In this document: positions 1 through 64,000 of the stretch, piece by piece
How positions within the stretch are numbered: position 1 is the first letter of the stretch
How the letters are laid out: the number at the start of each line of letters is the position of its first letter
IMG/VR virus record: IMGVR_UViG_3300042541_001760
Location: 197,053 to 261,052 of that record
DNA length: 64,000 nt
Strand: one strand, 5' to 3'
Position numbers and translations under genes: made by a program
Notes under the pieces: model-generated
What the model was told of the DNA's origin: nothing
Database searches by the model: none
What the model saw: the letters and a program-made list of their open reading frames with translations, nothing else

Positions 1-414
1 ATCTCTCCATACAACAGGAAAATATTGTTTGTATTTTGTGAATTTTTTAAGGTCATCTGTTAATTTAAACAAATCCTCCATAAATAAATCACGTGCTCTT
101 TCAACACTACCTGAGTCGTCAGTTTCGGGACTCTCATAGTTCTTTAACATCCAATTAACATATTGACCCGGTTGAATCTTTTTTAAATTCTCAGGACTAA
201 AATCCGCATCGTTAAAATCCGCAGGTTTTTTTGTGGTTGGATCGGCAAATATGATATCTGCCAATTTATTTATATCCATTAAAGCTTTTGAGCCTTTACC
301 GGGTATTACATCTTTCTTAGGTTTTGTATATTTGTCAATCAATACATCAAAACGACTTTGTTCCGTTAGAATATTACGTAACAATGTGTTTAATTTTATA
401 TTTTTAATTTTCAT
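1..414 (-). CDS. N-terminal fragment (runs off the window) of a putative virion protein, probably related to the 445-2259 protein
   Basis: Not in the ORF track. Manual translation from ATG at 414 stays open to position 1: MKIKNIKLNTLLRNILTEQSRFDVLIDKY...GQYVNWMLKNYE...FMEDLFKLTDDLKKFTKYKQYFPVVWRD. Confidence 0.75.
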   Translation of the reverse strand, partial: MKIKNIKLNTLLRNILTEQSRFDVLIDKYTKPKKDVIPGKGSKALMDINKLADIIFADPTTKKPADFNDADFSPENLKKIQPGQYVNWMLKNYESPETDDSGSVERARDLFMEDLFKLTDDLKKFTKYKQYFPVVWRD

Positions 415-444
415 ATCTATTATATATTTTGCTAAGTTATTAAA

Positions 445-2259
445 TTAATACCAAATATAAAAACCGGGACCTTCTTCTTTCATCCTTGCTCTTACTTCTT
501 CGGGTATGATTATATCAGGATTAGATCCCTCCAATAGGATGAAATCTAACTCTTCTAATTTTGCTAATGATTTGGGTAATGACTTTAGTCTAGGGTTGTT
601 GGGTAATCCTAAAACAGATAACCTACTTAGATTACCAATTGATTCGGGTAACTCCTCAACAACGCCAGTCAAACTTAAATTCTCAAGATTACTAAATCTA
701 TCTATGTCGTTTGGTATATCTATTTTTATTGACCCATCTTTACTCTTATTCTTTATTACTAACTCAGTGATGGTGTCAGGTAATGAATCAAAAAGTTCTT
801 TTAATCCATATAGGGCAATGTATTTACCTTCGTTTGATGATGGTAACTCAATTACTGCTGAGTCCTTGAATACAAAATTGGTTGCGAACTTAGTTTTAAG
901 GGATTCTTTTAGTTTGGCCATCATAGGTAAATTTAGTATGGCTATCTCACCTTCACTTAAACTACCAATATTCTTGTTAGATAAAGCCTCAACTTTTTTC
1001 TTTAGGTAGTATTTCATTGTGTCAGAATCAGAGTTCCTAACTTGACCTGCGGTTAATTCGTGACCTAAAGCAATATATTTCTTTCTTAAATTTGGTGTTA
1101 GGCTATTGAATTGTTCATCACTTACTTTCCTATTAACAATCTCTAACCAATACTCAACCTCATTTTCATTAGCGAAAGTATCAAAGAGATTATCACCGAC
1201 TTTTGAGTTTCTTATTTTATCTATAAGTACTTTTTCGTCAGATGTTAATGGTTTTGGTTTGAATACGCCCTCCAATCCTTTTAATTTAGGTATTTTAGTT
1301 AATATCTCACTCCAAGGAATATTGTTATGACCTGAATATCTACCTGAGTTTGTACCATCCGCCAATGACATATCCCCATCAGGGTCAACCAATATAACAA
1401 CCGCAAAGTTTACATCAGAATAATCCTTATCTTGGTCTATCACATAGTATAATGTTCTCTCGTTGTCTAATCTATAGTTATAGAATAAGTTTGATGTTCC
1501 CTCACGAGATGTACACCAACTTCTACCATTCTTTAACTTAATACACTGGTCTCTCGTCTTTGGTTGGAATATTAATAAGTTATTCTCATTGTATACTTCC
1601 TCAATATCAGATACATCTGTTTTTGTTTCTGTGTCGTCGGATTTAACTGACGCATCAATATAATGTTCAAAATCTGTAAAACTTAGTGAGGTTGCCAATG
1701 GCATTTGCTCATATAACTGATTAAAGTTATCCAAGTACGCTTGAACATAATACATTATTACATCTTCCGTTAGATTTGGATTCTCTTTCTTAAATTTCTC
1801 TGACAATATTTTTAGTAGAAACTTGGGGTAAGATTGGTCAATAACTTTTTGTAAATCCAAGAATTTATACTTGGTGATGTCCTTACCTTTACCGAATGCG
1901 TCCTCAATCTCCAAAAACTTTCTAATGGTTTTCTTAAGAGACACATTTTCAATACCCCCTTCTTTCTTTTTGAACTCCTTAAAAAGATCGGATTCTCTTT
2001 TTTGAGTTCTCTTTAAAGCAATAATGTTTTTTAATTCACTATATGAATATCTTGATAAATCTCTTTTCTCAACAGGTAACCCGTTTTTGTATTTTTCAAA
2101 ATCGTCAATGTATCCACCTATGGTTTTTTCGTCATCCTTAGTATCTTGTAAAAATTTACCGATTAACTTCGCTTTTATTTTATCGGATACTTCTTTAAGT
2201 AACTTTTTAGGTAACGGGCTTTCAACCACAACGGACGATAATAAATTTACTAACTTCAT
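445..2259 (-). CDS. 604-aa putative virion protein with C-terminal leucine-rich repeats
   Basis: LRR-like LxxLPxxIGxLxxLxxLxL segments (ELPESIGNLSRLSVLGLPNNPRLKSLPKSLAKLEELDFILLEG); central WCTS motif; upstream TATTTATA motif. Confidence 0.7.
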   Translation of the reverse strand: MKLVNLLSSVVVESPLPKKLLKEVSDKIKAKLIGKFLQDTKDDEKTIGGYIDDFEKYKNGLPVEKRDLSRYSYSELKNIIALKRTQKRESDLFKEFKKKEGGIENVSLKKTIRKFLEIEDAFGKGKDITKYKFLDLQKVIDQSYPKFLLKILSEKFKKENPNLTEDVIMYYVQAYLDNFNQLYEQMPLATSLSFTDFEHYIDASVKSDDTETKTDVSDIEEVYNENNLLIFQPKTRDQCIKLKNGRSWCTSREGTSNLFYNYRLDNERTLYYVIDQDKDYSDVNFAVVILVDPDGDMSLADGTNSGRYSGHNNIPWSEILTKIPKLKGLEGVFKPKPLTSDEKVLIDKIRNSKVGDNLFDTFANENEVEYWLEIVNRKVSDEQFNSLTPNLRKKYIALGHELTAGQVRNSDSDTMKYYLKKKVEALSNKNIGSLSEGEIAILNLPMMAKLKESLKTKFATNFVFKDSAVIELPSSNEGKYIALYGLKELFDSLPDTITELVIKNKSKDGSIKIDIPNDIDRFSNLENLSLTGVVEELPESIGNLSRLSVLGLPNNPRLKSLPKSLAKLEELDFILLEGSNPDIIIPEEVRARMKEEGPGFYIWY

Positions 2260-2304
2260 TTTATATATGTAATTTATTATAAATACCTATAAAGTCAGAA
2301 AAAA

Positions 2305-3150
2305 TTAATAGTTCATAATCAAAAGTTCTTCCCCCATAGATTGTTTACCACCTTTTTTTGCTCCTGCCGCTTTTGCGAACTCTTTACTCTCCCATCTATA
2401 CTTATCTTTTGGAAACCATTCCTCCAATTTATCAAAATAATAGTATGACATTGAGAACTTACCTTTCATATTTCTTAGGGTGTCTGCCAGTCTTTCGTGG
2501 TCACTTAATCCGAATCCGTGATTGGAATAATAGTCCTCCGTCTTGTAGTATGGAGCGTCAACATACACATAAAAATTCTCATCGTCATATTTCTCAATGA
2601 ACTTTTGAAAATCCATATTCTCAACGATATTGATGCTCTTAAATTTCTTAATCCACTCAGGATGTTTTAATTTATCTCTGAATGTTAGAAACTTAGATTT
2701 ATACTTACCCTTCAAATCAATGTAGTTACTTTTCTCAGGTTTACTACCTGAAAATACTTGTGTTAAGATGTAAGCGTATTGAGCGGCAACCTCATAATTA
2801 GGTTCATCACCAACCACAAAATTGGGATCGTATAACTTTGTTTGGAACTCTTTGAATAGTTTTGGTAACTCAGGTGATGTATTGGGGTCGTCTTTCTGTT
2901 GGCAAGGTATGTTCTCAACCTCAACCAACAATAGTTCGGGGTTCTTTAAACACTTAAAAAAATTAGTGTTAAGTGGATTAAAGTCATTATATATGACGTT
3001 GGTAAGATTTGGGAAGTTCACCATATCCATATTAAAGAAACACCAAAACATTCCACCGAAGCATTCTGAGTAATTAGTTATGTTTGAAGGGTAGTGTGGG
3101 GTAATCCATTTTGAGATTCGGGACTTACCTCCGATGTATGAAACTGGCAT
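2305..3150 (-). CDS. dam: Dam-like (D12 class) DNA adenine methyltransferase
   Basis: N-terminal YIGGKS, motif-I-like ECFGG, catalytic motif variant VYVDAPYY, and DHERL/KFSMSYY blocks typical of the family. Confidence 0.85.
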   Translation of the reverse strand: MPVSYIGGKSRISKWITPHYPSNITNYSECFGGMFWCFFNMDMVNFPNLTNVIYNDFNPLNTNFFKCLKNPELLLVEVENIPCQQKDDPNTSPELPKLFKEFQTKLYDPNFVVGDEPNYEVAAQYAYILTQVFSGSKPEKSNYIDLKGKYKSKFLTFRDKLKHPEWIKKFKSINIVENMDFQKFIEKYDDENFYVYVDAPYYKTEDYYSNHGFGLSDHERLADTLRNMKGKFSMSYYYFDKLEEWFPKDKYRWESKEFAKAAGAKKGGKQSMGEELLIMNY

Positions 3151-3199
3151 AATATTTTTTATAGAAGTATAACCAATTTATTAGACTTAATCAACCTTC

Positions 3200-3319
3200 T
3201 TAGTCGTTTTTGTTACCCTTACGAGAGTAAACCTTACCCGAAGGTTTAACCTTCTGAATCATCTTTCTACGTATGATTTGTGCCGTATGTCTTTCAGATA
3301 GTCCGTTAAAAGTCATCAT
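3200..3319 (-). CDS. 39-aa basic small protein missed by the ORF track
   Basis: Manual translation MMTFNGLSERHTAQIIRRKMIQKVKPSGKVYSRKGNKND*; TATCTTTG promoter-like element at 3354-3361. Confidence 0.6.
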   Translation of the reverse strand: MMTFNGLSERHTAQIIRRKMIQKVKPSGKVYSRKGNKND

Positions 3320-3424
3320 AGTTTCTAAGTTTTTAGGGTGGTTGATTGTTTTACAAAGATACAATAAATATCATTACCACCAAATCTTATTTAAATAAAA
3401 TTTACAAATACAGGTAGAACCCCT

Positions 3425-3634
3425 ATGTTTGTTAAAAATAAAAATATTATGGAAAATATCGTAGAAACACTATTCGCAAAAGACAACTCAAAACCTGAAG
3501 GTGAGTGTAAAACATGTAAAAATAAAGTCAACCCGTTACAAAGTGGTTTAATTTGGTTCTCAGTTTGGATGTTAATAATGTCATTATATGGTCACGTAGT
3601 TTTTTTTAAAAAAATATTTGGTCTTATTTTTTAA
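3425..3634 (+). CDS. Small membrane protein with CxxC
   Basis: CKTC followed by a hydrophobic C-terminal helix; convergent with dnaJ. Confidence 0.55.
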   Translation: MFVKNKNIMENIVETLFAKDNSKPEGECKTCKNKVNPLQSGLIWFSVWMLIMSLYGHVVFFKKIFGLIF

Positions 3635-4568
3635 ATCTGACATTCAATCTGACATACATATCCCCTAACCCGTTGTTCCTGAACCCCTTTGATTTTAATC
3701 TTAGGGGTTTTGTTGTATCAAACTCATCTGGCATCTTAATAGCCAACTTACCATCAGGGTGTGGTATCTCAAAACTATCCGACTTTAACTCATCAAGATT
3801 AAAAAACTTATTGTATATGAGATCGTTATTAACCTTCTCAAAATCTTCCAATGGTTGGACATTAAATTTTATGAGTAAGTTACCATAACTACCATTTATA
3901 AAATCCCCTTTACCTTGAGCCTTAATGAATTGTCCATTATCAATTCCGTGAGGTATGGCAATATTAATTGAGTCCATCATATCTTTTGTTCCTGAACCAA
4001 CACAAGAGTGGCAGGTGGTCTTAAATGTAAATCCTCTACCACCACATCCATTACAAGCGGTTCTAACCATCTGAACAAACATACCGGTACCTACTCTTTG
4101 TGTTATTGATCCGGCGCCACCGCACATTCCACATTGTATCCTTTCTCCACCACTACCACTACAATCCTGACATTGGTGTTTTCTATTATATACTATATTT
4201 TTTTGAGCTGACTTATATGAATCCAATACACTTATATTAACATCAACCACTTTATCAGGGGCTTGTCTTTGTTGTTGTTGGGGATTACCTCCACGACCAC
4301 CACCGAAGAACTGAGCAAACAAATCTTCCATAGATCCACCTCCACCACCAAATCCTGCCATTGGGTTGTTTCTTTGGTTATCGTATCGTTTTCGTTTATT
4401 ATCGTCTCCAATCGTATCATAAGCCTGAGCAACCTCCTTGAATATATTCTCATCCCCTCCTTTATCGGGGTGATGCTCAACCGCTTTCTTCCTATACGCT
4501 TTTTTTATTTCATCTTGGGTTGCGGTTTCGGAAACTCCTAACACTTCATAATAATTGGGTTGTGCCAT
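3624..4568 (-). CDS. dnaJ: DnaJ/Hsp40 co-chaperone
   Basis: J-domain (NYYEVLGV...HHPDKGG), G/F-rich linker, four CxxCxGxG motifs, C-terminal substrate-binding domain. Confidence 0.97.
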   Translation of the reverse strand: MAQPNYYEVLGVSETATQDEIKKAYRKKAVEHHPDKGGDENIFKEVAQAYDTIGDDNKRKRYDNQRNNPMAGFGGGGGSMEDLFAQFFGGGRGGNPQQQQRQAPDKVVDVNISVLDSYKSAQKNIVYNRKHQCQDCSGSGGERIQCGMCGGAGSITQRVGTGMFVQMVRTACNGCGGRGFTFKTTCHSCVGSGTKDMMDSINIAIPHGIDNGQFIKAQGKGDFINGSYGNLLIKFNVQPLEDFEKVNNDLIYNKFFNLDELKSDSFEIPHPDGKLAIKMPDEFDTTKPLRLKSKGFRNNGLGDMYVRLNVRFKK

Positions 4569-4607
4569 AATGATTTACTTAATCTTATAATTGTGGTATT
4601 TTATAAT

Positions 4608-5258
4608 ATGGATAATAATTTTTTGGTTGTCTTATTCAAGAATAGAGTAAAACAAAAAATACTAAACAAATTTAAAACTTATAAGCGAGTTAATCAATAC
4701 TTCAAAGATTTGGAGAAGGAGAGTAATGCCGTTATATTCGATCGACATTACGATAATGGTGTTAAGTGTGACTATCAATTGGGATTACTACAAAAAAGTA
4801 ATGTGGGTAAATCTATGGTATATATGGTAGATTCCCTGGGTCGTAACATCAAGATAGAGTTTGAGGATCCCGATTACGAATTAGTTAAGATGGTAAATTA
4901 TAATTTTGAGGAGTTGATATTTGATAACCAAAAAAAGAAAAGGATAACAATTGATAAATTTATGTTAAAATATTTATCCAAGCCAGGACTTAAGATGATA
5001 TCAAAATTGAACCACAGGATTATAGTTCAATTGGATGAATTGATATGGTTATTTACTTTGAAAACTGAGGATGATGGTGATAGGTTCATTAACCAACTAT
5101 CGGAACATTTCTCTTCGTTGGGTAGGATGGATTGTATTTTGGTTAGGGATTGTTCTACCGATCAAAGAAAATACCTTTACTCCTTATTAGAGGAGTCAGG
5201 TATTCCTAAGACGATGTTGTATCGTCAGTCAACGACGTTTCCATCCTCAACCCGTTAA
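4608..5258 (+). CDS. Hypothetical protein
   Basis: Long ORF divergent from dnaJ; ATG 4608 preferred because the track start (4560) overlaps the dnaJ start. Confidence 0.7.
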   Translation: MDNNFLVVLFKNRVKQKILNKFKTYKRVNQYFKDLEKESNAVIFDRHYDNGVKCDYQLGLLQKSNVGKSMVYMVDSLGRNIKIEFEDPDYELVKMVNYNFEELIFDNQKKKRITIDKFMLKYLSKPGLKMISKLNHRIIVQLDELIWLFTLKTEDDGDRFINQLSEHFSSLGRMDCILVRDCSTDQRKYLYSLLEESGIPKTMLYRQSTTFPSSTR

Positions 5259-5466
5259 TAAGGAAGATAAATTCTGTCCCCGACATATCTATCTTAAACT
5301 TATCATCTTTAAGATTTGGTTGTTTTAACATTACTTGAGTTCTTCTGAATTCCATCTCATCAAGTTCAAATATAATGGTAGACCTACCATTAAATAAATT
5401 TTGAGTTGCGTCAGCCATTAAAGCCAATTTTGCTAGAATCCCAATATCGTCGTTATCTTCTGCCAT
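5206..5466 (-). CDS. Hypothetical protein
   Basis: 86-aa ORF in a tightly packed minus-strand operon. Confidence 0.65.
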   Translation of the reverse strand: MAEDNDDIGILAKLALMADATQNLFNGRSTIIFELDEMEFRRTQVMLKQPNLKDDKFKIDMSGTEFIFLINGLRMETSLTDDTTSS

Positions 5467-5654
5467 AATGTCAATTTTTTTGGTGTCGTGTTAACGATTT
5501 CCTCTTTTCTTACTTTTTTTATTGAATTAATAAATTCTTCCTTAACCTTTAAGATGCTTAATTCATCTTTTTTGGTTTGGGATTCATACCAAGCAAGAAT
5601 ATCTTTTTCTTCAGTTTGTTGCTGGCTCTGCGTCTGTGAGTTCTTCATCTTCAA
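5433..5654 (-). CDS. Hypothetical protein
   Basis: 73-aa ORF overlapping neighbours, operon-like packing. Confidence 0.6.
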   Translation of the reverse strand: MKMKNSQTQSQQQTEEKDILAWYESQTKKDELSILKVKEEFINSIKKVRKEEIVNTTPKKLTLWQKITTILGF

Positions 5655-6033
5655 ATTCTACTTTTTTTGATGTGATGTCAAATTTCAAATTCTTTAAATT
5701 GTCAAGGTTCTGCTTATCAAACATTTTTCTTAATTCACTAACCTTATCATCAAATAACTTTTCCTTCTCTTCTCTCTCTTTATTATATCTAATAACATTT
5801 TGGATGTTTGAAAGGATATTATCTACCGCCTGTTCTTCAAATTCACTCACAAAGGAGAAGAATCTATGGTCAGGTAACTGACTCTCATTCTCAACTATTG
5901 AGTTTTCAGGAATATACTTCTTTGGTAGTTTCCAAGAATTTGGAAACATAACATCAATAGATAGGTGGGTCTTTAGTTTCCTAATTGAGTGTAGATAAGG
6001 AAACAATATAGTTACTTCTTGATAGAGAGTCAT
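5611..6033 (-). CDS. Hypothetical protein with coiled coil
   Basis: 140-aa ORF with a charged heptad-rich C-terminal half. Confidence 0.7.
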   Translation of the reverse strand: MTLYQEVTILFPYLHSIRKLKTHLSIDVMFPNSWKLPKKYIPENSIVENESQLPDHRFFSFVSEFEEQAVDNILSNIQNVIRYNKEREEKEKLFDDKVSELRKMFDKQNLDNLKNLKFDITSKKVEFEDEELTDAEPATN

Positions 6034-6224
6034 AATAGTGTTTGTATAATGTAAGTTAATATATATGACAATGCGAGTCCGTTTGAAATTAGTGCCGTAT
6101 TACTATGATGCACCTTTTCAGGAATCTCTTGTAACACGGCACTTATAATTTTAACAAAATTTCTCGTGATTGTCAAAATTGAGAATATGAATATAAACAA
6201 AAATAGGGTATTAATATTAAACAT
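6030..6224 (-). CDS. Small two-helix membrane protein
   Basis: Two hydrophobic segments; short overlaps with both neighbours. Confidence 0.6.
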   Translation of the reverse strand: MFNINTLFLFIFIFSILTITRNFVKIISAVLQEIPEKVHHSNTALISNGLALSYILTYIIQTLL

Positions 6225-6399
6225 TTTCTCTGCTTTTTCTTTCCTCTAGAATTTCTTTTCTTAGGGTTTGTAAAAGTTCTTTAAGATCTTGAGCGGTATT
6301 TCTTACTCTCGTACCAGCACTTTTGTTACCACCGTAAAATTTGTCCGCATCATTTGATAGAGATTCGGTCAATTCTTTGATTTTTCCAATTGTTTCCAT
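6217..6399 (-). CDS. Histone H1-like (Hc1 family) small protein
   Basis: 60 aa with GNKSAGTRVR and LKELLQTLRKEILE, matching the GNKAAGTRARK core of short Hc1-family proteins. Confidence 0.75.
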   Translation of the reverse strand: METIGKIKELTESLSNDADKFYGGNKSAGTRVRNTAQDLKELLQTLRKEILEERKSRENV

Positions 6400-6478
6400 A
6401 ATAATTTTTTAATTATAACTTGTTTATTTTTATTAAATCTTAACTTTTTTATAGTCATAGTAAAGATTTTAATATGTT

Positions 6479-6946
6479 TTATTTTTTAAGATTCTTGTCT
6501 AAAGACTTATACAGGTCGGTTAACATATCAATATCCGATTTAGTGAATGGTTTTTTTAAGTCAAATAAATCCTCAAAAAAAACACCTATTTGGTCTTTAA
6601 CCTTCTGTTCCTTTTGGTTGTAATAGACCTCATCAAAAAAGGATTTAAAATGGTCATAGTGTTCTCCTCTCGAATAGAACTTAACATTTTCCTTATTGAA
6701 ATTTTCAATTGACTTTTTCCAACACCAATCAAAATGTTTGGTATTATCCTCTTCCGTTAATTTAATGTTGGATTCGTTGGACTTATCATCCTCACCTAAA
6801 TATGTGTTAAGTATTAACTTATATAACGAACTTGTAAAGTCAGAATATAGGTCTACTTTCTCAGGTATAATGTTGTTTATATTCAACCATACTTGAACGT
6901 CATCGGGGTGTACCGGCTTTGATATGTAGTTAAAAAAATTCTCCAT
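6479..6946 (-). CDS. Hypothetical protein
   Basis: 155-aa ORF with TTCACA-N16-TATACT upstream. Confidence 0.7.
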   Translation of the reverse strand: MENFFNYISKPVHPDDVQVWLNINNIIPEKVDLYSDFTSSLYKLILNTYLGEDDKSNESNIKLTEEDNTKHFDWCWKKSIENFNKENVKFYSRGEHYDHFKSFFDEVYYNQKEQKVKDQIGVFFEDLFDLKKPFTKSDIDMLTDLYKSLDKNLKK

Positions 6947-7001
6947 AGGTATTTCCTATGGAGAAAGTATAAGGTTAGATTTAATAATGTGAATAAATAA
7001 A

Positions 7002-8300
7002 TTACTGTGTTTTTCTATTGTAATTCAGTAAGTTACTCATTTTATTTATTTCTTCGTTCAACAACTTAGTTTTCTTATCTTGTGTTGACTCTAATTGATT
7101 CATAATCTTATTAGCCTTTGTGTTACTTTTATTAGTAGTGTTTGTCTCTCCTTTAGTAACTTCACCAGCCTCATCAGTAACGACCGGTTGGGGTGATTTA
7201 TTATAGGCTTGTTTTTTAAGTGCCCCCAATAAATTATCCTTTCTGATTTTATTTCTGTTTTTATTAACAGGTGTCTCAACCGCATTTGCCCACTTAGGAT
7301 TATTACCAGTTCTAGATGAACCTTCAATATTGTCTGTTACCCAATCTTCATTCGGGTGAATTTCATCATACATTAAGTTCTCTTGACCTGCGGATGAAAA
7401 TGCTTCAACATATTCCTCAACTGCGTCAGATGCTTGGTATGTCTTTTTTGCCATCTTTTTATCCATTTGTCCGTTAGATTCAGGGAAATGTTCTGCATCC
7501 ATAGTATAATCTTCTTTAGAACCATTTTTAAGGTAGTCCTTCATCTTTTGAGTTACAGATTTAATGTAATCATCATTTTCTTTTTTAGATTTACCAATTG
7601 CCGTTTCGTATGTTGCCAATCCTTTAGGTTTTGACATTTTTTTAATATTGTCTTTCTCCTCTTTAACAATCTTTTCAATCATATCAATCATCTCATCTTC
7701 GGTTAATTTGATAGATTCTTTAACTTGATATTCTTTACCATCAACTTCAAAGTCATCATCTCCTTTACGTTTTGCTTTTGCTAATGCTCCTGTAAACGCA
7801 TTACCTTCTTCCATTTCTTCGTCAGTTTGATGTTTTTTTGACTTTCTTAACATTTTAAAATCTTCAGCGTCAATTTTGTTATTTTTATTCTTATCCATTT
7901 TTTTCTGTCCACCGAATAATGCTTCAGTCATTTCAGCACCAGCATATCTTTTGTGACTCTCACAAGCCTGTGCGTCATAATCTTCACCATCTTCATTACA
8001 AACTCTTGATAATTTTTCAGAGGGGTCGAAATCCATATCGGTACTTTCCATCATGCCACCATATCCACATTCGTTACATTGACCTTCATTCATAGTTCCA
8101 CCACATTGTTCACAAGTTTCTCCTTCTTCCATCTCTTCATCCATTGATATTTCTTGCCATTCATCCTCTGTCGTCATATCATCATCAATTTCATTGACTT
8201 TGGATTTGATTTTATTTACTAGTGATTCGGCTCTTTCTTCTAATGACTCCTTTAATGTTTTTTTAACAATTGAATCAATATAGTTATTTACGTTTTTCAT
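7002..8300 (-). CDS. Acidic putative internal head protein with CxxC pairs and an EF-hand-like loop
   Basis: CEQC/CNEC, DKNKNNKIDAEDF, many xxE segments, upstream TATTTATA motif. Confidence 0.6.
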   Translation of the reverse strand: MKNVNNYIDSIVKKTLKESLEERAESLVNKIKSKVNEIDDDMTTEDEWQEISMDEEMEEGETCEQCGGTMNEGQCNECGYGGMMESTDMDFDPSEKLSRVCNEDGEDYDAQACESHKRYAGAEMTEALFGGQKKMDKNKNNKIDAEDFKMLRKSKKHQTDEEMEEGNAFTGALAKAKRKGDDDFEVDGKEYQVKESIKLTEDEMIDMIEKIVKEEKDNIKKMSKPKGLATYETAIGKSKKENDDYIKSVTQKMKDYLKNGSKEDYTMDAEHFPESNGQMDKKMAKKTYQASDAVEEYVEAFSSAGQENLMYDEIHPNEDWVTDNIEGSSRTGNNPKWANAVETPVNKNRNKIRKDNLLGALKKQAYNKSPQPVVTDEAGEVTKGETNTTNKSNTKANKIMNQLESTQDKKTKLLNEEINKMSNLLNYNRKTQ

Positions 8301-8324
8301 AATTTTGTTTTTATATAAATATCT

Positions 8325-9347
8325 TTATTTAGTTAAAGTGTTACCTTTTTTATATTCTTTAATGATAATGTTTTTAATTGTATTTTCACTTATACCGTGT
8401 TTCTTACTTATATTCTTTATCACCTTCATAAGTAATTTATTTTCAAATATGTTCAGAGATTTAATATCCCCCTGATTACAGTATGGGAATTTTTGACATT
8501 TTTTCTTAACCTCAACAAATTTACCTCCAGGTATCTGAGTTTTAGCCGCTCCTCTCCAATTTTTCTTACTACCTGACTTAGCCCAAGCCGCAGGTGTTTC
8601 ATATGAACCGGAAGAACCTGATCCCGTCGCTTCTTTTGTTTCAATTTTCTTAGGTTTATTAACGAATCTGTCGGCACTTGAGAATAATGGACCTTCAAAA
8701 CCACCCGCGGAACCCGAACCTGTTGCTTCTGTATTCTCTTCTTTATTTTTTTTGTTTTTTAGTGATTCAAAACTTTTACGTCCTCTACCTTCGTGTTCTT
8801 CCATATTAAAATAATCTTCTATGTGTTTATCTTGTAGTTTTTGGATAAACTCAGGTCTATCATTACTTTTGTTTGGTGAAAATCTCTTATAACCGTTAAT
8901 TTTTTGTATTTTTAATACATCTTTATTTTTCTTATATAACCAATAAGGTAATTTAACATACTTGAAAGGTTCATAACCCTCAACATCACCTATTATTTCT
9001 ACTTGTGATTTTGGTAATTTTATTTTATGAATTTCTATATTAAATGGTCTTGCCCCATCCACAAACATCCTACTCTCAAACTCATTCTCAATAATATTAA
9101 TCACCTCAATTGTATTTGATTGTGAGTCGTCACTTACAATATATGAACCTATAAAAGATTTTTCTTCGGGTAGATATAATGATTTATAATAACTTAAATC
9201 ATATGTAGGTTTTGTAGATTCTTCGTCCTGTTCCGGTAAGTCAGACGGTATACGTAAAGAAGATACATATGGTGATGCCATATTTTGAGCCACCCCCGTA
9301 TTACTTTTAAATCCAGCCATAATCTTCGATCCAATTTCGTTCTTCAT
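8325..9347 (-). CDS. Hypothetical, probably virion-associated protein
   Basis: 340-aa ORF; repeated EATGSGS motifs and a KCQKFPYCNQG segment. Confidence 0.65.
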   Translation of the reverse strand: MKNEIGSKIMAGFKSNTGVAQNMASPYVSSLRIPSDLPEQDEESTKPTYDLSYYKSLYLPEEKSFIGSYIVSDDSQSNTIEVINIIENEFESRMFVDGARPFNIEIHKIKLPKSQVEIIGDVEGYEPFKYVKLPYWLYKKNKDVLKIQKINGYKRFSPNKSNDRPEFIQKLQDKHIEDYFNMEEHEGRGRKSFESLKNKKNKEENTEATGSGSAGGFEGPLFSSADRFVNKPKKIETKEATGSGSSGSYETPAAWAKSGSKKNWRGAAKTQIPGGKFVEVKKKCQKFPYCNQGDIKSLNIFENKLLMKVIKNISKKHGISENTIKNIIIKEYKKGNTLTK

Positions 9348-9348
9348 A

Positions 9349-9594
9349 TTATGCTCTCCTTATTCTTGGTTCCCAAGTTCCTTTTTGAGTCCATAGGAAT
9401 TGATAAAATTCACTAAAGCTTCTAACTATTAGTTCTTTTACGTTACCTTCCAATTTACCTCGTTTAATTTCCTTAGCAATTTCATCCATTAACTTTTCTT
9501 CAAATTGTTTAATGGTGGATGATCCCATGAAATCCCTAATCTCTTTACGGACCATAGTTTCAATTTCTTTTTTTTCGGTAGAAGTTAATGACAT
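9349..9594 (-). CDS. Hypothetical protein
   Basis: 81-aa ORF tightly packed between neighbours. Confidence 0.65.
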   Translation of the reverse strand: MSLTSTEKKEIETMVRKEIRDFMGSSTIKQFEEKLMDEIAKEIKRGKLEGNVKELIVRSFSEFYQFLWTQKGTWEPRIRRA

Positions 9595-9595
9595 A

Positions 9596-10219
9596 TTATT
9601 TCTTTAGTTTAATCTTCCAATAAATACTTCCTTGTAGTGATATTTGTTTGGAGTTATTTAGTCCAACACCAAGTCCGAATATTTTATCTTTCTTGTCTTT
9701 ATAAAGTAAAGATGGTCCTGCGTAATTAAGTATATTTACCTTATCAAATCCACCTGTAAGACCTAAATATATTTGTCGTTTAGCGGGTTCTTTTAAGAAT
9801 AAAGTGTCATTAATAATTCTTTCGGTTATTCTTGAAGTGAATTTTCTTGCGAATATTTTGTTCTCAACGACAGTATCTTCAATTGTAACATAAGAATCTT
9901 TACCTAAGTCCAATGTGTCTGTATAAAACCTTTTGGTAAAATAATCCATTAATATTAATTGTGTGTCAGCTTCTTGTGGAATATACTTTGGGACTTCAAC
10001 TTTAACTTTGATGGTTTTACCTTCCTTATATACGATTGTATCTCTTTTAATATAAATGGTGTCTCTTTTATTATCCACCACTTCGTATTTTTTTCCGTTC
10101 ACCTTTACGATGTCACCCTTATTAATTTCTTTCTTACCATTATCCCCATCACACATTCTCATTAATAGAACAACGATAATCAATCCAATAATTGCCAGTG
10201 TTTTAAAATCAAGTTTCAT
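9596..10219 (-). CDS. N-terminally membrane-anchored protein, candidate lysis accessory
   Basis: Single N-terminal hydrophobic helix followed by Cys (LLMRMC); beta-rich C-terminus ending in an aromatic-rich strand. Confidence 0.55.
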   Translation of the reverse strand: MKLDFKTLAIIGLIIVVLLMRMCDGDNGKKEINKGDIVKVNGKKYEVVDNKRDTIYIKRDTIVYKEGKTIKVKVEVPKYIPQEADTQLILMDYFTKRFYTDTLDLGKDSYVTIEDTVVENKIFARKFTSRITERIINDTLFLKEPAKRQIYLGLTGGFDKVNILNYAGPSLLYKDKKDKIFGLGVGLNNSKQISLQGSIYWKIKLKK

Positions 10220-10220
10220 A

Positions 10221-10847
10221 TTAGTCAGTTTTTTTTCTTGACGCGATTATTTTACCCCACTTAGATTTAAATTTTTCATAATATTGTCTAAGTTTTTGTA
10301 TCATTGAGTCAAAGTCCTGGTCAACTTTTACAGTTTCACAATTGATATACACTCCGTTTGTCTCTCCCACTCTAAAAATGAAATCCAAATCAAAATCAAT
10401 AATCTTACCTGACCACTCAGCACTATCGCTATATAGGTTTAATTGATTAAAGTCGGTCATTTCGGATACCTCGGATACAAATTCATCCATAGTTTCCTGA
10501 AACGCTTTTTTATCATCGGTAGTTAATTCCAAGGCCTTCTTATCGTTTCCGTGTATCATTAACACACCACCAGATATTCTATATCCTTGTTGTTTTGAAT
10601 CTTTATTATTATCTTTCTTATCTTCATCAAAATCTATTTCACTCTCCACAGATCCGGGAACATTAACTCTTTGAGTTATTTCGTCTCCTGTGTTCTCAAT
10701 ATCACCAGAGTCCTTAAATGTTTGTTCATTAATAATACCGTATTTTTTTTTGATACCATTAATATCCTCAGATATCTGAGTGTTATTTTTTTGAAGCATC
10801 TCTCTTGAGGCTTTCAATAATCTTTGTATTTCTTCGTGGTTACTCAT
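10221..10847 (-). CDS. Hypothetical putative virion protein
   Basis: 208-aa ORF with an INE|Q leader-like motif. Confidence 0.65.
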   Translation of the reverse strand: MSNHEEIQRLLKASREMLQKNNTQISEDINGIKKKYGIINEQTFKDSGDIENTGDEITQRVNVPGSVESEIDFDEDKKDNNKDSKQQGYRISGGVLMIHGNDKKALELTTDDKKAFQETMDEFVSEVSEMTDFNQLNLYSDSAEWSGKIIDFDLDFIFRVGETNGVYINCETVKVDQDFDSMIQKLRQYYEKFKSKWGKIIASRKKTD

Positions 10848-11436
10848 ATCCTATTAGTTCGTTAAATTTGTTAAAGTCAAATGCTGGACTCACATCAGTA
10901 AATATCACATCAAAGTTGCTTTTCGTAACAATACCTTCAAATTTTTCAATTCCTTCAAATTTTGTGTTATGCCCGACACTTCTTTTATTAATGGAGTGTT
11001 CTCCCATTAGTTTAATACATAGTTCTGCGGTCTTATTCATTTGTATATCGGTATATGGTTGCCAAAAGAAATAATCTCTCCATTTTTTTTCAAATACCTT
11101 ATCTTTATAAATATTACCAATCCAATTAATGTGATGGTCCTTTAATGGTTCTTTTTGTAACCAACCAAGATTCTCCAAACATATGATAATTGAGTTCCTA
11201 TTAACATTATCTACCTTGAAGAAGTTTGAATGTTCTGTGTCCGACATTAGTTTTAGTATGGTACCTTCTCGACTAATTACGTAATTTGGTATCTTATCGT
11301 AGTTACCATTAGCCCTAAATTTAAGGGATGTTAAATATTCACCGATCTCACGGGAAGTATGGCACAGGATTATTTGTTTCTTCTTTTTTTGTTTACCCGT
11401 AGCCTTGAAATCACCATAACTAATTATTTCAAACAT
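10840..11436 (-). CDS. N-acetylmuramoyl-L-alanine amidase (Amidase_2-like), possibly degenerate
   Basis: IILCHT, NYVISREGTI, NRNSIIICLE, VGHN and DVSPAFDF follow the Amidase_2 motif order. Confidence 0.75.
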   Translation of the reverse strand: MFEIISYGDFKATGKQKKKKQIILCHTSREIGEYLTSLKFRANGNYDKIPNYVISREGTILKLMSDTEHSNFFKVDNVNRNSIIICLENLGWLQKEPLKDHHINWIGNIYKDKVFEKKWRDYFFWQPYTDIQMNKTAELCIKLMGEHSINKRSVGHNTKFEGIEKFEGIVTKSNFDVIFTDVSPAFDFNKFNELIGYE

Positions 11437-12304
11437 CTCGTTTTGAATAACTTAATCTTTTTATGTTGGTATCGTTAGATAATTGGTCTTTAAGTTCATC
11501 TAAGTTTTGATTCTCAACCACAATCTCTTCGGTATGTTCTTCATGTATTTCCTCTACCGTTGGTTCAACAATCTCTTCGGTATGTTCTTCATGTATTTCC
11601 TCTACCGTTGGTTCAACAATCTCTTCAACCACCTCATCTTCAACTACAATATCCTTCACCTTTTCTTCCTCACCGAATTTTTCTTTTTGAATCACATCAA
11701 GATGTTTCTCCAATTTTTCAATAGTTTCTATTGTTATAGCGGGGGTAATAGTATTTACTTCCCTCTCAATAATACCCGCCTTACGAGATATTTCATCTAT
11801 TTGTTCTTCCGTTAGTTCGGTTGCGGTTTCAGTTATGGTTTCTTTATTTGAATAAACCACTAACATATGAGCAAATGTTAAAGATATGATGGGTAGTAAT
11901 CCACCACTGAATAAAGCCAAAATTAATTTATGTGTTGGTATATTAGTTGGGTCAATACCCATAGGTTCAAATAAAGGTCCAGCCATCTCCATCCATTGTT
12001 TGAATGTCTCGGATGTTTCCTGTATGTATGAATATGAAAAGAATAGGTTACCCACGAATTGAATAAAGGTTACCAATATGAAGGGGAAATATATGAACCT
12101 ACCCATCTTTACTGACACACCGGCAAGGGCTGATAGTGCGGCAATCTCAACCGCAACAGAAAGATATATAGCCCAAGCAAAAGGGTTTGTAATACCATAG
12201 AATGAAGTTACGTGTGATATAGACACAAAGGCAACTAACAATATAGGTATTACAAACGCCGTGGCAATTATACTCTTAAGATTTTTTTGAATCCAATTTT
12301 TCAT
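11429..12304 (-). CDS. Multi-pass membrane protein with acidic repeated tail
   Basis: About four hydrophobic helices in the N-terminal half; Glu-rich C-terminus. Confidence 0.75.
   Translation of the reverse strand: MKNWIQKNLKSIIATAFVIPILLVAFVSISHVTSFYGITNPFAWAIYLSVAVEIAALSALAGVSVKMGRFIYFPFILVTFIQFVGNLFFSYSYIQETSETFKQWMEMAGPLFEPMGIDPTNIPTHKLILALFSGGLLPIISLTFAHMLVVYSNKETITETATELTEEQIDEISRKAGIIEREVNTITPAITIETIEKLEKHLDVIQKEKFGEEEKVKDIVVEDEVVEEIVEPTVEEIHEEHTEEIVEPTVEEIHEEHTEEIVVENQNLDELKDQLSNDTNIKRLSYSKRDV
11521..11626. repeat. 48-bp tandem repeat, 2.2 copies, in frame (EEIVEPTVEEIHEEHT)
   Basis: caatctcttcggtatgttcttcatgtatttcctctaccgttggttcaa at 11521 and 11569, partial copy at 11617. Confidence 0.97.
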
Positions 12305-12308
12305 TTAA

Positions 12309-12584
12309 TCATTTGTCCATATTTTTATAGTAATTAACCGGAACTTTGTTTTTGTCCGATAATTCCTCAATCTCTAATGTTTTCCAATTAGGAGTTTCTT
12401 TAATAATCTTAACCATCTCGTTTGATTTAATAGAGGTAGAATCCATTTGATGTACCTTTTTGTTCAAACTTTCAATGTCCTTTTCAATTCTACCTAATTC
12501 GGATGCAGTTCCACACGTTCTTAGAAATATAAATAAACATAGAGTTAGTGTGGCAATGGTGAAGTAATTTTGATATTTTTCCAT
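12309..12584 (-). CDS. Small membrane-anchored coiled-coil protein (possible lipoprotein)
   Basis: N-terminal hydrophobic helix ending FLRTCG, then a heptad pattern. Confidence 0.6.
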   Translation of the reverse strand: MEKYQNYFTIATLTLCLFIFLRTCGTASELGRIEKDIESLNKKVHQMDSTSIKSNEMVKIIKETPNWKTLEIEELSDKNKVPVNYYKNMDK

Positions 12585-12613
12585 AAGTTTTTATTATATA
12601 AATAGATTAGATT

Positions 12614-13414
12614 TTACATATATTCAAAAAGAACCGAACTTTCATTTCGTAATTTACGAAGAGCCTTCTCTTTAATCTGTCTCACACGTTCTTTAGTAAG
12701 ATTGAAGTCGTCACCGATGTCCTCCAAAGTTCTTGGTGTCCCCGTTAGACCGAAATAATCCTCAATGATGGATCTCTCTCTTTTGTCCAAAATACCTAAC
12801 ACATCCATAAGTTTTTCTTTCAACTTATCTTTGGTATCAAAACCATCGTCAGGCATTACACAATTCTCATTTACGATTACATCAATAAGTGTATCTCCGT
12901 CTTCATTAATCTCGTCGTTAAGATTGACCATTGAAGGTAGTGAGGTGAACTTATCGGACAATTGCTTGCCATTGTTCTCAACCTCTTTTTTAGCTCGTTG
13001 TAGGTCTTGTACGACATTAACAGGGAGTCGTATGGTTCTTGCGTTCTCGTTAAGAGATTGGAGAATACATTGACGAACCCACCATACCGCATATGATATA
13101 AATCGTAGGTTCTTATTCCAATCAAAATTCTCAATGGCTTTAATCAATCCCATATTACCTTCGGCAATTAAATCGGGGAATGGTAATCCTTGATTCTGAT
13201 ATTGTTTTGCCACGGTAATAACAAAACGTAAATTACCTTCAACTAACTCCTGATGTATCTCATCTTTCTGTCTATCTGTTAGGTTTCCTGTGGCCATCAT
13301 AGCAGCCAACTCACGTTCTCTATCAGGTGTCATAACCTTAATCTTTCTTAGATCTTTAAGATAAGATTGAATCTCGTCTTGGTTGATCGGTATTCCTGTG
13401 TTTTTCTCTCTCAT
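12614..13414 (-). CDS. Sigma-70 family RNA polymerase sigma factor, Bacteroidota sigma-A-like
   Basis: Region 2 NLRFVITVAKQYQNQGL...FISYAVWWVRQ; region 4 TLEDIG...LTKERVRQIKEKALRKLR; no region 1.1. Confidence 0.95.
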   Translation of the reverse strand: MREKNTGIPINQDEIQSYLKDLRKIKVMTPDRERELAAMMATGNLTDRQKDEIHQELVEGNLRFVITVAKQYQNQGLPFPDLIAEGNMGLIKAIENFDWNKNLRFISYAVWWVRQCILQSLNENARTIRLPVNVVQDLQRAKKEVENNGKQLSDKFTSLPSMVNLNDEINEDGDTLIDVIVNENCVMPDDGFDTKDKLKEKLMDVLGILDKRERSIIEDYFGLTGTPRTLEDIGDDFNLTKERVRQIKEKALRKLRNESSVLFEYM

Positions 13415-13418
13415 ATGA

Positions 13419-13934
13419 TTATTTTGAATATTGGTGTAAGGTTTGTTTTTCTTTTTTGGTTAATGACTCAATTCCTTTATTACTTATCTTCTCTAATATT
13501 TCATCCAAAGATAACACTTTTTCGGGAATAATGGTCTCTTGATAATCATCGTTTGTTAAACTTAATACTTCGTTAATGGTATCATAATCTTGTTGTAACT
13601 CAGGGTTAACATTATTATAATTATCCAGAAATCCGATTCCGTCATCCTCTAAGTCAAAAAGATGTTCAAAAATTTGTGTTGGCATCTGACAAGATATCTC
13701 ACCCTCGTACGGCACCAACATATATATGATACATTCGTTTGATACGACAGAGTGGATAAATTGTTTTAATTTAAAGAAATCTTCATTGGATTTGAAGTGG
13801 AATATACTACTACTCTCACCATAACTAAATTTTACGTTTTTAGAGTCGGAGACATCGACAATTTTCTTAGCCATTCTCTCAACACCTGATTCATCGTTTT
13901 TAACTTGACCGAATATAGATAATAGATATTTCAT
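13419..13934 (-). CDS. Hypothetical protein with DUF6576-like C-terminal motif
   Basis: Ends LDEILEKISNKGIESLTKKEKQTL. Confidence 0.65.
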   Translation of the reverse strand: MKYLLSIFGQVKNDESGVERMAKKIVDVSDSKNVKFSYGESSSIFHFKSNEDFFKLKQFIHSVVSNECIIYMLVPYEGEISCQMPTQIFEHLFDLEDDGIGFLDNYNNVNPELQQDYDTINEVLSLTNDDYQETIIPEKVLSLDEILEKISNKGIESLTKKEKQTLHQYSK

Positions 13935-13989
13935 AGTTATTTATTATTTTACAAATGTAATGATATTTATCGTGATAAACAAACTTATT

Positions 13990-14631
13990 ATGAATAAAAG
14001 AATATCAATTACAAGAGACCAACTGGTTGAACATATTAGAAAATCAATTTCTAAAAATTTAATGGAACAGGACTATTCGTCCGATATAAATAGACCAACT
14101 CAACCTAGAGAAAAAGGGGTTAAGACAATATTTGGTGATAAGTATTCAAGATATATTCCAAATGATGTTATTCGTTATATGAGAAAGAACCCGGCTCTTA
14201 TATTTGAAAGGTTATTTGAACTATATGGTGAGGACGCCTATATGTATTTAGATAAAGCAAAAGAAAAGATGGGTGATTCACCTGAACCTATGATGGAACA
14301 AGATATGGATGATGATTACGATGATGAAGATGAGGAAGAAGAACAGGATCCATTGATGGACACATTAAAAGATGTTGTTAACAACAATGGTGAATTCAGT
14401 GAAAGTGACATTGATGACATTAATGATTATGGGGGTTCTAAAAGATCGTTTAGAGGTTCAATTTATTTAGATGGAATGGTACCCGAAACTGACGATAAAG
14501 AATTTGATAGAAAAGTGGCAATTAAAATTATGGAGTTCTTCGCATCAGGACTGAACATTAACAGATATGTCGGTGGTGTTGGTTTCAAACAACGAAGTAT
14601 GACAAACCCATTTGATAACGAGAATTTTTAA
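13990..14631 (+). CDS. Acidic putative virion protein
   Basis: Likely ATG 13990 after TATTTAT; leader ending LME|Q; Asp/Glu-rich linker. Confidence 0.7.
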   Translation: MNKRISITRDQLVEHIRKSISKNLMEQDYSSDINRPTQPREKGVKTIFGDKYSRYIPNDVIRYMRKNPALIFERLFELYGEDAYMYLDKAKEKMGDSPEPMMEQDMDDDYDDEDEEEEQDPLMDTLKDVVNNNGEFSESDIDDINDYGGSKRSFRGSIYLDGMVPETDDKEFDRKVAIKIMEFFASGLNINRYVGGVGFKQRSMTNPFDNENF

Positions 14632-14638
14632 AATATAA

Positions 14639-14665
14639 GCCCCACCCTAAGAGTGGGGTTTTTTT
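14639..14665 (+). terminator. Intrinsic terminator
   Basis: CCCCAC-CCTAAGA-GTGGGG hairpin followed by a T run, just after the stop at 14631. Confidence 0.85.
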
Positions 14666-14725
14666 ATATCATTATTTTTCGTATATTTGTAAAATTAAAT
14701 TAGTGTTAACCTTTTAAAATATAAA

Positions 14726-15343
14726 ATGAAAAACATATTATTTTTAGATGAACAAATTAAAAGAATCTACGAAGTGTCATATACTATTTCGGAATCAAGA
14801 GGTAAGAATAGACAGAACATTATTAATGATGTGGTAATAGAATCCTTAAAATCCGATATATACTATAATGATTGTGTGTTTAAAAAAGAAGTTATAATCC
14901 CCGGAACAAAATTACTATGGGGTAAATACTTTCCTGTTGATATATGCGTATATAAAGATAATACTCTAATTGAGATTATTTTAAATAAGGCGCCTTCATC
15001 AAATATAAAGCAAAATAGAATTAATTCACTTAATGGTATTAATTCAGACATAACAAGATTATCTAAATTAGAAAATATAAAAATTTCTTTAATTAATTTT
15101 TTACCTAAGATATCCCCTTTCTTTAAAAGAGATGAAAGTATTAAATCTTTTGAGAAAAATGAGCCTTTTTTCTTATCTACTTCTGGCGCCTTTTATAAAT
15201 TCGATGTTGATGAAATATATGTTACTTTTGAAATTAATAATTTATATAAATGTAATTCAAAAGTTGATGTTAGAAATTTATTTTTGGTGAATCCTATAAA
15301 AAATGTGAATTTAATTCAAAAAAATTATAAAAGTTTAACTTAA
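14726..15343 (+). CDS. Putative PD-(D/E)XK restriction endonuclease
   Basis: VDICVY...IILNKAPSSNIKQN resembles a nuclease core; convergent and overlapping with a methyltransferase. Confidence 0.55.
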   Translation: MKNILFLDEQIKRIYEVSYTISESRGKNRQNIINDVVIESLKSDIYYNDCVFKKEVIIPGTKLLWGKYFPVDICVYKDNTLIEIILNKAPSSNIKQNRINSLNGINSDITRLSKLENIKISLINFLPKISPFFKRDESIKSFEKNEPFFLSTSGAFYKFDVDEIYVTFEINNLYKCNSKVDVRNLFLVNPIKNVNLIQKNYKSLT

Positions 15344-16788
15344 TAAGTATAACTCTTTATAGTTGTGGTGGATACACTCAACCAAACATCATCAGATTTA
15401 CTTTTATCTGATAAAATTTTATTATTTAACTCACAAAAACTATGGAAATTACCACTTGAGATTATTTTAACGAACTCTTCTTTCATTCCTTTTTTAATAT
15501 CGATTAACAATCCAGACATAACTAGACAATTTTCTTTTTCGGGTATTTCAATATAATGTATGTTTCTTGATCTTAGGAATGTTAATGGTAGTATTATGTA
15601 ATCACCTTTTTTTTCTTTTAGTAATCCTTGCCTTCTACCGTAAGCATACCAAGTATCATAATTTGACGTTTTTCCTTTATCTCTTGATAATAAATCATTT
15701 TTTCTACTTAAAAGATAATCATAACAAAATGGATAATCTCGTTTAAGGTTATTTTCATTTATTATTTCACCATTTACGTAAGGATATATGATGTATTTAT
15801 ACTCGCTAAAATTTCTACTTGTGGTTGCTTTTATATATTTTTTACAAATGTTTTTTTCTATTTTAAAACCATTCTTATAACAAAAATCCTCGTCATTATA
15901 ATCCATTTTAAAAACATCGTCCTTTATTGTTGCCAATCCACCAGAATAATAATTAACCATATCACTTAGTTTATTGTTACCGTATTTTATTTCCTCAAAT
16001 ATCCATTTGTTAAGAGATAAATCTTTTTTGTTTTTAATAATATTTAATTTATTTGTTTCATATAAAACAACATCAGAAATATTTTCTTCACATATAACTA
16101 TTGATGTGTAGGTTGATATATTATCCCATACTTTTTCATTCTTAAAATCATAAATATATGATACTCGTTCTTTTATTATTTCTCTTATAAAAGACCCTGA
16201 TTTATTTTTTATAAAAGAATTTGGTATAATAAAACCTACTTTTTTTGAATGTATTAATGATTTTTCCAAAAAAGCATAATATAAATCAATATTACCTAAT
16301 GAAATTGATTTTAACTCTCCTTTTAACGAATTTAAATAATCTTTGTTTATATTTTGAATTCGGACATATGGTGGATTTCCAAGTATAACATCATAATCCA
16401 TTTTCTGTATTAGAAAATCACCTTGTATAATATTATTAAATGATAATTCACCATCATGTTTAAAATATTCAAAATACCCATTTAATAGTAATTTAAATTC
16501 ATTAAGAAAATCTTTATTTATATCATAACAGAATAAATTATTATTTACAAAATTGGCAATTTCCTTTATAGAATAATCTTTTTGTCTGAAAAACTCTAAT
16601 AGTGAAAAAACGAAAACTCCTTTACCGACACTTGGCTCACAGATAATTTCATTTATTTTTGGATTAATTCTATTAATAATAATATCACATATGGTTTTGT
16701 CTGTGAAAACAACACCATTTTCTTTAATGGATTTTTTATCTTTCTGATTAAAGTAACTTGAATTACTTATTATTTTGTCTAAATTCAT
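15340..16788 (-). CDS. Type II (Eco57I/TaqI-like) N6-adenine DNA methyltransferase
   Basis: Motif I EPSVGKGVF, motif IV GNPPYVRIQ, GNIDLYYAFLE, GFIIPNSF, then a target-recognition region. Confidence 0.92.
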   Translation of the reverse strand: MNLDKIISNSSYFNQKDKKSIKENGVVFTDKTICDIIINRINPKINEIICEPSVGKGVFVFSLLEFFRQKDYSIKEIANFVNNNLFCYDINKDFLNEFKLLLNGYFEYFKHDGELSFNNIIQGDFLIQKMDYDVILGNPPYVRIQNINKDYLNSLKGELKSISLGNIDLYYAFLEKSLIHSKKVGFIIPNSFIKNKSGSFIREIIKERVSYIYDFKNEKVWDNISTYTSIVICEENISDVVLYETNKLNIIKNKKDLSLNKWIFEEIKYGNNKLSDMVNYYSGGLATIKDDVFKMDYNDEDFCYKNGFKIEKNICKKYIKATTSRNFSEYKYIIYPYVNGEIINENNLKRDYPFCYDYLLSRKNDLLSRDKGKTSNYDTWYAYGRRQGLLKEKKGDYIILPLTFLRSRNIHYIEIPEKENCLVMSGLLIDIKKGMKEEFVKIISSGNFHSFCELNNKILSDKSKSDDVWLSVSTTTIKSYTY

Positions 16789-16826
16789 AGATTATTTATT
16801 TTTATAAATATTAGTTTAAACCACTA

Positions 16827-19157
16827 TTATTGAGTAATCCTACTAATATTATTTTCTTTTGTGATTCTTATTACGTTGTCCGCCCAATTAGTGATTAGAG
16901 GATTGTGAGTTATGACGAATATCTTCTCAAAATAATCCTTAATCTTAACGAAGAATTCATATACCATATCTAAGTTGTCATTGGATATTTTACCGAACAC
17001 CTCATCCATAACATTTATATTAGGTTTTGGTAATGAACATACCTTACTTAATACCGATCTTAATGCTAGTGAAGCAATCGTCTTTTCATACCCACTACCT
17101 GATGACATCAACTTCTCTACCTGAGTATCGTTATCAATCATAATAAACTCAACTTCATTCTTATCGTTGATTCTGACTTCAAGTTTGAACTGACAACTAT
17201 CTTCCAATAATCTTTGTAACTCAGAATTAATAATTGGTATCATTGTTTTCATAATCAACTTTGATATACCGTTCTTACCATAGACCTCCAAATAAAGTTT
17301 ATAATACTTTTCTCTTTCTGACTCTTCGGATATCTTTTGAATAAGTGTCATATTTTCCACAATCTTATTATTAAGAGTTTGAGTTTGATATGTTAGATTC
17401 GTTATCTCCCTATCTATCTTATTCTCTTCCATATTAAGTTCGTCCATACGGATGTTCGCCTTAATTATCTGACTTTCAATTTTAAGGTTCTGTTCAATCT
17501 TGGTTTGAATTTGATTATACCGGTTTAACTTGTCCTTAATCGCATCAATTTTAAGATTATTACTTTCAATATTAACCTCGTATTTCTCTTTGATTAACTT
17601 GTTTTTCTCGTATTCATTAAACTCTTTCTTAAGTTGAACGAAACCCTTCTCTTTGCCCGATAAATCAAGCATTAACTCGGTTATTTGACCATAATGCTGG
17701 TTATATGAGGCAAGTTCCCCCAATTTTGTCTTGGTAATTTCCGCATTTAATAACTCAATTCCGCAGTGTTCACACTTGATTCCACCCGATACAGATTTCG
17801 CCAACTCATTAAGGTTTGCGATTTTGGTTTCCGTTTCAATCTTCTTAACAAGTTGTTCGTTATACTCTTCCTTTACCTTGTCGTGTTTGTCCTCGTGATA
17901 AAATGAGGATGGTTCAACAACATTAATCTTGGATAGGTCTTCAATTAACTTTTTATTGGTATAGTCAATCTGTGTGATGTCCTCGTTAAGTTTGGTTGGA
18001 TTAAGGATGGCAATTGCGTTGTCAATGTCATTATGTTTCTGAGAAACTAATCCATCTCTATAGTCCTGACCCTTCTTAATTCTTCCCTTAACATCCTCCA
18101 ATTGTTCTTGGTGTTTTATTAGGGTTTCATTGTTTTCGGTAATCTTTGTCTTGGCCGATTCAATATCCTGTTTCAATTGTTCGGTGTTATAAACATTGGA
18201 CAACATAGATTTTGAATATTTACTATACAAATCTTTACCTATCTCCTCTTTTTTCTTTAGAGATTCCAAACCAAGAAACCTTGATAATACCTGACCCCTT
18301 GCGGTTGGTTTGGCGTCAATTAAATCCTCCAAATTAGATCCTGTGGTTAGAATGGTTGTTAAGAAGTCGTCCATCTCACCGATTGATGTTTTGATAAACT
18401 TTTCTGTCTCAACTCTTTGTTCCCCCGTGAAATTCTGTAAACTTCCGTCGGACAACTTTTTAAAGAAGTCCAACGTAGTTTTTACATTCCATTCACCGGC
18501 TTTTGACATTTTTCTCTCAATGGTTCTGATAATCAAATAGTTATCACCATCAATCATAATATCACCACGAACTGACACCTTGTTCTTATCTGTAAATCTA
18601 TTAAAGATTTCTTCTGCCTTTTGCGTCTTTGTTGTCGTGTTAAAGAATAGGAATAGTAATAAGTCAACGGTAAGGACGGTCTTACCCCCAAAATTAGGTG
18701 GATTTGATTCTACAACGGTAATACCATTACATAAGTCAAAATCAATCACCTGATCCTCACCATACGATAAGAAATTGGAGAACTCTATCTTTTTAACAAA
18801 CCACTTCTTAAATGGTGTTACTTCGGACTGGTCTAATACCAATTCATTCTCAACTTGGGCATCAATTCTCAATACCTCCGGTAGATAATCCTCTGCCGAT
18901 TTTGAGATTAGAAAGTTCTTCATCAACTCCTGTTGATAATTTTTATCCAAGATGTTAAACGATATGTCAACCGATTGAGTCGTATCCTCCGATGTCTTAA
19001 CCTTAGTTATAACATTAACATTATTTGAAGCGTATTTTTTTTGGAAGTATTGTTTTACACTTTTGATTTTCTCTTGTGTGAAATTCTCAGGTGCATCTTC
19101 CCACACCACTTTGACGTAGGGATTCTCCAATTCGGATATATCCAAATTATGTTTCAT
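16827..19157 (-). CDS. SbcC/Rad50/gp46-like ABC ATPase with an extra N-terminal domain
   Basis: KIEFSNFLSYG, P-loop variant NPPNFGGKT, coiled coil with CEHC hook, signature variant SGSGYE, MDEVFG and ITHN. ATG 19157 preferred over track start 19241. Confidence 0.92.
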   Translation of the reverse strand: MKHNLDISELENPYVKVVWEDAPENFTQEKIKSVKQYFQKKYASNNVNVITKVKTSEDTTQSVDISFNILDKNYQQELMKNFLISKSAEDYLPEVLRIDAQVENELVLDQSEVTPFKKWFVKKIEFSNFLSYGEDQVIDFDLCNGITVVESNPPNFGGKTVLTVDLLLFLFFNTTTKTQKAEEIFNRFTDKNKVSVRGDIMIDGDNYLIIRTIERKMSKAGEWNVKTTLDFFKKLSDGSLQNFTGEQRVETEKFIKTSIGEMDDFLTTILTTGSNLEDLIDAKPTARGQVLSRFLGLESLKKKEEIGKDLYSKYSKSMLSNVYNTEQLKQDIESAKTKITENNETLIKHQEQLEDVKGRIKKGQDYRDGLVSQKHNDIDNAIAILNPTKLNEDITQIDYTNKKLIEDLSKINVVEPSSFYHEDKHDKVKEEYNEQLVKKIETETKIANLNELAKSVSGGIKCEHCGIELLNAEITKTKLGELASYNQHYGQITELMLDLSGKEKGFVQLKKEFNEYEKNKLIKEKYEVNIESNNLKIDAIKDKLNRYNQIQTKIEQNLKIESQIIKANIRMDELNMEENKIDREITNLTYQTQTLNNKIVENMTLIQKISEESEREKYYKLYLEVYGKNGISKLIMKTMIPIINSELQRLLEDSCQFKLEVRINDKNEVEFIMIDNDTQVEKLMSSGSGYEKTIASLALRSVLSKVCSLPKPNINVMDEVFGKISNDNLDMVYEFFVKIKDYFEKIFVITHNPLITNWADNVIRITKENNISRITQ

Positions 19158-19167
19158 GTTTTCGTAA

Positions 19168-19359
19168 TTAAAGTTCTTGGGCGGATTGAATAAGTCCAGT
19201 GTCTTCCGTGTCACCAGATGGTGTTGTTTTGAGTTCCTCAAGTTGTTTTGCCATTAATTGTTCAAATGATTTTTGGAAATGTGCTTTTTCGGCGCCGATT
19301 CTCTGAGTTCTTGCCTTTGATTTCGCTTTGTGGTTTTTTCTGTTTTTAGATGTTGGCAT
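19168..19359 (-). CDS. Small basic protein
   Basis: 63 aa, K/R-rich N-terminus (MPTSKNRKNHKAKSKARTQR). Confidence 0.6.
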   Translation of the reverse strand: MPTSKNRKNHKAKSKARTQRIGAEKAHFQKSFEQLMAKQLEELKTTPSGDTEDTGLIQSAQEL

Positions 19360-19376
19360 GATATATAAAATTTAAA

Positions 19377-19730
19377 TTAATTTTTTTGTTGTGGTCGGTT
19401 TTGTTCAAACCATTCAATCACTGCGTTAATTGCCCAAGCCGAACCTGATGCTAACATACCATCAAATATCCAAGACAAATAATGTGTAAATCCTAATATT
19501 TCGTGAACTGGTGAATAAACAAATAGACCCAAAAAGAATCCTAACCATACCCCGAAACACATTACACATTGTATCATATTTGAAATGAATGCCGATACCC
19601 CTGCGAATGGTAAATATTGACTTTCCCCATACATTTTGAAGAAGTTTCTAAGTCCACTGAATATTGATCCGTAAACTACTACGTTAGCCGTTCCATACGC
19701 TAACATCATCCATAAAAAAAGTGCTGCCAT
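19377..19730 (-). CDS. Membrane protein with CxxC (DUF1360-like)
   Basis: Hydrophobic helices and CVMCFGVW. Confidence 0.65.
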   Translation of the reverse strand: MAALFLWMMLAYGTANVVVYGSIFSGLRNFFKMYGESQYLPFAGVSAFISNMIQCVMCFGVWLGFFLGLFVYSPVHEILGFTHYLSWIFDGMLASGSAWAINAVIEWFEQNRPQQKN

Positions 19731-19732
19731 AA

Positions 19733-20131
19733 TTATAATATTGATTTTATATTTGAACCTGAGTGGTAAACTGCTCCTCGTGATAATACCACGTCTTTAA
19801 AGTGGTTTGCCATTTCCTCAAGTTGGTTTATTTTTTCGTCTCTTAATGATAATTCTTTTTTTAATACCTGTAAAGTACCCTCCAACAATTTAATCTTTGT
19901 TTCGTCACAAGGTTTATCAACAACCCTCTCCACAATCTTTTCAACCTCAATCTCAATTACTTCAGGTTCTTTACCATTAATAAGACCATATTTATCTATC
20001 GCATATCCCTTCTTAAAGCAATATTGGATATACTTTTGAACGTCATCTATATTGTTTAATTTACAGAATATGTTTACGTTTTTCAGATCACTATCTGAAA
20101 TTTTAATGATTGACAAGTCGTTCTGTTCCAT
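19733..20131 (-). CDS. Hypothetical coiled-coil protein
   Basis: 132-aa ORF in the operon. Confidence 0.65.
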   Translation of the reverse strand: MEQNDLSIIKISDSDLKNVNIFCKLNNIDDVQKYIQYCFKKGYAIDKYGLINGKEPEVIEIEVEKIVERVVDKPCDETKIKLLEGTLQVLKKELSLRDEKINQLEEMANHFKDVVLSRGAVYHSGSNIKSIL

Positions 20132-20882
20132 CTACTAAATTATCTATTGAATCTATCTTGAATGATAGAAATGGTTTAGGGTTTTTTAAATCCACAAATT
20201 CGTATTTATCTTCCTTCACATTGTAAATTCCGTACCCGTGTTTTTTTATGGTCTCACCATAGTTCTGTTGGATTGTTGACCCAACCATATACGCCTTCTT
20301 ACCTCCAGGGATGTCAAATACTTGTCGTTTGTGAATATCCCCACATAAAACTAAATCACACCCACCGAACTTATCTGACTCAAACCCTGAATCAAATTTA
20401 TACCCAATATCGGTTGTTAATCCTTGTACCGGTCCGTGAAATAATCCAATATTTAATTTACCATTTTTAGGTATCTCAGGTGGTATGTTATGGTCAATCA
20501 ATGAATATACACACCAATTGATGTTATCATCCTCATGTGTCCCTCTATTCTTATAATAAACAATGTTTTGATTGTCTAATGAATCAATAATGGGAGTTAG
20601 AGCGTCTAATCTAGATTGATTAGACTCCAAAAAATCGTGATTACCAATGATTACAATTGTTTTGGCAATCTTTGAACATTCTGTTAATACCCAAACCACA
20701 AACTCAATAAGTTCGGGTGTCATTTGGTTCTTTGAATGTACGAGGTCTCCTGTGAAAACAATTCTGTCGGGGGTAACATCTCCCCATTGTTTAAACATAT
20801 CTTTCAATATTGACTTATACAAATCGTGATCCTTGAATAGTCGTATGTGTAAATCTGAGAAGTGTATTAATTTATCAATCAT
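20103..20882 (-). CDS. SbcD/Mre11/gp47-like metallophosphoesterase nuclease
   Basis: SDLH, TGDLVH, GNHD, FHGP and GDIH motifs; likely start MIDKLIHFSDLH at 20882. Confidence 0.92.
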   Translation of the reverse strand: MIDKLIHFSDLHIRLFKDHDLYKSILKDMFKQWGDVTPDRIVFTGDLVHSKNQMTPELIEFVVWVLTECSKIAKTIVIIGNHDFLESNQSRLDALTPIIDSLDNQNIVYYKNRGTHEDDNINWCVYSLIDHNIPPEIPKNGKLNIGLFHGPVQGLTTDIGYKFDSGFESDKFGGCDLVLCGDIHKRQVFDIPGGKKAYMVGSTIQQNYGETIKKHGYGIYNVKEDKYEFVDLKNPKPFLSFKIDSIDNLVDGTERLVNH

Positions 20883-21147
20883 ATCTTTCGTATTTATCTC
20901 CCGTATCTTGGTCTCCGTTGTGGAATATGATTTTAGGTCCTTCCGGTTTATATGGATGTGTGTTCCAATTCTCACCAAGTAATTCTCTTTTATTATCCAA
21001 AAAATTATCCCTATCCCGTTTAATAATGTTGGATGTTTCTGAAACCTCTTTCATCTTTTCCTTTATAGTTTCAAGGTCTTTCTCAACAACCCACTCTCGG
21101 TTTGTCATAAATCCATCTAGCCAAACATAAAACTCCTTATGTGTCAT
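20875..21147 (-). CDS. Hypothetical protein
   Basis: 90-aa ORF with overlapping start/stop junctions on both sides. Confidence 0.65.
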   Translation of the reverse strand: MTHKEFYVWLDGFMTNREWVVEKDLETIKEKMKEVSETSNIIKRDRDNFLDNKRELLGENWNTHPYKPEGPKIIFHNGDQDTGDKYERYD

Positions 21148-21371
21148 TGCTCGTCTTCTGTGAATGGGTTTTGGTCTTTATTTACGTGTCCGCAAGAGTC
21201 GCACATATAAACGGGGAATGGTACGTCAGTGTCTTGGGGTGACCCAGTTAATAATCGTGATACTCGTTTAAGTATAGTTACTTCTCTGAAGAAAATACCA
21301 TCACATTTTTCACAAGTAATGGTTGGTTGTTCTCTTAAATCAATTTTAGGTTTTCCGATGTCTAAATCCAT
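21144..21371 (-). CDS. Small zinc-ribbon protein
   Basis: CEKC...CDSCGH. Confidence 0.75.
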   Translation of the reverse strand: MDLDIGKPKIDLREQPTITCEKCDGIFFREVTILKRVSRLLTGSPQDTDVPFPVYMCDSCGHVNKDQNPFTEDEQ

Positions 21372-21383
21372 AATTTTATTATT

Positions 21384-22151
21384 TTATTTTTTAGTTGTTT
21401 CTAACATTAATTTCAATTCTGCGGTTAAATCCTTACAAGGAAAAATCTTGTAGTTATCATTAACCTCATTTATCCACACAAGATAAAGATTACCTATTTT
21501 TAGATTGGTGTTCTTCTCTATGATGTGTTTGTAAAGGTGTAGTTGTAAAGAATAAGTATTTATTTCACAAACGTCAATATGTGATATAGGTGATTTGAAA
21601 TTCTCCCTATACACACTCTTTAGTTTTATCTCCTTATTTGTCTTATAGTCATATATTTCCAACATACCAGACTTTTTATTATAGAATAAACAATCCACCA
21701 TTCCCGCAATTCCGTAGTCCTCATCCGCAACCACAAACTCCATCTTAACAGGAATCAGATTAGTTTTGGCATCATTATAGAATCTCTCAAATATTGTTAC
21801 ACACTTCTCAAATTTTTCTTTGATAATGTCCGTCCCAAATTTCTTTATAGAAACAGACGGATCGTATGGGAACACTTTATTATACCAAAAGTTCTCTGCG
21901 TAATTGTGAACCATTGACCCCTTTACGGTGGATATATCTCTCTTTAAATCCCACTCATTGATAACATCCTCAACCATAAGACCTCTCTTATCAGCATAGG
22001 TTTGAGCCATATTCTCGGTATCAAACTTATTTTTGAATTTACCGATGAATGTGGTGGCACTTGTGAATTCCCGATTACCTGCGTAATATTTGTGGGGTTC
22101 GTCATAATACTTTATATGACTAAACTTATTTAACTCTAAAATTGTATCCAT
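21384..22151 (-). CDS. PD-(D/E)XK (RecB/lambda-like) exonuclease
   Basis: KGSMVH, AGMVDCLF, IYDYKT and YSLQLHLYK motifs. Confidence 0.88.
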   Translation of the reverse strand: MDTILELNKFSHIKYYDEPHKYYAGNREFTSATTFIGKFKNKFDTENMAQTYADKRGLMVEDVINEWDLKRDISTVKGSMVHNYAENFWYNKVFPYDPSVSIKKFGTDIIKEKFEKCVTIFERFYNDAKTNLIPVKMEFVVADEDYGIAGMVDCLFYNKKSGMLEIYDYKTNKEIKLKSVYRENFKSPISHIDVCEINTYSLQLHLYKHIIEKNTNLKIGNLYLVWINEVNDNYKIFPCKDLTAELKLMLETTKK

Positions 22152-22221
22152 TTAATATCTTTGTTTAAAGATAGTTATTTTTTTTCTATAAAACAAAGTA
22201 TTTATAATAAAAAATATTTAT

Positions 22222-22902
22222 ATGAAAAACTTATTTAATGATATCTCTCAAGATGAGAGAAACAGGATTTTGGAAATGCATAAATCCGCAACTAGAAAAA
22301 ACTATTTGTCAGAACAAACACCCGCTCCCGCACCTGCTCCTGCAACTGCTCCTGCGGCGGCACCTGCCGGGGTTCCTAAAGGTCCGGTTGGGGGTGTAAC
22401 TAAAAAACCTGCGGTAGTGCCAGGTGGTGATAAACCACAGGGTTCTGCGGGGATTTATAAAGAAATTGATGTCGAGACTTTCAATCCAAAATTTCAAATG
22501 TGCTGGAACGAAAACACTGCAAGTGGAAAAAAATACATTTCACTAAAACAAAAGGTTGAGAATGGGGATGATGAAGAGGAAAAATTGATGGTGTATAATA
22601 ATAACAATATTAGACAATCAATGTTTAATACCATTAACCAAGTTTATTTGAAGTCTCTAACTAAACCTATGAGTAGTGACGAGTTAGGCAGATTATGGAA
22701 CACCGTAAAAACTTACCCAATTACATACTATTTCACTGACCCGAAAGTACGACCAAGAGTGTCAAATACGATTTCATCAACTGTTGAAGAAGCAATAAAA
22801 AACGTTTATACGAATGAGAATGAAATGAAAATAGATTATTTGAATACGTTTAATTGCGCAATGAAGGGTATTCAAGGTGCTCAACCTACACAAGGTACTT
22901 AA
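22222..22902 (+). CDS. Putative virion protein with Pro/Ala linker
   Basis: Leader RILEMHK...LSE|Q, then TPAPAPAPATAPAAAPAG; upstream TATTTATA. Confidence 0.7.
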   Translation: MKNLFNDISQDERNRILEMHKSATRKNYLSEQTPAPAPAPATAPAAAPAGVPKGPVGGVTKKPAVVPGGDKPQGSAGIYKEIDVETFNPKFQMCWNENTASGKKYISLKQKVENGDDEEEKLMVYNNNNIRQSMFNTINQVYLKSLTKPMSSDELGRLWNTVKTYPITYYFTDPKVRPRVSNTISSTVEEAIKNVYTNENEMKIDYLNTFNCAMKGIQGAQPTQGT

Positions 22903-22923
22903 TTCATATAGATAAAATATAAT

Positions 22924-22949
22924 AAAAAGGGAGTTAACTCCCTTTTTTT
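22924..22949. terminator. Bidirectional intrinsic terminator
   Basis: AAAAAGGGAG-TTAA-CTCCCTTTTT perfect inverted repeat between convergent genes. Confidence 0.9.
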
Positions 22950-23385
22950 ATTTAATAGAATATGTTAAAATATCACTATATACTCCTTGAGTGTGTGGTA
23001 ATTCAGGTGTAAATTCGAGACAAATTAAAATATTTAATTGTTTCCCAACATCTTTACATAGAAAAAAAGTATAGTATTCTTCGTTTACTTTTGCGAAAAC
23101 CTTAAAATGATCCCCATCATTAGAAATCACATTTATCATTTTACACTTAATAGACCAATCACTTTCATTACTCATATTAATAACTTGATTATTGAAATCA
23201 AATTCATATGTTAATTTGTATGGATACAGTAAGGTGTTTTTTATAGAATCTTTCTGTACCGCCTCATTGAAGTCCATATTTGTTGGTATTTGGAAAATTG
23301 AGTAATTCTCCATAACTATGGTTGTTACTTGCGAATGAAGATTAAAACAAAAAAGAAAAAGTACTGAGAGAATGAGAGTTTTCAT
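22948..23385 (-). CDS. Secreted/periplasmic protein with signal peptide
   Basis: MKTLILSVLFLFCFNLHSQ is a typical Sec signal; upstream TATATTTG. Confidence 0.7.
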   Translation of the reverse strand: MKTLILSVLFLFCFNLHSQVTTIVMENYSIFQIPTNMDFNEAVQKDSIKNTLLYPYKLTYEFDFNNQVINMSNESDWSIKCKMINVISNDGDHFKVFAKVNEEYYTFFLCKDVGKQLNILICLEFTPELPHTQGVYSDILTYSIK

Positions 23386-23421
23386 AGTTATGTTGTTTTT
23401 GGTTTTACAAATATAGACATA

Positions 23422-24321
23422 TTATTTGATTTCCACAAAAAAATCTTCTATTTTCCCCTGTAAATCCGCAATGTCTTTATCTTCAGGTAGTTTTAATATC
23501 TTAACCTTACCGAACAACCTACCCCCATTTAACTCGTGAAACAATCTTTTAGCATTGTCAAAGGCATCACCATCCAAAGCAATGATAACATTATTTAATG
23601 CTTTCTCATATATGGTCTCAAACAATAGTTTTGACATATGTTTACCGAGCATTGGTATTGAGTTGTCCAAGAAGATACCATCAAATACCCCTTCACAAAG
23701 ATAAACATCCTTAAACCAATCTATTAGGTTCTCATTAAAGATTATCTTGTCTTTCTCTGCCGTTGGGTTCTTATATTTAGCCTTGGTTGTTTTGTTCCAA
23801 GATCTGGCAATGAAGTAGTTTAACTTATTGTTTTCATCATAGGAGGGTATGATTATCCTACCTGAGAATTCACCATCATCACAGAAACCAATCTGATATT
23901 TCTCAATCATTTGGTCGGTTATGTTTCGCTCTTTTAGGTATTTCATCGCCTGTCTATATATTGGATAAACGGGGTTGGAATCCTTAAACTTGGTATATCC
24001 TTGGGGTAATACTAGTTTTGGTTTCTTGGGTGTTATTTTCTCATCTTCCTTGGGTTTTAACATTCTATATAACTTAACCTGTTTCTTGGTTCCGTTATTT
24101 TCAATTAACTTACCTAAAGGTCCGTGAGTTCCTTCGGTATCTCCACAAGACCAACAATGGTAAACGTCTTTGAAGATGTTAATCTCCAAATTACCCTTAT
24201 GTCTTCCTTCGTCACAGTTGGGACAATTGAATGAGTATTGACCCTTACTTTCGTAGTGTTGTTTTTCTTTACCTAGGAAACTCCTTACAATATCTAATAT
24301 GATTTCTTGCTCGTCTAACAT
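23422..24321 (-). CDS. DNA primase (DnaG-type)
   Basis: Zn finger CPNC...HCWSC, GRIIIP, YFIARS, TOPRIM CEGVFDG and LDGDA. ATG 24321 lies just after TATCTTTG. Confidence 0.93.
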   Translation of the reverse strand: MLDEQEIILDIVRSFLGKEKQHYESKGQYSFNCPNCDEGRHKGNLEINIFKDVYHCWSCGDTEGTHGPLGKLIENNGTKKQVKLYRMLKPKEDEKITPKKPKLVLPQGYTKFKDSNPVYPIYRQAMKYLKERNITDQMIEKYQIGFCDDGEFSGRIIIPSYDENNKLNYFIARSWNKTTKAKYKNPTAEKDKIIFNENLIDWFKDVYLCEGVFDGIFLDNSIPMLGKHMSKLLFETIYEKALNNVIIALDGDAFDNAKRLFHELNGGRLFGKVKILKLPEDKDIADLQGKIEDFFVEIK

Positions 24322-24409
24322 TACCACAAAGATAAACAAAATTTATAAATCAATCAATATTCACAAGTTTTCTAATAACACTATATTTATTGACATAGAA
24401 CACAATTAG

Positions 24410-24649
24410 ATGCCAAAATACGTAGAAATAACCTCAGTAACAGGATCCTCACCATATAACATATATATTTGTGACGTGGCTCAAGTGTCTTGTACTTGGA
24501 TATCAACAATTACATCAGGTAACTTACCTTATTCGTTTGAGTTACCTTCCATTTTTTCAAGTTATTCCGATTTTGCCGTTAAGGTGGTTGACTCATCCAA
24601 TTGTAATATGATAAAATTTAGTGGGACAAGTTATCCTGAATGTCCTTAA
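24410..24649 (+). CDS. Small beta-rich structural-type protein
   Basis: ITSVTGSSPYNIYICD...VKVVDSSNC; similar to the N-terminus of 30967-31707. Confidence 0.65.
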   Translation: MPKYVEITSVTGSSPYNIYICDVAQVSCTWISTITSGNLPYSFELPSIFSSYSDFAVKVVDSSNCNMIKFSGTSYPECP

Positions 24650-24660
24650 TTAGTTAAAAT

Positions 24661-26133
24661 ATGAGTAATTGTAATAATTGTCTACCTACCTCAATAACTT
24701 GGTCACCTGCTAACAACGGAACATTAAATTGTACGGGAACATCCGCTAGTACGGTATATACCTGCTATTCCAACGAAACTATATTTTTTACTGATTGGGA
24801 CTTTTCTTCCGCCAATGTATTATATCAAGATTCCATAGATGGCGGTGTTATTCCTGTTACAGGTGTGACTATTAATTATCCATACGGTATCGCAAATACT
24901 AATAGTAAATTTTGGGTTCAGGATTCTGGAAATACGAGTATTAACGAATACTCAATTTCATATTCTCCGTTATTGCCAGGTAATTCTGTTATTTTGACAG
25001 GCCCAATCAATAAGCCAATTACGGGAACTAATCAATTAAATTCGTTGGTCGCAATTAGCGAAGATGTTTTAGTTGGTGGCGGTCAAAGTACTTTTGATGG
25101 AAATAAAATAATTAAATACCCTGTTAGTGGTTCGTCAATTGAATCGGTAGGTTTGTTTGAATTACCTTATACTAGCGGGTCAATTAATGACATAAAATAT
25201 GACGTTAAAAAACAAACACTGGTAATTACATATTACAACGATGATTTAGGAAAATACTACGTATCCGAATACACCACAGGTGGAACTATGGTTAATGAGA
25301 TTGAAATCATCCCTTACGTAAACAACAAACAAATAGTTTCATTAGCAACATATAATGGTGTTAATTATATGTTAAGTGGAGGTTCCTCAACTTGGACTTG
25401 GTATAGTTACGATAACTTAACAAATTTGAATTTAGTTAACACAGGTATATCTACCTTATATTCCCAACCAAGTTCATCACAAGCCTTAGGTGTTTTCAGA
25501 TCACCATTCACATCAACAGGGTCGAGTTATTGCCTTTCCACAATGTATTCATCAACATCACAATATGATGGTAACTATTATTCAGGTGGAACATATGATG
25601 GGTATTTATTTTACGTAGGTGACGGATCTACACCTGGGTTAATATACTATAACACAGGGTCAACATCTTGGTGTTTATCCACAAGTTTAGGTGGTACTTG
25701 TATTTTGTTTGGGGGTAATAGTTGTCAAAGTCCCACACCTAACTTTTCAAGTGGTTTTTTCTCAAACGCGATGTGTCCAACGCCAACTCCATCACCAACA
25801 AATAATTGTACCGTTTTAAATATTGATGCATTTTTTGATTGTGACATTATACCACCAACACCATCAATAACACCAACGATGACAGTTACCCCAACGTCAG
25901 GATACACTTATCCAACGCCAACACCGACGATGACCCCATCTCCAACTGCGTCAAGTCAATCATGTTCTAATGTTAACTTCTGTTTCAATATACAGAATTT
26001 TGGACCAACACCGACACCCACAATGACAATGACGCCAAGTAGTGGTTCTGGTAGAAATACGGTCGCAGGTGGAACTAGATCGTTTATCACAATTAATGAC
26101 AATTTAGTTTGTCCTCCGCCACAAATAGTTTAA
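24661..26133 (+). CDS. Putative tail-fibre/adhesin with Cys-rich and Pro/Thr-rich segments
   Basis: S/T/N/G-rich beta region and several PTPTPSPT linkers. Confidence 0.65.
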   Translation: MSNCNNCLPTSITWSPANNGTLNCTGTSASTVYTCYSNETIFFTDWDFSSANVLYQDSIDGGVIPVTGVTINYPYGIANTNSKFWVQDSGNTSINEYSISYSPLLPGNSVILTGPINKPITGTNQLNSLVAISEDVLVGGGQSTFDGNKIIKYPVSGSSIESVGLFELPYTSGSINDIKYDVKKQTLVITYYNDDLGKYYVSEYTTGGTMVNEIEIIPYVNNKQIVSLATYNGVNYMLSGGSSTWTWYSYDNLTNLNLVNTGISTLYSQPSSSQALGVFRSPFTSTGSSYCLSTMYSSTSQYDGNYYSGGTYDGYLFYVGDGSTPGLIYYNTGSTSWCLSTSLGGTCILFGGNSCQSPTPNFSSGFFSNAMCPTPTPSPTNNCTVLNIDAFFDCDIIPPTPSITPTMTVTPTSGYTYPTPTPTMTPSPTASSQSCSNVNFCFNIQNFGPTPTPTMTMTPSSGSGRNTVAGGTRSFITINDNLVCPPPQIV

Positions 26134-26135
26134 TA

Positions 26136-26741
26136 TTATTTCCAAATACTTTCTTGGTGCATATGTCCTAAAACACAAGCATAAGCATCTGTCATATCAA
26201 AATTCTCTTTTTTAAGAGTTTGATTCTTAGTATATTGCCATTCAATTTGGGGTTCTCTCTTGGCAACCAAGTCCCAAACTATCATTTTCTTGTCAATATC
26301 TTTAGGTAATCCACCAAACAATACAAACTTATTTTTATCGTTCTCTTTAACCAATTCAGGGAAAGCAAACTTTCTTGAGTTGTATGTTGATATGTATTCA
26401 GGAACTATACCTAAAGTGTCGTATATCTCCTTAGAGATGAGTGTATTATACCTAAGTAGTGTTTGTACTGTATAAACATTATTAGAGTTAAGTAGGGGTT
26501 CTTCTATGATTACTTTTGTAATACCTAAATTCTTATACTCGGTTAACTTTTGTTTGAATACCTCAGCCTTTAAAAATAACTCCTTAATTTTATTATCTTC
26601 TTTTGGTTTGGGGACTGGTGAGATGTGAGTTAGTTCTAATAATTCTTGACTCATTATATCAAATAGAGCCCAACCGATAGTTTTAGTTGACACGTCTAAA
26701 CCCAATACTTTTGGGTTATTCTTAATTTGTTGCTTTGCCAT
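26136..26741 (-). CDS. RuvC-like Holliday junction resolvase
   Basis: VLGLDVSTKTIGWA, IIEEP and DMTDAYA give the RNase H-fold catalytic D/E/D pattern. Confidence 0.85.
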   Translation of the reverse strand: MAKQQIKNNPKVLGLDVSTKTIGWALFDIMSQELLELTHISPVPKPKEDNKIKELFLKAEVFKQKLTEYKNLGITKVIIEEPLLNSNNVYTVQTLLRYNTLISKEIYDTLGIVPEYISTYNSRKFAFPELVKENDKNKFVLFGGLPKDIDKKMIVWDLVAKREPQIEWQYTKNQTLKKENFDMTDAYACVLGHMHQESIWK

Positions 26742-26782
26742 ATTACATATGGTAATATATTAGTTAAATTTGTAAATAATAC

Positions 26783-29059
26783 TTATATATCAAGCTTAAC
26801 CAAGAATTGTTGTATACTCTGTCTTTCTATGGGTGATTGTAACTTAGCAATAGCCATTAGGTCTCTAACATTGTCATATAAAGCCACTTCACTTATATAT
26901 GATGGTACTCCTGCCGTCCAAGTCGGATTTGATGGGTAATTAAACTCGTTTTGATTTAGATTACACAACCATCTCATTTCATATATGGTCGCCTGTATTT
27001 CTGTTTCAATATTACCGTAGAAGTAATACTCATCTCCGAAGTTAAGGGTTTGTCCTGTTTGTCCAACTGTGGGTAATGTCACGTAATTATTTAAGTTATA
27101 TGTAAGTGCCAAATCGTAATCGGACTTTGTGATATACAATGTGGTTCCTGTAATACCGCTAGTCGTGATTTTACCTCCAACTATGGTTGCCGATAATTGA
27201 TTTGTTACATCTATTTTTTTCCATCCTGTCGGGCTTGGTTTTCCTTCTCCACTTACTTTCTGACATAGTATTTCAAAAGAATCATAAGTAAAATTACCAA
27301 GACACCCAAACTCATTTCCGAATGTAATTGCGATATCTTGACTAGTGCTATTACAAGTTTGATTAGGACCCAATATTGATGAATAATAATTACAATGTAA
27401 TGAATTAGTATAGAAAAGGCTATTTGAGAATCTATATGTCACATACATATAATCAGTATTTCCCGTTAATACACCTTCTCCGTTTGGAGTTGATAGCACT
27501 AATCTCGGTGCCGGTAATGTCCAATTTCTGTTGGACTTATATGACATTGCCGCGATTATTTCCTCATCGTCAATAACTATCGTATTTAAATCGGGAAACA
27601 CTTTACCTATTCTACTTGGGTATCCGTCAATTACGTTCGCATTTGTATCCCAAAGATGATAATATCTATGACCCGGATTGTTCATATCCGTATTTTTATT
27701 TGAGGTTAGATAATGTTCTTGGAACAGTCCTAATGTTTCAAATTCTACGTTTGGTGGGTCAACATAAAATGTTTGTCCTTGGCAACAGTCTGCTGATTTA
27801 TGCCATTGTAACCAAGGTATTGTGAATCTGAAATTTCTTGCCATACCAACCGTATTGGTTTCATTCAAAGGGTCATATGGTTGTAACGCAAATTTTTCAC
27901 CATAAACAAAGTCAATGGTGTTATTAGTATAATGAACAATCGCTATTGCCTTTTGGTCTTTACCCGGTACAATGATTTTATCACCAAGAGAATTATAATA
28001 GTTAACAGAATCACTATCTGTTTGACCATTACTATTACTATATCCAAAGTATTCTTTACTACCCAAATAATTTACAGATCCAAAATTAGTATAATCCTTA
28101 TAAGCAGAACCATTTAAACCTGCCGGTGATTCTGACCAAGGAATATTCATATTCCATATATTAACATTAAATAAATCAACATCACATACAGATTCAAAAT
28201 TAAAAACATCTTGATTCCAATGTGGTTCTGGCGTAGCACTGTCGTAGAAGTTAGTCATACCTGATGGGTACACCAAAACTCTCGCCTCACCTGTTACCGA
28301 TGGGGTTGCATAGTTAGGAACATTTCTATCCACAGTGATTATATTACCATTAACCCCAATAATTCTATATGTTAAAATTGGCGTACAACTTTGAAATGAC
28401 ATAAAACAAGATCTATCGCTTGGGGGTACTGGAGGGCATGGATTATACGGTGAATAAACGGTTGTACATGGTGATGAAACCGAAGTATAAGTACAATTAC
28501 AATTAGTTAATCCTAACCCATCATAATATATTGTAACAAAATCCCCTGCGGAAAATGAATATGTTGTTGCGGTATTACAAATACTCGGAACCGGAATTAA
28601 GGTCATAGTATTTTGACTAGGGCCTAAATTATTCATATCCACATAGTAATTACCTGTCTTAACATATTCACTACCTGTTTTAGCACTCCAATTTGTAGGT
28701 AATGTGGTTGTGTCAGCACTAAAAAATCCTCTCATTGGGGCTACATTATATACATTTGAAACTATAGAATCCATAAATGGTATTCCGTAAGTTGCTCCTG
28801 ATAACGTATCAACATAATAAGGGTACTTAACATTTTGAAAATTGGCTTGGGGTACAGGCGCTCCATTTTGTGAATTAAAAGCGGGTTCTAACACAACACT
28901 ATTTGTTTGATTAAAACCACTTATCGCGTTGTATGAAACCTCACTATCTCCAACTTGGAAATAAGTTATGTTAAAATTACCTTGTGATATTTTTTGTCTA
29001 CCAATATCAGTAATTCTTGTATTAACTAAACCTGATGTATTTTTTAATATATAAGCCAT
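26783..29059 (-). CDS. Tail-collar/fibre-attachment-like structural protein
   Basis: N-terminal TRITDIGRQKI...FQVGDSE and C-terminal YISEVALYD...LMAIAKLQSPI motifs. Confidence 0.6.
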   Translation of the reverse strand: MAYILKNTSGLVNTRITDIGRQKISQGNFNITYFQVGDSEVSYNAISGFNQTNSVVLEPAFNSQNGAPVPQANFQNVKYPYYVDTLSGATYGIPFMDSIVSNVYNVAPMRGFFSADTTTLPTNWSAKTGSEYVKTGNYYVDMNNLGPSQNTMTLIPVPSICNTATTYSFSAGDFVTIYYDGLGLTNCNCTYTSVSSPCTTVYSPYNPCPPVPPSDRSCFMSFQSCTPILTYRIIGVNGNIITVDRNVPNYATPSVTGEARVLVYPSGMTNFYDSATPEPHWNQDVFNFESVCDVDLFNVNIWNMNIPWSESPAGLNGSAYKDYTNFGSVNYLGSKEYFGYSNSNGQTDSDSVNYYNSLGDKIIVPGKDQKAIAIVHYTNNTIDFVYGEKFALQPYDPLNETNTVGMARNFRFTIPWLQWHKSADCCQGQTFYVDPPNVEFETLGLFQEHYLTSNKNTDMNNPGHRYYHLWDTNANVIDGYPSRIGKVFPDLNTIVIDDEEIIAAMSYKSNRNWTLPAPRLVLSTPNGEGVLTGNTDYMYVTYRFSNSLFYTNSLHCNYYSSILGPNQTCNSTSQDIAITFGNEFGCLGNFTYDSFEILCQKVSGEGKPSPTGWKKIDVTNQLSATIVGGKITTSGITGTTLYITKSDYDLALTYNLNNYVTLPTVGQTGQTLNFGDEYYFYGNIETEIQATIYEMRWLCNLNQNEFNYPSNPTWTAGVPSYISEVALYDNVRDLMAIAKLQSPIERQSIQQFLVKLDI

Positions 29060-29087
29060 TTTCTATAAATACTTTATTAGTTGTTTT

Positions 29088-30701
29088 TTATGGGTTGTTA
29101 ATAGACATAACATTAGTTTCTGGCGCCCCTGTGACATTACAACAAGTACATCCATTAATTGATGAGGTACTTAGTATAAACACTTTATCGGTTGATTTAA
29201 CGTAACAAGACAAGGGACTTAATTTAAGTATTGAAGTTATAACCGTTCCTGATATCACATCCACCCCTGATATTGTAATATTGTTATACGTTAAAGTGGT
29301 TGCAGTTGAATATTCCTTAGTGTTTGGTGGGCATATGCCGGTTGTTGATCCAGATTGTGTTGAAGATGCGGTTGTTGGTGTTATACCTATAGGGACTCCA
29401 TTTTTATGTACTTGAACAGTATTAGTTATACTTCCAAACGCCGGATTGGTCGCCACCATAAAATTATTATATTCGGATAAATCAAAAGTTATTATTGTAC
29501 CGGATGGTAAGTTTGATATAATGTTATTATTTATGTCTCTAACAACAACTTTAAATGTTAATTTTTTCTGTCCCACCCCTGTTGATACTATTGTATTATC
29601 TATTGTTAAATTATACGAATTTGTTGCCGGTCCGGCCGGAACGATTGCGTTCTGTTGTCTTACTGTTGACGATCCATCTTGTACCCAAATACTATAAGTA
29701 CCCGCCGGTAAGTTATTAAACATTGGTGATTGTTGTGTTGTAATACCTCCATCTTTTGAATATATTACGGGTGGTTGACCGTTAAGGGGATTTATAATTA
29801 AAGATCCCGTAGAGTCGTTAACACAATTAGGGGCACTAATAGTTGGTGGATTTAAACTCATCACAGGCGCATTACAAGCCCCCGCATATGTGGTGGCATT
29901 ACCCGCTGGTCCGAATAAAGTCCAACCACCAATTGGTGGAATACTCGCGTTCGTGTTTATTATCAATGTTGAGTCAATATCAACAAACCAATAAGCTTGT
30001 GATAATCCACCCCATCTCATATCGAGAGTACCAGAAATCCAAGTGGGTTTACCATTTACAATACTCCCCGTTGGTGTGAATGTATATAATGTTGTAATAT
30101 TACCTGTAGTATATTGTAAACATAAATTAGGGTACACAACAGGAATTGGTGTCGGTGTTGGTGTAGGAGTTGGTGATGGTGTTTGACTAGGAACAATTAA
30201 AGAACAGGTTGTTGTTGCCGTATAATCAGACCCTCCGTTTGGCCAATTGTAGTCGGTTACTGTTACAGTATACACCCCATTAGAAGTGGCATTAGTTAAA
30301 GTAGGACCTAAAGTTCCTGTACTCCAAAGAATTTTATAAGGTGGTGTACCACCCGATACTAACATAGTAATACTATTATTTAATAGATTTGGACTACAAC
30401 TAATAGTCATTGGCGTTATTGTAACAATATCACACTGATTAACTCCTGTAACTCTATTACAGACATACAATGCGGTACATTCACCACAATTACCATAAGA
30501 ACCCTCTAAAGTGACTCCTGGCGATAAAAAAGAATATGTGGGTGAATCAGGATACAATGAACCAGAACTAATAACAGTACAACAACCACTGAAATAATTG
30601 GGTATAATTACATACTTTATATCACCAATCGTTAATGTTGGAGAATTGGTTAGTGTAAACGTAAAACTGGAATCGCAACAGGATTTGAAATAATGGGTCA
30701 T
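29088..30701 (-). CDS. Tail fibre/adhesin-like protein with SprB-like modules and PT linker
   Basis: VSGGTPPYKILWSTG...YTVTVTD and LPAGTYSIWVQD; Cys-rich N-terminus. Confidence 0.65.
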   Translation of the reverse strand: MTHYFKSCCDSSFTFTLTNSPTLTIGDIKYVIIPNYFSGCCTVISSGSLYPDSPTYSFLSPGVTLEGSYGNCGECTALYVCNRVTGVNQCDIVTITPMTISCSPNLLNNSITMLVSGGTPPYKILWSTGTLGPTLTNATSNGVYTVTVTDYNWPNGGSDYTATTTCSLIVPSQTPSPTPTPTPTPIPVVYPNLCLQYTTGNITTLYTFTPTGSIVNGKPTWISGTLDMRWGGLSQAYWFVDIDSTLIINTNASIPPIGGWTLFGPAGNATTYAGACNAPVMSLNPPTISAPNCVNDSTGSLIINPLNGQPPVIYSKDGGITTQQSPMFNNLPAGTYSIWVQDGSSTVRQQNAIVPAGPATNSYNLTIDNTIVSTGVGQKKLTFKVVVRDINNNIISNLPSGTIITFDLSEYNNFMVATNPAFGSITNTVQVHKNGVPIGITPTTASSTQSGSTTGICPPNTKEYSTATTLTYNNITISGVDVISGTVITSILKLSPLSCYVKSTDKVFILSTSSINGCTCCNVTGAPETNVMSINNP

Positions 30702-30805
30702 TTAATAATAATTCTTACAAACTAAATAATAATTGGTTATTTTTAGTTATAAATATCTTAATTAATGTTTTGTGGTATTAATATACCTTAGAGTATTTAT
30801 ATTAT

Positions 30806-30988
30806 ATGAAATTATTAAGAACAATAGAAAAGATGGTTACCGAATCTGAAAGAGCGTATGAAGAAGCATGTGAGAGAGGTGCTAAACCACAGGTGTTAGA
30901 TAAATTAGAAAAAAACTACTTGGACTCACTTAAATTGATGTCTTTATACGAGAGTGTTGAGAAAAATCAACAAGGGAAGACATCCTGA
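30806..30988 (+). CDS. Small protein on the opposite strand
   Basis: 60 aa, upstream TATTTATA, leader ending VTE|S. Confidence 0.6.
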   Translation: MKLLRTIEKMVTESERAYEEACERGAKPQVLDKLEKNYLDSLKLMSLYESVEKNQQGKTS

Positions 30989-31707
30989 CAATCATTACAA
31001 TCCGTCATTGGTGGGAAAGGGAAAATATTGGATGTTTCTCTGTTTGTAATATTATTCCAATCAATACTAGTATATGTTTCGTTGGGGGTTAAGTAATTAG
31101 CCACTACTGTGGTACATCCTGTGTATCCCGTGCCGCTACCCAAAGACGAGTTTGGTATATTAACATACCATCTTGTGTTAGGTTCAAATGTACTTTGGAA
31201 TGTCTCATCTAAAGTGAATGTGTAGTCATAACAACAGGCACTAAAATATGTTGGTGCTATCGCATCGTAACATTCCTGACAAGTCGTAAAAACCGGTTCA
31301 ATATGAGTTAAAATCGATGCGGTGTTATTGGTGAATTGATATCCAGAATATACCCAACACTGACCATATTCATTTAATGAAACAATATCTCCGAAATTAA
31401 GGTTTGGATTATCTTCCGTATAAACACAATTAGATAAATCACCACAATTACAGAAAGTAAAATATACATTTGGTAGATACGTACAAGTAACTAATTGAAA
31501 TTTTTCACAGGGGGCTATTGTCTCAATAATTTTAAGACCGACGGATGGTGCTCCACTAAATAATAGAGGTAGTGGTATTACATTAATTGGGGGTACATTA
31601 TTGGTTATTGTATCAATATATTGACATCGGTTACCATAAACATCGCAAATATATATTTCGTATGGTGGTGTAAGTCCCGTTATTGACGATATAATAATAC
31701 TCTTCAT
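30967..31707 (-). CDS. Cys-rich structural protein
   Basis: Many Cys, including CxxC and CC motifs, within the fibre cluster. Confidence 0.65.
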   Translation of the reverse strand: MKSIIISSITGLTPPYEIYICDVYGNRCQYIDTITNNVPPINVIPLPLLFSGAPSVGLKIIETIAPCEKFQLVTCTYLPNVYFTFCNCGDLSNCVYTEDNPNLNFGDIVSLNEYGQCWVYSGYQFTNNTASILTHIEPVFTTCQECYDAIAPTYFSACCYDYTFTLDETFQSTFEPNTRWYVNIPNSSLGSGTGYTGCTTVVANYLTPNETYTSIDWNNITNRETSNIFPFPPMTDCNDCQDVFPC

Positions 31708-31714
31708 AACTTAT

Positions 31715-34009
31715 TTAACAAGATACACAATTTATATTATATAATATGGATACTTGTACCGTAATGTTTTGGTTTGATAAAGCGTCCGTGGTTTCTTCAC
31801 AACTTGTGTTAACCGTAATTGTATTATTGTTGGTGTCAACTATAACTTCACCAATCCCTGTTACGTCACTTAGTAGTGTATCAACAGTATTATACCAACT
31901 ACTATTTGCTGGAACGTCGTTTAAAGTTGTGGCGGTATAAAATGATTGAGAGTAAGAGTTTCCAGCCACTGTGGCAACCGCAGAGAATGTTGCCGAACTT
32001 AATAAACAATCCGTACAACCATTAGTTAAATCCAAATACCCTTCAAGTAACATTTTACCTAAAGTTCTTTCTGTAATACCACCACTTGATATCGTACTTT
32101 CACAAATATTGTACTCGCTCAAGTTTGATAATATAAATGATCCTGTTACTATTACCGATTTAGTTATCGTACATCCGTCGGTGTCTTGTACTGTTAAAGT
32201 ATATGTCCCTGCGGATAAATTATCAATTGCCGTACCTGTTTGACCATTGACATTTGATGACCATGTTAGGGTAAATGGGGGTATTCCTTGGAATATGTTA
32301 GCGAATATCTCTCCATTGTATCCGTTAGTGGAGCTTGTTGGTATTAATATAAAATTTATTTGCTCGCTCTCATCTATGTAGAAATTACTAGTTGATATAC
32401 ACCCATTACTATCCGTTACCGTCGCCTGATAATAACCTGACGATAAATCATTAAAAGTATATGAACTCAATGGTATTTGACCTGATGGTGGAATAGGAAG
32501 TCCATTACCTCCTTGAATTGAATATATAAATGGTGATGTTCCGCCTGTCGTTTTAAATATCTTTACTATTCCATTATTACCCCCGCAAGTAGTTCCAGAT
32601 GCTTGTGTCGTAACATTATATGATAAAGTTGACTGAACAACAACAGTACCGCTATAAGTACAAATACCATCAGTTATTGTTAGTGTGTATGTATCAGGAA
32701 ATAGATTATTGAACGAAGTATTTAAACTTTGTTGTGGTCGATTATCCGAATCCCCATTACTTTTTTTAAGTGAATAATCATAACTAGAATTTGGATTACC
32801 ATTCAATGTTATTGAAATACTACCATTACTATTACCACAAACACTACTAATGACGTTAGTTGTTGCGACCGCAAAACTATTTGGTTGAGCTAAACTTACT
32901 TGTGTGTTAACACTACAAAGGGACGAATCGGTTACGGTTATATCATAAATACCCCCATATAAATTAGGAAAGGTATATGTTTGTTGGTAAGATATATCAA
33001 TATAATTTATTGATGGTATGTAATACCTATATGGTGGAGTACCATTTATTACCGTTATCTGTATTGCCCCGTTGGGGGCAAAACAAGTCGGCGGTGTTGG
33101 AGTTATAGGCCCTAATGACACCGGAGCCACATCGGTAATAAGCGCATTTTTGGTTGATGTACAACCTTGTGCATCTGTTATAGTAACACTATAATCGCCA
33201 GCGGTTAATCCTGTTATTGAAACTCCAGTTAACGATACATTATTTTCTAATAATCCTGGTGTTGATGATGACCATAAATAAGTATATGGAGCAACTCCGG
33301 TTAATCCCGTAATAAATATTCTACCAACACCAGTACTAACATTACCACAATTTGAGCTATTAACTGAATATAACCCATAATTTAATAGTGTGGAATTCTG
33401 TATTATAGAATTTTCACTTCTACCTGTACACCCTCCTCCGTCATCGGCAATTACATAATACATACCGTACGGTAAATTATCGAAAACGAATGTATCGGAG
33501 TTGGTGGATCCTGTTCTTATTAAATCAGGTTGATACGGTTCATTTGGTGGTGTATTAATAGGAGGTACTCTATTGTTATTATTTTCTAAATATAATTTAT
33601 ATGTGGCCAAACCGTTAGTATTAGCAACCGTTGCGGTTAAAGACCCATTTACTAAACCACAAGTAGTTGGGGTTACGTTAGTAATCGACACACAACTAGA
33701 TGCCGAAGAAACATATATGTTAAGTGTTGTTCTATTGTTTTGTGTTAACTCGGTAGGTCCTCCACAAGAGTCATTTATTTCTAGTACATATAAACCTGCC
33801 GGTAGATTACTATATGTTCTCGGTCCATTTAAAATACCTGTTTCAACCGAAGGTCCTCCACCCTCATTTGGGGACCAAGGATTTGGTAGATACCAAGTAA
33901 TACTCATCGGTTCTGATGTCGTAGATAGATTGAGGGTAAATGACCCCGATGCATTATTTTGACAGTCACCAACTACACTAAAATCACTAAAATTAAAATC
34001 GCAAGCCAT
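31715..34009 (-). CDS. SprB-repeat-like tail fibre/adhesin
   Basis: Repeated GxxPYTYxWS...LxAGxYxVTITDxxGC modules with CxxxNG starts. Confidence 0.75.
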   Translation of the reverse strand: MACDFNFSDFSVVGDCQNNASGSFTLNLSTTSEPMSITWYLPNPWSPNEGGGPSVETGILNGPRTYSNLPAGLYVLEINDSCGGPTELTQNNRTTLNIYVSSASSCVSITNVTPTTCGLVNGSLTATVANTNGLATYKLYLENNNNRVPPINTPPNEPYQPDLIRTGSTNSDTFVFDNLPYGMYYVIADDGGGCTGRSENSIIQNSTLLNYGLYSVNSSNCGNVSTGVGRIFITGLTGVAPYTYLWSSSTPGLLENNVSLTGVSITGLTAGDYSVTITDAQGCTSTKNALITDVAPVSLGPITPTPPTCFAPNGAIQITVINGTPPYRYYIPSINYIDISYQQTYTFPNLYGGIYDITVTDSSLCSVNTQVSLAQPNSFAVATTNVISSVCGNSNGSISITLNGNPNSSYDYSLKKSNGDSDNRPQQSLNTSFNNLFPDTYTLTITDGICTYSGTVVVQSTLSYNVTTQASGTTCGGNNGIVKIFKTTGGTSPFIYSIQGGNGLPIPPSGQIPLSSYTFNDLSSGYYQATVTDSNGCISTSNFYIDESEQINFILIPTSSTNGYNGEIFANIFQGIPPFTLTWSSNVNGQTGTAIDNLSAGTYTLTVQDTDGCTITKSVIVTGSFILSNLSEYNICESTISSGGITERTLGKMLLEGYLDLTNGCTDCLLSSATFSAVATVAGNSYSQSFYTATTLNDVPANSSWYNTVDTLLSDVTGIGEVIVDTNNNTITVNTSCEETTDALSNQNITVQVSILYNINCVSC

Positions 34010-34010
34010 T

Positions 34011-36992
34011 TTATGAACAAGATATATTGAAATTTATTCCCACATTTATTTTAAAATCTGAGTTAAGGTTATTACCATCACAAGTAAGCGTATAAATAGT
34101 CACCTCATTATTTACTATATAATAATCTAACCCATAATCTATAAGTAAATCCAATTGTGATTCAAGTGCCGTTAGCCACTGACTAGACGATGGATAACTA
34201 ACGCCAGGACCTAAAGTTAAACCAAAACCATTATTAAAGAATGGATAACTTATTATCTCAGACCCACCTAATGATATCTTAACATACCACTTGGATGTTA
34301 ATGTATTAAGATTACAATTATTTCCACTAGTGTAATTTAACACCAATTGACTTAAAAGCGAACCAAAAGTAGTTATATTAGGGTTACTAGTCCAAGGATA
34401 AACATCACAAGTTGTTGATGCTTGCGGACAATCAATGGTAAATATTGGACCAATAAGAGTACAAGGGTTACAAGGTACAGGTACAATTTGACAACCTCTT
34501 TGTCTTCTCCATACAAATTTTTGACGATGAAACGCTGAGTTCTCGTATCTAACACCCGTATTCCAAATAGTAGTCGCTGGTACCATTTGTTCAACTAATC
34601 TTATCCAATAGTCCCCCAACCCACCTATGTAATCAATCATTTTTTGATATGTATAATCGGTGTTCGGAGCGTTGTTACCTTCACCGGATTTCAAATACTT
34701 CCAATAGATATATTCTAGTGTTGGGTATCCACCCGTCTTACCGTTTGTTACATATTGTCTATCCCTAACATTAATCATATTTTGCCAAAAGGTCTGAGCA
34801 AATTCAAAGAATGTTTTTTGTGATGGATTTGGGTCAATTAATGTACTATCCAATATCGTTGGATTAAGGTATGTCGGACAATAACAATTACCGCTAATAG
34901 TTAGTCCTGATGCGGGTATTGGGTAATCATAATTACTTGATGTATACCACACATCATAAACTAAGGCTTGTCCGGGATTTAAGAAAAGATCAACATTCTT
35001 TACATTGAGTATTAGTTTTTCATCATCAACAAAATAGAATGAGTTATTTCCGTCGGAATTTCTTCTTAACCCCGTCTCTAAAGTTGACCAACTTTTCTTG
35101 TTATCTATTGTTTTAGTTAAAGTAAATCCTAAGTCTGTATAAGGGAAATCTCTAAATCTATCCAAATAAACTTGACCATATGTGAATGGTGCTAATTTGG
35201 TTTGATAATTAGGGTTCTGACCCGTGAAAGTCGTATTAACAGAATCAAACACCTCATTAGATCTATGTGAAGGTGTACTTTCAAACCATCCAGCACCTAT
35301 TTGAAAATAAAAATTATCTGTGTCTTCGGGAGCTCTTGGGTATCCATTAATGTCTATTGGGAACTCTTCTAAGGTTATATCAGCATCTTCTACTATTGTC
35401 TCTGTAGTAAACCCCGTAAATACTCGTCCTTGGACTTTAAATGTGTTACCAGGTTCTAATACGGGTAGTTCTTTTGAGTATGTTCCTCCTGATATCTGAG
35501 CAAATTCTTGATTGAACTGCGTCATATTAATCTTTTGGTCGGCAACATAAATATACTCATTAAAATCAACCAATGCGTCAGGGGCTCCAACTAATCTTAG
35601 TAACCCCTCTATTGATTTTCTAGTCCCTTTTGATTTAAAAAGGTATGCAGAGTTTAGAATCAAATTTCTATAAAATTGATAATTTAACTCGTCGGGAGTG
35701 TATCCCCTACCAACACCAGGAAACTCACTAAATTCTTCACCACCAAAAACAGAATTTAAGAAATCTTCGTTAGTTATTGGTGATATGTTTTTTGACCATC
35801 CCAAAGTTTGGGATAAGTTCTTTAATAGTTGTGATGGTATGTCATTACCCACATTATAATTAACTGAATTCATAAAAGCCAGAGCGTCTATGAATTTCTT
35901 TACTTGATCAAAACTTCTACCATATAACTCTAAAACTTTACTTATTTTTTGGTCATATGTATCAAAATCTTTAAACGCACCTGTGGTTAAAAATCTATTA
36001 ATTAAATTTGTTTTAAATGAGTCAAAATTTTCAGCAATAACACTTACACTTACCACATAATCTTTAAATACCGGAGTTCGTATATCTAAATTCCAAACAC
36101 CGTCCAATGGCCAAGTTACTGATTGGGTGGTAACATAATACTTACCATTATTATCTTCTTCCACAACCTGAAAATCGGCAGTATAAATTGGTGTTACCAA
36201 TCTATTGAGTAAAAATCTCTCAATCTCATCAAAATCCTGCCCGAAAACCATTTCAGTTGTTTGGTAATTAGGTCTTATGATAAAATTATCGTAAGTTGTG
36301 GTTACCCCCGTAAAAGGATTACCTCTAACAAACATTTTTAATGTCCCTGAAGATAAGTTATCCGTAGGGGTCATAGAGATTAATGGGTGACTACTTCCAT
36401 TAATATATAAACTATATTTTGTAAAGGTGGTTGTCATATCCCTAAGTGGGGACAATTCAATCTCACTAACACTTATATTTCTTGGTGCGTTTATCGTAAA
36501 ATCAATATCAAAAGGATTCCTTATCCTCGCAAGGTCGATTTCCAAATAACTCACGTCATTAATAACATTGTAAGATATATTTGTTGCAGTTGCCCCTGTC
36601 GTATAATTTGGTGATTTAAATGTAACCTCTAAAGCGGCAGGGAAAAAATTAATTATTTTTGTAATTGATACAGATAACCTTTTAGTTAATGAACCGTATT
36701 GTGAAAAATTGGAAACCTGACTTAAATCAAAATTTGGATATACTTTAAAGTTTTTCTCAATAATTGATCTTGATTCTTCTACAGATCTAACACCAAGACT
36801 ATCTAATGTAATAGGGTCAGAAAAAGAACCTATAACAAAATCCCTATTAGATTTTTCCGTAATTCCTACTGTAAACTCAAAATTACCTTGTGTCAATCCA
36901 CCTCCCGCAACTAATTGGAAACCAACTAAATTGTCAGAAAAAGTATTATCTGCGGTCGCTTTTTGCGGTGGACAAGTATATTTTTTAGCCAT
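34011..36992 (-). CDS. Baseplate wedge protein (gp7/P2 gpI-like domain)
   Basis: PSQLLKNLSQTLGW...LILNSAYLFKSKGTRKSIEGLLRLVG. Confidence 0.65.
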   Translation of the reverse strand: MAKKYTCPPQKATADNTFSDNLVGFQLVAGGGLTQGNFEFTVGITEKSNRDFVIGSFSDPITLDSLGVRSVEESRSIIEKNFKVYPNFDLSQVSNFSQYGSLTKRLSVSITKIINFFPAALEVTFKSPNYTTGATATNISYNVINDVSYLEIDLARIRNPFDIDFTINAPRNISVSEIELSPLRDMTTTFTKYSLYINGSSHPLISMTPTDNLSSGTLKMFVRGNPFTGVTTTYDNFIIRPNYQTTEMVFGQDFDEIERFLLNRLVTPIYTADFQVVEEDNNGKYYVTTQSVTWPLDGVWNLDIRTPVFKDYVVSVSVIAENFDSFKTNLINRFLTTGAFKDFDTYDQKISKVLELYGRSFDQVKKFIDALAFMNSVNYNVGNDIPSQLLKNLSQTLGWSKNISPITNEDFLNSVFGGEEFSEFPGVGRGYTPDELNYQFYRNLILNSAYLFKSKGTRKSIEGLLRLVGAPDALVDFNEYIYVADQKINMTQFNQEFAQISGGTYSKELPVLEPGNTFKVQGRVFTGFTTETIVEDADITLEEFPIDINGYPRAPEDTDNFYFQIGAGWFESTPSHRSNEVFDSVNTTFTGQNPNYQTKLAPFTYGQVYLDRFRDFPYTDLGFTLTKTIDNKKSWSTLETGLRRNSDGNNSFYFVDDEKLILNVKNVDLFLNPGQALVYDVWYTSSNYDYPIPASGLTISGNCYCPTYLNPTILDSTLIDPNPSQKTFFEFAQTFWQNMINVRDRQYVTNGKTGGYPTLEYIYWKYLKSGEGNNAPNTDYTYQKMIDYIGGLGDYWIRLVEQMVPATTIWNTGVRYENSAFHRQKFVWRRQRGCQIVPVPCNPCTLIGPIFTIDCPQASTTCDVYPWTSNPNITTFGSLLSQLVLNYTSGNNCNLNTLTSKWYVKISLGGSEIISYPFFNNGFGLTLGPGVSYPSSSQWLTALESQLDLLIDYGLDYYIVNNEVTIYTLTCDGNNLNSDFKINVGINFNISCS

Positions 36993-37900
36993 TATTGAGT
37001 GATATTTACAAAGTTTTTACTGTAATCAATATTAGTTCCCCTATCCTGTCTAACTTCATATAATAACTCATTAAATTCATCTCTAACCTCATAAAGATTG
37101 TATTGTTTGTAAATATTGTTATTACTGTCGTATATAGTGTAAATACCATCGTCCATAGATTTGGTTTGATTACCGTATAGAGCAATTGCCAGGGTTGATA
37201 TGTCATGTTCCACAATCTCAACCTCAATACTAATAGGATTGAAGTATGTGTTACTTATAACCACATTTTGATTGGGTTGTCCAATGAATGGGGTTGCGTT
37301 AGGCTTGTTTGTTGGTGATGATGATGGTGAAACTGTACAAAATAGTAAATTTGTCGCTCCATCAACATATCTATATCTAATTGATTTCTGTGATGAGTTT
37401 GTCTGATTTTCTGTAACAGGCTCACAATAAAATGAAGATGTTATGATTCTAAAAAAGTTGGGTATTTTACTTCCGTCAGGGTTTAAATATTCTATTCTGA
37501 ATCCAACCAATCCTTGAGCCACGAATTTATTTCTGTATTGAGATGGTACTTGTTCTAAATTAAAAATTAACCCCTTAACATTTGGTATTGCCGATAACAC
37601 ACCGCAATCATTAATTGTTGTTCTGATTTGTGCCGGTCTAAGATATAGGTTATAGATACCTAAAGCATTAAATTGATCTGCGGGTAGTTTTAGGTTATAT
37701 AAACCCCCTAATATCTCAACATCTGCATTACCTCCCGTTTCTCCGTTATTAAAATATGGTTTTAAAACATCCTGAGCATTTAATGTTGTAAGTGTGAAAT
37801 TATCAGTATTATCCCTACTTGGGGTATAATTTAGTATTATCTCAACATCTTCGGGGGAAACATCCGCCGGCCTTATAGTTCCATATGATCCAGTTGCCAT
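36992..37900 (-). CDS. Conserved structural (baseplate-region) protein
   Basis: 302-aa ORF coupled to the wedge gene; upstream TATTTATA. Confidence 0.6.
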   Translation of the reverse strand: MATGSYGTIRPADVSPEDVEIILNYTPSRDNTDNFTLTTLNAQDVLKPYFNNGETGGNADVEILGGLYNLKLPADQFNALGIYNLYLRPAQIRTTINDCGVLSAIPNVKGLIFNLEQVPSQYRNKFVAQGLVGFRIEYLNPDGSKIPNFFRIITSSFYCEPVTENQTNSSQKSIRYRYVDGATNLLFCTVSPSSSPTNKPNATPFIGQPNQNVVISNTYFNPISIEVEIVEHDISTLAIALYGNQTKSMDDGIYTIYDSNNNIYKQYNLYEVRDEFNELLYEVRQDRGTNIDYSKNFVNITQ

Positions 37901-37951
37901 CTTTTTTAATTAAATTATTATTTTTTTAACCATATTTATAAATACTTAATG

Positions 37952-39142
37952 TTAGGTTTTATTGACATTAAAAAATTTATAACCATACGATACTAACCCC
38001 CCTATTGTTGATACCTCACCCAATCTGTGTATACTTTCAAGTGCTGAATTTTTACCTCTCTCTATATATACATTGGAAAACACCTGTACCTGATCGATTA
38101 CATTTAATAATGCCTCATCTTTAGTTAATCCTGACGAAACCAACCAATTTTGTGTTAATCCTGACGACTTCACAACATATATTGTTGATCCATCATCATA
38201 GTCATAATAATCAACACCATTAATAGTGTAAGCATCCGACATATTATCGGGGGTTCTACCTTTGTAGATACCAACAGTGTTACTTGTTCCTGTTATTTGT
38301 TGATTAAGTTTAAACGACTTACCGTCTTTTGTTGCGTCACCTTTATATTGTGATAAGTCACCCAATGTTGATTTTGTATAACCCGTAATATAAAAAGGAA
38401 CTGTTGTATAGTTTGAACTAATATGAGCCAATAAATTGGTGTTTGAGTCCCCCGAAAAAATGTAGTCATACATTATTGGGGTTCCTGACCAATCACCTCC
38501 TTGTGGTACAAAATAAGCAGTTCCATTGGGGTTGAATATTGGTACATTTGTGAATGGTACTTGGACTTGTTTTTCGATTACCGTCACCCCGAATTGAGTA
38601 TATCCCGATAGTGTTATAGTATATTGAGCACTTCCCGATGGATATGTATGTGATGTGTAATTTGGTGCTACCGAAGTTAAAGTTTGTACTGGTGTATTAT
38701 CACCCCAATTTATCTTAAAAGTAGAACTTTTTAGAAATTTCTTATACTTAACATCTGATGTATTGTACACATAGTAAGTCGATGAGTTAATCCCCGTGAC
38801 CGCCGAGAATAAAAAGTTAGTAATAACATCTTTTTGTAAAATAGCCCCATCAAAAACAGAATAATAACCAATGTCCGTAATATTTTGAGTAAATAAAATT
38901 GGTATTGTTAATCCCGTCATTAAGGAAGTTCCACTTGTACCACCAGTGACCACCGCAGACATTTGTAATTGTACTCTTGTGGATGCGGTTGTAAAATAGA
39001 AGTTTTCCGTATAACTCGTAAAGTCGCAACAGGTCAAGTCCAAACTAAGGGTAACTCCCGTAGATGCGGTATATACCATTGTAACAATATCGCTAGTTAT
39101 TACTTCAGGTGAAATCTTAATATAGTATCTTTGATCCTCCAT
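37952..39142 (-). CDS. Structural protein with PKD-like domain
   Basis: INWGDNT...HTYPSGSAQYTITLSG matches the PKD WDFGDG...HTY pattern. Confidence 0.65.
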   Translation of the reverse strand: MEDQRYYIKISPEVITSDIVTMVYTASTGVTLSLDLTCCDFTSYTENFYFTTASTRVQLQMSAVVTGGTSGTSLMTGLTIPILFTQNITDIGYYSVFDGAILQKDVITNFLFSAVTGINSSTYYVYNTSDVKYKKFLKSSTFKINWGDNTPVQTLTSVAPNYTSHTYPSGSAQYTITLSGYTQFGVTVIEKQVQVPFTNVPIFNPNGTAYFVPQGGDWSGTPIMYDYIFSGDSNTNLLAHISSNYTTVPFYITGYTKSTLGDLSQYKGDATKDGKSFKLNQQITGTSNTVGIYKGRTPDNMSDAYTINGVDYYDYDDGSTIYVVKSSGLTQNWLVSSGLTKDEALLNVIDQVQVFSNVYIERGKNSALESIHRLGEVSTIGGLVSYGYKFFNVNKT

Positions 39143-39987
39143 TAACTTGGGTTAACATACTCATACCAATTTATGGGTTTGGATTCATAACCAACCCTAA
39201 TATCTGACCCGTTCGCATAATCGAATATTTGATATGTGTAATCAGAATAATCTAATTTTACCTTATAGTAAAAATACTTTTCTCCGTTAAACCCATACTT
39301 ATCGCCCGATAATTCATTTGATCCTTGATTTCTATTTATCATTTTTACGAAATTACCGGTACTCCCATTAAAAAATTTAGCCGACATATAAAATGTGTCA
39401 ATATTTAAAAACTCTCTACTTTTTAACCAATAAAAAAAGTAACCTTCTTTTTGTTGTCCAACAAAATCTAATTTAAATCTAGGTACACTAATATTAACAT
39501 CGGGTAGGTATGTTGATATTGATTTTAATTCATCTAACGATTCGTTCGCAAATAGAATTACAGTAAAGTAATTTTTTTGAGTTTTACCATCTTTAGTATC
39601 GTAAAAATCTAATTTAAAAAATGACTTTTGGAATGGTTTTGTGGTATAATATATGTCTTTATCGGAGAATCCTTCACTATTATAATTTGCCTCCCAATAA
39701 GTTGGAATTGCGGTATTCATAAAATTTAAATCAGCACTATAAAAATAAAAATTGTAATTAACTGACGTTTCGTTATTATTAGGGTATTTTTTATTCTGAA
39801 ATCTTGCCAACTCAAAATCTTTTGGTTTACCAATTACTTTTTCAATTATATCCTCTTGTATTTTATCAATACTATCATCCCTACCATAGAAATCCCATTT
39901 GATTTCCACGGGAATATCAATATACTTATCAGTACTTGTTTTAACTATCTTAAACTTATTCACACTCATCTGTAGTAGGTAAAGCAA
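39142..39987 (-). CDS. Structural (baseplate-region) protein
   Basis: 281-aa ORF coupled to neighbours. Confidence 0.6.
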   Translation of the reverse strand: MLYLLQMSVNKFKIVKTSTDKYIDIPVEIKWDFYGRDDSIDKIQEDIIEKVIGKPKDFELARFQNKKYPNNNETSVNYNFYFYSADLNFMNTAIPTYWEANYNSEGFSDKDIYYTTKPFQKSFFKLDFYDTKDGKTQKNYFTVILFANESLDELKSISTYLPDVNISVPRFKLDFVGQQKEGYFFYWLKSREFLNIDTFYMSAKFFNGSTGNFVKMINRNQGSNELSGDKYGFNGEKYFYYKVKLDYSDYTYQIFDYANGSDIRVGYESKPINWYEYVNPS

Positions 39988-41737
39988 CCGTATTTATTGT
40001 TGATAAAGGTGTTGACGCACCTTCAGGGATTACTCTAAATATCGTATTAGTAAAAGGATAATGAACCCCATTTAAAAACGGATAATCAACTCCAATACCA
40101 TCGGTATCTATAAACCCATATGTATATATATCTCTCCAAATGAAAGTTCCATTGGTTTTTGAAAAAACAGCATAATCAGGTATTTCACTTACCGTTGCAG
40201 GGTCTCCATCCTCAATATATGATGAAAAATCCCTTATTTTAATTGGGTTATGTGGTTTATAGTAGTACCCTAGCGGATTTGCCGGTGGTGCTTGTTGCGT
40301 TATGTTTATATTAAAATGAGTAGGATTATATATTATTTTATGATAATACTCGGAAATAACTCTCTCGGTATATTCATAATCATTCCACTCACAAAAATCA
40401 CCATCAAGAGTATCTCCATTTATTAATGGTTTGTTATAGTAAAAAGTTTTACCATTGACCGCATATGATATTGTTGGTATGGACGTATATGCGTTTGGTG
40501 TTAGGTTTTGTGGGGCATTGTCCCACCAATCAGATGGTTGTCCATTTTTTAATGGTATATTAAAATCAAAACCTTGCTTCAACGCAATATTTGAATTTAC
40601 AGATGGATAGGTGGGACTTGATGTCCATCCAAATCTACCAATCCACTGAAAAGTAAAGAATAGTTGGGTTATAGGTCGGTTTTGATTGTCAACTAAATCA
40701 TCTATTGATATGTCTTTTGAGAAAGATAATGTATATGATTGACTACCTTCTTTTACCGAAATCCTTGATACCTTATTCGGAGTTAATCCTGATGGTTCAT
40801 ATTGCTTAATTACCTTGAATGGGTTTAATTCAAATCCTGCGTTTACCAACATCGCATCCTGCGGATTTGTTATTATTTTATGTCTTCTAATATAATATTC
40901 AGACATTGTATCTTGGTAGTTATTCTCGTCAATAACTCTTTTAAATGTCCCTGTAGTTCCCGCATCAAAAGTGTTTCCAGTATATCCTAAATTTGAAATA
41001 CTAAACACATATTCATCTGACCCATAATCACCATCACCTAATTCATAAACTTGAAATAAACTTTGTCCATTATAATTAATAGATAGGTAAGCGAACTCAC
41101 CGACACTTAATCCATGTCTACAAACAGATCTAAATGTTATTAAACTTTGTCCGTTTGATGTAGAACCAGTTATGATAAATGGTATTCCGTCAAACGCCGT
41201 CCAATTTAAAGTCGTATTGGTCATTGGTTCAACCGCCTTTAGAGTTTTATTTACATTATCATAAGGATAACTAATAAAAAAATTCCAATTATAAGATGAC
41301 GCACTTGTACCAATGAAATTAATATGATTATTCGGTCCGGTAGTATAACCCACAACATTATTATCAGTCCTCATTAAATCAAATTCATTATACAATGGAT
41401 AACCTGACCAATAAACCGAATTACTATTACTACAAAACTGTCTAGACGATGTTAAGGCATTAACATAATATAGATTTTCAGTAAATGGTTTATAATCAGT
41501 TTGACCATAATAAGTATTTTTAAACAAATATGTTATTTTGGTAACTGGTCTAAATGTAGTTGATGATTGTCTTTCATTTTCAAACACCTGAGCTAAATCA
41601 ATAGTATTACTTCTATCAAATTCAACAGATTCCTTGGAGGTCTGTGATAAACCAACATCAACCATATTATCAACAATTGGTGATGATTTGTACCTTAAAG
41701 TACTAAGGACTATTTTTGTATTATTCTCGTTTCCCAT
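39956..41737 (-). CDS. Structural (baseplate-region) protein
   Basis: 593-aa ORF coupled to neighbours; N/T/Y-rich. Confidence 0.6.
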   Translation of the reverse strand: MGNENNTKIVLSTLRYKSSPIVDNMVDVGLSQTSKESVEFDRSNTIDLAQVFENERQSSTTFRPVTKITYLFKNTYYGQTDYKPFTENLYYVNALTSSRQFCSNSNSVYWSGYPLYNEFDLMRTDNNVVGYTTGPNNHINFIGTSASSYNWNFFISYPYDNVNKTLKAVEPMTNTTLNWTAFDGIPFIITGSTSNGQSLITFRSVCRHGLSVGEFAYLSINYNGQSLFQVYELGDGDYGSDEYVFSISNLGYTGNTFDAGTTGTFKRVIDENNYQDTMSEYYIRRHKIITNPQDAMLVNAGFELNPFKVIKQYEPSGLTPNKVSRISVKEGSQSYTLSFSKDISIDDLVDNQNRPITQLFFTFQWIGRFGWTSSPTYPSVNSNIALKQGFDFNIPLKNGQPSDWWDNAPQNLTPNAYTSIPTISYAVNGKTFYYNKPLINGDTLDGDFCEWNDYEYTERVISEYYHKIIYNPTHFNINITQQAPPANPLGYYYKPHNPIKIRDFSSYIEDGDPATVSEIPDYAVFSKTNGTFIWRDIYTYGFIDTDGIGVDYPFLNGVHYPFTNTIFRVIPEGASTPLSTINTVALPTTDECE

Positions 41738-44700
41738 TAGTCAGCAAATGCGTCTGTGTCAATCCATTTAGCGGTAAATCTATCGAAAGCCGATGCCCCT
41801 TTAGCTAATCCAAAATAAAAATAGAATGGAGCGCCTAAGTTGTATTTACCGGATATCCCAGGTTCCGGTTTATAATCACTTTCACCTGTTGCTGGATTAA
41901 TGACTAAAGGCCCATCAACATTATAAATCCAACCTTTATTGTATTTTATTTCAGTTACGCTAGGACTTGGTTGGAATGTTCTCGATCCATTTACACCTCC
42001 GTACAGTCTATCTATTTTTTGATATCCGTATTTGAATGCGTTAGCACCCGCACCACCAAAAACCCAGTCATTTGTTTGTTTTCCGAAAATATTATCATTA
42101 CCACTATTATTAAAAATTTGCCATAAATAAAATGGGACTGTTTGTGTTGTAACCGGGATATAAGTAAAATTACAATCATTATTTATTCCAATAAGACCAT
42201 CTGGATTATATAAAGTTCTATTTGGTGATATATAATCTCTAAGTTGACTATCGCCAGTATAAAAAATACCAAAAGTAATATCCTTATAACTACCAACCCC
42301 ACCCGGAAAATATAAAGGTGAGTTAAATCCTGAATTAATAGCTGGCTCAGGATAATTTGCAGGTTCAAAAGCGGAGATACCTAATTGTGAATTGGTTGCA
42401 ATCATTTGAGAAAAATCCGCATCAACGAATCTTTTAGGACGTGAAAAATAATTCATAATACTAGCACCCGCAGGTGTCCCAAATAACGCTCCAAAACTTG
42501 TACTAGCAAATCTTGACAATATGAATATATTCAATATTTCTGAAGTATCTCCGAATGTTGTACTATTTAACTTATTCATAATATACCCATCCCAATTTCC
42601 GCTTTGAGATAAAAATTTTTGTAGTTCGTCTCTTGGACCTAAGTCCATCATCGTCGTTGGGAACATTAAATTTCTACTATTTCCTAAAAGATTTGATCCG
42701 TCATAAAACCCTTTTTTACCTACGAAATCATCTGTAGCTTCATCATATGGTGAACTCCTATAATAAAAATTAGAAGTGTCAGGGTCTAAGTATATTGTAT
42801 CTTTACAATATTTATTATATGGTATATTTGGTGGATTTCCATTTGGTCCGGTAAAATATCTTGTTGTTTTAAATGGGAACATATACAATGACCCATTAAC
42901 CCAATTATTAAAAAACGTATGTGAAAATACTTCCCTACAAGCTCCAAAATTAATATTCATTCGTGATAACCACTCAGTAACTAATTGTAAGTCTTTAGTT
43001 AAATGTGCCCCTAAATAATTTGCATGTACTAAATTATAACAAGACCCACCAATAAAAAATTGGGCATATCCTCCTGATGTATAAAATTGACAAGATGCTG
43101 CCGGTAAAATATCTAGTGTATCATTAACATTTTGATAACAACCTATTGGGACTAAATGTTCACAAGCAAAAGAATCTAATACTTTATCAACCGATCCAAA
43201 ACTTTCTGGTTCAGTTGATCCGGTAATTCTAATATCAGGGTCATCACCGGGAAACGCTTGAGTCCCTGACGCTGGGTTTACACCGGCAACAACACCTTCA
43301 TCAGATAGTTGATATACGGTAAATTGCCCGTTAGCCATCATATTCATACCTTGCGGTATAATCGTATTAACTGTATTAAAAGATTGAAATAGGTCGGATG
43401 TCGGCATTCTGTCAGTCCTCATTACAATTCTATTACTATCTGACATTATAGTATTAACAGTAGGGAGGTATTTTGGAGAAAAGTATACTGACCCTAACGC
43501 CGTTCTAGTTCCATTATTTAAAGTATTTATTTCAGATCTCATACCAACCATAGATCCACCTTCAACACTCTCCCCAATAGCATATCTTTTACCCACAAAT
43601 TGCATAATTTCAACATTAGCGGGAGGTGCAGGAGGTACGGTAGGTGCAACATAATTTACAGGAAATCCGCAGTAACCACTATCTGATGGACCATCAATCT
43701 GAGAACCTGGTAGTCTAGCATACATATTCTTACCACCAACTCTTAACCCCCCTCCTGTTGTTCCATTAGTTCCACCAATAAAAGTATATTCCGCTATTGA
43801 TGAATACATTGCGGGTGGTGTTCCCCCTGGTGCGTAACCAACTACATTACTATTTTCATCCAATGATGAGTAATTAGAGCTTCGATATGTTGGGAATGGT
43901 GTCCATTGATCCGGTTGGAAGTGATAAGAAGGGAAGAATAGTCTACCATTAGAATATCCGGTATCTACCGAGGTATTATTAATAATATTTGTATGATTTA
44001 CGCATCTATGAGCATTATTATAGGCAATTACATCGGATCCAATTTGAAGCGATTGACCAAAATCTAAACCATCATTAGGTTGTAATGGGATGTTCATTTT
44101 GAAATCACCAATAACCGAAACATCAAAATGGGTAGTTCTACCAAATAAACGACCTAAACCATATTTTATGGGTATCCTACTTGAATGGGGGTCAACACCT
44201 CTAACCATTATAGTTATTAGGGCATTTGGTTTATCTGAATATAATGACCAAAGGTTAATCCAAGACCAAAGTCCAGGACTGTTGGTATTTGCTCTTATAT
44301 CGGGTCCGTTAGTCCCAATAGATTGATTAATTGGCGTCCAATTATTAAATATCCTCGCGAAGAAACTTTCTTGTTCTCTTTTATCTTGAAGCCATCCCGA
44401 CGAGACAAGTATATTACTGTATTCATCAAATGTCATTGCGGTAATAACTTGAAAGTATTCAATACCTGTTGGGTATTTTAGATATCTATCCGTATCTGAA
44501 TTAGTTTGAGTTATATTGTAATTAGTAACCTTTCTACCTCCCGTAATGGGGTCTGTGTAACTAACAGTTGTTGTACCACTAACGTTTATAGGATTACCCG
44601 TTACTGAATATGTACCATACGCATTTGCTTGAGTTGTGGCGCTCATATTAACATCAACGCCGTCATAAGGATTATTAAATGTTAAAATAGTACCAGATTC

Positions 44701-47700
44701 AATTTTTTCCTCCAACATTAACATCATTATATTATCGTAATGAGTTCCACCATTGAATCCCTCATTAAATCTGACTCTTATTTGATTTGTACCTCCACCT
44801 AAACAATAATCACTACCATTAACGGTATCTATAACTCTAACACTATTATTAGAATTTCCAACATATAAATAATCATTAGTCGTATTATACACCGCAAAAC
44901 TAGGGGTTGATCCAACGGATATCGTATTAATCACAGAATTAATTGAGGTATCAATAACACTAACTGTATTGGATAAGGTATTTCCAACATATAAACGATT
45001 TTCCCCTGAAACATACGTACCAAAGGAAGGATTTGTTCCTGGTCCTATGGATATTATTGTTATCAACGAATTATTATTTATGGTATCAAAAACACTAACA
45101 TCACCGGAACCACTATTTCCAACATATAGATAACCATTATCAGGATTATATGTCCCAAAAGTAGGGTTTGTCCCTGGACCTATAGTTATTAAGTCAATTA
45201 CCGTAACACCAGATATTACACTAATAGTACCATCCCCTCTATTTCCAACATATAAACAATTATTATTGGGGGTATATGTTCCGAAAGAAGGATTATTACC
45301 AACTGATATTGTTGGTATTGTACTAGACGTACCTGATATTACACTAACAGTACCATCTCCTTTATTTCCAACATAAACGCAATTATTACTAGGGTTGTAT
45401 GTTCCGAAAATAGGTTGGTCTCCAACATTTTTAATTCCAGCAATTCCATTATTTACGGTATTTATAATAGTAACAGTATCACTCGCATTATTTCCAACAT
45501 ATAGATATTGATTAACAGGATTATATGTTCCGAAAGAAGGATTATTACCAAAAAGAATTATCGAACCACTCGCAACATTGTTTGTGGTATTTATTGGTTT
45601 AACTTGACCATTAGCACCACCAAATCCAACATATAAAGTATTATTGACATACGTTCCAAAAGTAGGATTTGAACCGACTGATATCGTACTAACCCCCCCA
45701 TTATTCGCGGTATCAATAGCACTAACATTACTAGATCCATTATTTCCAACATATAAACGACCATTTGGCGCATATGTTCCAAAGATAGGATTTGTTCCAA
45801 CGGTGATTGATCTTGTATCCGTTCTCTTATTTAAATCACCTGTAGTATTAATCTCAGCATTACCTTCACCAAAAAACTTACCCTTAAAGTTCATCATATT
45901 AACGCTTTCCGGTATAGTTAATCCTTGAACCCAAATAAAACGACCATCACTAAAATTATCTCTTTGTGGTGTTCTAAAAGCGGCTGAATATTGTAAATTA
46001 TTAGATATCCAACCCGCAGCAAATCTTTGTATTGGCCCAATAACCTCATCATAATCAGTATTAACGTCATAAGATCCTGGATCAATTATATTTGCCAATA
46101 TACTACTATTAGTAAATAGTGGTGGTCTATATGTGGATCCTGGATTATTAAACCCTTCGTTTGTTGGAGTACATGAACAGAGTTGGCATTCGGGAAAAAC
46201 AAATAACGGGATTGCTAATTGACTAAATCTATTTTCTATGTCAATTAAAACCTGCCAATTTTCAAAGGGTCGTAAAGTAAACGATAAAAGGCTACCACTA
46301 TATCCGATTCCGAAGTTCCTTATTTTTGAAACTAGAAAGCATATAACGTGAAATATTGTTACTACCAATTTTAATATGATAGAAATAAAGGACGATACAA
46401 TTACAAATAGTAAAAACAATAAATCAAATCTATATTGAGCATCATTGGTTGGAAATTTATTACTTGTACTTTCACAAGTTTCATCGGTAATGTTTTTAAT
46501 TCCTAAGTATTGTCTTTGTCTATTACCTTTCGTGAATCTTGTTACAAGTTGAGATATCGTATAAACTTTATTATATGACATCTCGTAGAATTTATCTTCA
46601 CAATTTATAGCCTCCTGTATAATATCATCACCAAATGATGACCCTGAATACCCATAATCATCCCAATCTAAACTAAATGCATATGATTTCTTAGCCGCAA
46701 TATATCCACCTGAAGTGGATGCGAAATTTATCAGAGGATCATCATCGGGATTATTTGAATCCCACCCATTTTCTTTTACGTTTGGTATTAAGAAGTTTGC
46801 TCGTTTAATTGGTTCACCCAAACTTGGTGACTGATTCCATTTTACTTTAAATCTATATTTAGATTTGGTTGGTATTCCTTTTCTCTCATCATTTGAGAAT
46901 ATTTGCTCACCAAATTCATTTGTTATTATAAAATCCAAATTCATTGGTACATCTAATAGCCAAGCACCATCAGAATCGATAACTTTACCGTTGTTTTCAA
47001 ACTCGTACTCCTCTAAAATAGGTCTACCGTTTATATCTTGTTTAATCGTTTGTCTAATCGCCAATATCTGACCCGGTCCTGAAATTAAATTACATTGGTA
47101 TCCAGATTTTTTAATTGGTTTACAATTTTTTCTTAACGCCGATTCATCAGTATCGGATATGATTGAACCCATAAAAATCGCGGTAGGTTTAATGGTGATA
47201 CTAGCCTCGGCAGTTAAATCAAAATCGGTTCTTGTAATTGATGGTTGACAAATTTCAGGTTCACCCCACAATGGTAAAACCTCAACTGTCTTATTTAAGA
47301 AGATAATCTGTGGTAATGTTGTTAAATTCTCTGATGTTTGGAATTTAGTTCCGTTAACTTGACTCTCGGTGGCTACACCTATTCTTATTAAATCCTGTGG
47401 TGATTGTGAAAACGGACCCATATCTGATAAATCCAAATTCATTAAGATTGTGTAACTACCAACAGGAACTCCAAATATCATAAAGTCACCACTGTCATTG
47501 GTTGTTACAGTAAATTTATAATACTTGTCATATAACTCAATTGCGGTAGGATTTGTTAATACATCTTCTAAGTCAGGAAATGACCCTGTGGCTGCGTGTC
47601 CAGGAAATGATGGTTTGTAAGGTAATAAATTATATTTATAACCATCCTCATTAATATCACTTATTGTTTTATAAGGATATATTTCACTGATGGTTGGATT

Positions 47701-47940
47701 TAACTCGTCATCGGCGGTTATTGGTATGAATAACGATAATTTAGCGTTAGGTACACCATATCCATCATTGACGGAAACCCTACCAGCAATAACACCATAA
47801 TCGGAACATTGTCTTACATATATCTCGCTTTGTGATAATTTTAAGGATAATATTTCCAAAAAATCAAAATCTTGATCTAAATTTACGGTTACTGATTTAT
47901 CAACGCCAACCTGCGTTCTTACCCTATATGACTTCGACAT
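41737..47940 (-). CDS. 2067-aa baseplate/tail protein with an internal YVTN-like beta-propeller
   Basis: N-terminal carboxypeptidase-regulatory-like beta sandwich (VPVGSYTILMNLDLSD); eight repeats of VGxNPxFGTYxPxNxxLYVGN...VSVID. Confidence 0.75.
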   Translation of the reverse strand: MSKSYRVRTQVGVDKSVTVNLDQDFDFLEILSLKLSQSEIYVRQCSDYGVIAGRVSVNDGYGVPNAKLSLFIPITADDELNPTISEIYPYKTISDINEDGYKYNLLPYKPSFPGHAATGSFPDLEDVLTNPTAIELYDKYYKFTVTTNDSGDFMIFGVPVGSYTILMNLDLSDMGPFSQSPQDLIRIGVATESQVNGTKFQTSENLTTLPQIIFLNKTVEVLPLWGEPEICQPSITRTDFDLTAEASITIKPTAIFMGSIISDTDESALRKNCKPIKKSGYQCNLISGPGQILAIRQTIKQDINGRPILEEYEFENNGKVIDSDGAWLLDVPMNLDFIITNEFGEQIFSNDERKGIPTKSKYRFKVKWNQSPSLGEPIKRANFLIPNVKENGWDSNNPDDDPLINFASTSGGYIAAKKSYAFSLDWDDYGYSGSSFGDDIIQEAINCEDKFYEMSYNKVYTISQLVTRFTKGNRQRQYLGIKNITDETCESTSNKFPTNDAQYRFDLLFLLFVIVSSFISIILKLVVTIFHVICFLVSKIRNFGIGYSGSLLSFTLRPFENWQVLIDIENRFSQLAIPLFVFPECQLCSCTPTNEGFNNPGSTYRPPLFTNSSILANIIDPGSYDVNTDYDEVIGPIQRFAAGWISNNLQYSAAFRTPQRDNFSDGRFIWVQGLTIPESVNMMNFKGKFFGEGNAEINTTGDLNKRTDTRSITVGTNPIFGTYAPNGRLYVGNNGSSNVSAIDTANNGGVSTISVGSNPTFGTYVNNTLYVGFGGANGQVKPINTTNNVASGSIILFGNNPSFGTYNPVNQYLYVGNNASDTVTIINTVNNGIAGIKNVGDQPIFGTYNPSNNCVYVGNKGDGTVSVISGTSSTIPTISVGNNPSFGTYTPNNNCLYVGNRGDGTISVISGVTVIDLITIGPGTNPTFGTYNPDNGYLYVGNSGSGDVSVFDTINNNSLITIISIGPGTNPSFGTYVSGENRLYVGNTLSNTVSVIDTSINSVINTISVGSTPSFAVYNTTNDYLYVGNSNNSVRVIDTVNGSDYCLGGGTNQIRVRFNEGFNGGTHYDNIMMLMLEEKIESGTILTFNNPYDGVDVNMSATTQANAYGTYSVTGNPINVSGTTTVSYTDPITGGRKVTNYNITQTNSDTDRYLKYPTGIEYFQVITAMTFDEYSNILVSSGWLQDKREQESFFARIFNNWTPINQSIGTNGPDIRANTNSPGLWSWINLWSLYSDKPNALITIMVRGVDPHSSRIPIKYGLGRLFGRTTHFDVSVIGDFKMNIPLQPNDGLDFGQSLQIGSDVIAYNNAHRCVNHTNIINNTSVDTGYSNGRLFFPSYHFQPDQWTPFPTYRSSNYSSLDENSNVVGYAPGGTPPAMYSSIAEYTFIGGTNGTTGGGLRVGGKNMYARLPGSQIDGPSDSGYCGFPVNYVAPTVPPAPPANVEIMQFVGKRYAIGESVEGGSMVGMRSEINTLNNGTRTALGSVYFSPKYLPTVNTIMSDSNRIVMRTDRMPTSDLFQSFNTVNTIIPQGMNMMANGQFTVYQLSDEGVVAGVNPASGTQAFPGDDPDIRITGSTEPESFGSVDKVLDSFACEHLVPIGCYQNVNDTLDILPAASCQFYTSGGYAQFFIGGSCYNLVHANYLGAHLTKDLQLVTEWLSRMNINFGACREVFSHTFFNNWVNGSLYMFPFKTTRYFTGPNGNPPNIPYNKYCKDTIYLDPDTSNFYYRSSPYDEATDDFVGKKGFYDGSNLLGNSRNLMFPTTMMDLGPRDELQKFLSQSGNWDGYIMNKLNSTTFGDTSEILNIFILSRFASTSFGALFGTPAGASIMNYFSRPKRFVDADFSQMIATNSQLGISAFEPANYPEPAINSGFNSPLYFPGGVGSYKDITFGIFYTGDSQLRDYISPNRTLYNPDGLIGINNDCNFTYIPVTTQTVPFYLWQIFNNSGNDNIFGKQTNDWVFGGAGANAFKYGYQKIDRLYGGVNGSRTFQPSPSVTEIKYNKGWIYNVDGPLVINPATGESDYKPEPGISGKYNLGAPFYFYFGLAKGASAFDRFTAKWIDTDAFAD
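44821..45810 (-). repeat. Eight ~42-codon YVTN-like propeller repeats
   Basis: Recurring FGTY...LYVGN blades; visible at DNA level as repeated tttccaacata. Confidence 0.9.
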
Positions 47941-48011
47941 TTAATACTTTTTGAATAAATAGTTTATATTCTACTTTCAAAAAATAATTGATTTAATAAA
48001 AAAATAAATTA

Positions 48012-49850
48012 TCAACTGAAATTAACCGTTTTTAGGTTTTTAACCCTAACTCTAATATCTCTGCCGGGATATCTAACTTGATATATCTGTGTCGGTTCAG
48101 CAAATATCGTATCATCAATAAGTTCTATTTGTCTTGTTGTTGAATCCAAATATCTTTGTGAGGTTTGTGATGATGAGTATTGACCCCCAACTTCATTTAT
48201 AACATCTATTGCCGCCACACTAATAACACCGTTTAAAGTTTGTACTTGTCTTCTTATTTCAGATATATAGACATTCTCACCCATCTCTCTAACTGATGGT
48301 GAGAAGTATTTAGTTACAATATCAACCATTTGTGAAATAACCACACCTTGGTTTTGACTTGAATCCAATACAACCGATATGTCCATACTAAGGTCAACAA
48401 CTTGAGCACTTTCTACGGATATATAGTCATTAATCATTCGGTAGTTTGAAAGGTAGTTAGCAATGTTTGTTTTAAGTGTGTTTGAAATAACATTACTTAA
48501 TCCTCCACTTGAATCGTATGATAATATCTGAATTTTAATTTTATTCTCTTGTTCGGTTACCGCTACTTTGGCGGGTGCTCCGAATTGTGAAGGCATTTTT
48601 CTAATTAAAGATTCGTAGTCATTAATTGTTACCGCTCTGTTTTGTGCCGCAAAATTGTATGTTACATAGTTTCTTACTTCCTCAATAGTTGGTACATTTG
48701 CCCCACCTATTGCGGCGGTTGTATTATTACATGTTAATGTATTAACTACCGTTGTATTTTGTGTTTGTGATGGACCGTTAACGAAGAATGAGACCGTACC
48801 TAATTGATTAAGGACATTGACACCTAAATTGGTTGATATACCACCACCAACTCTGTATTGGATGAATAATGTGGTGTTAGCCTTCAATGTACTACCCAAA
48901 GCAAAGTTGTTTGAGTATTTTTGTAGATTCATGGGGTTACCATTGGCGGCAAAATCTCTTAATTGTTCGTCCGCCGATTGACTACCCCCACCGAATATCA
49001 TTTTAAAGAAACTCTCAGGAGTAAATTCTGTTATAAATCTTGTAGGCGCCGGAACATATTTACCCACCTTTACACCAGGTTGGTCTGATACTTTAGTTGG
49101 ATCCTCAACAAAAACTTTGTCCTGTATTAAAGCATCAACTTCGTACCATCTATTATCTAATCCCAAGAATTCATTATCTGTTGGTATATTCGCATATTGT
49201 GTTCCGTCTTTTAATAATACACTTGTTACACCTAAAACATTTTTTTCAGGTAAGAATAACTCAAAAAATGGTCTTACATCGTTTGATGATATAACTCTTT
49301 TGAACACTTTAGTAATACCGTTAACTACGGTTTCTCTTTTTGTAATCGTATAATTAATAATCTTATTATTGGCATCAAAGTTTGGAACTTTGGTTCTGTT
49401 TGGAAACCCTTCGTTATTATATGGTGATGAAAAATCTATGTCATATACGGTCTCAAATGTTTGACCCGCACCATTTATCTGTGACCCCCTTCTTAGGATA
49501 CCACAATACCTAATATCCTCTTTATCTCCGAAAGCCGGAACAGTTATTGAGAAATCAACTAACGCAACTGATGGTCTTTGTCCGGGTATTTTAAGTCCAT
49601 AAGTTCTGGCAATGTTGTATATTGATGACCTCTGTTGAGCGTATTGTAATACCGTTTCTTGAATACTTCTATCAATATTAAATTGTAGGTTGTCTGATAC
49701 CGCAGCATTTAAATCAAGTAACACCGAGAATGTTGAAGCGTCATTTACGTTAGATAACAAATCAGGATAGTATGTTTTAACAAAATTAATTAATTCCGTT
49801 CTTATCCCCTGAAAATCTCTCGTAGTATAGGATATTTTTTTATTTGCCAT
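48012..49850 (-). CDS. Baseplate wedge subunit (T4 gp6/baseplate J-like)
   Basis: ISYTTRDFQGIRTEL...ETVLQYAQQRSSIYNIARTYG and QNRAVTINDYE. Confidence 0.85.
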   Translation of the reverse strand: MANKKISYTTRDFQGIRTELINFVKTYYPDLLSNVNDASTFSVLLDLNAAVSDNLQFNIDRSIQETVLQYAQQRSSIYNIARTYGLKIPGQRPSVALVDFSITVPAFGDKEDIRYCGILRRGSQINGAGQTFETVYDIDFSSPYNNEGFPNRTKVPNFDANNKIINYTITKRETVVNGITKVFKRVISSNDVRPFFELFLPEKNVLGVTSVLLKDGTQYANIPTDNEFLGLDNRWYEVDALIQDKVFVEDPTKVSDQPGVKVGKYVPAPTRFITEFTPESFFKMIFGGGSQSADEQLRDFAANGNPMNLQKYSNNFALGSTLKANTTLFIQYRVGGGISTNLGVNVLNQLGTVSFFVNGPSQTQNTTVVNTLTCNNTTAAIGGANVPTIEEVRNYVTYNFAAQNRAVTINDYESLIRKMPSQFGAPAKVAVTEQENKIKIQILSYDSSGGLSNVISNTLKTNIANYLSNYRMINDYISVESAQVVDLSMDISVVLDSSQNQGVVISQMVDIVTKYFSPSVREMGENVYISEIRRQVQTLNGVISVAAIDVINEVGGQYSSSQTSQRYLDSTTRQIELIDDTIFAEPTQIYQVRYPGRDIRVRVKNLKTVNFS

Positions 49851-49856
49851 AATCTA

Positions 49857-50315
49857 TTAAATATTAATTATTATAAAATCACTTGACTCAAATACATTAG
49901 ATGTGATTTTATAATCTATTCTAACTTTAGCGGTATGTTCTTTTGTTCCGATACCGGGAACTCTAAAAACCCTCTCATCACCACTTATTACGGTAACATT
50001 TGGGTCGTCTTCTTCTGTTGATGCGTCATAAACGGCGATTTTCGTTATTACCAAATTAGGTACGTATTTTGAAACTGAATCTCTTATTTCTGATTCTATC
50101 TCGGAGAATGTTGGTCCGTCTAATGGTTCAAATATATATTCAAGTAGTCTAGTTCCGAAGTCAGGTAAAAAATATCTTGTCCCCTTTCTCGTTAATAACA
50201 GATGTATAAGGTCAGTTCTAATCTCCTCCTCAATGGTTGATGATAAATCTAAAAATCTACCATCAAATGAATCCCTGAATGGGAAATTTATTCCATATGT
50301 AACGCCGTTTGCCAT
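49857..50315 (-). CDS. Baseplate gp25-like protein
   Basis: EIRTDLIHLLLTRKGTRYFLPDFGTRLLEYIFEP. Confidence 0.9.
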   Translation of the reverse strand: MANGVTYGINFPFRDSFDGRFLDLSSTIEEEIRTDLIHLLLTRKGTRYFLPDFGTRLLEYIFEPLDGPTFSEIESEIRDSVSKYVPNLVITKIAVYDASTEEDDPNVTVISGDERVFRVPGIGTKEHTAKVRIDYKITSNVFESSDFIIINI

Positions 50316-50362
50316 ACATATAAATATAGTGCCTCTAATTTTTCTTTAAATAGGTATAAAAT

Positions 50363-50391
50363 AAAAAATCACGACGAATTGTCGTGATTTT
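50363..50391 (-). terminator. Intrinsic terminator after nrdA
   Basis: AAAATCACGAC-GAATT-GTCGTGATTTT hairpin with a T run on the minus strand. Confidence 0.85.
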
Positions 50392-50399
50392 AAATGTGA

Positions 50400-52814
50400 T
50401 TAGGATGAACACCCAAAACAATCAACTAAACTACTGTCAGGTTTTGGTGGTAAATTCATTTTAGAGTAATCAATCTCAGGTAGTGGTTGATTAGTTTGAC
50501 TAATATCCACCGCTAAGTGTTTCGCTCCCGTTGATATCGCCTTTGTTCTAACATAATAACAAAGTGTCTTTAATCCTTTATCCCACCCGTGAAAGTGTGA
50601 TGTAGTAATTTTAGATACCGTTGGATTAGCCAAGTAGATATTCATTGATTGTGATTGGTCAATGAATGGTGCTCTATCGGCCGACATATCAATTAATTCT
50701 CTTTGTGATATCTCCCAAATTGTTTTGTATTTCTTAAGTAGATACTCAACTCGTTTAACCTTTTTAGAGTGATTCTTATCTTCAGGATCCAAATACTTAT
50801 TAAAGTTAATGTTTTGAATTGACCCCTCGTTCATAATGATTTCGTGTTTAACCGATTCGTTCCAAATACCCATCTTCTCAAAGTCATTGATAAGATACTT
50901 GTTAACAATCATAATCTCACCACCGACAACTCTACGATTAAATAATGCCGAGTGAGCCGGTTCTGTCATTTCAAATGACCCTGTGATTTTTGCCGATGAC
51001 GCTACAGGCATTTGTGCGGTATTTAAACTATTACAAACTCCATATGTTTTAACATCCTCTTTTAGTGAATCCCAATCCCATAATCCTGATACATCTTCGT
51101 TAGTTAATCCCCACATATCAAATTGGAAAATTCCTTTTGACATTGGTGACCCGTCAAAGTATTTGTATGGTTGATATTCACCAGTCTTACAAAGATTATT
51201 ACTTTCATAAACCGCTCCGTAATAGATTGTTTCAAATATCTCTTTGTTTAACTTCTTAGCCTCATCAGATGTGAACACATAATCCATTAGGAAAAATACA
51301 TCAGCAAGTCCTTGTGTTCCGATGGCAATGGCTCTTTGTTCCATACCACCTTTTAAACCCTTTTCAGTTGAGTAGTGATTGATATCAATAACTTTATTAA
51401 GTGCTCTGACAACCTTTCTTGTTTCGTGAAACAATAAATTAAAGTTAAATTTACCATCAATAATGAAGTTCTTTAGAATCATTGAAGATAGGGTACAGAT
51501 TGCGGTCGTATCTTCGTCCGTGTATTGATAAATCTCGTTACATAGATTGGATTGTTTAATAACCCCGATATTCTGATGGTTCGTCTTTCTGTTAGCACTA
51601 TCTTTTGAACATAGATAGGGAACTCCGGTCTCAATCTGAGATTCAATAATCTTATACCAAATACTCTGAGCGGTAACTTTCTTACCTAATCCCATTTCAA
51701 CCGCCTTGTTATAGTTCTCTTCATATTCTTCACCATAACATTCTTGTAGTGGTTTAATACCTGCTCTTTTAATGTCGTTAGGACAAAATAAATACCAATC
51801 GGAACTCTCTCTAACTGCTCTCATAAAGTTATCAGGAATCCAAAGTGCGGTGAATAAATCTCTCGCTCTTAATTCTTCTTGACCTGTGTTTTTCTTAATA
51901 TCCAATAGGTCAAAGATGTCTTTATGCCAAGGTTCAATGTAGATTGCGGCACTTCCAGGTCGTCTTCCTTGTTGGTTAAAGAATCTCAATGACTCATTAA
52001 CGATTTTAAGGTACTTAAGTAATCCACCCGCGAATCCACCTGATGATGAAATTCTACTTTCTTTAGACCGGATATTACTCATAGATAAACCAATACCTGC
52101 AGCGTCTGATGAGTATGTTGAGATGTCAGTTAATGTATTCAACAATCCACTTCTTGAATCACTATTGTTATAGTGTAACACACAAGATGCTAGTTGGGGA
52201 ACAATAGTTCCCGAATTAATCATAATCGGTGTTGCCGGTGATATTAGTTGTGTGGATAAAGAAAAATAGTAATTAACCGCTTCTTCAAATGATTTTGTAA
52301 CCCATAGAGCAACCCTCATATACATATGTTGTGGTCTCTCTAATACAATACCTTCAGAGTTCTTCAAAAGATACATTTCTTGTAGTGATCTCCAACCAAA
52401 ATAGTCAAAGTTATAATCATTGTCGTGACGAATAACCTCATCAATGTTTTCCGCTCCATAACTCTCAATGATTTCCATAAGTTTATCACTTACGATACCA
52501 TCTACGTGTAGGGTATGCATTGTGTTACAGAAACTTGGGTCAGTTTCTTTATGGTGTAAAGAGATAGCAATACTTGCCGCAAATCTACTATAGTCATAGT
52601 GACTACCAGTATATGAGGCGGATATCTCATAAATCAATTTATCCAATTCTTTAGTGGTAATCCTACCCTCCGTCGGAACAGAGGTTATGACCTTAATAAA
52701 GATTTCGTCAGAATTGACATTTAAAGATTTAGATGCTTTCTTAATCCTGTTATATATTTTTGAGGGGTTAAATGATGTTTCTTCCCCGTCTTTCTTAATA
52801 ATTGTTAGTGACAT
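50400..52814 (-). CDS. nrdA: Class Ia ribonucleotide reductase alpha subunit with ATP cone
   Basis: ATP cone, LASCVL, SNLCNEI, YYVR and C-terminal CFGC; no intein-sized insertion. Confidence 0.97.
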   Translation of the reverse strand: MSLTIIKKDGEETSFNPSKIYNRIKKASKSLNVNSDEIFIKVITSVPTEGRITTKELDKLIYEISASYTGSHYDYSRFAASIAISLHHKETDPSFCNTMHTLHVDGIVSDKLMEIIESYGAENIDEVIRHDNDYNFDYFGWRSLQEMYLLKNSEGIVLERPQHMYMRVALWVTKSFEEAVNYYFSLSTQLISPATPIMINSGTIVPQLASCVLHYNNSDSRSGLLNTLTDISTYSSDAAGIGLSMSNIRSKESRISSSGGFAGGLLKYLKIVNESLRFFNQQGRRPGSAAIYIEPWHKDIFDLLDIKKNTGQEELRARDLFTALWIPDNFMRAVRESSDWYLFCPNDIKRAGIKPLQECYGEEYEENYNKAVEMGLGKKVTAQSIWYKIIESQIETGVPYLCSKDSANRKTNHQNIGVIKQSNLCNEIYQYTDEDTTAICTLSSMILKNFIIDGKFNFNLLFHETRKVVRALNKVIDINHYSTEKGLKGGMEQRAIAIGTQGLADVFFLMDYVFTSDEAKKLNKEIFETIYYGAVYESNNLCKTGEYQPYKYFDGSPMSKGIFQFDMWGLTNEDVSGLWDWDSLKEDVKTYGVCNSLNTAQMPVASSAKITGSFEMTEPAHSALFNRRVVGGEIMIVNKYLINDFEKMGIWNESVKHEIIMNEGSIQNINFNKYLDPEDKNHSKKVKRVEYLLKKYKTIWEISQRELIDMSADRAPFIDQSQSMNIYLANPTVSKITTSHFHGWDKGLKTLCYYVRTKAISTGAKHLAVDISQTNQPLPEIDYSKMNLPPKPDSSLVDCFGCSS

Positions 52815-52825
52815 AGTTTTATTTT

Positions 52826-53773
52826 TTAAAAATCCTCATCAAATGAAATAGCCTCGTTTAATTTTGCCTTTTGATACTCAATAGTTCTACTTTCAAAGAA
52901 GTTACCTTTTGTTTCCACGGCAATTTGTTCCATAAACTTGAATGGTTGTTCTACATTAAAGTGTTTTTTACATCCAAGTTTCATTAATAGTTGGTCAACA
53001 ACAAACTCCAAATATTGTTTCATTAAGTTTTGATTCATACCAATTAACGATACAGGTAATGACTCAGTAATGAATTCCTTTTCAATTTCAAGCGCTGATA
53101 ATAGAATTTCTTTAATTCGTTTTTCGGAGATTTTATCGTCAATGTGTTTGTTGAACAAATGAATAGCGAAATCACAATGTAGGTTTTCGTCCTTAAAAAT
53201 CAAGGCATTTGCGTTACATAATCCTTGCATAATACCTCTTGATTTCATCCAAAATATAGAACAAAATGAACCTGAGAAAAATATACCCTCAACCGCCGCA
53301 AATGCTATCAATCTTTCTTGAAAAGATGCGTTATCAATCCAATCTAATGCCCATTTAGCCTTTTTCTGAACTGCCGGTAGAGTTTCAATTGCTCTGAAAC
53401 ATTCAAGTTTTTCATCGTGATCGGATATGTAAGTGTCAATCAATAACGAATACATTAGTGAGTGTATGTTCTCCATCGCCAACTGCATTCCGTAGAAGAA
53501 TTTAGCCTCAGGATACTGAACCTCTCTGTAGAAATTTTCCGCCAAGTTTTCATTAACGATACCATCAGAAGCCGCGAAAAACGATAATATGTTTTTTATG
53601 AAGTATTTTTCGTTATCTGATAATGATTCCCAATCACGGATATCACCACTCAAATCAATTTCTTCTGCCGTCCAAATGGCCGCTTGGTGTTGTTTATAAA
53701 ACTCCCAAATATCATCGTGTTCAATTGGGAAGATAACAAATCGGTGCGGGTTTGGTTGTAATATTTTTTCCAT
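52826..53773 (-). CDS. nrdB: Class Ia ribonucleotide reductase beta subunit
   Basis: [36 protein letters not shown]. Confidence 0.97.
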
Positions 53774-53775
53774 AA

Positions 53776-55164
53776 TTAATTTACTTTTTGTTGTTCTTTT
53801 TGTTTTCTTTTATCCATTAACTCATTAATCCTTTTTCTATTGTTCTCCTCTTTTTGTTCTTCGTGACCTAAGAACGTAACAGAACTTTCGGTGTCAATCT
53901 CCAACATACCATTGTCAAACTTACAATTTTCAAATACGATTCCATCGTCCCCGATTCTTGATTTTGTAATGGCGATTGTTGCCAATTTCATCTCTTTTTG
54001 TGTTAGTGACTTAGCGACAGATATAATAACGTGACCAACTTGAGCCTTCTTAATTGACCCACCCATTTGGTCTGTTGTTACAACCTCAGATGAAATTGAC
54101 GAACGATTACCTTGTGTTGCCGTCCAACCAACTAAATCCAACTCGTGACACATTGATTCAAACCCTCTCATTACAGATCCTTCACTTTTCCACTCATCTT
54201 GGTGTGAATTGTTTTCAGGTAAAACACAATCAATATAATCTAATAATATCATATCAACCTTTTGTCCGTCAGCAATCATTTTTCTAACTCTATTTTTAAT
54301 CTGATTCATTGTTAGAGAATCCGATGATTCTTTTTGAAGAATCAATTTGTTAGACATATTATTTTCAATTTCCTTAACCTTAGTAATAACCTCTTCTTTT
54401 CTAAGTGATAAATCGTCAGGGTGAATCTTAGTCCATAGTGTGAAGTGTTTTCGTTGGATAATCTTTGGGTTGTCCTCAAAGAATATCTGTAAAACGTTGT
54501 TACCTAAATTGAATGCGTGGTTCGCAATCTTTGTAAGTAGGGTACTCTTACCGACACCTGTTGGTGCTAAAATTACCCCAATCTCACCTCTTGCCAATCC
54601 ACCCTTTAATAGTTTGTCAATTCCCGGTATTCCCATTGGGATGGGGTGTCTGTAATCCTCATTTAGAACGTCATCTAAATTAGAGAATACATCCATTACA
54701 CCACCCTCAACTTCACCTACTTGTAGTGCTCCTCTGAATAACTCTTCAATAGAATCGTAACTCTCAAATTCACCTCCGTCAATTATCTTTTGTGCCTTAA
54801 CCATCGCCTTTTGAACCTCCTGTTGTTTACAGAATTTCAAGGCTTTCTCTTGAACGAAATCACCACCTTCAAATGGAGCATCTTGGACTTTCTTAATAGT
54901 GTCTATTACTACCTTAGCAACCACTTCTTGAGGTAGTTCTGAACGTGTAATTTGGTTTAATGTCTCAAATGAAGGTGTGTTCTGGTATTTTGAATAGTAC
55001 TCCTTGACCATCTGTATGATGATTTTAAAGTATTTATTCTCAAAATAGTTGGGTTCTATTACATCAATAATTGAATGGGCGAATAGTTTATCTACCACAA
55101 TCTGATTTAATAATTGTATCTGAAATGATTGCCCTAAATAATCAAAATTTTTCTCTGTCGCCAT
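53776..55164 (-). CDS. Replicative DnaB/gp41-like helicase
   Basis: Walker [28 protein letters not shown]. Confidence 0.93.
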
Positions 55165-55193
55165 AATTAATTTGTTAATGTATTGAATAAATA

Positions 55194-55646
55194 TTACCCT
55201 TCTAAGTTATAATCCATATATTCGTAACTTAAATTTTTTTCCGAAAAAATCTCGGTTAGAGAGTTCAATAGACCCTTTAATTGGGGACGAACATCTACTG
55301 TGTATCGCACTTTTGGTGGATAAACCTTCGCGTCAATCTCGCGATTATACATAACACTATCACCATTTTTAATCGTTAGTGTGAACTTCTCAGGTCCGTC
55401 AGTGATTGATGTTTCCATAACCATCGGGTTCTCATAAATTTCAAACTGATTCTCCATCATATACACAACGGATTTGGTTCTCAATCGGTCTTTGAATTCT
55501 CTAACGAAGTAACTAACGTACTCGTGTAACTCCATAGAGTTCTTTGCCTTGGGGTTATACCCTTTCACGTTAAAAAATCGTTGTACAATGATGTTTTCGT
55601 TCACTTTCAATAGGAACTCAAGTTTGGTTGATTCTTGCTCTTTCAT
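55194..55646 (-). CDS. Hypothetical protein
   Basis: 150-aa ORF in the replication operon. Confidence 0.7.
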   Translation of the reverse strand: MKEQESTKLEFLLKVNENIIVQRFFNVKGYNPKAKNSMELHEYVSYFVREFKDRLRTKSVVYMMENQFEIYENPMVMETSITDGPEKFTLTIKNGDSVMYNREIDAKVYPPKVRYTVDVRPQLKGLLNSLTEIFSEKNLSYEYMDYNLEG

Positions 55647-55668
55647 AATTTAATTTATTTAATATTTG

Positions 55669-56346
55669 TTACTTTGTTTTTGGTTTTACAATTTCATCAA
55701 TTATTCCGTATTCTAAACTTTCTTCCGCTGACAACCATAGGTCACGACTTGCGTCTTCCATTACTTGTTTAGCATCTTTACCACAATATCCACCCAAAAG
55801 TTCAAAAAGGATGTTGTTTGTTTTTTCCCACTCAACCATTGAGATACGAGCGTCTTGGATATTACCTTCTAATCCACCACTTGATTGGTGTAACATTGTT
55901 CGTGAGAATCTCAATGATGATCTCATTCCCTTTGTTCCTGCTCCCAACAATACTGAACCCATTGATGCCGCCATCCCTGTGTTGATTGTCGCAATTGGTG
56001 CGGTAATATATTCCATAACATCAACCATACTCAATCCTGCCTTAACAGACCCACCAGGCGAATCAATGTGCATTGTAATTGGTTTCTTTGGGTCTTGTTG
56101 ATCTAAGAATAGAAGTTGTGCTTGGACGATTGTTGACATATGGTCATTAACAGTTCCTGCTACCCAAAGGATACGATCCATCATCAATCTTGAAAAGATA
56201 TCAATTTGTGTTGCTCGTAACTCTCGTTCCTCCAAAATATATGGAGTCATACTACTTTTAACTCCTGATTGGAATTTTTGGTATTGGTGTAATGTGTTTG
56301 AACCGATACCTTTACCTTTAATGGCATATTTTTCAAATTCTGTCAT
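55669..56346 (-). CDS. clpP: ClpP protease subunit
   Basis: IDSPGGSV, catalytic AASMG, MLHQ, RDLWLSAEE. Confidence 0.96.
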   Translation of the reverse strand: MTEFEKYAIKGKGIGSNTLHQYQKFQSGVKSSMTPYILEERELRATQIDIFSRLMMDRILWVAGTVNDHMSTIVQAQLLFLDQQDPKKPITMHIDSPGGSVKAGLSMVDVMEYITAPIATINTGMAASMGSVLLGAGTKGMRSSLRFSRTMLHQSSGGLEGNIQDARISMVEWEKTNNILFELLGGYCGKDAKQVMEDASRDLWLSAEESLEYGIIDEIVKPKTK

Positions 56347-56347
56347 A

Positions 56348-57355
56348 CTATTTTTTTTCGTTTTTAAATTTTTGTTTTTCTTTTCTCGTTAGTTTCATTA
56401 TTGGTCTTAGGAACTCAACCCAAGCATCGTCTTTCTTTGGTAGGTATTTAAATATACCATCTTCATTCATCATCTTGATTAAGTTCTTGTAACCCCTTCC
56501 GTCGGGGTCTAATGACTCTCTATAGAATTCCTCTACGATCGTCTTTCCCTCGTCAGTAATGAGGGGTTTAGATAGGTCTATTATTTTTTCATTAACTTGG
56601 AAGTATTCGTTACCATAAACTCCTCTTTTTGTTCTACCACTTAATAGGTTTTTTAAAACTGCGTTGTCCTTATCTTCGGTTAAAAGCTTTTCAGCCTTTT
56701 CCAAAATATCGGTAAAGGAAGTTGGATTTTCAAGTATCTCAGGAAATAATTTAACTAATGTTTTCTCCCCAAGATAGAATATACCGTCAATATTATCCGA
56801 AGAATCTCCAGTTAAGATTTTACAGGTTTTGATATTGTAATGGGGGAACTCTATGTCTTTATTTTTAATCATATCTCCGAACTTGTGTATCTTCTTTGTG
56901 GAAGGCGAATATACACAAATATTTTCAGATATCAGTTGAGTTAAGTCCCGATCTGATGAAAAAATCACTTTATTTTCATCGGGTGATATTTGACAATAGT
57001 AAGCGATTAAGTCATCTGACTCATTATCATTCATCTCAACTTGACGAACAAACATCTCCTCAAGATATTGCTTAACACGTTGTTTTTGGTAGTTAAACGA
57101 ATTCTCCTTTAACTCGTCAGGTTCAGGTCTGTGTTGTTTGTATTGGGGGTATAGTAATTTCCTAACAGATGAGTTGTCCTCACCATCCCAAAACACAACT
57201 ACCTTATCAAGGTTATGTCTCTCAATAAACTTACTCAACGTATTGAGGAAATGATATATTCCCCCAATATGTTGACCTTTATGGTAGAAGTCCTTTACTC
57301 CGTGAAAGCCGATTTTTAGTAAATTATTACCATCAACCAAAAGTGTTTTTATCAC
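56348..57355 (-). CDS. 5'-3' exonuclease / T4 RNase H-like flap nuclease
   Basis: LLVDGNNL, YKQHR, ESDDLIA, SDRDLTQL, GDSSDNIDGI. Confidence 0.93.
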   Translation of the reverse strand: MIKTLLVDGNNLLKIGFHGVKDFYHKGQHIGGIYHFLNTLSKFIERHNLDKVVVFWDGEDNSSVRKLLYPQYKQHRPEPDELKENSFNYQKQRVKQYLEEMFVRQVEMNDNESDDLIAYYCQISPDENKVIFSSDRDLTQLISENICVYSPSTKKIHKFGDMIKNKDIEFPHYNIKTCKILTGDSSDNIDGIFYLGEKTLVKLFPEILENPTSFTDILEKAEKLLTEDKDNAVLKNLLSGRTKRGVYGNEYFQVNEKIIDLSKPLITDEGKTIVEEFYRESLDPDGRGYKNLIKMMNEDGIFKYLPKKDDAWVEFLRPIMKLTRKEKQKFKNEKK

Positions 57356-57394
57356 TTAATTGTTTTTAAATTGTTTGTAAAAAATTCTTGATGA

Positions 57395-58381
57395 TTATTC
57401 ATCAATTTCTGATTCGGATTCATCTATTAAGATTTCACCCGTTCCTGAAAGTATTGCGTTCCAATAAAGTGAGTATTGTTTCTTATATTGTTCCAACGCT
57501 TCTTTCGTATCACTAATATAACCTTGTGGTACTGCGATAATCTTACCATCTTTGTAACCCAAACCATTTACGTGATTTTTGATAATAGATACTTTGGTTC
57601 TGATTGCGTATGATACGGTTCTTCCGTTTTTAGTTGCCGTAATGTGATTAATACCCGCCTTCTTTTGATTACCGAATAAGAATACTAATGAAGATGCTAA
57701 CCAAAGTGCCTCCCCACCTTTTGCTTTAATCTCAGGTTGTCCGAAAGGATTATCGGGTAGGTCTACCCAAGGTTGGTTAACCACTACCATAGTGTTGTAA
57801 TATGGATAATCTTCTTTCTTTGACTTTGAGATTCTTGAATGGATTCCCATCCCAATCTTATCGGCAAGTGCCGAGGCGTTATGCATTTTCCCACCTTTTC
57901 CTTCAAAAGTCATCTTACAAGGAATAGAACCTACTGAATCCCATAGGAACAATAAGTTATAGGGTATTTTACCTTTTTCTTGTTCGTCCAACATTTCGTT
58001 AATGAAGTCCGTCGCTTGTTCAATATAATCAAAACTATCGTTAAATATGAAATCTCCGTCCCATTCTCCGTCACTATTCTTTTCCGCCGATAATCCTAAT
58101 TCAATGGCATGTTCCCAAGACCATTTCTTTTCTGTGATAATAAAAACGGGAATATCCCCTTTTCTTTGAGCATCCGCTCCGGCCAAAATCATTGCGGTAG
58201 TTTTAGATGAATTTGAGTGACCCAAAAACATATTGATACCACCCATGACAGGACCCGGTAATCCACAAGCCTCCATAAAAGCATCCCCACAATTATAATA
58301 ACTTTCGGGTTTATATTTTGTTTTAGTGGAAAACTTATCTTTAATAGAGCCTAACCCTATTTCTTTTTTTTTAAGTGCCAT
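57395..58381 (-). CDS. RecA/UvsX-like recombinase with atypical P-loop
   Basis: GHSNSSKTT, WDSVGS, VVNQ, KGGEALWLASSL, KNHV. Confidence 0.88.
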   Translation of the reverse strand: MALKKKEIGLGSIKDKFSTKTKYKPESYYNCGDAFMEACGLPGPVMGGINMFLGHSNSSKTTAMILAGADAQRKGDIPVFIITEKKWSWEHAIELGLSAEKNSDGEWDGDFIFNDSFDYIEQATDFINEMLDEQEKGKIPYNLLFLWDSVGSIPCKMTFEGKGGKMHNASALADKIGMGIHSRISKSKKEDYPYYNTMVVVNQPWVDLPDNPFGQPEIKAKGGEALWLASSLVFLFGNQKKAGINHITATKNGRTVSYAIRTKVSIIKNHVNGLGYKDGKIIAVPQGYISDTKEALEQYKKQYSLYWNAILSGTGEILIDESESEIDE

Positions 58382-58383
58382 AT

Positions 58384-58602
58384 TTAAATTTCGTATTTAT
58401 AGAACTGTTCCAAGTTTTCAAGTTTACCTTGGGCGTTTGCTCGTTTTTCAATTAATTTATCCATTTCTTCAATATGTTGTGGATGTTCTCCAATACCAAC
58501 TGGGTTGTGAAAATAAATGAGTAATGAAGTTTCTGATTCCAACATTTCGCTCTCATATTTCTTTTTAAGAGCCTCATACATTTTGTTTTTAATTTTGTCC
58601 AT
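58384..58602 (-). CDS. Small conserved phage protein
   Basis: NPVGIGEHPQHIEEMDKLIE, 72 aa. Confidence 0.7.
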   Translation of the reverse strand: MDKIKNKMYEALKKKYESEMLESETSLLIYFHNPVGIGEHPQHIEEMDKLIEKRANAQGKLENLEQFYKYEI

Positions 58603-58631
58603 GTAGATTAATAAATATTGTTTTTAAATTT

Positions 58632-58664
58632 AAAAAGGGTGAAGATATTTACATCCCCACCCTT
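58632..58664 (-). terminator. Probable terminator after the SSB gene
   Basis: AAGGGTG...CACCCTT stem with a T run on the minus strand. Confidence 0.55.
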
Positions 58665-58673
58665 AGTGTAATG

Positions 58674-59549
58674 TTAGAATGGCATGTCCTCGTCGGGTGC
58701 CGACTCTGCCTGTGGGTCAGGAGTTTTCTCCACTTTACCACTTGATGATTTTGATTTACCTCCGATTACTGTTTCATCCACGGTAGAATCACTATAAGCG
58801 TATTTACCTGCGTCTGAGTCCCATCTTGGAGTTTCTCCACGAGCAATCGCTTCAAGATACTCTACGGGTTTTTTAGAATAAACGTCAGCCCAAGTTAGTT
58901 CGTCTTCAACCCAAGATTTAAGGGTATCTTCGTTATCACTAATAGGTTGTGGGTCGTCATACATAACCGCTTGGATTACCGTGTAATAAGAACCATTGTT
59001 TGTCTTTGACTTTGTTAGTTCAAGAATCAAATCTCTACCTTTTTGTGGGTCTGTAACATCACCTTTTGCTCTCCAAATTGGAATGATTTTGTCAAGGATA
59101 CCCTCTTTTTTGTAGTTGTGTTTGAAACGCCAGAATTTAACTCCGTCCTGCTCTGCGTCTCGGTCAATTACCTTTACAATGTAAAACATACGAGATCGGT
59201 AGTTACCCGCCAATTTCTTATCCGCTTCTTTACCTGTTGACATAAGGTCTTCAAAAACCTCGTTAAGTGGTGATCTTTCGTTGTCGTTTTTTCCTGGATC
59301 GTAAAGTTTAATCCATTTACCGTCAACTTGAACTTCGTGAAACCATACTTCTTTGAAAGGTGATGACCCGTCAGCGGTTGGTAGGATACGAATTCGTTTT
59401 TGTCCTTGTTTTTCTTTATCGCTTAGAATTGCCGCGAAATACTTCTTCATTCTATCATCTTGTGACATCTTTGATGTTGAAGATGAGCTTGATTTTTGTG
59501 TCTGTTCGTACTGTGCCAGTACCGCATCCATAGTGTTTGTTGTCGCCAT
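58674..59549 (-). CDS. gp32-like single-stranded DNA-binding protein
   Basis: IRILP, EVWFH, YIVKVIDRD, KGRDL and an acidic tail ending DEDMPF. Confidence 0.85.
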   Translation of the reverse strand: MATTNTMDAVLAQYEQTQKSSSSSTSKMSQDDRMKKYFAAILSDKEKQGQKRIRILPTADGSSPFKEVWFHEVQVDGKWIKLYDPGKNDNERSPLNEVFEDLMSTGKEADKKLAGNYRSRMFYIVKVIDRDAEQDGVKFWRFKHNYKKEGILDKIIPIWRAKGDVTDPQKGRDLILELTKSKTNNGSYYTVIQAVMYDDPQPISDNEDTLKSWVEDELTWADVYSKKPVEYLEAIARGETPRWDSDAGKYAYSDSTVDETVIGGKSKSSSGKVEKTPDPQAESAPDEDMPF

Positions 59550-59584
59550 AAATTATTATTTTTATTTGTTTAAAGTGTTACTCA

Positions 59585-59612
59585 ATTATAGGTGATTTTG
59601 TGAATTTGTCAA
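59585..59612 (-). promoter_or_regulatory. Consensus sigma70-type promoter TTGACA-N16-TATAAT upstream of SSB
   Basis: Both hexamers are exact on the minus strand, 35 nt upstream of the ATG. Confidence 0.7.
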
Positions 59613-59615
59613 ACG

Positions 59616-59649
59616 AAAAAGGGTATGAATTTTTAGTTTCATACCCTTT
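59616..59649 (-). terminator. Intrinsic terminator closing the paralogue array
   Basis: Perfect 12-bp stem AAAGGGTATGAA/TTCATACCCTTT with an 8-nt loop and T run. Confidence 0.85.
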
Positions 59650-59712
59650 AATTATAGTGATATATTTTTAATTAATCTAATGTTTTAATCCTCTTCCAAT
59701 CCTAAACGATGA

Positions 59713-60024
59713 TTATTGCCGAGAATCAAGTGGCATCACTCCCCTTAAATCATAAGACTTATCCAACCAATGTCCTAAAATTGATTTAGTTTCACGGGGC
59801 TTAAGACGAAATAACAATTCAAGTATTAACCAAATACGACCATAATCAATAAAAACCCATTCATTTTCTTTATCATATTCCATAACCATATTATCATTGG
59901 AATCAACATATAATATTAAGTTAGGATAACCTTTATGTTTTTTTAATGTTAAGTTACCATAGTGTATATTTAGCCACTTGATAACTACTCTTTCTAACTG
60001 ATTTTTATTTACCTGTATGTCCAT
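59713..60024 (-). CDS. Array paralogue 4 (103 aa)
   Basis: MDIQVNKNQLERVVIKWL...WLDKSYDLRGVMP plus a variable tail. Confidence 0.85.
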   Translation of the reverse strand: MDIQVNKNQLERVVIKWLNIHYGNLTLKKHKGYPNLILYVDSNDNMVMEYDKENEWVFIDYGRIWLILELLFRLKPRETKSILGHWLDKSYDLRGVMPLDSRQ

Positions 60025-60033
60025 AAGTTAATC

Positions 60034-60175
60034 CTCTTCCAACTAAATTCACACTTTTAATATTTGCTTGTATGGTGTTACTCCCTCTAATTTGTAAGAC
60101 TCTTCCAACGGTGCTTAATACACCTGAAATTGCTTGAAGGGTGTTACTCCCTCTAATTTGTAAGACTCTTCCAAC
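60034..60175 (-). repeat. CRISPR-like mini-array: two identical 36-nt repeats plus a partial third, 30-nt spacers
   Basis: GTTGGAAGAGTCTTACAAATTAGAGGGAGTAACACC at 60140-60175 and 60074-60109; GTTGGAAGAG again at 60034-60043; spacers 60110-60139 and 60044-60073. The repeat is certain; CRISPR function is not shown. Confidence 0.95.
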
Positions 60176-60432
60176 CAAACCTTAATAATTGATTGAGTAT
60201 CTCTGTAGTTAAGATAAAATAGTGATTCAATTTTTAACCAAATTTGACCATAATTAATATAAACACGCTCAGTTTTCTTATCGTATTCCATCATAACTTC
60301 ATTACTTGGATTAACGTAAAATACTGAGTTAACGTAACCATTACGCTTCTTTGGTGTTAAGTTACCAAAGTGTTTATCTAGCCACTTGATAACTACTCTT
60401 TCTAACTGATGTTTATTCACCTGTATGTTCAT
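60115..60432 (-). CDS. Array paralogue 3 (105 aa)
   Basis: MNIQVNKHQLERVVIKWL...WLEESYKLEGVTP plus a variable tail. Confidence 0.85.
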   Translation of the reverse strand: MNIQVNKHQLERVVIKWLDKHFGNLTPKKRNGYVNSVFYVNPSNEVMMEYDKKTERVYINYGQIWLKIESLFYLNYRDTQSIIKVWLEESYKLEGVTPFKQFQVY

Positions 60433-60435
60433 AAG

Positions 60436-60771
60436 TTAATCCTCTTCAAACTTCATTAAACTACCAACCAATTGTAGAAGCGTTACTCCCTCCAAATTAT
60501 AAGTATCTTTCAACCATAAATTAATAATTGAATGAATTTCACCATATTTAAGGTGAAATAATGATTCAATCATTAACCAAATACGGGATTCACTAACCCA
60601 AAGATAGTTGTTTTTTTTATCGTAACCCATTAAAACCTCGTTATCTGAATTTACGTAAAATAATACATTAGGATTATCTTTACGTTTCTTTGGTGTTAAA
60701 TTACCGAAGTTTTTGTTTAACCACTTGATAACTATCCTCTCTAACTGCTCCTTATTTACCTGTATATCCAT
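60436..60771 (-). CDS. Array paralogue 2 (111 aa)
   Basis: MDIQVNKEQLERIVIKWL...WLKDTYNLEGVT-LLQLVGSLMK-FEED. Confidence 0.85.
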   Translation of the reverse strand: MDIQVNKEQLERIVIKWLNKNFGNLTPKKRKDNPNVLFYVNSDNEVLMGYDKKNNYLWVSESRIWLMIESLFHLKYGEIHSIINLWLKDTYNLEGVTLLQLVGSLMKFEED

Positions 60772-60788
60772 AAGTTAATCAATCCCAT

Positions 60789-61094
60789 TCAAGCGTAGTC
60801 TGGTGTTACTCCACTCAATTTATAGGTCTCCTCCAACCATATCTTCATAATTGATTTAATGTCATCATACTTTAGGTGAAATATAGATTCAATTTTTGAC
60901 CAAACATATCTATAATGAATATAAACACTATCAGTTTCCTTATCGTATTCCATTACAACCTTATTATCTGAGTTTACGTATAATACGTAGTTAGGATTAT
61001 TTTTATGTTTCTTTTGTGTTAAGTTACCATAGTATAAGTTTAACCACTTAATAACAACTCTATCCAATTGATTTTTATCTACCTGTATGTCCAT
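60789..61094 (-). CDS. Array paralogue 1 (101 aa)
   Basis: MDIQVDKNQLDRVVIKWL...WLEETYKLSGVTP plus a short tail. Confidence 0.85.
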   Translation of the reverse strand: MDIQVDKNQLDRVVIKWLNLYYGNLTQKKHKNNPNYVLYVNSDNKVVMEYDKETDSVYIHYRYVWSKIESIFHLKYDDIKSIMKIWLEETYKLSGVTPDYA

Positions 61095-61097
61095 AAG

Positions 61098-61787
61098 TTA
61101 CTTAACCTCAACAGGTCTTTCATTACCCGGAAACGCTCTGAAACTATCCTTAACATCACTAGCCGAAAAATCTTTCACTTGGTCTGTTGTTAACACATAT
61201 TCATTCTTACCCGACTTTTCCATATCCTCTTCTTTATCAACGAAGAAATCAGTTAATTTTTGGTTAAATGGACCTGAATCAATACTTCTCAACTCCAATT
61301 TTTCTTGTGGTGTTTTTGGTCTGTATTTGTCAATCTTAGCCTCTAAACTATCAATCTTACCAACCAATTTATCCATCTCACCCAATTTATTTTGTAGTGT
61401 GTCTAATTGAGAAAATAGGTTGTTGAAGTATTCTTCTTGTTTTGTTTCAATAGTTTTTTGTGAATTAACCAAGTCAGTGATATCCAATTCTTCGGATCCT
61501 TCACCTGTGTCTCCACCTTCTTTTTCTTCACCTACTTTTTCAACATCGGGGTCGTTCTCAATATCTACAGGTGTAGGCCCTGCCGGAGCTGCCGGTGGGG
61601 GTGGTGGTAATGCCGCTCCTGCGTCTCCCGGTGGTGGTGCGATTCCTCCTAAAGCGGGATCTGCCGGTGGTGCGTCTGCTGGTGGGGGTACTTCAAGGGC
61701 GTCTTGTTCATTGATATAATTGTTAATTTCATTATATCTTCTTAATTCTTCTAAGATTGTTTTATCTACATTCATTTTGTTAACCAT
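61098..61787 (-). CDS. Pro-rich acidic coiled-coil protein, putative head/scaffold component
   Basis: INE|Q leader, poly-Pro/Ala GC-rich segment, heptad region. Confidence 0.7.
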   Translation of the reverse strand: MVNKMNVDKTILEELRRYNEINNYINEQDALEVPPPADAPPADPALGGIAPPPGDAGAALPPPPPAAPAGPTPVDIENDPDVEKVGEEKEGGDTGEGSEELDITDLVNSQKTIETKQEEYFNNLFSQLDTLQNKLGEMDKLVGKIDSLEAKIDKYRPKTPQEKLELRSIDSGPFNQKLTDFFVDKEEDMEKSGKNEYVLTTDQVKDFSASDVKDSFRAFPGNERPVEVK

Positions 61788-62007
61788 TTAATAATTGTTT
61801 AATACCTGTTGAGGTTTCTACTTGGACTTTTCTATTTTTGTTGATTGTATTATCAACTCTTTCAATTAATCCGTCTTTAGTTCTGATTGTGTAACAATCT
61901 CCGGTGTCAAGGTCACAAACTTCTTTTGACCCATTACCATTATCTTTTTCGGCAATTCTTGTGTTCTTACCAAGATAATTATCTAATATTTTTTTAGTTT
62001 CGCTCAT
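61780..62007 (-). CDS. Small protein with CxxxxxxC motif
   Basis: EVCDLDTGDCYTIR; upstream TATTTATA. Confidence 0.7.
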   Translation of the reverse strand: MSETKKILDNYLGKNTRIAEKDNGNGSKEVCDLDTGDCYTIRTKDGLIERVDNTINKNRKVQVETSTGIKQLLNG

Positions 62008-62047
62008 AATTCAAATTTATATATAAATATCGTAAGTTTATGTAAAT

Positions 62048-64000
62048 TTACAACCCTAATGATTTAGCCGTAATAATTGCCGACTTAATTGATTCTCTAA
62101 CAGATTTTACTTCATCTGTGTTTTTTTGACTCTCATAAACATTACCAACTTTTGGCCAATTATCAAATAAGAATTTGGTAAGTTGTGTTGCTAACTCATC
62201 ATCACTAACATTAAAAGAACCATTAACTTTAGATGCTTTTATTGTACCCTCACGACCTTTTAAAAACGCTTTTAAGAATATTATTAAATTTTCAAAATTT
62301 GAGTATGTAGCATAAGACCATTCATTTTGAGAATTAGCCATACAAAAGTATCTTTTTTGGAGGTTACTCTTAAGGTTTCCATAGGTTATTTCTTGATTAC
62401 CTACTTTATAGTTTAATCTAACATTTGCATAATTATATTCATATCCTTTGAATCCTGTGTTGTCGTTAGTTGATCCATACAACCATATTAAAGACCATAT
62501 AGCATAACTCATTTTGTCTTTTGAAGTACCCAATGATGCGGTATTTGCGGTTATTGTTGTTATAGCACTTCTAAAACTTGTTGTGGTTAATTTAGGGTCG
62601 GGAACATTCTCAAAACCATCAAAAGGCGCGTTTCTAGTACATTTCTGATTTGCCGTCAATTGTAATTGGTTAGTGTTCTGACTATTTTGTGCCGCCTGTT
62701 GATTAGGCGTATTTGCTGATGCCGTTTTCTTATTATCCTTATCTTGTTTAACTTTATTGATAATGGATTTTAATAAATTCTCCCTAATTGATTGGACATA
62801 TGAATCAAGTTTAGGTAAAGAGTAAACCGGTTGTCTAACCCCTGAAAATGTGGTTGTAAAATTACCAGGTGTTATAGTGTGATTAACATCTAAAATCATA
62901 TATGAACCACTAAACATTGGTATGTGTCTTAGGTTAAAATACATTGTAGGTTGAATCATTGCGTTACCCAACATACTCACGGTACATCCATAAGATCTGG
63001 TCTTATATAGGTTATATAGTGAGTTATTTTGAGTTTCTGACCCTCTACCTGTCGCACTATTCGCTATACTATTTTGTACCGCCAAAGATTCTGAGGTAGC
63101 TTTACCCGCATCTTGTGACACCCCAATATTGGTAAATATGTTTTGATTTGTTGTTCCCATATCAACATTAAATCCGACAACTCTATTTGATAAAGCCCAA
63201 TCTGACTTATCCTTTTGGTCTTCTATTAATGGTTGGGGACTTATTTTAGATAAATCCAACGCATCGTCCTTAAATCTATAATTGGTATTATTAACCGCCA
63301 AATGTTCCGAGGATTTACCGGCATATAAACATACCAATTTTGGCCCTGAGTTCCTATAATCAACGGTCGTGTGTGTTCCAAATAAATCATTGGCAAACTC
63401 AAGAGACCCCTCCAATTTAGGTATTGGATTTTTTATTGGGTCTTGTACATTATAGAAATTAACATATGAGGGTAACGCCATTATTTGGAAATTATTCATT
63501 TGTAATATTGACTGAACATATAACAATAGATTACTGTCCACATTCATTGTGGTTATCATATCGTTTAACTTTAAAACATCCACAATAACTTTATTACCTA
63601 AGTCCCTACTCGCTCTATCTAATAATAAGACATCTTCAAAAATGGTTTTATATGTTAAGTCAGCTCCCGCAATCCACTTATCATTAGTAGCCTTCAAGGA
63701 TTCCCACATCTCAACCTTACTTTGTTTACCTATAATTCCTGTTGATATATTTCTAACGGGTGTATTATTAACATCGGGTAATGATTTTTGTAATTTAGTC
63801 ACTAAATCGTTCAATACTAAATTTTGCAAGTCATTATTATCATTAACATATTCATTAATAGAATTCCTGAAAAGAGTTTTATTATAAGATGGATTATCAC
63901 TTTTCTGTGTTGCGTATACCCTAATTAAAGGGTAAAAAGCTTTAATATTAGTTTCACTAAACTCAACATTATTATCAATAAAAAAGTCAAATATTGTTGA
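62048..64000 (-). CDS. C-terminal part of a large baseplate hub-like protein (runs off the window)
   Basis: Frame is open from 64000 by manual translation; CTVSMLGNAMIQPTMYF...YMILDVNHTITPGNFTTTFSGVR resembles the gp27/late-control-D C-terminus. Confidence 0.7.
   Translation of the reverse strand, partial: STIFDFFIDNNVEFSETNIKAFYPLIRVYATQKSDNPSYNKTLFRNSINEYVNDNNDLQNLVLNDLVTKLQKSLPDVNNTPVRNISTGIIGKQSKVEMWESLKATNDKWIAGADLTYKTIFEDVLLLDRASRDLGNKVIVDVLKLNDMITTMNVDSNLLLYVQSILQMNNFQIMALPSYVNFYNVQDPIKNPIPKLEGSLEFANDLFGTHTTVDYRNSGPKLVCLYAGKSSEHLAVNNTNYRFKDDALDLSKISPQPLIEDQKDKSDWALSNRVVGFNVDMGTTNQNIFTNIGVSQDAGKATSESLAVQNSIANSATGRGSETQNNSLYNLYKTRSYGCTVSMLGNAMIQPTMYFNLRHIPMFSGSYMILDVNHTITPGNFTTTFSGVRQPVYSLPKLDSYVQSIRENLLKSIINKVKQDKDNKKTASANTPNQQAAQNSQNTNQLQLTANQKCTRNAPFDGFENVPDPKLTTTSFRSAITTITANTASLGTSKDKMSYAIWSLIWLYGSTNDNTGFKGYEYNYANVRLNYKVGNQEITYGNLKSNLQKRYFCMANSQNEWSYATYSNFENLIIFLKAFLKGREGTIKASKVNGSFNVSDDELATQLTKFLFDNWPKVGNVYESQKNTDEVKSVRESIKSAIITAKSLGL

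Follow-up and report, generated by a model that had tools for sequence, protein, structure and literature searches.

In the 261-kb genome of a freshwater phage, four tandem paralogous genes of about 100 codons are located on the minus strand of the 64-kb window, that is, the whole stretch of DNA that was analyzed. The four paralogues (P1–P4) are 55–59% identical to each other; they can be aligned from residue 1 to the GVTP motif, after which they are unrelated. Their last 36 conserved nucleotides, referred to as the block, encode WLEExYKLxGVTP. Each block is followed by a variable segment and by a shortened copy of the block. P2 reads through its variable segment in frame to FEED-stop, whereas the others stop inside the segment. 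The features of the locus are summarized in Table 1. A degenerate 32-nt block pattern gave four hits, against 0.00 expected in shuffled sequences, indicating that the arrangement is more than chance.

Table 1. Coordinates of the features of the paralogue cluster, numbered within the window
Feature	Position	Strand	Remarks
P1 ORF	60789..61094	-	101 aa
P1 block	60802..60837	-	36 nt, codons WLEETYKLSGVTP; 7-8 mismatches to the P3 / family-consensus repeat
P1 decayed unit	60775..60801	-	13-nt spacer remnant (60789-60801) plus remnant of the truncated repeat (60775-60788); compared with the intact homologous unit in relatives L006/L022
P2 ORF	60436..60771	-	111 aa; reads through its spacer to FEED-stop
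P2 block	60479..60514	-	36 nt
P2 spacer	60452..60478	-	27 nt
P2 truncated terminal repeat	60436..60451	-	GTTTGAAGAGGATTAA; directly upstream of the P3 start codon
P3 ORF	60115..60432	-	105 aa; stop codon inside spacer A; structure model pLDDT 90.7
P3 array, repeat 1	60140..60175	-	last 12 conserved codons of P3
P3 array, spacer A	60110..60139	-	30 nt, gene-proximal; absent from relatives L008/L004; fused with B in L053
P3 array, repeat 2	60074..60109	-	identical 36/36 to repeat 1; non-coding here
P3 array, spacer B	60044..60073	-	30 nt, distal; also present with 1 mismatch in L008 and 6 mismatches in L004
P3 array, truncated terminal repeat	60028..60043	-	directly upstream of the P4 start codon
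P4 ORF	59713..60024	-	103 aa
P4 block	59732..59767	-	36 nt; most diverged, 11 mismatches to the consensus
P4 spacer	59701..59731	-	31 nt
Truncated terminal repeat at the end of the cluster	59676..59700	-	about 25 nt with mismatches; followed by a junction sequence conserved in L004, L005, L006 and L008
Intrinsic-terminator-like hairpin	59618..59649	-	closes the paralogue operon

The first-pass annotation had described this locus as four paralogue cassettes, each ending in a conserved block, a hypervariable segment of about 30 nt and a partial block; all four ORFs and all four blocks were found where it had placed them, and its observation is confirmed. However, its description needs three refinements. 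First, a fifth full block lies behind P3, identical to the P3 block at 36 of 36 bases and with a period of 66 nt; P3 therefore carries a true array, in the order of repeat, spacer, repeat, spacer and truncated repeat. TRF did not report this array. Second, the partial block is the first 15–25 nt of the block itself, i.e. a truncated terminal repeat, and between genes it also forms the sequence directly upstream of the next ATG. It encodes L/F-E-E-D-stop, as had been stated, only when the spacer keeps frame 0. Third, spacers A and B of P3 share nt 4–10 (CAAGCAA), so the duplicated stretch is 46 nt with 2 mismatches.

The paralogues are real protein-coding genes. Both the sequence upstream of the first repeat and the repeat itself are coding, with dN/dS of 0.39 and 0.31; different from a typical CRISPR array, no non-coding AT-rich leader lies next to the first repeat. 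In the structure model of P3 the fold is predicted with confidence, and the block forms the end of a core helix (helix 3). The function of the protein could not be deduced by comparison: no Pfam or PHROG family matched, the best PDB hit had an E-value of 0.2 and a TM-score of 0.3, BFVD returned only uncharacterised freshwater phage proteins, and longer relatives carry no informative fused domains. The family comprises at least 1022 clusters at 50% identity and was found only in phage or metagenome DNA. Searches for relatives in bacterial genomes, both as DNA pattern and as protein, gave nothing, and Megablast of the region against GenBank phages found nothing.

To investigate whether the arrangement is general, as had been set as a test beforehand, we analyzed insert length and tail similarity across homologues. 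The architecture holds across hundreds of homologues. When the next repeat is well kept (2 or fewer mismatches in 22 nt), spacers are only 29 nt (13 cases) or 30 nt (8 cases), whereas decayed units range from 9 to 39 nt. Protein tails of homologues gave 29 nt in 22 cases, 30 nt in 22 cases and 31 nt in 3 cases. Insert length thus peaks sharply at 29–30 nt. The tails are not alignable; mean pairwise identity of the spacers is 0.275, inside the shuffle range. The conditions on alignability and length distribution under which the first-pass annotation would have been refuted are therefore not fulfilled. Repeats are identical or near-identical within the arrays of the relatives L005, L014, L022, L023, L036, L042 and L064, although paralogue blocks differ by 5–11 nt, and arrays reach 5–6 repeats. 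It could be argued that these are ordinary tandem gene duplicates with relaxed, fast-diverging 3' tails and a conserved upstream region of the next gene. The position of the partial block upstream of the next start codon, the divergence of spacer B by point mutation between relatives and the indels in the older paralogues P1, P2 and P4 (13, 27 and 31 nt) are compatible with it. However, this reading is already contradicted by the narrow length distribution, the random-level similarity between spacers, the perfect internal repeats and long arrays, and the G+C excess of the spacers described below, and we consider it most improbable.

The spacers look foreign. Their G+C content is 0.387, compared to 0.331 for phage 30-mers (p = 2e-5) and 0.271 for third codon positions (p = 6e-10); they are therefore not old neutral phage sequence. 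The spacers are also unstructured, with mean folding z-scores of 0.04 for spacers alone and 0.19 in repeat context, so the imperfect inverted repeats of integron attC sites are absent. A diversity-generating retroelement was not supported either, as the spacers are unrelated to each other and to anything else in 455 kb of related phage DNA, and no reverse transcriptase domain was found among the window ORFs.

The first-pass annotation had offered two interpretations, a system that diversifies the C-terminal peptide (a 66-nt unit keeps frame) or protein-plus-guide cassettes in which each small protein carries its own repeat variant and guide; these are partly supported by our analysis. The second option fits the anatomy, as each gene has its own repeat variant because the repeat is its own last 12 codons, but guide activity of the spacers and binding of the repeat by the protein would be inferences from sequence alone. 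The first option, in which the product would be a tandem-repeat or multi-core tail with a conserved 12-aa box and a variable 10-aa peptide, is disfavored and very unlikely. Some arrays are fully in frame and open over 4–5 spacers (P0197/L064 and P0228/L063), the truncated repeat supplies stops in two frames, and 24 of 32 spacers are open in frame 0, against 20 and 19 in the other frames. However, this excess is not significant, and the long in-frame cases were noticed through protein searches, which cannot see out-of-frame arrays. In the DNA-based, frame-blind sample, 21–25 of 37–38 spacers are 29 nt and break the frame, so that the next repeat is read as WKRLTNW... or VGRDLQI..., and many spacers contain stops. 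The next repeat is read in all three frames, so the repeat is conserved as nucleic acid.

Several arrays carry signs of polarised growth, although this rests on few arrays and no time series. L014 shows a staircase of repeat variants (position 7: A,A,A,G,G; position 36: T,T,C,C) and L023 shows one too, as expected if the gene-proximal repeat is duplicated step by step. Distal spacers are shared while proximal ones differ (L022 against L027/L034; the window against L008), and the terminal repeat is truncated near nt 22–24. Genomes that are 98.5–99.7% identical differ by exactly one 66-nt unit. Distant family members repeat their own last 12 codons, whatever these are, which a position- and ruler-based mechanism predicts.

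Recombination at the repeats is directly seen. In L046 against L043, homology resumes exactly at the second repeat; the same spacer (two cases) is followed by different downstream contexts that diverge after about nt 22 of the terminal repeat; L053 is a 66-nt deletion with a hybrid A/B spacer, and L008 carries a P2/P3 hybrid gene. Together with the CAAGCAA shared by spacers A and B, these observations may point to Cas-independent cassette shuffling, in which the block and its truncated copy are homology boxes at cassette borders, arrays arise by unequal crossing-over between alleles or paralogues with different tails, and the spacers are old non-homologous islands kept at a fixed length by an unknown constraint. 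We consider this unlikely. It explains neither where the unrelated spacers come from nor why well-kept units are only 29–30 nt while decayed units drift; spacer G+C is far from the neutral composition of the phage, repeats inside an array are identical although paralogue blocks differ, and the staircase patterns are not predicted.

Between paralogues, the repeat evolves like ordinary coding sequence: dS is 0.70 in the block and 0.67 in the gene body, and third-position entropy is 0.92 against 0.78. There is thus no sign of an effector constraining the repeat sequence, and one lineage (L014) has a quite different 3' half. A search for extra nucleotide-level conservation in or upstream of the repeat found only the TGG-TTG junction; the Leu87 codon is fixed as TTG (entropy 0.15), so the GTTG start of the repeat is conserved beyond coding need. 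The repeat RNA is unstructured (-1.1 to -3.7 kcal/mol, z-scores 0.1–0.8) and matches no Rfam CRISPR-DR family, and no complementary, tracrRNA-like anti-repeat was found in the 64-kb window. We first considered the direct repeat of Cas13b, but identity to it is only about 50% and the hairpin is absent; the repeat was therefore not assigned to type VI-B.

No cas gene lies next to any array. The neighbours are a gp32-like SSB, an unknown 229-aa protein, methyltransferases and small ORFs; PADLOC and Pfam found no Cas among window ORFs of 200 aa or more, and positions 141–261 kb of the contig (Ga0453072_0000002), the 120 kb of the genome that were read, have no Pfam-recognisable Cas. SprB, CHU_C and Por_Secre_tail domains are signals of a Bacteroidota host. 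No match to the repeat was found in one genome for each of 185,579 bacterial species, and no free-standing large array was found in metagenome contigs; both patterns also demanded the 3' half of the repeat, so host repeats sharing only nt 1–24 (GTTGGAAGAGNNTTACAAATTGG) would be missed. No protospacer was found, although the searches were limited and covered neither bacterial genomes nor metagenomes: seven spacers were searched as exact 24–26-mers in IMG/VR, 38 spacers against 455 kb of related phage DNA, four arrays against GenBank phages and two against plasmids, and only the arrays themselves or chance-level hits were returned. A literature search for the repeat strings found no paper, and we could not find the arrangement described.

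Taken together, these observations suggest, tentatively, that each paralogue is a real small protein gene whose last 36 conserved nucleotides double as the first repeat of a CRISPR-type mini-array. In this view, a ruler-type integrase of the Cas1-Cas2 kind would be supplied in trans, either by the probable Bacteroidota host or by an unseen part of the phage genome. It would cut at the junction between the gene body and the repeat (the conserved GTTG start) and again 36 bp downstream, and insert 29–30 bp of foreign DNA, so duplicating the gene-proximal repeat. As shown here, recombination between repeats, and between a repeat and the 22–24-nt truncated terminal repeat, then deletes units, swaps gene-plus-array cassettes between paralogues and keeps arrays short. 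The array would be co-transcribed with the gene operon. In this model every spacer is followed by at least the first 22–24 nt of a repeat, the layout of crRNAs that carry a 3' repeat tag (types II and VI-B); the most likely product would therefore be spacer-plus-repeat-tag RNAs that engage Cas proteins encoded elsewhere, as guides or as decoys. The anatomy, the length rule, the unrelatedness of the spacers, the staircase, the polymorphism between genomes and the recombination breakpoints come directly from our analysis, whereas the integrase, the RNA products and the function, guide or decoy, are inferred. In addition to the cas genes, host repeat and protospacers that the limited searches did not find, the 7–10 nt shared by the 5' ends of spacers A and B are not predicted by a precise integrase.

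The same evidence for ruler-type insertion also applies if the arrays are only scars or decoys of host adaptation. In this case, the gene ends would mimic a leader-repeat junction, the Cas1-Cas2 of the host would integrate prespacers into the many phage copies (at least 15 sites per genome), perhaps diverting adaptation away from the host array, and the arrays would be footprints with no guide function. The lack of nucleotide-level constraint on the repeat between paralogues, the repetition by each gene of its own sequence, the absence of a nearby cas gene or anti-repeat and the many copies of the site agree with this. However, prespacers taken during infection should often come from the phage itself, whereas none of the 38 spacers matches the related phage DNA and spacers A and B do not match their own 261-kb genome. 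Moreover, the truncated terminal repeat is kept over its first 22–24 nt in non-coding context in many lineages, which suggests that it is used, and no host repeat was found in the genomes scanned. We therefore regard this reading as unlikely. Also unlikely, but not excluded, is a repeat-spacer system that does not depend on any known Cas protein. The roughly 85-aa domain, which has no match among solved structures, together with its gene-encoded repeat and a 29–30-nt insert, would then form an autonomous phage cassette, either a protein-plus-guide unit or a new way of recording foreign DNA, with dozens of copies in each genome.

If the arrays are built by a CRISPR-type integrase, this shows adaptation machinery writing into phage genes, with a coding sequence serving as both leader and repeat; it would also mean that phages carry many small private arrays that standard CRISPR finders and gene callers treat as artefacts. 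If the RNAs are used, a widespread freshwater phage group either redirects or jams host Cas proteins with its own spacers. If no Cas protein is involved, this would be a second, independent way to make repeat-spacer arrays. In either case, the spacers are a readable record of encounters in lake phage populations, and the system is directly testable.

Among known systems, the closest are CRISPR arrays, especially those of Bacteroidota types II-C and VI-B; 36-bp repeats are reported for both in Flavobacterium columnare (PMC8092290). Like these, the phage arrays have 36-nt direct repeats identical within an array, unique spacers of 29–30 nt, a degenerate terminal repeat, variation at one end, a repeat that starts with GTTG, and a repeat-derived 3' tag behind each spacer, as in type II and VI-B crRNAs. 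Different from these, the first repeat is coding sequence and the leader is a protein gene, there are many tiny arrays per genome, each with its own repeat variant, and no cas genes were found in the part of the genome that was read. Cas13b repeats form a hairpin closed by GTTG...CAAC, which the phage repeat lacks; only the dimensions (36/30) and the GTTG start agree. The Cas13b repeat used for comparison was confirmed over its first 23 nt in PMC11512209.

Compact huge-phage arrays lacking Cas1/Cas2 (PMC7162821) and virus-borne mini-CRISPR arrays (Medvedeva et al. 2019, as cited in PMC10651486) are likewise phage-encoded, short (1–5 spacers) and without an adaptation module, in a huge-phage genome and with a proposed dependence on host Cas proteins. 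However, the known cases are intergenic and were recognised because their repeats match host arrays or sit beside cas genes; here, no host match was found with the patterns used, and the arrays are fused to a phage-specific gene family. RNA anti-CRISPRs (Racr, or solitary repeat units; PMC10651486) and phage-encoded sgRNAs (bioRxiv 10.64898/2026.06.01.729453) are also repeat-like elements in phage genomes without cas genes, often next to small phage genes, and a decoy function is plausible. Racrs, however, are non-coding mimics of a known host repeat with their own promoter and usually have no spacers, whereas here the repeats are coding, spacers turn over, and no mimicry of a known repeat was found in Rfam. 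In off-target ('neo-CRISPR') integration by Cas1-Cas2 at non-CRISPR sites (Nivala et al. 2018), any local sequence of repeat length reportedly becomes the repeat, which would explain why each gene repeats its own last 36 nt; that phenomenon is reported as rare events in a bacterial chromosome under Cas1-Cas2 overexpression, not as a conserved, family-wide feature of phage genes. Finally, in multi-core peptide precursors such as cyanobactin PatE, conserved boxes that are nearly identical at the DNA level also flank short hypervariable segments behind a conserved N-terminal part, but their cores are always in frame and translated, whereas about half or more of the units described here break the frame.

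In the window, four head-to-tail paralogues (P1-P4) of 101–111 residues in size are located on the minus strand, between an unknown 229-residue gene and a gp32-type single-strand DNA-binding gene. The four proteins share 55–59% sequence identity and align from Met1 to GVTP, and each gene ends in one 36-nt block. The first-pass annotation had claimed that each paralogue ends in a conserved block, a hypervariable segment of ∼30 nt and a partial block; this observation is confirmed, all four blocks were found where it had placed them, and a pattern search for the block gave four hits against 0.00 expected in shuffles. The layout is sharper than claimed. After P3 the block occurs twice, the two copies are identical at 36 of 36 bases with a period of 66 nt; they are separated and followed by 30-nt segments (spacer A, proximal to the gene, and spacer B, distal), and the array ends in the first 16 nt of the block, directly upstream of the next start codon. 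The order is thus repeat, spacer, repeat, spacer, truncated repeat. P2 has one 27-nt segment, P4 has one 31-nt segment, and P1 retains a decayed remnant. The operon is closed by one terminator-like hairpin; just after it, upstream of the gp32-like gene, lies a perfect sigma-70 consensus (TTGACA, 16 nt, TATAAT), which is notable for a phage with Bacteroidota-type genes that also encodes its own sigma factor.

Coordinates of the features in the window and in related loci and contigs (L numbers)
Feature	Location	Strand
Unknown gene (229 residues)	61787..61098	
First 36-nt repeat of the P3 array	60175..60140	minus
Second 36-nt repeat of the P3 array	60109..60074	minus
Terminator-like hairpin	59649..59618	minus
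Sigma-70 consensus	59585-59612	minus
gp32-type single-strand DNA-binding gene	59549..58674	
Sigma factor gene	12614-13414	
SprB repeats and type IX secretion C-terminal signals	29088-30701 and 31715-34009; L009:2408-3004; L046:2701-6321	
Auxiliary gene set	3624-4568, 16827-19241, 20103-20978, 50400-53773; L043:11272-12081	
SmpB homologue	L007:3893-4327 (= L060:167-601, contig about 176.3-176.7 kb)	
P3 and P4 region affected by the JGI gene calls	L050-L058 (window 59713-60432 equivalent)	
Absence of P1	L059:1497-1501 (window about 60772-61097 equivalent)	
Spacers ending in ATT	L042:2232-2400	minus orientation
Spacers beginning with TGT	L063:380-600	
Partial match to spacer 3 of L023	L043:7923-7943 (also L046, L047, L048, L062)	

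The window is the last 64 kb of a 261-kb IMG/VR contig. Phage proteins with SprB repeats and type IX secretion C-terminal signals (CHU_C, Por_Secre_tail) point to a Bacteroidota host; one 1206-residue Por_Secre_tail protein is present in the related contigs L046 and L047, but it is absent from the same slot in the genome of the window. The auxiliary gene set includes a full DnaJ, an SbcC/Mre11-like pair, both ribonucleotide reductase subunits, a Clp protease and a PD-(D/E)XK nuclease (the coordinates of these two were not resolved), and a tRNA-synthetase class II core fragment. The same genome holds further clusters of the paralogue family, with at least 15 copies in the 120 kb examined. About 600 nt downstream of one copy, the phage encodes an SmpB homologue (Pfam E = 8e-47), whereas ARAGORN found no tmRNA or tRNA in the window or in about 56 kb of neighbouring contig sequence (141-197 kb). 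If the arrays are cleaved in the mRNA, the upstream ORFs would lose their stop codons, which might link the two features.

The paralogues are real genes. The dN/dS ratio is 0.39 for codons 1–85 and 0.31 for the block. The AlphaFold model has a pLDDT of 90.7; in this predicted structure, the first half of the block (WLEExYKL) forms the end of helix 3 and carries invariant core residues. However, the predicted fold matches nothing in the PDB, it matches only uncharacterised freshwater phage proteins in BFVD, and neither Pfam and PHROGs nor the longer relatives gave any functional clue. The family is large, with 372 word-index hits and 1022 clusters at 50% identity, but it is absent from one genome for each of 185,579 bacterial and archaeal species. 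Some database proteins (P0123, 760 residues; P0133, 346 residues; P0252, 425 residues) contain three to five copies of the domain in one ORF; they may be neighbouring paralogues fused by in-frame read-through of their arrays.

The architecture is general and acts at the nucleic-acid level. In the homologues, GVTP is followed by 10 variable residues, then the block appears again in frame 0 (LEExYKLxGVTP), in frame +1 (WKRLTNW...) or in frame +2 (VGRDLQI...), corresponding to spacers of 30, 29 and 31 nt, respectively. In DNA from 60 loci, the well-kept units have spacers of 29 nt (13 cases) or 30 nt (8 cases) only, whereas the decayed units range from 9 to 39 nt. The spacers are unrelated to each other, with a mean identity of 0.275, and they have no structure. 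The G+C content of the spacers is 0.387, compared to 0.331 for phage 30-mers and 0.271 for third codon positions; therefore, they are not old, neutrally drifting phage sequence. All three spacers of locus L042 end in ATT, spacers 2–4 of locus L063 begin with TGT, and the second-to-last base is T in 18 of 32 spacers; these could be remnants of a flanking, PAM-like motif or imprecise repeat borders. The arrays reach five to six repeats (loci L014, L023, L063 and L064), and the last repeat always keeps only its first 22–24 nt or so. Distant members of the family repeat their own last 12 codons, whatever these are (for example LEETDKLREYTP or VEEGLKLGSVTP).

Comparison between loci also revealed the dynamics of the arrays. 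L014 and L023 show a staircase of repeat variants, in which the proximal repeats share derived bases and the distal repeats share ancestral ones; this is the pattern expected from serial duplication of the gene-proximal repeat. L022 and L027/L034 share the distal spacer and differ in the proximal one, whereas L008 and L004 carry only spacer B, with 1 and 6 mismatches, respectively. Among the contigs that are 98.5–99.7% identical to the window, one (L053) lacks exactly 66 nt and has a hybrid A/B spacer. The JGI gene calls omit P3 and most of P4 in every contig that carries the two-repeat array, but they include both genes in L053, which has one repeat fewer; we speculate that the region may have been masked as a CRISPR by the annotation pipeline. 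One ENA contig (L059) with an identical P2 lacks P1 altogether, and L008 carries a P2/P3 hybrid gene; gene content of the cluster therefore varies between near-identical phages. Recombination at the repeats is also seen directly. In L046 against L043, the gene body plus repeat plus spacer is exchanged, and homology resumes exactly at the next repeat; in addition, the same spacer can be followed by different downstream contexts.

Different from a standard CRISPR system, no cas gene was found beside any array or in contig positions 141-261 kb. There is no anti-repeat in the window, no repeat hairpin and no Rfam CRISPR-DR match. The genome and metagenome pattern searches for the repeat did not identify any host array; however, these patterns also required the 3′ half of the repeat, and host arrays that share only nt 1–24 would have been missed. 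No protospacer was found for any spacer tested. The only non-self spacer hit is a 19/21 match (E = 0.1) between spacer 3 of L023 and the first paralogue of the 150-kb cluster, which is AT-rich and probably due to chance. Between paralogues, the repeat shows no nucleotide constraint beyond coding, with the exception of the TGG-TTG junction, which fixes the GTTG start.

Taken together, the length rule, the unrelated G+C-richer spacers, the identical internal repeats, the staircases and the truncated terminal repeat are, on present evidence, best explained by CRISPR-adaptation-type insertion at the gene/repeat junction, with recombination between repeats superimposed on this process. These features and the recombination events were observed in the sequences, whereas the insertion machinery, the RNAs and their function are inferred. 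The RNAs may serve as guides or as decoys, or the arrays may be mere scars of host adaptation, and a Cas-independent mechanism cannot be excluded. The first-pass annotation had proposed either a C-terminal peptide-diversifying system or protein-plus-guide cassettes, and this interpretation was only partly supported; peptide diversification is unlikely because most units break the frame, whereas each gene does have its own repeat variant.

The literature search returned no paper containing these repeat strings. A 36-bp ruler fits the proposed insertion, and 36 bp is the repeat size reported for the type II-C and VI-B arrays of Flavobacterium columnare (PMC8092290). Huge phages are known to carry compact arrays without Cas1/Cas2, possibly using host Cas proteins (PMC7162821), and phage repeat mimics that act as decoys are also known (PMC10651486; bioRxiv 10.64898/2026.06.01.729453). 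Three things are new here: the first repeat is the coding 3′ end of a phage-specific gene family, each gene has its own repeat variant, and a genome carries many such mini-arrays.

What the first reader, a model, noticed from the sequence alone, without database searches (positions are those of the whole stretch)
60034..60175. Exact 36-nt repeat / 30-nt spacer unit embedded in a gene 3' end (CRISPR-acquisition-like geometry)
Seen: on the minus strand, repeat (36 nt), spacer (30 nt), identical repeat, spacer (30 nt), then a partial repeat starting at the same G, giving a strict 66-nt period. The first repeat encodes LEESYKLEGVTP of paralogue 3. The two full copies match 36/36 with sharp borders, while the same block in the three sister genes differs at 8, 8 and 10 of 36 positions. 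Established: Cas1-Cas2 integration duplicates the repeat exactly, and 36/30-nt dimensions are typical of type VI-B and many type II systems found in Bacteroidota. From memory, type VI-B repeats also begin GTTG(G). Inference: this may be a phage mini-array or repeat mimic fed by a host integrase in trans, or an unknown fixed-length insertion system. Against: the repeat has little self-complementarity, no cas gene or anti-repeat is seen here, and the two spacers share CAAGCAA at the same offset (11/30 identical), which also fits duplication followed by rapid divergence.
Basis: partly seen in the sequence, partly recalled or inferred. Interest (0 to 1): 0.9.

Follow-up and report, generated by a model that had tools for sequence, protein, structure and literature searches.

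The report
CRISPR-like mini-array inside phage gene
The last 36 bases of a small, many-copy gene of an uncultured freshwater jumbo phage act as the repeat of a CRISPR-style repeat–spacer array: relatives carry one to five unrelated 29–30-base inserts of foreign-looking DNA there. No cas gene, host repeat or spacer target was found, so what builds the arrays is unknown.

Summary
Two exact 36-nt copies lie at 60140-60175 and 60074-60109 (- strand), each followed by 30 nt. A 15-nt truncated third copy (60029-60043) runs into the start region of the next paralogue.

A relative first suggested an orphan gene end left by recombination. Wider comparison does not support that as the whole story. Across 88 related phage loci I found 48 distinct arrays in the same place:
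- They hold 1-5 spacers: 74 unique, of 29, 30 or 31 nt, plus one of 33.
- Internal repeats are mostly exact, and the last repeat is degenerate.
- Near-identical genes carry unrelated first spacers but share last spacers.
- Spacers have higher GC than the phage DNA and lack its strong GpC depletion, yet are TpA-depleted like natural DNA.

The best reading is a CRISPR-type acquisition array whose first repeat is the coding 3' end of the gene.

Not shown:
- No cas gene in the window or array flanks.
- No such repeat in 185,579 prokaryote genomes.
- No protospacer, repeat hairpin or anti-repeat.

The integrase, the host and the function are inferred or unknown. I file it as a new variant of viral mini-arrays, and of high interest.

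The parts
60115..60432 (-). Paralogue 3 (105 aa) of a small phage protein family. Its last 12 conserved codons are repeat 1, and its last 7 codons and stop lie in spacer 1. The gene body is in the position of an array leader.
   Evidence: ORF and alignment. AF2 model has pLDDT 92, and the repeat encodes the end of the last helix plus EGVTP. The family has 1028 cluster representatives, none annotated.
60140..60175 (-). Repeat 1 (36 nt). It is gene-proximal, coding, and the presumed site where new units are added.
   Evidence: Exact copy. In relatives the variable end of the arrays is this end.
60110..60139 (-). Spacer 1 (30 nt), found only in this phage lineage. It supplies FKQFQVY and the stop codon.
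   Evidence: An IMG/VR scan finds it only in the three identical contigs. It is absent from the close relatives L004 and L017.
60074..60109 (-). Repeat 2 (36 nt), identical to repeat 1 and lying after the stop codon, so untranslated.
60044..60073 (-). Spacer 2 (30 nt), the older unit. The same sequence follows a para2-like gene in L017 (29/30) and the para3 orthologue in L004 (24/30).
60029..60043 (-). Truncated terminal repeat (15 nt, GTTGGAAGAGGATTA), joined to ACTT-ATG of paralogue 4.
   Evidence: The same junction precedes other paralogues (family D3).
59713..60024 (-). Paralogue 4 (103 aa). It has its own diverged unit: repeat 59732-59767 (10/36 different), a 30-nt spacer at 59702-59731, and a degenerate terminal repeat from 59701 down to about 59666.
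60436..60771 (-). Paralogue 2 (111 aa). Its repeat-homologous block is 60479-60514 (8/36 different), followed by 27 nt and a short repeat-like stretch, TTTGAAGAGGAT.
60789..61094 (-). Paralogue 1 (101 aa). Its repeat-homologous block is 60802-60837 (8/36 different), with no clear second repeat.
59618..59649 (-). Intrinsic-terminator-like hairpin that closes the paralogue and array transcription unit.
   Evidence: The same hairpin follows the last array in L004, L005, L006 and L017.
59585..59612 (-). Perfect sigma-70-type promoter match (TTGACA-16-TATAAT) in front of the gp32-like SSB gene (58674-59549). This is context, not part of the array.

Best explanation
This is a CRISPR-type repeat-spacer mini-array nested in the 3' end of a phage gene.

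Shown:
- The 36 nt that encode the end of the last helix of a small (~100 aa) phage protein serve as the repeat.
- Units of one repeat plus a 29-30-nt spacer sit between the gene and the start of the next paralogue.
- Across relatives, the end of the array next to the gene body varies while the far end is conserved.
- The spacers do not carry the phage's own compositional signature.

Inferred:
- A ruler-type integrase of the Cas1-Cas2 kind inserts short pieces of foreign DNA at the gene-proximal repeat and duplicates that repeat. It would be supplied in trans, either by the host or from elsewhere in the ~261-kb phage genome.
- Repeat-repeat recombination deletes units and keeps the first ~21-24 nt of the terminal repeat matched to the gene's own repeat.
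- Homologous recombination among paralogues moves whole gene-array modules.

In the window, spacer 1 is the recent gain and spacer 2 is an old unit shared with relatives.

The function is not shown. My ranking is:
1. A decoy acceptor that soaks up the host's spacer integration, or a source of crRNA-like RNAs that use or jam a host effector.
2. Diversification of the protein's C-terminal tail.
3. Tolerated scars of off-target integration.
For: - Geometry across relatives: 48 distinct arrays and 74 unique spacers (38 of 29 nt, 32 of 30 nt, 3 of 31 nt, 1 of 33 nt). 26 of 33 internal repeat pairs are identical over 36 nt. The terminal repeat matches 21.6/24 at its start but only 26.6/36 overall (arrays listed).
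- Polarity: L083 and L085 have 100% identical 186-nt leader plus repeat and share their two last spacers. They differ in the gene-proximal ones (1 versus 3). L026/L033 and L020/L025 show the same pattern, and no reverse case was seen.
- Wholesale turnover: of 31 array pairs with at least 90% identical leader plus repeat, 28 have unrelated first spacers, 3 have the same one, and none is intermediate. This includes tandem gene copies in one genome that are 99.5% identical.
- Spacers within an array are no more alike than spacers from different arrays.
- Repeat variants come in blocks: in L038, R1=R2 differ by 1 nt from R3=R4, and L064 and L086 are similar. This is as expected if new repeats are copied from the first one.
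- Foreign composition: spacer GC is 38.1% against 31.9% for phage 30-mers (p=1.7e-8). Spacer GpC odds ratio is 1.10 against 0.55±0.10 for phage 30-mer sets (0 of 2000 sets reach it). TpA is 0.75 against 1.02 in shuffled spacers (0 of 2000), so the spacers look like natural DNA but not like this phage.
- Not a protein repeat: half the spacers are 29 nt. These shift the frame into a stop inside the next repeat, so the later exact repeats are untranslated.
- The terminal repeat tracks its own gene's repeat whatever the reading frame (0 of 5000 permutations; protein-level pairs).
- The gene-array link is old. It holds in clades only 34-38% identical in protein and in L087.
- In-trans adaptation of cas1/2-less arrays with 36-bp repeats is documented in F. 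columnare (PMC8092290). Off-target integration that founds new arrays is also reported (Nivala 2018, as cited in bioRxiv 10.1101/148544).
Against: - No cas gene was found among window ORFs of at least 250 aa, several smaller ones, or the array flanks in L057, L064, L078, L080 and L085.
- No bacterial or archaeal genome among 185,579 species carries this repeat or such an array.
- No protospacer was found. The searches covered 4 spacers against IMG/VR, 74 spacers against 467 kb of related phage DNA, and four arrays against GenBank phages.
- The repeat does not fold (z=0.44), matches no Rfam CRISPR-DR family, and has no anti-repeat nearby.
- Repeats of paralogues in one genome differ at 8-10 of 36 positions. 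A sequence-specific Cas machinery would have to tolerate that.
- The first repeat is ordinary coding sequence, with most variation at third codon positions.
- First spacers are depleted in in-frame stops: 8/45 against 17/45 in each of the other two phases (p=0.02). In L087 all spacers are 30 nt and translated. Protein-level selection therefore also acts on the arrays.
- The window's own two spacers share a 7-mer at the same offset. Only 0.34% of spacer pairs do that, which hints at common descent for this particular pair.
Confidence: 0.6

Rival explanations
1. Recombination accordion only. The variable 30-mers are diverged C-terminal tails of paralogues. Out-of-register crossovers between the short repeat-like junction in front of each gene and the coding repeat of another paralogue stack orphan 3' ends. 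Deletions then remove them. No integrase or foreign DNA is involved.
For: - In L017 the two exact 36-mers sit 342 nt apart in adjacent full paralogues, which share an identical ~90-nt block. This indicates gene conversion.
- The window's spacer 2 is the native tail of one of those genes (29/30) and of the para3 orthologue in L004 (24/30).
- The same tail is attached to different gene bodies.
- The phage encodes UvsX-like, gp32-like and 5'-3' exonuclease recombination functions right next to the cluster.
- The window's spacers 1 and 2 share CAAGCAA at the same offset.
Against: - The spacers carry a non-phage GC content and dinucleotide signature.
- There are 74 unique spacers in 48 arrays, with almost no sharing.
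- Spacer length is strictly 29-31 nt, and no intermediate divergence is seen.
- Turnover is polarised in every informative comparison.
- Gene copies in one genome that are 99.5% identical have wholly different spacer sets.
- Spacers within an array are unrelated to each other.
Confidence: 0.2
2. Protein-level tandem repeat. A 22-residue repeat (12 conserved plus 10 hypervariable residues) forms a variable C-terminal extension or inter-domain linker, and evolves under diversifying selection and unequal crossing-over.
For: - The repeat encodes part of the folded domain.
- Many family members read through one or two units.
- First spacers are depleted in in-frame stops.
- In L087 five domains and their units form one 760-aa ORF in which all spacers are 30 nt.
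Against: - About half of all spacers are 29 nt. These shift the frame so that the next repeat contains a stop, yet downstream repeats stay exact. In L085 the first two spacers are 29 nt and three more units follow.
- The same nucleotide repeat is kept whether it is read as LEE.YKL or as WKRLTNW.
- Variable segments are replaced wholesale and have a foreign composition.
Confidence: 0.08
3. Simple 66-nt tandem duplication in this one phage, followed by divergence of the 30-nt part.
For: The units are adjacent and in frame, and the two spacers are 11/30 identical with a shared 7-mer.
Against: - There are 0/36 changes in the repeat against 19/30 in the spacer, although repeat 2 is untranslated.
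- Spacer 2 predates the event, since it is present without spacer 1 in L004 and L017.
- The same architecture, with unrelated spacers, recurs in dozens of lineages.
Confidence: 0.04

Closest known systems
Viral CRISPR mini-arrays (archaeal viruses SPV1/SPV2 and many phages), as summarised in PMC11656645
   Same: They are short repeat-spacer arrays carried by a virus without cas genes. The window has two spacers. They are presumed to rely on machinery supplied in trans.
   Different: - Known mini-arrays have repeats identical to the host's CRISPR, and most of their spacers hit related viruses. Here no prokaryote genome has the repeat and no target was found.
- Here the first repeat is the coding 3' end of a conserved gene.
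- The gene-array module is multi-copy, in tandem and at several loci per genome.
- Arrays reach five spacers.
Cas-poor CRISPR loci of metagenomic jumbo phages, lacking adaptation and/or interference genes (as described in PMC11656645)
   Same: The contigs are jumbo phages (95-309 kb) from metagenomes, and the arrays have no visible adaptation module.
   Different: No cas gene at all is seen near any array. The arrays lie inside mRNAs and overlap ORFs. Whether a cas locus exists elsewhere in the 261-kb genome could not be checked.
In-trans adaptation of a cas1/2-less type VI-B array by type II-C machinery in Flavobacterium columnare (PMC8092290)
   Same: Both have 36-bp repeats and acquisition by an array that lacks its own integrase, despite different leader and repeat sequences. 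[quoted passage not shown]
   Different: No sequence comparison with real VI-B or II-C repeats could be made. The repeat has no hairpin and the host is unknown. This resemblance is a lead only.
Neo-CRISPR arrays founded by off-target Cas1-Cas2 integration (Nivala et al. 2018, as cited in bioRxiv 10.1101/148544)
   Same: An ordinary genomic sequence becomes 'the repeat' because the integrase duplicates a fixed length next to a leader-like site. That would explain why the repeat here is plain coding sequence.
   Different: Neo-CRISPR arrays were seen in the E. coli chromosome under forced expression. Here the association is conserved across a whole, deeply diverged phage gene family, which argues for maintenance rather than accident.
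Shuffling of gene modules through short repeated sequences in T4-type phages (PeSL cassettes; from my own knowledge, not checked here)
   Same: Short conserved sequences flank variable cassettes in tandem small-gene regions of large recombination-proficient phages. Module shuffling is seen here too (L017 versus the window).
   Different: PeSL shuffling moves whole genes. It does not create fixed-length, foreign-composition inserts with exact repeat duplication.

Membership tests
CRISPR array (generic) | Direct repeats of constant length, near-identical within an array | tested here: met
   Repeats are 36 nt. The window pair is 36/36 identical, and 26 of 33 internal pairs in relatives are identical.
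CRISPR array (generic) | Unique spacers of near-constant length | tested here: met
   74 unique spacers: 38 of 29 nt, 32 of 30 nt, 3 of 31 nt, 1 of 33 nt. Pairs within an array are unrelated.
CRISPR array (generic) | Polarised turnover: one end variable, the other conserved, with a degenerate terminal repeat | tested here: met
   L083/L085, L026/L033 and L020/L025 share last spacers and differ in first spacers. The terminal repeat matches 26.6/36 overall but 21.6/24 at its start.
CRISPR array (generic) | Spacers derive from foreign nucleic acid (protospacers exist) | tested here: inconclusive
   Spacer composition is non-phage but natural-looking. No protospacer was found in IMG/VR (4 spacers), related loci (74 spacers) or GenBank phages.
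CRISPR array (generic) | cas genes (at least cas1-cas2) in the same genome | tested here: not met
   None was found in the window or in array flanks by Pfam or NCBIfam. The remaining ~200 kb of the phage genome and the host could not be examined.
CRISPR array (generic) | Non-coding locus preceded by a non-coding leader | tested here: not met
   The first repeat encodes the conserved peptide LEE.YKLEGVTP, and the 'leader' is an ORF with a confident fold.
Viral mini-CRISPR array | Repeats identical to those of the host's CRISPR system | tested here: not met
   Two degenerate scans of 185,579 species genomes gave 0 hits. The host is unknown and may be unsequenced.
Viral mini-CRISPR array | Most spacers target related viruses | tested here: not met
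   There were no matches in 467 kb of related phage loci beyond homologous arrays. Four spacers scanned against IMG/VR hit only themselves. The searches were limited.
Type II / type VI-B repeats of Bacteroidota | 36-nt repeat with ~30-nt spacers | tested here: met
   The 36-bp figure for F. columnare II-C and VI-B comes from PMC8092290.
Type II / type VI-B repeats of Bacteroidota | Repeat hairpin (VI-B), or a tracrRNA anti-repeat (II) | tested here: not met
   The repeat's fold energy is no better than that of shuffles. No complementary stretch beyond chance was found in the window or in ±4 kb of 14 loci. No Rfam CRISPR-DR family matches the repeat.
Type II / type VI-B repeats of Bacteroidota | Sequence similarity to known repeats, and a Bacteroidota host | not testable with these tools
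   No repeat library was at hand. The only host hints are weak SprB-repeat matches and distant gp32 hits to Flavobacterium, Bacillus and cyanophages.
Orphan gene 3' end left by paralogue recombination | The orphan unit equals the 3' end of a full paralogue in relatives | tested here: met
   This holds for spacer 2 only: L017 1908-1973 and L004 3358-3423.
Orphan gene 3' end left by paralogue recombination | Variable segments have the genome's own composition and diverge gradually | tested here: not met

The most novel reading that the evidence does not exclude
A self-contained 'gene plus array' module of freshwater jumbo phages. The 3' end of a small protein gene is a dedicated acceptor site for fixed-length pieces of foreign DNA. 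A machinery not yet recognised as Cas would insert them, or the phage would deliberately capture the host's Cas1-Cas2. The phage would use the module either as a spacer sink that blunts host CRISPR adaptation, or as a generator of new C-terminal tails on a multi-copy effector protein. The second use would be a CRISPR-style diversity generator acting on a protein.
Probability: 0.25. Interest if true: 0.95.

Novelty: new variant of a known kind. Interest (0 to 1): 0.8.

Why it matters
Virus-borne mini-arrays are known, but they copy the host's repeat and are non-coding. In this case a whole phage protein family carries arrays whose repeat is its own coding 3' end. The family has about 1000 sequence clusters, several tandem copies per locus and several loci per genome. 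The spacers come from somewhere other than the phage.

If an integrase really feeds these sites, three things follow:
- Phage genomes keep a record of DNA they met.
- Phages may divert or exploit host adaptation in a new way.
- Spacer integration can rewrite the end of a protein.

The finding also makes a concrete question testable: which enzyme recognises this leader-like gene end and measures 36 plus 29-30 nt?

Tried and rejected
- Orphan 3' end from a microhomology deletion. This was my first reading after L017. I kept it only as a secondary process once multi-spacer arrays, polarity and foreign composition appeared.
- Assembly artefact. Rejected, because identical arrays occur in independent samples.
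- Known RNA family. No Rfam match at the repeat.
- Repeat hairpin. None.
- Host repeat mimic. Two genome-collection scans were empty.
- Protospacers. None was found in IMG/VR, in local loci (one search timed out), or in GenBank phages. The few hits had E of 0.03-0.3 and fell in repeats or were at chance level.
- cas genes or an integrase. None by Pfam or NCBIfam. The PD-(D/E)XK nuclease at 21384-22151 has no Cas4 match.
- Function of the protein. There are no Pfam, PHROG or NCBIfam hits and no PDB fold match. The only BFVD matches are uncharacterised freshwater phage paralogues.
- Anti-repeat or tracrRNA. None.
- Literature. The repeat strings do not occur in the searchable library, and the real VI-B and II-C repeat sequences could not be retrieved from text.
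- One IMG/VR scan was wasted on a miscounted gap and repeated correctly.
- P0228, a 1443-aa hit, is an unrelated repeat protein.

Full report
**What is in the window**

On the minus strand, four tandem paralogues of a ~100-aa protein lie between a 229-aa ORF and a gp32-like SSB gene. They are at 60789-61094, 60436-60771, 60115-60432 and 59713-60024, and are 55-59% identical to the first. The wider window is from a large phage. It encodes UvsX-like, DnaB-like, RNR, baseplate, sigma-70, DnaJ and ClpP genes.

The finding sits at the end of paralogue 3. An exact 36-nt sequence occurs twice (60140-60175 and 60074-60109), and each copy is followed by 30 nt. A third copy is cut after 15 nt (60029-60043) and runs into ACTT-ATG of paralogue 4. 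No shuffle of the window gives even one match with up to 3 mismatches.

The first copy encodes LEESYKLEGVTP. The gene's stop lies in the first 30-mer. The second unit is in frame but untranslated. Three IMG/VR contigs from different samples, one of them 261 kb, carry the identical structure.

**First reading and why it was not enough**

In the relative L017 the two exact 36-mers lie 342 nt apart in two adjacent full paralogues. The window's second 30-mer (29/30) is the natural tail of the first of these. In L004 the para3 orthologue ends with the same tail (24/30) and has no extra unit. That looked like an orphan gene end stacked by out-of-register recombination.

The family as a whole shows something more regular, however. 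In 120 homologues the conserved W-LEE.YKLEGVTP is followed by about 10 unrelated residues. Then comes a second copy of the same nucleotides, read either in frame (LEE.YKL) or shifted by one base (WKRLTNW). The second copy tracks the first within each gene, whichever frame it is read in. A permutation test on DNA confirms the tracking: 0 of 5000 permutations reach the observed value.

**Arrays in relatives**

I collected 88 related loci:
- IMG/VR loci found with the protein alignment and with DNA patterns
- a metagenome scan
- contigs encoding selected proteins

These hold 48 distinct arrays at the same position, and 21 of them have two to five spacers. The main features are:
- There are 74 unique spacers: 38 of 29 nt, 32 of 30 nt, 3 of 31 nt and 1 of 33 nt.
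- 26 of 33 internal repeat pairs are identical over all 36 nt.
- The last repeat keeps its first ~21-24 nt (21.6/24 identical) and then diverges into the stop and start signals of the next gene or the cluster's terminator (26.6/36 overall).
- Several consecutive genes can each carry an array: three in L057 and two in L064.
- The same arrays recur in independent samples: L064, L077 and L081 match, as do L076, L078, L082 and L084.

The association holds in clades whose proteins are only 34-38% identical to the window's and whose repeat differs. It also holds in a 42%-GC phage, where five domains and their arrays are fused into one 760-aa ORF.

**Dynamics**

- L083 and L085 have 100% identical 186 nt of gene end plus first repeat, and they share their two last spacers. 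Next to the gene, L083 has one different spacer and L085 has three. L026/L033 and L020/L025 behave the same way, and no pair shows the reverse.
- Of 31 array pairs with at least 90% identical gene end plus repeat, 28 have unrelated first spacers, 3 have the same one, and none is intermediate. This includes two copies in one genome that are 99.5% identical.
- Spacers of one array are no more alike than spacers of different arrays.
- Repeat variants occur in blocks: in L038, R1=R2 differ by one base from R3=R4, and L064 and L086 are similar. This is as expected if new repeats are copied from the gene-proximal one.

**Origin of the spacers**

- Spacers have 38.1% GC, against 31.9% for random 30-mers of the same loci, 28.6% for the gene bodies, and 33.2% for stop-free phage 30-mers (p=1.7e-8).
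- Spacers lack the coding-strand skew.
- The phage DNA is strongly GpC-depleted (odds ratio 0.55±0.10 in sets of 74 30-mers), whereas the spacers give 1.10. None of 2000 phage sets reaches that value. CC/GG and CpG differ in the same sense.
- Spacers are TpA-depleted (0.75, against 1.02±0.05 in shuffles, 0 of 2000), like natural DNA.

The spacers are therefore real biological sequence from a source other than these phages. This is the main argument against simple drift of gene tails and against reshuffling among paralogues alone.

**Coding aspects**

The AF2 model is confident (pLDDT 92). The repeat encodes the end of the last helix plus EGVTP. Repeat variation is highest at third codon positions, so the first repeat is a genuine part of the gene.

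The arrays are not a protein repeat. A 29-nt spacer shifts the frame so that the next repeat contains a stop, yet later repeats remain exact; L085, for example, has spacers of 29, 29, 30, 30 and 30 nt.

Translation does seem to matter for the first unit. Only 8 of 45 first spacers contain an in-frame stop, against 17 of 45 in each other phase (p=0.02). In L087 every spacer is in frame.

**What was not found**

- cas genes or an integrase in the window or array flanks.
- This repeat, or any such array, in one genome of each of 185,579 prokaryote species.
- An Rfam family at the repeat, a repeat fold, or an anti-repeat.
- A protospacer.
- A literature record of the repeat.
- A function or solved fold for the protein.
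- Relatives among GenBank phages. The host is unknown, because gp32 is only 26-32% identical to Bacillus, Flavobacterium and cyanophage proteins.

**Interpretation**

The anatomy and dynamics are those of a CRISPR array: exact fixed-length repeats, unique fixed-length spacers of foreign composition, gain at one end, and a degenerate last repeat. The most likely mechanism is insertion by a ruler-type integrase at the gene-proximal repeat, with duplication of 36 nt.

Repeat-repeat deletion and paralogue recombination would then account for the tracking terminal repeat and for the L017-type arrangements. The integrase step is an inference.

Two precedents exist:
- Arrays that lack cas1/2 and are fed in trans, with 36-bp repeats (PMC8092290).
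- Off-target integration that turns ordinary sequence into a repeat.

Against membership in the known class of viral mini-arrays, two defining features fail in the tests I could run: a host-identical repeat, and spacers that target related viruses (PMC11656645). The locus works like a CRISPR array, but I file it as a new variant rather than a member.

**The window's array**

Spacer 2 is old and shared with relatives. Spacer 1 is lineage-specific and supplies the present C-terminus and stop of paralogue 3. The shared 7-mer between the two, a 0.34% event among spacer pairs, is unexplained. It could be chance, selection on the encoded tail ([F/Y]KQ), or common descent of this one pair.

Noticed in passing
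all related loci and the window: The phage DNA is strongly depleted in the dinucleotide GpC (odds ratio 0.55) and enriched in CC/GG (1.40). This may reflect avoidance of restriction sites.
   Followed up: partly
window 11520-11626: A perfect 48-nt tandem repeat (2.2 copies, 100% identical) lies inside the unannotated ORF 11429-12304 (-).
   Followed up: no
L017 1651-1968 and 1993-2346: Two adjacent paralogues share an identical ~90-nt 3' block ending exactly at the repeat, while their bodies and tails differ. This is a gene-conversion tract.
   Followed up: partly
L087 3001-5283: In a 148-kb, 42%-GC phage contig, five copies of the domain and their repeat-spacer units are fused into a single 760-aa ORF. 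All spacers there are 30 nt and free of stops.
   Followed up: partly
first spacers of 45 arrays: In-frame stop codons are depleted in the first spacer: 8/45 against 17/45 in each other phase (p=0.02). This suggests selection on the translated tail or on translational coupling to the next gene.
   Followed up: partly
window 21384-22151 (-), 20103-20978 (-), 16827-19241 (-): A PD-(D/E)XK nuclease lies next to SbcD- and SbcC-like genes. It has no Cas4 match and none of the cysteine-cluster motif typical of Cas4 is evident in the translation.
   Followed up: partly
window 12614-13414, 3624-4568, 55669-56346: The phage encodes its own sigma-70 family factor, a full DnaJ and a ClpP protease.
   Followed up: no
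L020 408-842; L022 1561-1995: An SmpB-like gene (tmRNA partner) lies close to the gene-array modules in related phage contigs.
   Followed up: no
window 59585-59649 (-): A strong terminator-like hairpin is followed at once by a perfect TTGACA-16-TATAAT promoter match in front of the gp32-like gene. The hairpin is conserved after the last array in L004, L005, L006 and L017.
   Followed up: partly
L038 426-760; L064 3774-3990; L086 530-760: Within arrays, single-base repeat variants occur in contiguous blocks, with the newer block next to the gene.
   Followed up: partly
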